From a virus (lineage: Duplodnaviria; Caudoviricetes): 25,248 bases of DNA. Under the pieces are notes generated by a model. That model was given only the letters and a program-made list of their open reading frames with translations, ran no database searches and had not been told where the DNA came from. A program made the translations under genes and the position numbers. This document shows positions 1 to 25,248 of the stretch, in pieces. Positions within the stretch are counted from its first letter, which is position 1; the number at the start of each line of letters is the position of its first letter. The stretch covers positions 1 through 25,248 of IMG/VR virus record IMGVR_UViG_3300037755_000394; one strand, written 5' to 3'.

Positions 1-2
1 AA

Positions 3-125
3 AATAGAAAACCAAATCGCCGCGCACGTCGGGAAAAGCGTGTCTTTCTCGGTGTCGAATCGGACGAGGGGAAAATCGGCTGGCGTGATCGGCTGCGGGA
101 TTATTTTCGGAGGAAAACAGGATGA
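3..125 (+). CDS. 5'-truncated small basic protein (C-terminal end: NRKPNRRARREKRVFLGVESDEGKIGWRDRLRDYFRRKTG)
   Basis: Frame 3 is open from the window edge to TGA 123-125, which forms an ATGA overlap with the start at 122. Frame 1 is also open to 186, so the frame choice is not certain. Confidence 0.45.
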   Translation, partial: NRKPNRRARREKRVFLGVESDEGKIGWRDRLRDYFRRKTG

Positions 126-904
126 TACACTTTTTACGATACAACTACGCACGACTGAGAACCTGGTTGATGCGCCGGCAGTATAAGAGGGCCCACAAGA
201 CTGGAAAGATGCACGCCTGGGCTACGGCGATCCTTGGAATTTCTGGCGCAGCGGCGGCGGCATGGGAGGCGGCAGAGACGGCGCCGCACCCGGAAATGGA
301 CGCCGCGCTCAATAGAATGCAGTCGATTTTATTCGAAAGGGAATCCCGCAAGCCGATTATGGTGGGCGATTCGCTTTGCGATATACCGCGGGAAGAATTC
401 TGGTCGATCAAGAGCAATAGGAATCTGTCTCTGAGCGGTCAAACTACAGGAGGCTATTGTCGCTTGATTAGGCGAGTATATGAATTTGTGCCTCCGGAAT
501 TCCATCCTTCCGCGATCGTCACGCCGTGTTTCGGAAACAACGGCTGGTTCGCGCCGCCGCCAGACCGTCTGGAAGACGAAATAATTTTGGCACTGAGCAT
601 GACCAGGCGCCTGTTCCCAGACGCAAGAATAATTATACCGGAATTCCCGCCGAGCTATTCCCCGGCCCTACAGGTTCTGCGGCCGATCATGGCGGCGATA
701 GTGCGCGAATGGATGCAGCGCGATGAGAATGCGGTTGTAATCAGCTTTGAAAAATTCGGCGGCTGGAATCCGTCGGTGTGCTTGTCCTCGGACGGCGTCC
801 ACTTCACTCCCGAGGGTGTGCGCCGATTTGACGCGGCGATCGTCAAAGCCATTAAAGGGTATCCGTCTTCTATTGTGACGACGTATAGAGTAATATATGC
901 CTGA
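122..904 (+). CDS. SGNH/GDSL-family hydrolase (esterase)
   Basis: Block I VGDSL, block II SLSGQT, block III FGNN, block V SDGVHF. RBS GGAGG lies upstream. Confidence 0.8.
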   Translation: MIHFLRYNYARLRTWLMRRQYKRAHKTGKMHAWATAILGISGAAAAAWEAAETAPHPEMDAALNRMQSILFERESRKPIMVGDSLCDIPREEFWSIKSNRNLSLSGQTTGGYCRLIRRVYEFVPPEFHPSAIVTPCFGNNGWFAPPPDRLEDEIILALSMTRRLFPDARIIIPEFPPSYSPALQVLRPIMAAIVREWMQRDENAVVISFEKFGGWNPSVCLSSDGVHFTPEGVRRFDAAIVKAIKGYPSSIVTTYRVIYA

Positions 905-1097
905 AGAAAAACGAAAACCACTTCGAACGGGTTCGATCTACACGGCCAGCGGTTCGGTATTTTGCGGGGAAGAAGTGAAGCTTGACCTGAGAAAGCCGGC
1001 GCCGGTCTCTGATTTTGACCGGATATTTGCGGCTGGCGCTCGGACGCGGCGATCGGCTCAGGCAAGTTCTGGGTTGAGCGTCCGGCAGAAGGAGTGA
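897..1097 (+). CDS. hypothetical protein (66 aa)
   Basis: Overlaps the previous stop by 8 nt and ends 3 nt before the next ATG, consistent with operon packing. Confidence 0.5.
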   Translation: MPEEKRKPLRTGSIYTASGSVFCGEEVKLDLRKPAPVSDFDRIFAAGARTRRSAQASSGLSVRQKE

Positions 1098-1100
1098 ATA

Positions 1101-1307
1101 ATGAATATCGTAAGAAGAATTATCAAGAGATTAATGGGTGAAAGAAACATCGGTCTGGTTCGAGTGTCGATTAAAAATCCGGACGGCTCGATCATGCATC
1201 TCTGTACAATGGACGAATGCTGGCTGAGAACAGTCGAGCCAAAAGGTAGACATAATGAGCGAAAAATCAATGAACGAGATAGTGATGGAGCGCGTCATCA
1301 AGGGTGA
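1101..1307 (+). CDS. hypothetical protein (68 aa)
   Basis: Strong RBS AAGGAG just upstream of ATG 1101. Confidence 0.55.
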   Translation: MNIVRRIIKRLMGERNIGLVRVSIKNPDGSIMHLCTMDECWLRTVEPKGRHNERKINERDSDGARHQG

Positions 1308-1443
1308 GATGATGCTGTTTTTAATCGGCCAGTTCCTGCACAAGCGCGGGCTCCGCGGCGAGTTCGACGAGTTCATGGCCGAAAATACGCTTGACTGGAT
1401 GCCGAAACAGAACCAAAACGAATCAGATGGCGGAAAAAGGTAA
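1255..1443 (+). CDS. hypothetical protein (62 aa)
   Basis: RBS-like AAAGGT upstream; overlaps the terS start. Confidence 0.5.
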   Translation: MSEKSMNEIVMERVIKGEMMLFLIGQFLHKRGLRGEFDEFMAENTLDWMPKQNQNESDGGKR

Positions 1444-1912
1444 ACATGCGGGCGGGCGCCCCTCGAAATACAAGCCTGAGTTCGTCCACCAAGCATACGA
1501 GATAGGGAAGCTCGGGGCCACGGACGAACAAATCGCATCAATTTTTCAGGTTGCAATAGCGACTATCAGCAACTGGAAAACGGACTACCCCGAGTTTTTA
1601 GAAGCCCTAAAACGCGGCAAGCGACACGCGGACGAGGCGGTAATAAAGTCTCTTTACGAACGGGCAAACGGCTACACCTGCAAAGAGACAAAAGTCCTTG
1701 TCGTGAAAGGCGAAGTGGTCCAGGTCGAGATCGAAAAGCACCATCCGCCGGACGTGACAGCCTGCATTTTCTGGCTGAAAAACAGGGACCAGGCGAACTG
1801 GAGAGACAGGACTGAGGTCACGGGGGAAGGCGGTGCTCCGGTCGGGCTGATAATCAAACGGTATACCGAACCGGCGGGTGAAATTGACGGCCCTCGAAAT
1901 ACGGACAAATAG
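1427..1912 (+). CDS. terS: terminase small subunit
   Basis: GGRPSKYKPE N-terminus, HTH-like GATDEQIASIFQVAIATISNWK, and PPDVTACIFWLKNR motif; lies directly before terL. ATG 1427 preferred over TTG 1391. Confidence 0.85.
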   Translation: MAEKGKHAGGRPSKYKPEFVHQAYEIGKLGATDEQIASIFQVAIATISNWKTDYPEFLEALKRGKRHADEAVIKSLYERANGYTCKETKVLVVKGEVVQVEIEKHHPPDVTACIFWLKNRDQANWRDRTEVTGEGGAPVGLIIKRYTEPAGEIDGPRNTDK

Positions 1913-3212
1913 TAAGCCTCAGGACGATTTTGTATTCAGCGAGGCGTTTGAGACACTTTTCGGCGGCCGGGCCGGCGGCGGCAAAACTCACGCGATGGCG
2001 ATCGCGCTGATACTGGGGGTCGATCACGCAGACTATTCCGCACTTGTGCTGCGGCGAACATTCCCGGAATTGGTCGGTAAGGGGGGCATTATCGGGATTC
2101 AACGCGAATTTTATCCGGCGCTGGGCGGCGTATTCAACCGGCAGGAAAAATCCTGGTCGTTCCCTTCGCGGGCTGAGATTAAATGCGGGCACATGAAAAA
2201 TGCCGATAGCCATTACAACTACCAGGGCAAAGAGTATCACGTAATCGGTTTTGACGAGCTGTCGCACTTCCTGCCTGAGCAGTATCAGTACATGTTCTCT
2301 CGCGTTCGGCGAAAGTCGGACAGCGCATTCCCGACCAGAATTCTGGCTACCGCAAACCCGGGCGCGCTGTGGGTTTACGAGCGCTGGCGTCCGTGGCTGG
2401 ACACGAAGCATCCCAACCCGGCAGCGCCCGGCGAAATACGTTACGTCCGGCTCGAAGGCGAGGAAGAGAAATACGTCGAATACGACCCGGACGACAAATT
2501 GCAATGGAGCCGGACTTTTATCCCGGCGTCGTACAAAGACAACCCTGATCTAAATCAAGACGAATACGAGCGGACCCTGGACGCGCTCCCGTATATTGAG
2601 CGCCAGCGGCTAAAGTACGGCGATTGGGGGATCACGCCGGGGTCTGGAAAAATCCTGAATCGTGAGTGGTTCGGAGTGGTCGACAAAGTGCCGGATGGTC
2701 TCGGGGTGTATCGGTACTGGGACTTTGCAGCGTCGGAGAAAAAAACAAGGGGCGACGACCCGGACTATACTGCAACATGCTATCTTGCGACCGACGGGCA
2801 GAAATACTACCTGCGAATAGACCGGAAGCGCGTGACCTGGCAGACGCTAAAGATGTGGTTTTCGGCCTGCGTCCAGCAGGAATCGTGGTGTGTCCACGGC
2901 TGGGAGCAGGAGGGCGGCGCGAGCGGGAAAATACTGTCAGCGGAATTGCAGGAGATCGCGGCCCGGTACGGCGTCGGCGGTCACGGCGTCCCGGCATCCG
3001 GCCAGGGCGACAAGGCGCAGCGGGCGCAGCGCTGGTCCTCTTTCGCCGAACAGGGCAGAGTTTATTTGCTGACCGGCGGAGAACCGATTGACAATATTCT
3101 GCACGAATTCCATTCTTTTCCGGATGGGAGTCACGACGACATGGTCGACGCGGTGAGCGGTGCATTTTTACTTGCGTCAATCGGTTCGGGTGCGGCTGTC
3201 GGGAGGTATTGA
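1878..3212 (+). CDS. terL: terminase large subunit
   Basis: Walker A GGRAGGGKT, Walker B IGFDE, coupling motif ATANP, nuclease motifs YWDFA, DPDYTA and HDDMVDA. Confidence 0.95.
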   Translation: MKLTALEIRTNSKPQDDFVFSEAFETLFGGRAGGGKTHAMAIALILGVDHADYSALVLRRTFPELVGKGGIIGIQREFYPALGGVFNRQEKSWSFPSRAEIKCGHMKNADSHYNYQGKEYHVIGFDELSHFLPEQYQYMFSRVRRKSDSAFPTRILATANPGALWVYERWRPWLDTKHPNPAAPGEIRYVRLEGEEEKYVEYDPDDKLQWSRTFIPASYKDNPDLNQDEYERTLDALPYIERQRLKYGDWGITPGSGKILNREWFGVVDKVPDGLGVYRYWDFAASEKKTRGDDPDYTATCYLATDGQKYYLRIDRKRVTWQTLKMWFSACVQQESWCVHGWEQEGGASGKILSAELQEIAARYGVGGHGVPASGQGDKAQRAQRWSSFAEQGRVYLLTGGEPIDNILHEFHSFPDGSHDDMVDAVSGAFLLASIGSGAAVGRY

Positions 3213-3213
3213 G

Positions 3214-3507
3214 ATGGTTATTTTAATTGCATTCGGGATTGCGGCGCTAATCGTTGTGTACGTATTCTATAAGCTATACGTCTGGCCTGTTATTTTGCGC
3301 GATAGATGGGAGGGATCGCAAATTCAGCAGGATTTGTGCTCGCAGAATGTTTTCGATATAGTTCGCCCGGACGGAGTTCGATATTTCGGATTCGAAGATT
3401 CCTGGTTGCGCGCGGACGGACGGCCAGTGACTGGCGTAGATATTAGATTCTGCAATGCGATTCTGGACGGGTATCGGATGCGTGAGAATTTGAAAACTGG
3501 CATTTAG
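3214..3507 (+). CDS. small protein with N-terminal transmembrane helix (97 aa)
   Basis: RBS GGAGG at 3202 and ATG 3214; hydrophobic MVILIAFGIAALIVVYVFYKLYVW. Confidence 0.65.
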   Translation: MVILIAFGIAALIVVYVFYKLYVWPVILRDRWEGSQIQQDLCSQNVFDIVRPDGVRYFGFEDSWLRADGRPVTGVDIRFCNAILDGYRMRENLKTGI

Positions 3508-3712
3508 TTGTTTTGGATTTGTCGCGCTGACGGTGGCGTTGCTGATTGTTCGGGAGGTGTTTCTGAATAAAATCCGCTGGGATTTAGACCAGACTCTTTC
3601 TTTCATCGCTTTCATGTCTGGCATGTCAGCGCTTTGTGTTTTCCCGTTTCTGCTTGTTTGCGTATATCCTGGAACTCAGGAACGCAACCGATACGATCCT
3701 GGCGGTTCTTAA
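3497..3712 (+). CDS. possible two-TM membrane protein without a canonical start (or a pseudogene)
   Basis: Open frame 3494-3712 (LAFSCFGFVALTVALLIVREVF...FIAFMSGMSALCVFPFLLVCVYPG...) fills the gap before the portal. The only early starts are CTG 3497 and GTG 3533. Confidence 0.35.
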   Translation: MAFSCFGFVALTVALLIVREVFLNKIRWDLDQTLSFIAFMSGMSALCVFPFLLVCVYPGTQERNRYDPGGS

Positions 3713-3746
3713 AAAAGCTTGACAATTGTTCCCGAGTCAGTCTATT
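3712..3746 (+). promoter_or_regulatory. putative promoter upstream of portal
   Basis: A-tract, perfect TTGACA (3719-3724), and TCTATT 16 nt later. Shares GCTTGACAAT-N6-CGA-N2-CAGT with the site at 6342. Confidence 0.5.
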
Positions 3747-3782
3747 GGCGCTGTGGGCTTCTATTCTCGCACAAGGGACGCG

Positions 3783-5141
3783 GTGAAAGTCGGACTTCGC
3801 GTCTTCCGCGCGCACGCTTCGCTACCGGAGGGCGCCGCGTCTCAAGTCGATCATTTGTTGCCGCCTGAACCCGAGCAGGGAAAAGACTTTGATCAGCGCC
3901 GCGGCAACGAGCTGTACACGACGTACGAGACCCAGGTCAATGCGATTTACAATCTATACGAGAACCGGTCGCAGTTCGGGTGCGGCGAGACGCGGATGGT
4001 TATCGACTGGAGGGCCACCCAGATCGCAGGAAACGGCGTCAACTTTTCCAGCGAAGACCCGGCTACGAACGAATTTCTGACGCGATGGTCGCGAGAAAAC
4101 AAGCTGACCGGGCTTCGGGCATGGGAATTCGCCCGCACCGGCGAGATGGAAGGCAAATCGCTCCTTTACAACGAAAAGCGCACCGTACGGGGAAAGAAAA
4201 AAATCTTAGTCAAGCATCTCCCGTGGTACCGGTGGCAATACAGGGTTTACGGTAGCGATGACGACGGCGAGGAAATAGACCGCATCGAATTTCAGGACGC
4301 GAAAAAGCAGCTCGTTAAATTGACGGAAGGACAATTCGTTTATGCGCGGCTCGGCGGCGTTTCTTCTAATCGTGACGGATACGTATTGAATAATACTACG
4401 CCGCCCGTCGCGTATTCTCTGTATCACCTGGTAAATCTCGGGCGATGCCTTGCGGATCTCCGGGATAATAACCACCTTTTCTATAAGCCGGCACTGGCCC
4501 TGGAAGCAAAGGACTCATTAAGCGCGCAGTCATTGCGGTCGCTCCTGTTTGGACGAAAAACAAAGGGAGATCTGGCTGCCGAATTGCAGGTGAATGACCG
4601 GACGTTTTATATTGTCGACGGGAAGATGTATTTTGTCGAGCCGTCCGGCGCCTGTGTAGAATCGTCGATAAAAGAAGCCACAATACTCACGCAAAAAGTT
4701 TCATCCGACCAGGGAATTCCGGTGCATTTCCTCGGTATGCCGAATCTAATGTCGAACCGCGCGACGGCGGACGATCTGCACGAGATGGTCAACGGTACTA
4801 CGATGCGCCAGCGCGAGGCGTGGAAAGACGCGTACACCGAACTGGCAAGGCAGGCTTGCGAACTGGACGGCGGAAATTACGATCTGGATTCTATCACCGT
4901 TACGATGCCGGTCGTGATGCTTTCCGATATTGATCGAATCGTCCGCGTCTGGTTGCCGCTCTATCAAGAGGGGTTGATCGACAAGCGGTCCATGATCGAA
5001 AAAATCCCTGGCGTGGACCCTGAAATAATTCTCGAAAGGCTCGAAGAGCAGTCGCAAGAGAGGCAGCGCCAGAGCCAGGAAATGGCCGGCTCGATCCTCG
5101 ACGAGATGAACAATCGCCGCCAGGCGGAGGAAGCGGCATGA
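3783..5141 (+). CDS. portal protein
   Basis: Position after terL and size about 450 aa; GIPVHFLG..SNRATA motif; C-terminal ..EIILERLEEQ. GTG 3783 after AAGGGA preferred over TTG 3726, which lies inside the promoter motif. Confidence 0.8.
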   Translation: MKVGLRVFRAHASLPEGAASQVDHLLPPEPEQGKDFDQRRGNELYTTYETQVNAIYNLYENRSQFGCGETRMVIDWRATQIAGNGVNFSSEDPATNEFLTRWSRENKLTGLRAWEFARTGEMEGKSLLYNEKRTVRGKKKILVKHLPWYRWQYRVYGSDDDGEEIDRIEFQDAKKQLVKLTEGQFVYARLGGVSSNRDGYVLNNTTPPVAYSLYHLVNLGRCLADLRDNNHLFYKPALALEAKDSLSAQSLRSLLFGRKTKGDLAAELQVNDRTFYIVDGKMYFVEPSGACVESSIKEATILTQKVSSDQGIPVHFLGMPNLMSNRATADDLHEMVNGTTMRQREAWKDAYTELARQACELDGGNYDLDSITVTMPVVMLSDIDRIVRVWLPLYQEGLIDKRSMIEKIPGVDPEIILERLEEQSQERQRQSQEMAGSILDEMNNRRQAEEAA

Positions 5142-6343
5142 GGCTAATTCTACACTGCGAAAAACGCCTATCTCTGAGCAAGGATGAAATCCTGTCTCTG
5201 ATGGACGACACGACGCTTGCCGCAATCAAGGCGGTGGACGCGGCGCCAGTATTTCAGGCGTACGTGGCAATGGCCGAGGGCGAAGCGAATCCCACAGTTT
5301 TTGACGATCAATCCGCAAAGGCCGGTATTCTGGAAATCACTCGCGGGGCCGTGGCAACGTTCGTTGATTCGGTTCGTTCGAAAATCGGTGAAATTAAAGA
5401 TTCATTACGACTATGGGTGAACCACTCCGACGCGCGCAATGCAGCCGAAGCCAATCAGCAACGGCCCGCAATCGCATATGTTGCCGGGGCCCGGACTATG
5501 ACGATCGGCCAGAAGCTATACGGCGTAATTGCGGCATATTTCCCGCCAGAGTCTCGCGCGCACGCGGGCCAGTACGATTCAGTATCCGCAGAATTTAATT
5601 TTGAGTCGGACGAGAACAAGACCGGGCGCCATCTCGTCGATAAAATAGTCAGTGTTTTCGGAATCGCGCTTTTGCCGAAAGGCGCCCGGCCCGCGGTATC
5701 GGAAGCGAAATCGCTCGGCGTAGCTTACGCACAATATACCCCTGAGAGGGGAGGAAGGATTATGGACTTAACGGCAGTGAATTTTGAGGATCTTGTTTCC
5801 GAAATGCGGAGACGGCATACGCAATTCAAGCAAATATATCTACCGGACCAACTGATCGGGAAGCGCCATCGTCATAATGACGGCACGATTCAATGGATCG
5901 GCGGCGACTCAGAAGTCAATGGGATCGTCAACAAGGTGATAGAGGATACTCTCGCTAAAGAGCGCGAGGAAATTGAGGCTCCCTGGAAAGAAAAGATCAA
6001 GGCTCTCGAAGAGAAAGAAAAGGAAATCGCCGATCTGAAAGCAGAGTCGCTGCGATTCAAGGCCGTTCCTTCGCTACAGGCTAAGGTCAAGGAACTAAAG
6101 CTCGACGCAGTGCTGGCGGGCCGCATAGACCGCCGGGCTGCGCAGTTTACGCCTGGCGAAGACCTTGACAAATCGATTCAGGAATTTATCGACCGCGAGA
6201 AAGCAGAGTACGAGGCCGATCTGGCGTTGATGCCGGAAGACAAACGTCCAACGCCGAACCTCGGCGGAACGGATACTGGTCGAAGCGCCGACTCGAATGC
6301 GCCAGAAAACTGGATCCCAGACTATCCGGAAGAATTCAAATAA
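5138..6343 (+). CDS. prohead protease-scaffold fusion (putative)
   Basis: Lies between portal and capsid genes. N-terminal domain has His (WVNHS) and Ser (DSVSAEF) motifs; C-terminal domain is charged coiled-coil ending in a Pro/Gly-rich tail. Confidence 0.65.
   Translation: MRLILHCEKRLSLSKDEILSLMDDTTLAAIKAVDAAPVFQAYVAMAEGEANPTVFDDQSAKAGILEITRGAVATFVDSVRSKIGEIKDSLRLWVNHSDARNAAEANQQRPAIAYVAGARTMTIGQKLYGVIAAYFPPESRAHAGQYDSVSAEFNFESDENKTGRHLVDKIVSVFGIALLPKGARPAVSEAKSLGVAYAQYTPERGGRIMDLTAVNFEDLVSEMRRRHTQFKQIYLPDQLIGKRHRHNDGTIQWIGGDSEVNGIVNKVIEDTLAKEREEIEAPWKEKIKALEEKEKEIADLKAESLRFKAVPSLQAKVKELKLDAVLAGRIDRRAAQFTPGEDLDKSIQEFIDREKAEYEADLALMPEDKRPTPNLGGTDTGRSADSNAPENWIPDYPEEFK
5762..6343 (+). CDS. 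nested in-frame scaffolding protein (internal start)
   Basis: In-frame ATG 5762 is preceded by the purine run GAGAGGGGAGGAAGGAT, at the boundary before the coiled-coil region. Confidence 0.5.
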   Translation: MDLTAVNFEDLVSEMRRRHTQFKQIYLPDQLIGKRHRHNDGTIQWIGGDSEVNGIVNKVIEDTLAKEREEIEAPWKEKIKALEEKEKEIADLKAESLRFKAVPSLQAKVKELKLDAVLAGRIDRRAAQFTPGEDLDKSIQEFIDREKAEYEADLALMPEDKRPTPNLGGTDTGRSADSNAPENWIPDYPEEFK

Positions 6344-6378
6344 AAGGCTTGACAATGAGCGACGACACAGTACATATT
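6342..6378 (+). promoter_or_regulatory. putative promoter for the decoration/capsid cluster
   Basis: AAAAGGC, TTGACA (6349-6354), and TACATATT at 6371-6378. Confidence 0.55.
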
Positions 6379-6384
6379 CACAAC

Positions 6385-6564
6385 AACAGCTTGAGCAAGC
6401 ACAGGCTTCCGCGAGACGGAGATGTCAAGCGCGAAGAGCCCGAAACTCAGGCACCATTCGACGCATCCTCAATCGAGGACGAGGCCGGAGAGGCGAAGAA
6501 GCGCGGAGAGCGCGCCCCCTGATAAAACTCAGGAGGGCGAATCCAATTCTGGAGGCTCTCCACA
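6385..6564 (+). ncRNA. structured 5' leader (multi-hairpin cis-regulatory RNA candidate)
   Basis: Hairpins: TTCCG-CGAGA-CGGAG within GCTTGA/TCAAGC; TCCTC-AATC-GAGGA; GCC-GGAGA-GGC; GCGC-GGAGA-GCGC; CGCCCCCTGA-TAAAAC-TCAGGAGGGCG; TGGAG-GCT-CTCCA over the SD. Confidence 0.6.
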
Positions 6565-6957
6565 ATGTCAATTTTTCTCCGCGACACAACGGAGATTATC
6601 TACTCAACGATAATCGACACTCCGTCTGGCGGTATCACAAAAGGCGATTTCGTACAGGTCGGCTCAGGCTCGGTCTACGGATTCGCGTTTTCCACCGCAA
6701 CACTCGATCCAACGGACCGCGACAATTACGCCGAACAGGTGACGATCGTCACCAAAGCGCGTCAGGTACGTATCACCAAAGACACAGGCACAGGCGAACC
6801 GGAGTTTGCCCAGGGCGAGACGGTCTATATTGACCCCGCGACCGACAAGGCAGAAAAATCCGGCGGCAGCAATATCAAAGTCGGGTTCGCCCTGACTGCC
6901 GCAACAACGGCGGACGACGGAGTCACTTCTGACTTCGATGGCCGGCTGGGTCTGTAA
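6565..6957 (+). CDS. capsid decoration/cement protein (DUF2190-like)
   Basis: 130 aa directly before the major capsid gene; ITKGDFVQVG, FAQGETVYID and VGFALTAA pattern; RBS GGAGG. Confidence 0.65.
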   Translation: MSIFLRDTTEIIYSTIIDTPSGGITKGDFVQVGSGSVYGFAFSTATLDPTDRDNYAEQVTIVTKARQVRITKDTGTGEPEFAQGETVYIDPATDKAEKSGGSNIKVGFALTAATTADDGVTSDFDGRLGL

Positions 6958-6969
6958 GGAGGTCCAAAA

Positions 6970-8052
6970 GTGAACGAAAATACAATCGTAAAAAAAGCGC
7001 ACATGAGCGCGTTCTTTGACCTTTTGCAGTCCGGAATTGATCCGAAACGCGGCGAAGGCGAAAAGACCGAGATCAGCAAAAAAGTCTCTGGGATCATGAC
7101 CGCCTTCCTGCGGCGTCCCGAGTCGGAGCTCAAGCAGGCGAACGAAAAAATATCAACGCTCGTCGCGCACGCTTCTACGGCGAAAGGCGATATTCCGAAT
7201 ATCCTGACCGACATGGCCCAGGTTTTCCGGATCGTCAGAAACTTCGACACTGCCTGGGAACAGGCGTACACCGAAGCTCTGGTCGATCAAGGCAAGGATT
7301 ACTGGGAAATCGCCGACATGACGAACGGCATCCAGTTCCGGAAAATTCCGGAAGCCGGTCGCTTGCTCGTCGAGGGTATTTCCGGTTCTCTGGCCCTGGC
7401 CCGGGTCGAGAAATTCGGCGCCGCGCTCGGGTGGACTGACGAAGCAATCCGGTTCCGGCGTATCAATATCTTGCAACAACAGGCTCAGGCCGCGCAGGAT
7501 TCGTACGCGCAGGACCGGGCAGATCGTCACTACCTGCTGCTTGCTGGCGCAATCCTCGGCGGCGGTGTGAACACCACGACTTACCAGGCGGCCGGATCGC
7601 CGGCACTGAGCGAGCGGGAGCGCGACGTCAAGACGATCAACAGCGCTGCGTTCGCCCTGGCGAATCGATTGAAAGATCAGCACGTCGGGAACCCGCTGGG
7701 TCAGGAGATGATCCTCTACGCGAACCCGATTTTATGGGATCGGATTATCGCGGCTCTGCGTCAGACTTCGCAGGACGTACCGGGCGCGCCGAATCGGGTG
7801 CTGTACAACATCAGGTATATCCCGACGTTCAACAGCTATCTGAATTCGACGACGGGCGAATCGACCAATACGACGGCGCTCCTCGTACTACCTGGCTTCA
7901 AAAACCAGAAGGCAACCGTCATGGAGCCGACGTCGTATTTCCGCTTCGATCACCTGACGCTCGGGTTCACCGAGGCGATCTGGAGTTACTACGGAGCAAT
8001 CGCAGAGGCGAGCGCGGCGCAAACTCAGGTGCAGGCCGTCGAATTCGCGTAA
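6970..8052 (+). CDS. major capsid protein (HK97 fold inferred)
   Basis: 360 aa; very strong RBS TAAGGAGGT; E-loop-like FRKIPEAG followed by VEKFGAALGWTDEAI; synteny. Confidence 0.8.
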   Translation: MNENTIVKKAHMSAFFDLLQSGIDPKRGEGEKTEISKKVSGIMTAFLRRPESELKQANEKISTLVAHASTAKGDIPNILTDMAQVFRIVRNFDTAWEQAYTEALVDQGKDYWEIADMTNGIQFRKIPEAGRLLVEGISGSLALARVEKFGAALGWTDEAIRFRRINILQQQAQAAQDSYAQDRADRHYLLLAGAILGGGVNTTTYQAAGSPALSERERDVKTINSAAFALANRLKDQHVGNPLGQEMILYANPILWDRIIAALRQTSQDVPGAPNRVLYNIRYIPTFNSYLNSTTGESTNTTALLVLPGFKNQKATVMEPTSYFRFDHLTLGFTEAIWSYYGAIAEASAAQTQVQAVEFA

Positions 8053-8055
8053 CAA

Positions 8056-8463
8056 ATGTGGGCAACACTGACAGAGGCGGCCAGTTACCTCGGCGAAACA
8101 ATCGGCGGCGAAGCGTGGGCTTCGCTGACTTCCGATCAGCAGTCGAGGTATCTGACAACCGCCTTTCGTCAGTTGTCAAATGACCCGAATTATTGCTTTC
8201 CGGATGATACGGAAACGTACATGGCCAGCGCCAATATCGAACTGGCGTTCTGGCTGGCTTCGAATCCGGACGCGCAAAAAGCGGTCGATCTTGCAAATTC
8301 CGGTGTCGAGTCGTTTCGGATCGGCCAATTTGCGATGGCATTCCGCGGCGATGATCAAATTTCCGTCGGGCGGGCATCGTACCCGGCAGTGGTGATCAAT
8401 CTGCTTGATCGTTACCGCTGCGATATACCGGCGGCGGCGAAATTTATCAGAACCAATGGCTGA
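8056..8463 (+). CDS. head-tail adaptor/connector
   Basis: WATLTEAASY..AWASLT..YLTTAFRQL..ANIELAFWL..GVESFRIG pattern, directly after the capsid gene. Confidence 0.7.
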   Translation: MWATLTEAASYLGETIGGEAWASLTSDQQSRYLTTAFRQLSNDPNYCFPDDTETYMASANIELAFWLASNPDAQKAVDLANSGVESFRIGQFAMAFRGDDQISVGRASYPAVVINLLDRYRCDIPAAAKFIRTNG

Positions 8464-9280
8464 CGCGGCTGAAAAGAAGATGGCCCGGATCGGGCTCACG
8501 GAACTCTTGCGAGTGATGCGGGCCGCACGGGTGAGTATCGCCAGGCAAATATCGGAGGGCGTCGCGAACCCGGGCCGATGGGAGGACAAGCTGTCCAGGA
8601 TCTCGGCCACGTACGAACTTATCCGGCGGCAGTGGGCCGAATACATCAGCTCTGAGATACCGGAGCAATATGGCCGCGGTATCAAGGCGGCTGCGGCAAT
8701 CCTCAAAGAACGACTGCGGCAATCGGTCCCAGAACTCGGGACGGTTGCGGCACTTGTCTCAGACTCGATAGCGCGGATGAATCTCGCGACGCGGGAAGGC
8801 GAGGAGCTGGTCCATCTGCTTTTCCGGCGCACCCAGCAGGCTGCTTTGCTCGACGAGGAAATATCCCGGCGTCTGGCCGAGGGCCTGACCGACGAAGCTA
8901 CGCCGAATAATCTGAAAAAAATACTGAAAACTGACCTGTACAAAGCGCTTTCAGGCGGAAATGTTCTGCTGATAAACGGGCGGCGGTACAAGGTCGATAA
9001 CTACGCCGAAACCCTGGCGCGCACGCGCACGCGCGAGGCCCAGAGCGCTGCGACACTCGATACCGTGAATTTTGCAGGCGAGGATCTGGTGAGAGTCAGC
9101 AGCCACAACACCACTACCCCGCTTTGCAAAAAAGGAAACAAGCTCGGATCGCCTGTGTACGAAGGGTCAATAAATTCCCTGTCGGGCCGCCACCCGAAAT
9201 ATCAAAAACTTGATCGGGTATGCCCGTTCCATCCGAATTGCCAGCACGTGATAACGGCGTATATCGAGGTCGCGGCGTGA
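8456..9280 (+). CDS. minor capsid/head morphogenesis protein (SPP1 gp7/MuF-related)
   Basis: GRRYKVDNYAETLARTRTREA, DLVRVSSH..PLC and PFHPNCQH motifs; ATG 8456. Confidence 0.75.
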   Translation: MADAAEKKMARIGLTELLRVMRAARVSIARQISEGVANPGRWEDKLSRISATYELIRRQWAEYISSEIPEQYGRGIKAAAAILKERLRQSVPELGTVAALVSDSIARMNLATREGEELVHLLFRRTQQAALLDEEISRRLAEGLTDEATPNNLKKILKTDLYKALSGGNVLLINGRRYKVDNYAETLARTRTREAQSAATLDTVNFAGEDLVRVSSHNTTTPLCKKGNKLGSPVYEGSINSLSGRHPKYQKLDRVCPFHPNCQHVITAYIEVAA

Positions 9281-9963
9281 TTCGGGTTGGAAACGAAAAT
9301 GCACGCCCGAGGATGCCGCACGCCATGATTCGAGTATCCCGCGCCGCGCCGACCGGCAATACAAACTGGCTTGTGGAATGGTGCAAAGGCGAAGACGTTT
9401 TTGTCGTTGCGGGTGGATCGTCTCTCAAAGATTTCGATTTTTCGAAACTGAAGGGACGTCGCGTCGTAGCTGTGAACCGATCAATATACAAAGTTGACGC
9501 GGATATTGTTTGCTTTCTGGACGCCGAAATGGCGGCTGAATTTCGCAAGAAGTTCCCTGATTTTCCGGATGGTTGGAAAACGCGCATCGTCGCAGGGCAT
9601 TACGGGGGCGTATATCCGTCCAGGAATGTTACTGTTGTACGGATTTCGAATATGATGCCGCGCGCTGCTTCGCCGCATGGACCGATGGTTGGCCGCGCGT
9701 CTTCGGCACAGCTCGGAATTTCGTGCGCTATCGTTGGGGGCGCGCGAAAGATTTATCTGCTCGGTGTCGATGGCGATTCGAACGGTCATAACACACCACA
9801 CCCAAACGATGCAAAATCGAAGGAATGGCACAAGGCGCAATACGGCAGAATCGCAAGTTCATTTTCCGCTTTCGAGCCGTGGAAATCGATGATCGTAAAT
9901 CTGAACAAAAAATCGAACGTGAAAGTGTTTCCGTTCGGGGATGTTGACGAGGTTCTCGCGTGA
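9277..9963 (+). CDS. Maf/DUF115 (MptE-like) fold protein, candidate nonulosonic acid transferase
   Basis: VVAGGSSL..VVAVNRS..ADIVCFLD..SSAQLGISCAIVGGARKIYLLGVD motif series. GTG 9277 overlaps the upstream TGA and follows RBS GAGGT. Confidence 0.6.
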   Translation: MIRVGNENARPRMPHAMIRVSRAAPTGNTNWLVEWCKGEDVFVVAGGSSLKDFDFSKLKGRRVVAVNRSIYKVDADIVCFLDAEMAAEFRKKFPDFPDGWKTRIVAGHYGGVYPSRNVTVVRISNMMPRAASPHGPMVGRASSAQLGISCAIVGGARKIYLLGVDGDSNGHNTPHPNDAKSKEWHKAQYGRIASSFSAFEPWKSMIVNLNKKSNVKVFPFGDVDEVLA

Positions 9964-10595
9964 TACCGATCTTTATACCAGCGCGCGGTAATTCGAAGCG
10001 GATTCCACGGAAGAATTTGCAGCCATACAGGGACACAACCCTGCTCGGGTGGGGGATTCGGAATGCGTCACGGGTCGGGCCAGTCTATGTTTCTACGGAT
10101 TGCGCCGAAATTGCGTCTAACGCGCGAGAAAGCGGAGCGACAGTTATCGACCGCCCGGCGGATATTGCGGACGACTATACTCACGCTTTCGAAGCTCTAA
10201 AACACGCTCTGCCGTTGATGGGGATCGAAAAATACGTTGGGATGCTTAATATCACATGCCCTGAGCCAGGCTGGCCGCAAATAATCGAAGCATTGCCGGC
10301 GCTGATGAAACGCAATCGAATTGCGGCATTCACGGCCTACCCATTCCGGGGATTTATTTATTCGCGCAAGGGGCCGGTGCTTGAATCGCATAACAGAGCG
10401 TGGAACCAGCGCCCGCGATCTCAGGATCAGCAGACGTATAGGGAATCAGGCGCGTTCTATTTTTTCCGTGCCGACCATGTAATGCTTATGCCTGATCAGA
10501 TCATACCGCAATCTCAGATTATAGAAGTGCCGGAAACTCCGGAAATCGACTACCCGGAGGACCTCGAAAGATGCCGCATTTTGTCGCAGAAATAG
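9960..10595 (+). CDS. neuA: CMP-nonulosonic acid synthetase (acylneuraminate cytidylyltransferase)
   Basis: IPARGNSKRIPRKNL, YVSTD, IDRPADIADD, RSQD, YRESGAFY and EIDYPEDL. Confidence 0.9.
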   Translation: MIPIFIPARGNSKRIPRKNLQPYRDTTLLGWGIRNASRVGPVYVSTDCAEIASNARESGATVIDRPADIADDYTHAFEALKHALPLMGIEKYVGMLNITCPEPGWPQIIEALPALMKRNRIAAFTAYPFRGFIYSRKGPVLESHNRAWNQRPRSQDQQTYRESGAFYFFRADHVMLMPDQIIPQSQIIEVPETPEIDYPEDLERCRILSQK

Positions 10596-11398
10596 GGATA
10601 AATCACAACGGGGACCCGGCGAATGCGATTAGAATTGCAACACGTCTGAAGGGATATGCCGACGTTATAAAATTCCAGCATATGCACCCGCGAAAATTCC
10701 TGTCGTTGGAATCGTATAACAGCCCGCACCCGGTCCCCGAAAATTCATTCGGGGCATCGTACGGAGAGCACAAGGAATTTCTGTACTGGCCTATCGAAAC
10801 ACACAGGGAAGTTGCGAACACAATTCGCACTCTCGGAATGCAGGTCGCCTGGTCAGTATGGAACCATGATGCGGTCGATGAGGTGCTCGCGTCTGAGCCT
10901 GCGTACGTCAAAATACCGTCCGCGCTCTGTAATGATTTCGGGCTATTGCAGCACGTTTTCAGTGGAGCGAAATGCCCGATCCATATTTCGTTCGGAATGA
11001 CGCGCGGAGAAGAGCGCGAGGCCCTGATCGCATTTATCGCGAGGTTTCCGGGAGTCGAACATGTTCTATACGATTCCACGTCGGATTATTCTAACGAAAA
11101 TGGGAGTGTCTACATGACGCGACTGAATTCCGGTGTTTGCGGGTTTTCATGCCATGCGCCTTCGATCGCGTTCGGAATTGTTGCTGCTTCTCACGGATTC
11201 GATTATGTCGAATACCATGTGACCTTATCTCGCGACATGAAAGGAACAGATCACACAATATCACTCGAAGTCGAAGAATTTCAGGAAATGGTATCTTTGT
11301 GCAGGGATGCGGCGCGTATAAGTGACAAGCGACCGGACGAAGTCTCAGAATTTGAGGCGAGTGCCCGGAAAAAACTATGGCTCGGCGGAGAACAATGA
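10571..11398 (+). CDS. neuB: nonulosonic acid synthase, NeuB family, short form without the C-terminal SAF domain
   Basis: VAEIGINHNGD, VIKFQ, YVKIPSA, GFSCH and EYHVTLSRDMKGTDH; 275 aa. Confidence 0.9.
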   Translation: MPHFVAEIGINHNGDPANAIRIATRLKGYADVIKFQHMHPRKFLSLESYNSPHPVPENSFGASYGEHKEFLYWPIETHREVANTIRTLGMQVAWSVWNHDAVDEVLASEPAYVKIPSALCNDFGLLQHVFSGAKCPIHISFGMTRGEEREALIAFIARFPGVEHVLYDSTSDYSNENGSVYMTRLNSGVCGFSCHAPSIAFGIVAASHGFDYVEYHVTLSRDMKGTDHTISLEVEEFQEMVSLCRDAARISDKRPDEVSEFEASARKKLWLGGEQ

Positions 11399-11997
11399 AA
11401 AAAGTTAAAGCTTCTATCGAAAACCTGAATCCAGAAACGCGGAGGATAATTCAGGAATGCCTGCGGTTTAACGGAGGCCGTTCGCGACCGGACAAGACTG
11501 CACCTGCTATCCTCAAGGCCCTCGAAGGAAAACACGGCATGATCCTGGACGTGGGCTGCGGGCGCGGATCGTTTGGGCGAATTATTCACGCGGAATACCC
11601 TAACCGGTTCGGCGTCGACGGCGTCGAGGTCCACGGCGAATATCAAAAAGACGCATCGCGCGGCGGATACCGGAAGATTTACCGTGAAAACTATCTGGAG
11701 ACGTATTTCAAGCGGCGCGGGTATCAGTTCTATTTGTTCGTCGACGTGCTGGAGCACTTTGACGTCAAGTCCGCGATCAAAGTAGTCAAGACGATCCAGC
11801 GCCTGGATAAAGAATCCACAGTTCTTGCGTCGATTCCTAACGCGCCGAAATACTGGAAACAAGACCCTGACTTCGAGAATGCGAACCCGCATGAGGCGCA
11901 CCTTTTCAACTGGACCGACGAGCTTGTCGAAGCTGAACTCGGACTGAAAAAAATAGCTTCGCCGGATGGTCTCGGGGTATATTCGAACCGGCCATGA
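11395..11997 (+). CDS. class I SAM-dependent methyltransferase
   Basis: ILDVGCGRG, DGVE, DVLEHF and SIPN. ATG 11395 overlaps the neuB stop. Confidence 0.85.
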   Translation: MKKVKASIENLNPETRRIIQECLRFNGGRSRPDKTAPAILKALEGKHGMILDVGCGRGSFGRIIHAEYPNRFGVDGVEVHGEYQKDASRGGYRKIYRENYLETYFKRRGYQFYLFVDVLEHFDVKSAIKVVKTIQRLDKESTVLASIPNAPKYWKQDPDFENANPHEAHLFNWTDELVEAELGLKKIASPDGLGVYSNRP

Positions 11998-12713
11998 ACG
12001 CCTGTATCGTAATAGCGGCGGAGGAAAATTTCCGCCCGGGGCTGACGACGCTACTGTATTCGCTACGTAAGCATAATCCGGGATTGCCCCCAGTCAAAAT
12101 TGCGTCCGCCTCAATTTCAGAATTCGAAGATTGCGAAATACTGGCGGTCGATCCGTCTGAGTATAAGGGATGCGCGCCGGTCGGTAGCAGATTTACAGCA
12201 GCATGGCACAAGCTCGAAGCGTTCCGTTTGCATGGGTTTGACCAGGTAGTCTTGCTTGATTCTGATCTGCTTTGCCTGGGAGACATTTCAGAGTTGTGGG
12301 CCGAAACGTCGGCTGACATTCGCACGACACTGCTAAAGCGCGGCGTTGATTCTTCCGTGTGCGTGCTCGGGAAAAAAATCCGCGACCACTGGGTACACCA
12401 CAAACTCGTCTGGTACGGACGCAACGGAAAGAGCTACGACGGAGGGGATCAGGGCGCAATCGATTCACTACTCGCGCAATTCCATTTCAAGCACAAGCCC
12501 CTGGCGAGAAAATACAGCGTACTGAAACGGATTTACAAAACGCCTCAGTGGGCGAATATTAAAAAAGACATACGGTTGCTGCATTTCGTGGGTAGCAAGA
12601 AGCCATGGAACGCCGGGCTACCCGCATCCGCTCTTGAAAGAAACGGCGGCGAGCGTGGTTACGAAGAGCTTGAAGAAATCTGGCACAGGTATCACCGCGA
12701 GGCGACCGCGTGA
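11994..12713 (+). CDS. glycosyltransferase family 8 (glycogenin-like)
   Basis: LLYSLRKHN, KLEAF, DxD motif LLDSDLL, GDQG and LLHFVGSKKPW. Confidence 0.85.
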   Translation: MNACIVIAAEENFRPGLTTLLYSLRKHNPGLPPVKIASASISEFEDCEILAVDPSEYKGCAPVGSRFTAAWHKLEAFRLHGFDQVVLLDSDLLCLGDISELWAETSADIRTTLLKRGVDSSVCVLGKKIRDHWVHHKLVWYGRNGKSYDGGDQGAIDSLLAQFHFKHKPLARKYSVLKRIYKTPQWANIKKDIRLLHFVGSKKPWNAGLPASALERNGGERGYEELEEIWHRYHREATA

Positions 12714-13450
12714 AATTATTTCGACATATTGACATTGAAACGTCGAACCTGTGCAACCGGTCGTGCTCTTATTGTCCGGTTTCGCTCGGGCTGCGTGGCG
12801 GTGACAAATATATGCCGCTCGCTGTGGTAGAGAAAATAGCCAGAGAACTCGGAGAATTAAATTACGCTGGGAATATCAATTCGAACATGTATAACGAGCC
12901 ATTGACTGACGTCAGGCTCGCACAAATTTACAGGATACTTAAAAAGGCAGTCCCGAAATGCCGTATCCGGCTGCTTACTAACGGAGACTATCTTTCGCCG
13001 GAACGCGCGGACGAGCTTTTCGATGCGGGCCTGGATTCGATTCGAATCACGGATCATAATCCGGTGCCGAATCAAAAGCTAAAATCTAACGTTGAGGCAA
13101 TCGCAAACAAATATCCAGGAAAGGACATCACACTTAACCGTCTCGAAGGACAGCTCCGCAACCGCGGCGGCACAATCAAGCATGAGGACGCGCAAGCGCC
13201 GGCTGCTGTGTGCTGGCCGCGCGGCCACTCGCGCGCATACATCGATTTTCTCGGGAACATGATCGGCTGCTGTGACGATCCATTTTCCACGAAGATTTTC
13301 GGGAACGTTGCATCCGAAAAATTACTTGACATATGGAATAGCGCGGAATACGTGCGGTTTCGTGACGGTCTTGACAGCGGGCGATATTACTATAAGTTCT
13401 GCAAGGATTGCAATTTCAACGCGGGTAAACAAATACAATGCGAATCGTAG
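12710..13450 (+). CDS. radical SAM protein with SPASM/twitch domain
   Basis: CNRSCSYC, YNEPL, TNGDYL; C-terminal VC..GNMIGCCDD..FGNV..LLDIWNS..CKDC. Confidence 0.9.
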   Translation: MKLFRHIDIETSNLCNRSCSYCPVSLGLRGGDKYMPLAVVEKIARELGELNYAGNINSNMYNEPLTDVRLAQIYRILKKAVPKCRIRLLTNGDYLSPERADELFDAGLDSIRITDHNPVPNQKLKSNVEAIANKYPGKDITLNRLEGQLRNRGGTIKHEDAQAPAAVCWPRGHSRAYIDFLGNMIGCCDDPFSTKIFGNVASEKLLDIWNSAEYVRFRDGLDSGRYYYKFCKDCNFNAGKQIQCES

Positions 13451-13800
13451 TTGATATTGATGGAGTCGTTTGCACCGCTGCTTTTAATGACGGTCTCCCC
13501 GACTATGGGTCGGCCAAACCAATCGTAAAAATGGTGGCGAAAATAAACGATCTGTATCGCAGCGGGCATGAAATAATAATGCACACCGGTAGGCACTGGA
13601 ATTTGCTCGCATTTACGCATGAGCAATTGCATGGCTGGGGGTTGCTGTATCATTCTCTGGTGATGGGTAAACCGCCGGCAGATGTTTTAATTGACGACAA
13701 ATGCGTATTGCCGCAAAATTTTATTTGCAGCGAGGTTGGAGATATTGTGGCCAAAATTGATTCAGATACGCGAGTATATTTTGATCGGAATATTTCTTAA
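13438..13800 (+). CDS. capless HAD-superfamily phosphatase (capsule biosynthesis phosphatase-like)
   Basis: Motif I VDIDGV, motif II HTGR, motifs III/IV GKPPADVLIDDK. Confidence 0.85.
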   Translation: MRIVVDIDGVVCTAAFNDGLPDYGSAKPIVKMVAKINDLYRSGHEIIMHTGRHWNLLAFTHEQLHGWGLLYHSLVMGKPPADVLIDDKCVLPQNFICSEVGDIVAKIDSDTRVYFDRNIS

Positions 13801-14098
13801 TCAGACGCTCACGCGGACACGCATAACGACCAATGAGCTCGGCGGGATAACGAGTGAAGACGAGAAGCCATTTCCATGCCGCGCGGAATTAACCCGGTTC
13901 AGAGTCGCCACGGCGACCGGCGAGCGATACCAGGACGTCTGGAAAGTGTTCGCTATGCCGGGCGCGGACATCCGCGTCAACGATCGAATTATCGTAGCTG
14001 GAACATCGGGGACAGGTGGTGTACCTGATTTCTGGGTCGTCAAAAGTGCTATCGTGCAGCGTGGCTTTTCAGCCTCGCACATGGAAATTGAAGTATGA
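13745..14098 (+). CDS. head closure protein
   Basis: FLNQTLT..NELGG..PFPCRAE..DIRVNDRIIV..SHMEIEV pattern. Start uncertain: TTG 13745 after GAGGTTGGAG, or TTG 13781. Confidence 0.6.
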   Translation: MWPKLIQIREYILIGIFLNQTLTRTRITTNELGGITSEDEKPFPCRAELTRFRVATATGERYQDVWKVFAMPGADIRVNDRIIVAGTSGTGGVPDFWVVKSAIVQRGFSASHMEIEV

Positions 14099-14580
14099 GC
14101 TCCGTCAAAAATACCATCCGCGACGGTGCCGGAAGGTTCGCTCGCAAAATACCGGCGGCTGTGCAGATGGCCGGCGCGTCGGTGGGGCTTGCGATACTGG
14201 ACGACGCGGTCAACGAAGAGCCGACGCCGCCGGTCGATACTGGCCTTTTACGCGGATCGGGGTTTGTCTATTCAGCCGGAAAGCTTGTGAAGGCCGGTCC
14301 GCAGGCAGGCGTCGCGAGCAGTTTTCCCGCAGGCGGGAAGGGATACGAAATCGTGGTCGGATTCAACACGCCGTACGCAAAATACCAGCACGAGGGCTTG
14401 CAGCCAGGCCCAGGGGTCGAAACAAGCTCTGGCAGAAAAATACATCTACAGCCCGGGCCGAAATCACAACAGGCTGGAAACGTCGGAGGCCGGTTTTTGT
14501 TCGCAAAGATAGAGAAAAACAAAGACAAATACGCGGCAATTTTTGCGGACCGCCTCGGGCGCAACACGGGGATGCGATGA
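14095..14580 (+). CDS. neck/tail completion protein (HK97 gp10-like)
   Basis: PVDTGLLRGS and GFNTPYAKYQHE motifs; ATGA overlap with the upstream gene. Confidence 0.75.
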   Translation: MSSVKNTIRDGAGRFARKIPAAVQMAGASVGLAILDDAVNEEPTPPVDTGLLRGSGFVYSAGKLVKAGPQAGVASSFPAGGKGYEIVVGFNTPYAKYQHEGLQPGPGVETSSGRKIHLQPGPKSQQAGNVGGRFLFAKIEKNKDKYAAIFADRLGRNTGMR

Positions 14581-14993
14581 TTTTCCATCTGCTGTACAAA
14601 TTACAGACCGAATTCCCTGATCTGACGTTTGTTGCCGAGGGCGAGCTTTCGTCTGATCCGCAAAGGCGGATTGTGATTCAGTCCACCGGCGGAACGACCG
14701 CAGGGTATTCGGGTCGCGCGGACGACACCGCGCAGATCCGCGTATACGATCTCGATCAATTGCGGTGTTACAACGACGCAAAACGTCTGCACGAATACCT
14801 GAAAGAGCGGTTCCGCGTGGTGTGGGAGCCGCATCCGGTTCTCGGAAGCGGAGCCGGGCCGATAACGATCGCCAGGGTCGCTGCGCCGAACCGCCCGCAA
14901 GCGTTTGGCCGGCAGGAGCCGGACGGGTTAATGCTGTATTTATTCAACGTCGTCGTGACCTGGAGCGATAAAACGCTTGACGTTTCGACGTAG
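14577..14993 (+). CDS. tail terminator protein
   Basis: ATG 14577 overlaps the upstream stop; 138 aa; position directly before the major tail protein; QIRVYD..YNDAKRLHEYL. Confidence 0.6.
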   Translation: MIFHLLYKLQTEFPDLTFVAEGELSSDPQRRIVIQSTGGTTAGYSGRADDTAQIRVYDLDQLRCYNDAKRLHEYLKERFRVVWEPHPVLGSGAGPITIARVAAPNRPQAFGRQEPDGLMLYLFNVVVTWSDKTLDVST

Positions 14994-15004
14994 GTGAGCA
15001 TTCT
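14970..15004 (+). promoter_or_regulatory. putative promoter for the tail genes
   Basis: AAAACGCTTGACG (TTGACG 14977-14982) and CATTCT 16 nt later; third copy of AAAA-N-GCTTGAC. Confidence 0.4.
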
Positions 15005-15009
15005 CAAAC

Positions 15010-15121
15010 TGACGGCTCCCGTCCGCTTCGGCGGCGGGAGCATATCCAATCGCTGGAGAAGCGAGCACGCGCGGAGAGCGCGTTCTGAAATCAGAACGAT
15101 TCCACTCTCTGAGGTGTGCAA
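15010..15121 (+). ncRNA. structured 5' leader of the major tail gene (same motif as 6484-6564)
   Basis: GCTCCCG-T-CCGC-TTCG-GCGG-CGGGAGC; TCGCT-GGAGA-AGCGA; ACGCGC-GGAGA-GCGCGT; CGTTCTG-AAAT-CAGAACG. Confidence 0.6.
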
Positions 15122-15685
15122 ATGTCCAATTCCTTTTTCGGTGGCCCTCTCGACTTGGGCCCCTGCAACGCACGATACGATACCGCGTCCGGCGGCGAAA
15201 ACATCGATCTTGGTCTATTTGACCAGGTCACAATCCGGTTTGGCCAGGAAGTCACGGACCTTGTATCCGCTCAGACCGGTACTCGGTCTGCGGACGAGGT
15301 TATCACCGCAGGATACGCAGAGGTAGAATTCGGGCTCGCGGAAGCAACGCTTGAGCGAATCGCGGCAACGGTCCCCGGCTTCGAGCTCGAACTTGACTCT
15401 GCAAGCGAAGTTGTCGGCGCCGGTTTCGGTACAGCAATTGGTCTGCGGATGTCGTCTATCGACAAGCAGATGACCTTGATTCGCGTTTTCGACGGTATTG
15501 AATCACAAGATCCGCTCGATGAGTGCATTATTTACAAGGTTTCGTTCGTTCCGACGATCGAACTTGTATACGATGCCGCGACACAGCGTTTTTTCAACCT
15601 GATGGGCCGCGCTCGCCGCGATCCCAACCAACTTTCGCCGAGCGGTCGCCCGCTATTTCTGCGCGTCGGCGCGATGGGAATTTAA
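15122..15685 (+). CDS. major tail (tube) protein
   Basis: RBS GAGGTG then ATG 15122; LDLGPC..IDLG..DQVTIRF..AEVEFGLAEATLE pattern; synteny. Confidence 0.75.
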   Translation: MSNSFFGGPLDLGPCNARYDTASGGENIDLGLFDQVTIRFGQEVTDLVSAQTGTRSADEVITAGYAEVEFGLAEATLERIAATVPGFELELDSASEVVGAGFGTAIGLRMSSIDKQMTLIRVFDGIESQDPLDECIIYKVSFVPTIELVYDAATQRFFNLMGRARRDPNQLSPSGRPLFLRVGAMGI

Positions 15686-15701
15686 TTTCAGGAGGCCCGG
15701 A

Positions 15702-16166
15702 ATGGGCGAGACGGTTTTTAGAGCGCGTAAATCTGCCGGGGAACTGGTGATCGAAGACGCGGACGGCAATGTAAAACATTTGCCGATTCGCGTACTTGAT
15801 CTCCCGACCTGGCAGGAGTACGAATTGTACAGGGGGGAGCATCTCGCTGCACAGTCCGAGCTACAGGAAGTCCAGGAGCAGATCAAAGACGAAAGTATCA
15901 AGTCGACTGAAAAGCGCAAACTGATCTCGCGCGCGAGCGAGCTCGGTTCGCAGGCTGTCAAATCTGTATACGAACAGATGCGGTTTTTCGTTGAGATCGA
16001 AGAGGACGATTTAATCGGACGCGATTTCGATCAGCTTACCCAGATGCTGGAATACATGGTCACGAAAGCATCTTCGCCCGGCGCCAAAATAAAACTCGTT
16101 GTGGAGGGTGAAAGCGAAGACGAAAAAAAGCCCGAAACCGAGAAGCCGGAAGAATCCTCTCACTGA
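15702..16166 (+). CDS. tail assembly chaperone (gpG-like)
   Basis: RBS AGGAGG; acidic helical protein between the major tail and tape measure genes; slippery site near its 3' end. Confidence 0.75.
   Translation: MGETVFRARKSAGELVIEDADGNVKHLPIRVLDLPTWQEYELYRGEHLAAQSELQEVQEQIKDESIKSTEKRKLISRASELGSQAVKSVYEQMRFFVEIEEDDLIGRDFDQLTQMLEYMVTKASSPGAKIKLVVEGESEDEKKPETEKPEESSH
16124..16130 (+). other. programmed -1 ribosomal frameshift site A AAA AAG
   Basis: In-frame GAA AAA AAG gives an X XXY YYZ heptamer; the -1 frame is open to 16453. Confidence 0.85.
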
Positions 16167-16453
16167 CGGAAAGGGGGATTCCGCTTTCCGCAATAATCGG
16201 TGATCGTGGCCTGTACCCCTGGGAATTCGAGGCGCTCGAACAGGCAGCGCGGGCGCGGCGGGCACTTGACCAGCTTGAACTGTACGAGGCTGTAAGTCTT
16301 TCGCATCCGGTCGACTCAAAGCAGGCGAATAAGGTTCAGAACAGGATAAATGCGATCCAGAAGCGATACAACGTTCCATTTGCATACGAGAAACTCGAAA
16401 AGAGAAAGACAATTTGGGAATTGCGGGATCAAGCATTAAAGAGGGAGAAATAA
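16130..16453 (+). CDS. frameshift extension of tail chaperone (gpT-like, 107 aa; fusion about 250 aa)
   Basis: ARNREAGRILSLTERGIPLSAIIGDRGLYPWEFEALEQ...ALKREK*, with no usable start of its own; ends 6 nt before the tape measure start. Confidence 0.8.
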   Translation, partial: ARNREAGRILSLTERGIPLSAIIGDRGLYPWEFEALEQAARARRALDQLELYEAVSLSHPVDSKQANKVQNRINAIQKRYNVPFAYEKLEKRKTIWELRDQALKREK

Positions 16454-16459
16454 AACCAG

Positions 16460-19400
16460 GTGTTTGAGGTCGGTGCAATATTCGCCCGGATGATCGTCAA
16501 GGACGATTTGACCGGACAAATGAACCGTGCTGCCAGGCAGTCGACGGCTGCCACCGCCACGATGCAAGCCGGACTAAAACGTGTTGATCGTTCCGTGTCG
16601 GGCCTTTCTTCTTCGATCACTGCTTTCGGAAATCAGTCGCAAAAAACAGTCGGCGGACTGACGGAGCGTCTGAAAGTTTTTAACAATCGTCTTGAGCGAA
16701 CGGAAATCGGGTCGAAAAACTTTCGGATTCTCACCCGGGAAATCAAGCAAACCCAGGGAGCACTTGACCGCGCGAAAGGTTCCGCCGGTTCACTTGCTTC
16801 CGCAATTGGCCCGCTACTGATCGGCGGCGGCGCTGCAATCGCGTTCAAATCTCTTGCTACCAATGTTCTTTCCGCGGGCGCGGAACTGGAGCAAACTCGT
16901 ATTTCTTTTCAGACGTTCATGCGTGACGTTGACAAGGGAAATAAAGTCCTCAAACAATTGAATGATTTTGCGGACCGGACGCCATTCACAAACCGGCAGG
17001 TTCTCGGTGCCGGGCGAACATTGCTGGCGTTCGGACTGGAAGCGAACAAGCTCGAAAAAACACTTGAGAATCTTGGTAACGCGAGTGCTGCTACCGGTAA
17101 AAACTTTCAGGATCTTGCTGCAATTTACGGAAAGGCGATGACAGCCGGGCGAGTGCAGGCGGAGGAACTAAATCAATTCACTGACGCAGGCATCCCGATT
17201 ATACGCGAATTATCGGAAATGCTCGGGAAAACTTCGGCAGAAATTCGAAGCATGGGCAGCGAAGGATTGCTCACTGCCGATTTACTGGAATCTGCATTTC
17301 AGAGAATGTCGGCAGAGGGTGGCGTTTTCGAAGACTTGATGTTGCGTCAATCCCAGACGATGGGCGGCCTCTGGTCGACAATAACTGGAAAAGTTCAAAA
17401 CTCAATGGCGCGACTCGGGGAAACGCTCGGCACTGTGATTATTCCTGTACTGCGTGCATCAATCGCGCTGTGGGAAAGCCTCGGAGAAACAGGCCAGGAA
17501 ATTGTGATTGGTTTGGGGCTTCTCGCGACTGGAGCCCTTGCGGCTGCCGCTGCATTTGTAGCTTTCAAAGGTCCTTTAATAGCGGTCGGTGTTGCGCTGA
17601 AAGCAGCATTCCTGGCAGCCGGCGGACTCAATCCAATCGTTATCGCTCTGACTGTAGCGATAGCTGCGCTTGCAGCGGCAGCGATCCATTTATCGAAAAA
17701 TTGGGAACGCTTTTCTGGAGTGTTCCAGCCGATAGTCGAAGAGATGGAACGTTTTTCTGACGCCGCAGAAGTCGCAACCGATCAAACCGCGAGATTGCAA
17801 AAGGTATTTGGAACGGCAGATTTAGACGTATTTAATCGGAATCTCGCGGCAGCAAGTGACAGCATGACTGCATTTGGAGTTTCTTCTGCCGGAGCCCTGG
17901 AAAGATTCTCTCTGATGGAACGTGTTATCAAGACTATTTCTTCAGGAATTTTCCTTGTAATTTCATCGTTCAAAATATGGGGGATGCGCATCGAACAACT
18001 TCAAGCGCAATGGGATATTTTCGGACAAAGAGCAGGATTACATCTCGATATAATCGGGAAAAAATTAACAGACCCTCTGAATTGGGATAAATACAACAGA
18101 CAATTAGAGCATGGCCTGCTGGGCATCTCAATAAATACGATGGAGGATTTCGAAGAGCAGATCAACGGTGCGCTGGCATCGCAGATGTCCGGTTATCTCA
18201 AGATATGGGCAGCAGGAATAGAGGAACAAGAAAAAATCGTCAACGAAGGCATGGTTGCAACAAACGCTGTTGTTAGCAATGGTATGGATCGCGCCGGAAA
18301 GACTATAAAAGAAAAAACGCGTGGTTGGGTTGATCCTGTCGTCATGGAGTTTCGCAGGTTAAAAGACGAAACGTTAAAGAACTTCGCAGAGATGCGCGGA
18401 ATAACAAGTCTGAGCCTCGAAGAGATGCTCGATGACATTGATTTTTTTGTACAGAAAATGCAGGAAAAAATATCGTCCGGCATGGGCGGTGTAGGTGCCG
18501 GCACTGGAATTTCGTCACAGGTTGAAGCACTCAGGGAAGAACTGGCCGCGCTCGGAACTGGCCCGGATCTCACCGCGCTATTCCAGCGAGCCGGGAAACA
18601 GGCGGCGTCCACGTTCTGGGATTCCGCATCAGTTGGCGGTTTGCAATCCCAGATAAATTTCGTTCAATCTGCGACGGCGATTTTCGAGAAACTTCTGTCG
18701 ACCGTGCAAGATTTAATGGAGTCGTCGTTTCAGGTAGCTGCAAATAATATCCAGAGCACGGCAAACCAGTTTTCTTTGTTCGCCGATATATTCACGACGC
18801 AATGGAACAGGCAGAAAGAACGCGAGCTTGAGATCCTCGAAATGATCGAGGACCAGAAAATAGAAGCCGTTCGCCGCGCGACGTTCGAAAGGATCGGTAT
18901 AATAGACGCGGAATTCGCGGCCCGTAAAGCGGCTCTTGAAGCGGAACTTGCCCAGCAATTACAGAATATCGAGACAGAGCGCATCGCACGCGGCGAGCAG
19001 GTAGCAGAAAAAGCCCAAACTCAGGCGCAGGAAGTCGTAGACCGTGGCATTGTAGACGAAGACGCGCGAAGTCAGGGAGAACTTGCGCAAAAGGAACACG
19101 AAGATAAGCTCCGAAATTTGCAAAAAGAGAGTACAGATAAGACTCGCATTCAGGAGCAAATAAACGTCGATATTGTCCGCAAGGCCGAGGAAGACAAGGC
19201 CAAAGCAGTCGCTGATTTCAACGCACGCAAAGAGGCGGAAGGAAAACGCAACGCGAAAGTTAGGGCGCTCATTGAATACGGACTGGAACTGAATGCTTTC
19301 CGTATTTCGCAGCAAAGAGCCCGCGCGGTTGCGGCACTGAATTATGCTCAGGGGCTCGGCGGCGCAGTTGCAACCGGCCTGCAATTCGGCCCAGCCGCCC

Positions 19401-19759
19401 TGGTTGTGATCCCGACTTTGATCGGACTGGCCACGGCGTCGTTTGCGGCGTCTCAGGCGGTGATAGCTTCGACACCACCGCCGCTACCCCCGGCGTCACT
19501 GTTTGCCCAGGATGGCGGTGTGCTTATGGGTCCGCGGCATTCGCAGGGCGGCGTCAGTGTAGAGGCAGAGGGCGGCGAGGCTTTCCTGTCGCGGGGCCTG
19601 ACGCGAGACTTGAGCAATTTTATTTCGGCTCCGCAAGAGCGGCCCGTATTCGCCGCCGGCGCAATCCAGTTGAACTTTTACGGAATCGAGGGCGCGGAAG
19701 AAATTGCAGAGAAGGTTGACGAGGCAATTGCCGCACGAATGGAGGGCCGCACGTTTTGA
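16460..19759 (+). CDS. tape measure protein
   Basis: 1099 aa; MFEVGAIFARM N-terminus; tape-measure domain LEQTRISF..FADRTPF..QAEELNQFTDAGIPI; hydrophobic segments; C-terminal FAQDGGVLMGPRHSQGGVSVEAEGGE. Confidence 0.92.
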   Translation: MFEVGAIFARMIVKDDLTGQMNRAARQSTAATATMQAGLKRVDRSVSGLSSSITAFGNQSQKTVGGLTERLKVFNNRLERTEIGSKNFRILTREIKQTQGALDRAKGSAGSLASAIGPLLIGGGAAIAFKSLATNVLSAGAELEQTRISFQTFMRDVDKGNKVLKQLNDFADRTPFTNRQVLGAGRTLLAFGLEANKLEKTLENLGNASAATGKNFQDLAAIYGKAMTAGRVQAEELNQFTDAGIPIIRELSEMLGKTSAEIRSMGSEGLLTADLLESAFQRMSAEGGVFEDLMLRQSQTMGGLWSTITGKVQNSMARLGETLGTVIIPVLRASIALWESLGETGQEIVIGLGLLATGALAAAAAFVAFKGPLIAVGVALKAAFLAAGGLNPIVIALTVAIAALAAAAIHLSKNWERFSGVFQPIVEEMERFSDAAEVATDQTARLQKVFGTADLDVFNRNLAAASDSMTAFGVSSAGALERFSLMERVIKTISSGIFLVISSFKIWGMRIEQLQAQWDIFGQRAGLHLDIIGKKLTDPLNWDKYNRQLEHGLLGISINTMEDFEEQINGALASQMSGYLKIWAAGIEEQEKIVNEGMVATNAVVSNGMDRAGKTIKEKTRGWVDPVVMEFRRLKDETLKNFAEMRGITSLSLEEMLDDIDFFVQKMQEKISSGMGGVGAGTGISSQVEALREELAALGTGPDLTALFQRAGKQAASTFWDSASVGGLQSQINFVQSATAIFEKLLSTVQDLMESSFQVAANNIQSTANQFSLFADIFTTQWNRQKERELEILEMIEDQKIEAVRRATFERIGIIDAEFAARKAALEAELAQQLQNIETERIARGEQVAEKAQTQAQEVVDRGIVDEDARSQGELAQKEHEDKLRNLQKESTDKTRIQEQINVDIVRKAEEDKAKAVADFNARKEAEGKRNAKVRALIEYGLELNAFRISQQRARAVAALNYAQGLGGAVATGLQFGPAALVVIPTLIGLATASFAASQAVIASTPPPLPPASLFAQDGGVLMGPRHSQGGVSVEAEGGEAFLSRGLTRDLSNFISAPQERPVFAAGAIQLNFYGIEGAEEIAEKVDEAIAARMEGRTF

Positions 19760-20601
19760 GCACGATACGCCTTGTAAATGCGGAGGACGAGATCAGTCTT
19801 GACCTTGCCGGAGGGGTGACGGACATCCTGGGTGCTCAGGTCTCTGTGTCTTCGTTTCGACTTTCCGCGTACAGCCCCCGGATCGATCCACAGCCGCGGC
19901 TCGGAAAAGCGGGCGGCGTAGCTACCGGAGACGGGTTTGTCGGCGCAAGGCAGCTCGATCTCGGGCTCGACGTGACGATTGTCGAAGCCAGCGCAGTTTC
20001 GTACAGGGATTTTGCGGCCTATTTTCTCGGATTTTTCCGGTTCGAAAACGGGCCGGCATACGTCTACGACGATCAAGACGCGATTCCGTTTTCCGCAAGA
20101 ATTCCAGTACGGGCGCAAGTGGAACTTGAAAACGAGGATTTGAAAACCGATTCGAACACCGAGGGACTTGTGATGCGCGGCGTTGTGAAACTCGTTCATA
20201 TTGATGGCCTCTGGGAAGATCAGGACCCCGTGGAGTACTCGTCCGGCTCGGGCGGAATCTCAGACACAGACACGTTTCAAATCACAAACGACAGCAGTTT
20301 CGAAGCTTACCCGGTTATAACACTGACGGCGCTTGACGCGAATTCTCTATTTCGTTTAACAAATATCGATACCGGTTTATTTATGGAAATCGGTTCATCT
20401 GATTTTACAACCGGTGTGGCGATGGAAATTTCGTCCGTCACGGGCCGGATCACGATCGGCGGAAGCGATATTTCCGCGACTTCACTCGGCGAAGGTTCGA
20501 GTTTCCTTTCTCTTGCGCCTGGCACGAATAATTTTCAGTACTCGTCTGCGTTCGGGTCGGTCGGCCTGGAATTGGAATTCCGTAGAAAATGGCCACGGTA
20601 A
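19756..20601 (+). CDS. distal tail protein (Dit)
   Basis: Follows the tape measure gene; ITND..EAYPVITL and FLSLAPGTNNFQY..FRRKW pattern. Confidence 0.75.
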   Translation: MSTIRLVNAEDEISLDLAGGVTDILGAQVSVSSFRLSAYSPRIDPQPRLGKAGGVATGDGFVGARQLDLGLDVTIVEASAVSYRDFAAYFLGFFRFENGPAYVYDDQDAIPFSARIPVRAQVELENEDLKTDSNTEGLVMRGVVKLVHIDGLWEDQDPVEYSSGSGGISDTDTFQITNDSSFEAYPVITLTALDANSLFRLTNIDTGLFMEIGSSDFTTGVAMEISSVTGRITIGGSDISATSLGEGSSFLSLAPGTNNFQYSSAFGSVGLELEFRRKWPR

Positions 20602-22331
20602 CAGTAAATAGAACGTCAGCGGCACTTGGCTCACAAATATTCGGCGAGGAACTACTCGGCGGCGAGACAGACGATTTTATCGTAAACACGTACCCGACGA
20701 TTACGACGCGCGGTCGGGCAACGCTGGGCTGGGGTTATGCAGGCGCCAGGATATTCCGCAAAGGTTATCCGTGGACGCCGTTCACGAAAACCGCAATTTC
20801 GGGCGCTGCCATTTCTTCGATCGTTCTGACTTCATCGTCCGGCGCGATCCTGGGCCGGATACGGTCAGACATAGAAAAAACGATTCTACGCAGTATTTCT
20901 TTTACGCTTGACGAACATGGATGCGCTGATTTTGAGATGGTCCTTAACGCGCTCCCGGATTTTCCGTTGTTGCCGCTATCGATTATTCAGATCAACGTCG
21001 GCAACACGGAATTTGACTGGTACCGCGGAATCGTCGAAGAGGTGCCAGAGGAAGGAACGGCGCGCGGATCGTACACGTTCAAAGGATTCGGCTTGCGCAA
21101 GACTCTTTCGCGCGTAGTCGGAACCGGAACTTACCCGGCAGCAACCGACGTTGGCTTGATCGTTGCCGGGATCGTCGAAGACATCGTAGCGCCCAACACA
21201 AATATCGGATTTAACACTGGAAAAATAGACACTTCCACGGGTATTTTCACGGTGCAGGAACAGGTTATCCAGGAAGCCGACATTCAGAAGCTGATGGACT
21301 CGTACGCGAAAATGGCGAATGCGCGGTGGGGAGTGGACGGTGACGGCGATTTCTATTTTGAGACCCGCGACACGGTTATCGTGAAAAACTGGATAGCAGG
21401 CTACGACTTCCAGAGCTTCGATCCTGCGCTTGATATTCAGAACATCTACAACCGGATAAAAGTAACTCGCAAATTCAATTCCACGGAATCGGGATGGACG
21501 ATCGGCGCAATTTCTAACGATCTCAGGTCACAGGCGAAATATGGAATCAAGGAATTCAATCAACAATTACTCGGGGTATACTCGGACGACGATTGCCAGA
21601 TCGTGGCCGACACACTGCTTGCGGAATTTTCTGAACCGAAATTTGCGGCGAAGGTAAAGCGGATTCCGATTAGGACTGTCTCTGATTTCATTGAGCGCGG
21701 TTTCCATCGTTTCGTCGCGCCCCCGTCTGAATATCGTGCCGAAGTCCAGGATTGCGACGATGCGGACGATTGGGACAGCGACGCCACGAGCGCGGACGAT
21801 CTTGTCCACTCATTGAATACGAGTCTTTTCGTTTCGGGCCTGGGGTCGATTCAGATGTCATGGTCGGACGCGGACGGCGCCTCGATCGTTGCGCCGATCA
21901 CTGCGATCGGCAAAATTCAGAAAGTGCGCTGCTGGATCAACGGCAACCGTCAGGGATTGCTCGTCCGCCTGGGAATCGGGTTCGGATCATTCACACAGTA
22001 CCAGAAGCTCATTGCCTTTGACGTTACCGGAGCTTTCTTCCCTGTAGAATTCGACGTTTCGGCGGAGAATATTTTCGCACTGAACCAGGTCGGGTTTACC
22101 GTCCTGGATTCTTCGCAGGCGACGACGGTTCTGATCGATCGAATCGAACTTGACATAGTAGGCGCAAAGCACTACGAAATGGAACTGACAACATCTCGCT
22201 ACACTCTTGAGCCGAACCGGCAAACAGCGGACGCCGAGTTTGGGCCGCGCAAAAAGATACTGCATGATTACGTGGCGGAAGTGCTCGCGCGCGCGGAGGA
22301 AAATAGAGTGCTTTCGGAGAAAACATCATGA
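20589..22331 (+). CDS. baseplate hub/Tal-like tail protein with probable inserted beta-sandwich domain
   Basis: Follows Dit; YRGIVEE..FKGFG, WGVDGDGDFYF, IYNRIKV and SQAKYGIKE hub-like motifs. Confidence 0.65.
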   Translation: MATVTVNRTSAALGSQIFGEELLGGETDDFIVNTYPTITTRGRATLGWGYAGARIFRKGYPWTPFTKTAISGAAISSIVLTSSSGAILGRIRSDIEKTILRSISFTLDEHGCADFEMVLNALPDFPLLPLSIIQINVGNTEFDWYRGIVEEVPEEGTARGSYTFKGFGLRKTLSRVVGTGTYPAATDVGLIVAGIVEDIVAPNTNIGFNTGKIDTSTGIFTVQEQVIQEADIQKLMDSYAKMANARWGVDGDGDFYFETRDTVIVKNWIAGYDFQSFDPALDIQNIYNRIKVTRKFNSTESGWTIGAISNDLRSQAKYGIKEFNQQLLGVYSDDDCQIVADTLLAEFSEPKFAAKVKRIPIRTVSDFIERGFHRFVAPPSEYRAEVQDCDDADDWDSDATSADDLVHSLNTSLFVSGLGSIQMSWSDADGASIVAPITAIGKIQKVRCWINGNRQGLLVRLGIGFGSFTQYQKLIAFDVTGAFFPVEFDVSAENIFALNQVGFTVLDSSQATTVLIDRIELDIVGAKHYEMELTTSRYTLEPNRQTADAEFGPRKKILHDYVAEVLARAEENRVLSEKTS

Positions 22332-23590
22332 GCGACTACAGATATAATTCACTGACCGGGACATTCCAGCCCGAAAACATTACGGACGAAGAGCACACAG
22401 TCGAATTCTGGCCGGAAATGAACGCGTACGGCATCAAGCTTGAAAACGGAGTGCAGCTCACAAACCCGCGCACTGTCACGATAATCAACGCTGATACGAT
22501 GGCCGCATTTACAGAGCAGACCGCGCGAATCGCACCGAACGCCGGGCAATTCTGGGTCGACTACGACGCCGCGACGTTTGGCGGAACATCTCAGGTGTTT
22601 TTCAATCCAGCCGACGACGGGACGAACGTTCTTGTGTCGTATAAATCGCTGGGGGATATATTGCGGGTTGATTTTATATCGCCAGTAATTCAATCGCTTT
22701 TTCAAAATATAAAGCAATCTTTTTATTTTAATTGGTTTGAAGCGACACCAGCAGAAGCGAACAACTGGAGATCGGTCACGTACGGCGACGGTCTATTTGT
22801 CGCTGTCTCAGATGGCGGAACGAACCGCGTCATGACTTCGCCGGACGGAATTACGTGGACTGCGCGGAGCGCTGCCGAAGCTAATGAATGGCTCAGTGTC
22901 ACGTACGGCGACGGTCTTTTTGTTGCTATTTCGGATGACGGAACGAACCGCGTCATGACTTCGCCGGACGGAATTACGTGGACTGCCAGAAGTGCAGCAG
23001 AAGCGAACAACTGGAGATCGGTCACGTACGGCGACGGTCTATTTGTCGCTGTCTCAGATGGCGGAACGAACCGCGTCATGACTTCGCCGGACGGAATTAC
23101 GTGGACTGCGCGGAGCGCTGCCGAAGCTAACGGATGGGTCAGTGTCACGTACGGCGACGGTCTTTTTGTTGCTGTCTCCTTTAGCGGAACGAACCGCGTC
23201 ATGACTTCGCCGGACGGAATTACGTGGACTGCGCGGAGCGCTGCCGAAGCTAACGGCTGGCTCAGTGTCACGTACGGCGACGGTCTATTTGTTGCTGTCT
23301 CCTTCGACGGAACGAACCGCGTCATGACTTCGCCGGACGGAATTACGTGGACTGCGCGGAGCGCTGCCGAAGCTAATTTGTGGTCTGACGTAACGTACGG
23401 GAACGGCTTTTTTATAGCTATAAATACAAACACATTTCGAGGCATGATTTCAGAAGATGGAATTTCATGGGATGCAGTTCAATTGCCAGAATTGGGAACG
23501 CAATATTTCAATACAAATTACGGGAACGGCAAATTTGTAACTGTCGGGGCCTCTATCGCGGCGGCATCTTTGATCGCTCTTGAAAGCTAA
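22328..23590 (+). CDS. tail-tip/receptor-binding protein with beta-propeller repeats
   Basis: N-terminal domain shared with the next gene; C-terminal 41-aa repeats carrying Asp-box-like TSPDGITW. Confidence 0.7.
   Translation: MSDYRYNSLTGTFQPENITDEEHTVEFWPEMNAYGIKLENGVQLTNPRTVTIINADTMAAFTEQTARIAPNAGQFWVDYDAATFGGTSQVFFNPADDGTNVLVSYKSLGDILRVDFISPVIQSLFQNIKQSFYFNWFEATPAEANNWRSVTYGDGLFVAVSDGGTNRVMTSPDGITWTARSAAEANEWLSVTYGDGLFVAISDDGTNRVMTSPDGITWTARSAAEANNWRSVTYGDGLFVAVSDGGTNRVMTSPDGITWTARSAAEANGWVSVTYGDGLFVAVSFSGTNRVMTSPDGITWTARSAAEANGWLSVTYGDGLFVAVSFDGTNRVMTSPDGITWTARSAAEANLWSDVTYGNGFFIAINTNTFRGMISEDGISWDAVQLPELGTQYFNTNYGNGKFVTVGASIAAASLIALES
22751..23365 (+). repeat. five near-identical 123-bp coding tandem repeats, followed by two degenerate units
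   Basis: GTCACGTACGGCGACGG at 22775, 22898, 23021, 23144 and 23267; degenerate copy at 23390. Confidence 0.95.
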
Positions 23591-23601
23591 CGGGTTTAAA
23601 A

Positions 23602-24483
23602 ATGTCCTACACGTATTCAAACAAGCGCGTCCATCCTATAACTGGCGCAATCTCCGGTCGCACGATTGAGCAAGAACTAACCGTTGCAGAGCTGGACGAG
23701 CTTCCGGGCGTCTACGGCGTCCAGCTATTGGACGGAATAATACAGACCACTCTGACAGTAACAGAGAACGTCACAGGCGGCTCTGTATTCGTGCAGGTTA
23801 CTGAGCCACCGCTGGCCGGTCAAGTCGCCGTGCGATATACCAGCGGAATTTCTCCGCGCGGGCTGTTGATATTCAACGTGGCGGACGACGCAACCAACGT
23901 TCTTGTAGAATACGAAGGCGCTGGCACGGTGTCGAACCTGGAGAACATCACGGCGCTTGCTTCTGCGGCGGCGGTTGACGAAGTGAACGCCGTCGTGCCT
24001 GGTGAGGTCACCAGTCAGCTTGCTACAATAATATCAAGCGACAGCGTTTTGTGCGACACGATCGGAACGACAACTGGAGGCTGGGGCTCAACAGACACAA
24101 AAGTCGTCAGATTTACTAACGTCACAACGACCGGCACCGCCGCGACCGGTGCGTCAACCGCTGCGAACGGGACAACGATAACGGTCAACACAACCGGCCT
24201 GTATCACGTCACGGGCGTTTGCCGGTACGGGGTATCCGGTTCGCCCTCCTTGGTGATCACTGTAAACTCGTCAGATCTGACGTCTGACCCGTTCCAGACC
24301 TCAATCAACGGCGGCAGATTGTATTGGCAGCACGAGGGGTCCACTGGGCTGCGAAATTCAACGACAATTTCGGGACTGCTATATTTGACAGCAACGGATG
24401 TTGTTCGGCTGCACGGTGCCGGAACAACCCAGGCGCTACACGCTGACTGGCGTTTTGAATTGCGACCGATTTTTCTGGGGTAA
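23602..24483 (+). CDS. tail-tip protein with C-terminal C1q/TNF-like beta-sandwich (putative RBP)
   Basis: N-terminus paralogous to the 22328 gene; C-terminal TITVNTTGLYHVTG..ISGLLYLTATDVVRL. Confidence 0.6.
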   Translation: MSYTYSNKRVHPITGAISGRTIEQELTVAELDELPGVYGVQLLDGIIQTTLTVTENVTGGSVFVQVTEPPLAGQVAVRYTSGISPRGLLIFNVADDATNVLVEYEGAGTVSNLENITALASAAAVDEVNAVVPGEVTSQLATIISSDSVLCDTIGTTTGGWGSTDTKVVRFTNVTTTGTAATGASTAANGTTITVNTTGLYHVTGVCRYGVSGSPSLVITVNSSDLTSDPFQTSINGGRLYWQHEGSTGLRNSTTISGLLYLTATDVVRLHGAGTTQALHADWRFELRPIFLG

Positions 24484-24486
24484 GAA

Positions 24487-24834
24487 ATGACGATCACCGA
24501 AAAGACACGCGTATCCGTTTCGCTCCAGATTCTCGCGGTTGTTATGTTGGGGCTGGGCGGCTGGTTCATGCGCGTCGAGATTTCGACGTCTATATCAGAA
24601 TTACGCGCGGAAAATATGCAAGCGCGGGCCGAGGATCGGGCTATTTCTGCCGGCCAGTGCCTGCTGATTAAAGAGCTTGCGGCAGAGGTTGCACCGGAAT
24701 TCCGCAATCGCGAATTGTATAAAGCGGTGGATTGCGGCAATTTCGCAATTCAGCGCGCAGATTTTGATTTTGCGGAATTAGAACGGACCGGGAATTCCGG
24801 CAGAAAAATTGTTGACGGTTTTTATGGCCCGTGA
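24487..24834 (+). CDS. single-TM membrane protein (possible lysis accessory)
   Basis: Hydrophobic VSLQILAVVMLGLGGWFM followed by a short helical region; located after the tail genes. Confidence 0.5.
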   Translation: MTITEKTRVSVSLQILAVVMLGLGGWFMRVEISTSISELRAENMQARAEDRAISAGQCLLIKELAAEVAPEFRNRELYKAVDCGNFAIQRADFDFAELERTGNSGRKIVDGFYGP

Positions 24835-24866
24835 ATTATCCTGACTATCGAAATAGGAGATAGTAT

Positions 24867-25248
24867 ATGGATTTTACAATTCCGAGTGATGCGCATTCAG
24901 TTTTTGAGCCTCCGAAGAAACGAGGCCCGAAGCCTTTGAGCCCGGAAGAAAAAGCGCGTCGAAAAGCGGAGCGCGAAGCGGCGAAGTCAGCCAATCCGGC
25001 GCAGGCTCCGAAGAAAAGAGGGCGGAAGCCGAAAGCCGAAAAGAGCGTATCAAAAACAAAGCGCGGTCGCAAGCCGAAAGTCGCCGCCGAATCTGTTCCG
25101 GTCGATCCGGCAAAATCGGAATGGCCGGGCCTGACGATGTGGATTCTGGTCGGTCTGTACAATTTCCTGGGGCGCCGGATTGCGGCGTACACGAAATGGC
25201 AGGACGCCCGGGGGATCGCAAAGGCCCGGAAGCTCCAGTCGCGCCAGG
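24867..25248 (+). CDS. 3'-truncated basic protein with AT-hook-like repeats (not in the ORF track)
   Basis: RBS AGGAG at 24855 and ATG 24867; MDFTIPSDAHSVFEPPKKRGPKPLSPEEKARRKAEREAAK..PKKRGRKPK..KRGRKPK..; open to the window end. Confidence 0.75.
   Translation, partial: MDFTIPSDAHSVFEPPKKRGPKPLSPEEKARRKAEREAAKSANPAQAPKKRGRKPKAEKSVSKTKRGRKPKVAAESVPVDPAKSEWPGLTMWILVGLYNFLGRRIAAYTKWQDARGIAKARKLQSRQ

Follow-up and report, generated by a model that had tools for sequence, protein, structure and literature searches.

A twin GGAGA-loop RNA element duplicated before the cement and tail tube genes of a sediment phage is a candidate translational switch

Why would a phage place the same pair of small RNA hairpins directly ahead of two abundant virion genes that lie far apart? 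The window analyzed here is a stretch of 25,248 nucleotides from a siphovirus-like sediment phage, and the contig is 37% complete. Its best terminase matches are methanogen viruses (36–37% identity), and the NeuB homologs gave no information on the host. A first-pass annotation assigned the two leaders to the capsid cluster and the major tail gene, and proposed a protein-binding RNA acting through antitermination, translational control or stabilization. The relevant features are collected in Table 1. The first assignment needs narrowing, as leader 1 directly precedes the cement gene and the major capsid gene has its own strong, predicted open start (opening cost 6.0 kcal/mol). The tail tube gene sits between a tail terminator gene (phrog_123, E=0.014) and the chaperone/tape-measure genes. 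The structure model of its product (pLDDT 60) gave no match in the PDB at E≤0.001, and most of the fold matches that carry a name belong to tail tube or major tail proteins (best named match E=2.9e-3).

Table 1. Coordinates of the genes, promoter-like sites and predicted RNA elements, in window positions.
Feature	Position	Strand	Basis or remark
Sigma-70-like promoter candidate, TTGACA-18-CATATT	6349..6378	+	Consensus scan, 10/12 matches; consensus only
Possible 55-aa charged ORF	6355..6522	+	Last codons carry both loops; stop inside hairpin 3
Leader 1 hairpin 1, GCC-GGAGA-GGC	6484..6494	+	
Leader 1 hairpin 2, GCGC-GGAGA-GCGC	6501..6513	+	
Leader 1 hairpin 3, CCUGA/UCAGG core	6513..6539	+	In both predicted states
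Leader 1 UCCA 6542-45, SD GGAGG 6551-55, anti-loop GCUCUCC 6555-61	6542..6561	+	
Capsid cement/decoration gene	6565..6957	+	PF09956 E=9.5e-9; phrog_122 head decoration
Major capsid protein gene	6970..8052	+	PF25209 E=6.4e-7, over cut-off
Weak promoter-like site, TTGACG at 14977	14975..15004	+	End of tail-terminator gene
Strong UUCG-capped hairpin, no U tail	15015..15041	+	5' of motif 2
Leader 2 hairpin 1, UCGCU-GGAGA-AGCGA	15050..15064	+	
Leader 2 hairpin 2	15069..15081	+	
Leader 2 hairpin 3, CGUUCUG/CAGAACG	15081..15098	+	
Leader 2 anti-loop CUCUCUG 15105-11, SD GAGGUG 15111-16, GUGUGC 15114-19	15105..15119	+	Paired in off fold
Tail tube (major tail) gene	15122..15685	+	Gene order and fold matches

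The repeat itself is clear. GGAGA-N13-GGAGA occurs exactly twice in the window (6487–6509 and 15055–15077; chance mean 0.07), and two copies were found in none of 100 shuffles. Four of the five plus-strand GGAGA hairpins in the window with a Watson-Crick stem of at least 3 are the twin loops, and none of 300 dinucleotide shuffles gave even one twin hairpin pair. The 18-nt spacing from loop start to loop start that was reported at first pass holds in both leaders (6487/6505 and 15055/15073), and the 14-mer common to both copies falls inside 31-nt cores (6484–6514 and 15052–15082) that are 84% identical. The third hairpin, CGA(A/T)TCCA, the Shine-Dalgarno sequence (SD) and the ATG also lie where that annotation had placed them. 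Its claim of compensated stems stands in that the changes keep pairing, but the covariation between the two copies is thin: hairpin 1 differs at one closing pair (C-G versus U-A), hairpin 3 shows pair and length changes, and hairpin 2 does not vary. With spacers of 6 nt in one copy and 2 nt in the other, the third palindrome is more readily understood as an RNA hairpin than as a DNA operator.

The gaps had been described as long and intergenic, which is not clearly true of the first, where a 55-codon ORF (6355–6522) crosses both loops. Its coding score lies at the 31st percentile of real genes and above all 248 off-frame chunks, and was reached by 49 of 500 shuffles. The ORF has a weak SD and no PHROG match, and is present in the ESM Atlas with no match above 0.80. 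A leader peptide common to both leaders was rejected, since the matching frame at leader 2 has no start and a stop at 15010.

Is the element known elsewhere? No Rfam 15 family reached its gathering threshold in the window (top scores 15.3 and 12.7 bits, where 50–63 would be needed), in agreement with the view that the RNA is unannotated. The literature on phage CsrA, GGAGA pentaloops and structured RNAs before tail or capsid genes did not describe the motif, and six supplements of PMC10690425 gave no match (files 1, 2 and 4 fell outside this set and may bear on novelty). Five scans of contig collections yielded no homologous motif. Four patterns run on viral contigs gave 19 loci that by eye were mostly coding tandem repeats, 49 loci with none having both stems of at least 3, 4 loci with none a leader, and 69 loci that all lay inside ORFs of at least 100 aa; a scan of genome contigs gave 81 loci, of which the two with both stems lay inside long ORFs. 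A blastn search of GenBank phages with each leader returned short matches only (best E 0.1 and 0.6), and four distant relatives carry no leader at either junction. Scans for related DNA found no close relative with the tail tube and 3+1 loci at 33–40% identity with the capsid protein (none in GTDB genomes and none for P0009), and tblastn of both proteins against GenBank phages gave no match; protein relatives are known at 49–66% identity.

The leaders are predicted to adopt two competing folds. Once folding extends over the 3' part of each leader, hairpin 2 melts in the minimum-energy structure and its loop pairs next to the SD, and the twin-hairpin structure drawn at first pass is thereby reduced to a predicted alternative state. 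A CUCUC(C/U) anti-loop adjoining the SD is available as the partner of loop 2 in either leader. The corresponding DNA motif CTCTCY, the complement of GGAGAG, occurs three times on the plus strand; two of these lie 9 nt (leader 1) and 17 nt (leader 2) before the ATG, and it precedes none of the 28 other starts examined, a set that included several mis-picked starts. The anti-loops stand on opposite sides of the SD in the two leaders. Shuffling the bases from hairpin 3 to the AUG with the SD kept reproduced the capture of loop 2 in 1 of 400 cases for leader 2 and in 19 of 400 for leader 1 (p about 0.05); the anti-loop was conceived with the folds already in view, which makes its statistics post hoc. 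The switching strand of leader 1, GGAGAGC at 6505–6511 within hairpin 2, is predicted to form 7 bp with the anti-loop at 6555–61. In leader 2 the switching strands are CGGAGAG (15072–78) and GCACGC (15065–70). Loop 1 can pair with codons 4–6 of the cement gene (UUCUCC, 6575–80), and in leader 2 the helix between loop 1 and coding sequence is G.U-rich and has 12 pairs. When 5,044 windows were compared as partners of both start regions, the leader 2 core ranked best and the leader 1 core fifth. A trans-acting guide RNA was rejected, as the best sense non-self window (3801) lay inside the background tail of these windows.

A related contig from run X2 carries a natural variant at 15110, the only listed leader difference. 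This variant turns an off-helix G.U into G-C, and X2 breaks three of the 12 pairs of the loop-1/coding helix and improves one. The observation comes from a single contig of depth 4.6 that is otherwise identical from 14545 to 15109, and this identity makes it uninformative on conservation of the motif. The end of leader 2 coincides with a recombination boundary. Among the sequencing runs listed as carrying sequence, none was an RNA run.

The predicted folds hide the start codons. The tail tube and cement starts have opening costs of 16.2 and 15.5 kcal/mol, the two highest of 29 starts (median 9.0), and at three context lengths the pair ranked 1–2, 1–2 and 2–3 of 27 (with the terS start off by 3 nt). 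Holding the true loops open is predicted to give strong relief at the tail tube start, where the cost falls by 7.95 and the top 8 of 53 placements all touch a loop. Relief at the cement start is modest (a fall of 3.41, rank 2 of 56 placements); the best relief there, 3.6, is exceeded by the tape measure, ORF 24867 and minor head starts, and in long contexts the cost remains 11.5–12.4. As modeled leader 2 transcripts lengthen, the two hairpins prevail up to about 15110, where the anti-loop emerges; the probability of leader 1 hairpin 2 never exceeds 0.34 in transcripts from about 6385. Leader 1 is thus the weaker case of the two in these models.

Taken together, these results support a cis-acting RNA element that is present twice, each time ahead of an abundant virion gene. 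Our preferred reading, to which we assign a probability of roughly 0.45, is a translational switch that is off by default and opened by a protein binding both loops, in the manner of Mu Com/mom or RsmA/phz2. While off, each leader is predicted to pair its second GGAGAG with the anti-loop, enclosing the SD, and loop 1 could engage early codons as well. While on, it is predicted to show two GGAGA pentaloops, carried by hairpins 1 and 2 and spaced by 18 nt; a dimeric or two-site reader on both loops would pay the predicted 3–11 kcal/mol needed for this state and free the start. A divergent CsrA-type dimer, a Com-like protein or an arginine-rich peptide are candidate readers, and a single such protein, by binding the loops, would likely activate synthesis of the two virion proteins jointly. 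Among the three modes of action offered at first pass, translational control is the one with direct structural support, in the form of a predicted pairing to an anti-loop next to the SD. We infer transcription of the leaders, the reader and the direction of control; protein binding keeps this standing because no reader gene was found in the 37%-complete contig, and the gene probably lies in the missing part of the phage genome. ORF 1101–1307 was considered as a CsrA-like reader and rejected, having no Pfam, PHROG or Atlas support.

The closest parallel is phage Mu, in which Com acts on a GAG-containing hairpin loop to destabilize a structure that hides the mom start and so turns translation on (PMC6483171, in part). 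Shared with Mu are an inhibitory structure over the start and a competing upstream hairpin, here as predicted folds only. Mu, however, has one target gene, in contrast to the two structural genes and two loops per leader found here, and Com's CC(N)2-3GAG motif, as given in part of PMC6483171, fits only one of the four loops (6487). None of the four fragments searched had a PF10122 match for com.

The CsrA/RsmA leaders offer a second comparison. According to part of PMC7652899, CsrA bridges two sites 10–63 nt apart, and relief of SD sequestration is the proposed mechanism by which RsmA/CsrA activates phz2 and moaA. All four loops of the on fold resemble such sites in having GGA in short hairpin loops, and the 18-nt spacing falls inside this bridging range. 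Unlike them, the loops are GGAGA pentaloops, and none of the four has the A of ANGGA, as the first-pass annotation had pointed out, or is a hexaloop (PMC7652899, in part). By sequence, then, the twin loops are apparently not a canonical CsrA site. csrA is present in 30 of 2,517 phage genomes (part of PMC7366521), and was found neither in our contig (37% complete) nor in three related fragments.

A bolder version of the switch is less likely: an uncatalogued phage riboregulon in which the twin loops would be both the lock, by pairing onto the start region, and the keyhole for a new, non-canonical phage RNA-binding activator, with a single protein turning on head-cement and tail-tube synthesis at the same time. 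This lineage would have acquired it through insertion of a promoter-plus-switch module at two junctions, which in its relatives are tightly coupled. The promoter candidate at 6349..6378 lies 5' of leader 1 and overlaps the start of ORF 6355. Its GCTTGAC also occurs at 3717 and 14975, just 5' of the portal and tail-tube leaders; the site at 14975..15004 was not reported by the consensus scan and is therefore weak.

The same two folds might also work without any protein. Hairpins would form first and leave a brief window for ribosome loading before refolding, as the growing leader 2 transcripts would allow, and at leader 1 ribosomes ending the possible 55-codon ORF, which has its stop within hairpin 3 and a gene-like coding score, could open up the off fold of read-through transcripts. 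The loop sequence can be accounted for by its pairing to the anti-loops and nothing more. This gives no reason, however, for identical pentaloops at identical spacing, damping would be an odd design for abundant virion proteins, and leader 2 lacks the equivalent frame. The cost of opening both loops is also nearly flat from 10 to 55°C (8.9 to 8.2 and 11.7 to 9.1), and an RNA thermometer was rejected on this ground. We regard a protein-free mechanism as unlikely.

Distinctly less probable is a late promoter or activator site at the DNA level, from which late transcripts would start 3' of the loops and lack the inhibitory arm. In T4, late genes such as I-TevI, soc and e are sequestered by hairpins and escape through a promoter inside the hairpin (PMC2988022, in part). 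Such logic would account for the off fold without an RNA reader and would suit the invariant 14-mer, and here too a long transcript is predicted to fold over the SD of a late gene. In contrast to T4, the promoter-like sites, as far as sigma-70-like sequences were covered, lie upstream of the structure with none inside the motif, and both copies retain a second fold that displays the loops. The changes between copies preserve hairpin pairing, and the distance from the 14-mer to CGA(A/T)TCCA differs (23 versus 14 nt), with the difference absorbed inside hairpin 3.

We give little credence to a processing or stability signal, in which a nuclease would have its target in the long off helix or at the GGAG loops, or else a protein on the RNA would protect the message. 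T4 RegB cleaves specifically at GGAG and RNase III acts on lambda cIII, and both provide precedents. In line with such a signal, leader 2 in its off fold forms a long rod capped at the 5' end by the strong hairpin, but leader 1 gives a branched junction, and no nuclease candidate was found among the ORFs scanned.

Antitermination through boxB-like sites read by an arginine-rich N-like protein appears highly improbable. The boxA consensus used in this comparison is the generally known one, and its best matches have 2–3 mismatches and lie at non-homologous places in the two leaders. No plus-strand terminator-like site falls within either leader, and this option from the first pass loses ground accordingly. 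It would also leave the anti-loop beside the SD unexplained. In lambda and P22 nut sites, a boxB GNRNA pentaloop on a short stem is paired with boxA (PMC3177189 and PMC12550061, both in part). GGAGA on its short stem fits this form, like the P22 boxB pentaloop that binds the N peptide (part of PMC12550061), and a Lys/Arg-rich ORF starts at 24867; no N-like family match was found among the ORFs scanned in the incomplete contig. With twin loops, no boxA at the homologous place and an adjoining start codon, the leaders do not look like a nut site. Least probable of all is a recent duplication without selected function and with the folds as by-products, which would fit two copies without detected homologs and the recombination boundary. 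Against it, all three hairpins survive the changes from one copy to the other, and both leaders retain an anti-loop, placed on opposite sides of the SD.

For the favored protein-opened switch, the reach is limited for now to one uncultured phage lineage. The lock and the loop are separable by compensatory variants, which makes for a sharp test, and the twin-hairpin RNA could serve as bait for a possibly new RNA-binding protein. To our knowledge, few phage translational activators have been characterized, with Mu Com as the model. If true, the duplicated switch would show how a phage can time and balance its head and tail subunits post-transcriptionally.

The window, a 25,248-nt linear virus record with an estimated completeness of 37%, is contained in two sequencing runs, both of them sediment metagenomes, and family and PHROG matches taken with gene position give it a siphovirus-type gene order.

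Genes and leaders of the window in gene order
Feature	Coordinates	Position or match
Terminase		first in gene order
Portal		after terminase
401-aa gene	5138-6343	scaffold/protease position; no family match
Leader 1	6484-6564	before cement gene
Cement	6565-6957	PF09956
Major capsid	6970-8052	PF25209
Minor head		after major capsid
Sugar-modification cassette	9277-13800	between minor head and neck genes
Neck		after cassette
Tail terminator	14577-14993
Leader 2	15050-15121	before tail-tube gene
Tail tube	15122-15685	identified by gene position and weak fold matches
Chaperone, tape measure		after tail tube

The large terminase (1878-3212) has its best GenBank phage matches in the methanogen viruses psiM2 and Blf4 (36-37%), and the promoter-like sites look bacterial. 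The cassette encodes sialyltransferase-like, cytidylyltransferase, NeuB, methyltransferase, GT8, radical SAM/SPASM and phosphatase-like proteins. NeuB matches occupy the equivalent position in three of four distantly related loci (L020, 12252-15821; L022, 10207-13853; L072, 11825-16312), which suggests family-wide nonulosonic-acid modification, perhaps on the virion. Farther along, an open frame 3' of the tail chaperone (16166-16459) has a gene-like coding score, as expected of a frameshift extension, and 123-nt tandem repeats (22749-23486) lie within tail ORF 22328-23590. An ORF rich in Lys and Arg (24867-25247), in which KKRG-x-KP motifs recur and which is truncated by the contig end, matched no family and possibly encodes a nucleic-acid-binding protein.

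The twin-loop element shared by the two leaders is genuine, and it is probably a regulatory RNA. As the first-pass annotation had described, each carries two hairpins with GGAGA loops 18 nt apart. The pattern GGAGA-N13-GGAGA occurs twice in the window, at 6487 and 15055 (mean expected by chance, 0.07), four of the five plus-strand GGAGA hairpins lie in the leaders, and none of 300 shuffles contained even one twin hairpin pair. The leader cores are 84% identical across 31 nt. Compensated stems had also been claimed, and pairing is indeed kept: the closing pair of hairpin 1 is C-G in one leader and U-A in the other, and hairpin 3 differs in outer pairs and length while retaining CUGA/UCAG. The covariation is modest, however, coming from two copies. 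The proposed novelty held against Rfam, where neither leader matched any family, and literature searches, which took in six supplements of PMC10690425, returned no description of the motif.

The first-pass annotation had missed that the lowest-energy prediction for both leaders melts hairpin 2 when folding extends over the 3' part of the leader. In this predicted off fold, loop 2 pairs with an anti-loop, CUCUC(C/U), beside the Shine-Dalgarno sequence (SD). In leader 1, GGAGAGC (6505-11) would pair with GCUCUCC (6555-61) and UCCA (6542-45) with 6550-53, leaving four of five SD bases paired; in leader 2, CGGAGAG (15072-78) would pair with CUCUCUG (15105-11) and GCACGC (15065-70) with GUGUGC (15114-19), with four of six SD bases paired. 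Early codons of both genes are predicted as possible partners of loop 1. The anti-loop follows the SD in leader 1 and comes before it in leader 2, so the copying of one block does not by itself explain it. On the plus strand CTCTCY has three occurrences, and on the minus strand seven; two of the plus-strand copies sit at -9 (cement) and -17 (tail tube), and none precedes the 28 other starts examined. In post hoc tests, devised once the folds had been seen, shuffled versions of the segment that separates hairpin 3 from the AUG matched the observed loop-2 capture in 19/400 (leader 1) and 1/400 (leader 2) trials, and the combined loops and anti-loop pattern matched only the two leaders and 0/100 shuffles.

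Among 29 starts, those predicted to be costliest to open belong to the tail tube (16.2 kcal/mol) and cement (15.5 kcal/mol) genes (median 9.0; major capsid 6.0). Holding both loops single-stranded in silico, as a mimic of bound protein, lowered the predicted cost to 6.3-7.3 kcal/mol in leader 2 and 8.2-12.4 in leader 1, varying with context, and the true loops ranked among the best placements for this effect. For leader 1, the predicted relief was surpassed in three unrelated genes, and hairpin 2 reached a predicted probability of at most 0.34 in transcripts from about 6385. In growing leader 2 transcripts, hairpins 1 and 2 are predicted to dominate until the anti-loop is transcribed. On these models leader 2 is the clear case of loop-start coupling and leader 1 a weaker one.

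Antitermination, translational control and stabilisation had all been put forward. We tentatively favor a translational switch that is off by default until a two-site reader opens it (probability roughly 0.45). The lock, loop 2 paired with the anti-loop, is predicted from sequence, and a protein binding both loops would open it; we infer this reader from the identical loops at fixed spacing, a feature that the lock would not need on its own. The same point weighs against a kinetic window without ligand, or coupling, which is unlikely but the best of the alternatives. T4-like promoter escape is improbable, and a processing or stability signal slightly more so. boxB antitermination is very doubtful, as the leaders do not qualify as a lambdoid nut site, and duplication without function is least likely, given that differences between the copies preserve pairing. 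An antisense-guide model was tested and found no support.

The region before the cement gene had been taken as intergenic, yet it may contain a gene. ORF 6355-6522 spans both leader 1 loops and stops inside hairpin 3; its in-frame coding score resembles that of real genes, but 49 of 500 shuffles equalled it. No start occurs in the equivalent frame of leader 2, so a shared leader peptide does not account for the repeat. If the ORF is translated, ribosomes on it could open leader 1 when transcription reads through from upstream; transcripts starting at a promoter-like site at 6349 would be without the ORF start. Boxes resembling a -35 element, GCTTGAC, stand ahead of the portal, cement and tail-tube genes (3717, 6347 and 14975; three of seven plus-strand occurrences). 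The box at 6347-6354 has an 8-bp inverted repeat at 6423-6430, and further hairpins, including a CGAGA pentaloop at 6412, lie within 6385-6480.

Natural variation was compared in one related contig from sequencing run X2 (depth 4.6). Among the 31 of 35 differences listed, none fell in 14545-15109, a single one lies at 15110, and the stretch 15125-15292 has 27; by these, the contig matches the window across the tail-terminator gene and, apart from 15110, leader 2, and from tail-tube codon 2 its identity to the window is about 84%. This is a mosaic, or recombination, boundary at the leader 2/tail-tube junction (15110-15125), and because it lies at the tail-tube start the contig cannot demonstrate motif conservation. 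At 15110, a G.U of the off helix becomes G-C, a change that fits the switch model but may be a sequencing error at this depth. The helix between loop 1 and coding sequence loses three of 12 pairs and improves one, which counts against its importance.

The four distant loci (capsid identity 33-40%) keep the gene order, but no more than about 20 nt precede cement in any of them, and the tail tube, reached by two of the loci, has 0 and 2 nt in front of it. None of the four has twin GGAGA hairpins, and five pattern scans for homologous motifs gave chance matches only; closer relatives were found as proteins only. The leaders are therefore lineage-specific, or were lost elsewhere.

The proposed working mode is like that of Mu Com/mom (PMC6483171) and of RsmA activation of phz2 (PMC7652899), and the loop spacing falls inside the CsrA bridging range. 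Membership fails in both cases: the CsrA-preferred ANGGA is absent from all four loops, as the first-pass annotation had stated, and the Com motif fits one of four. Neither CsrA-family nor Com-family genes were found in the window or in the fragments of three relatives. By analogy, the leaders resemble protein-opened, start-sequestering leaders, of which they would be a previously undescribed variant.
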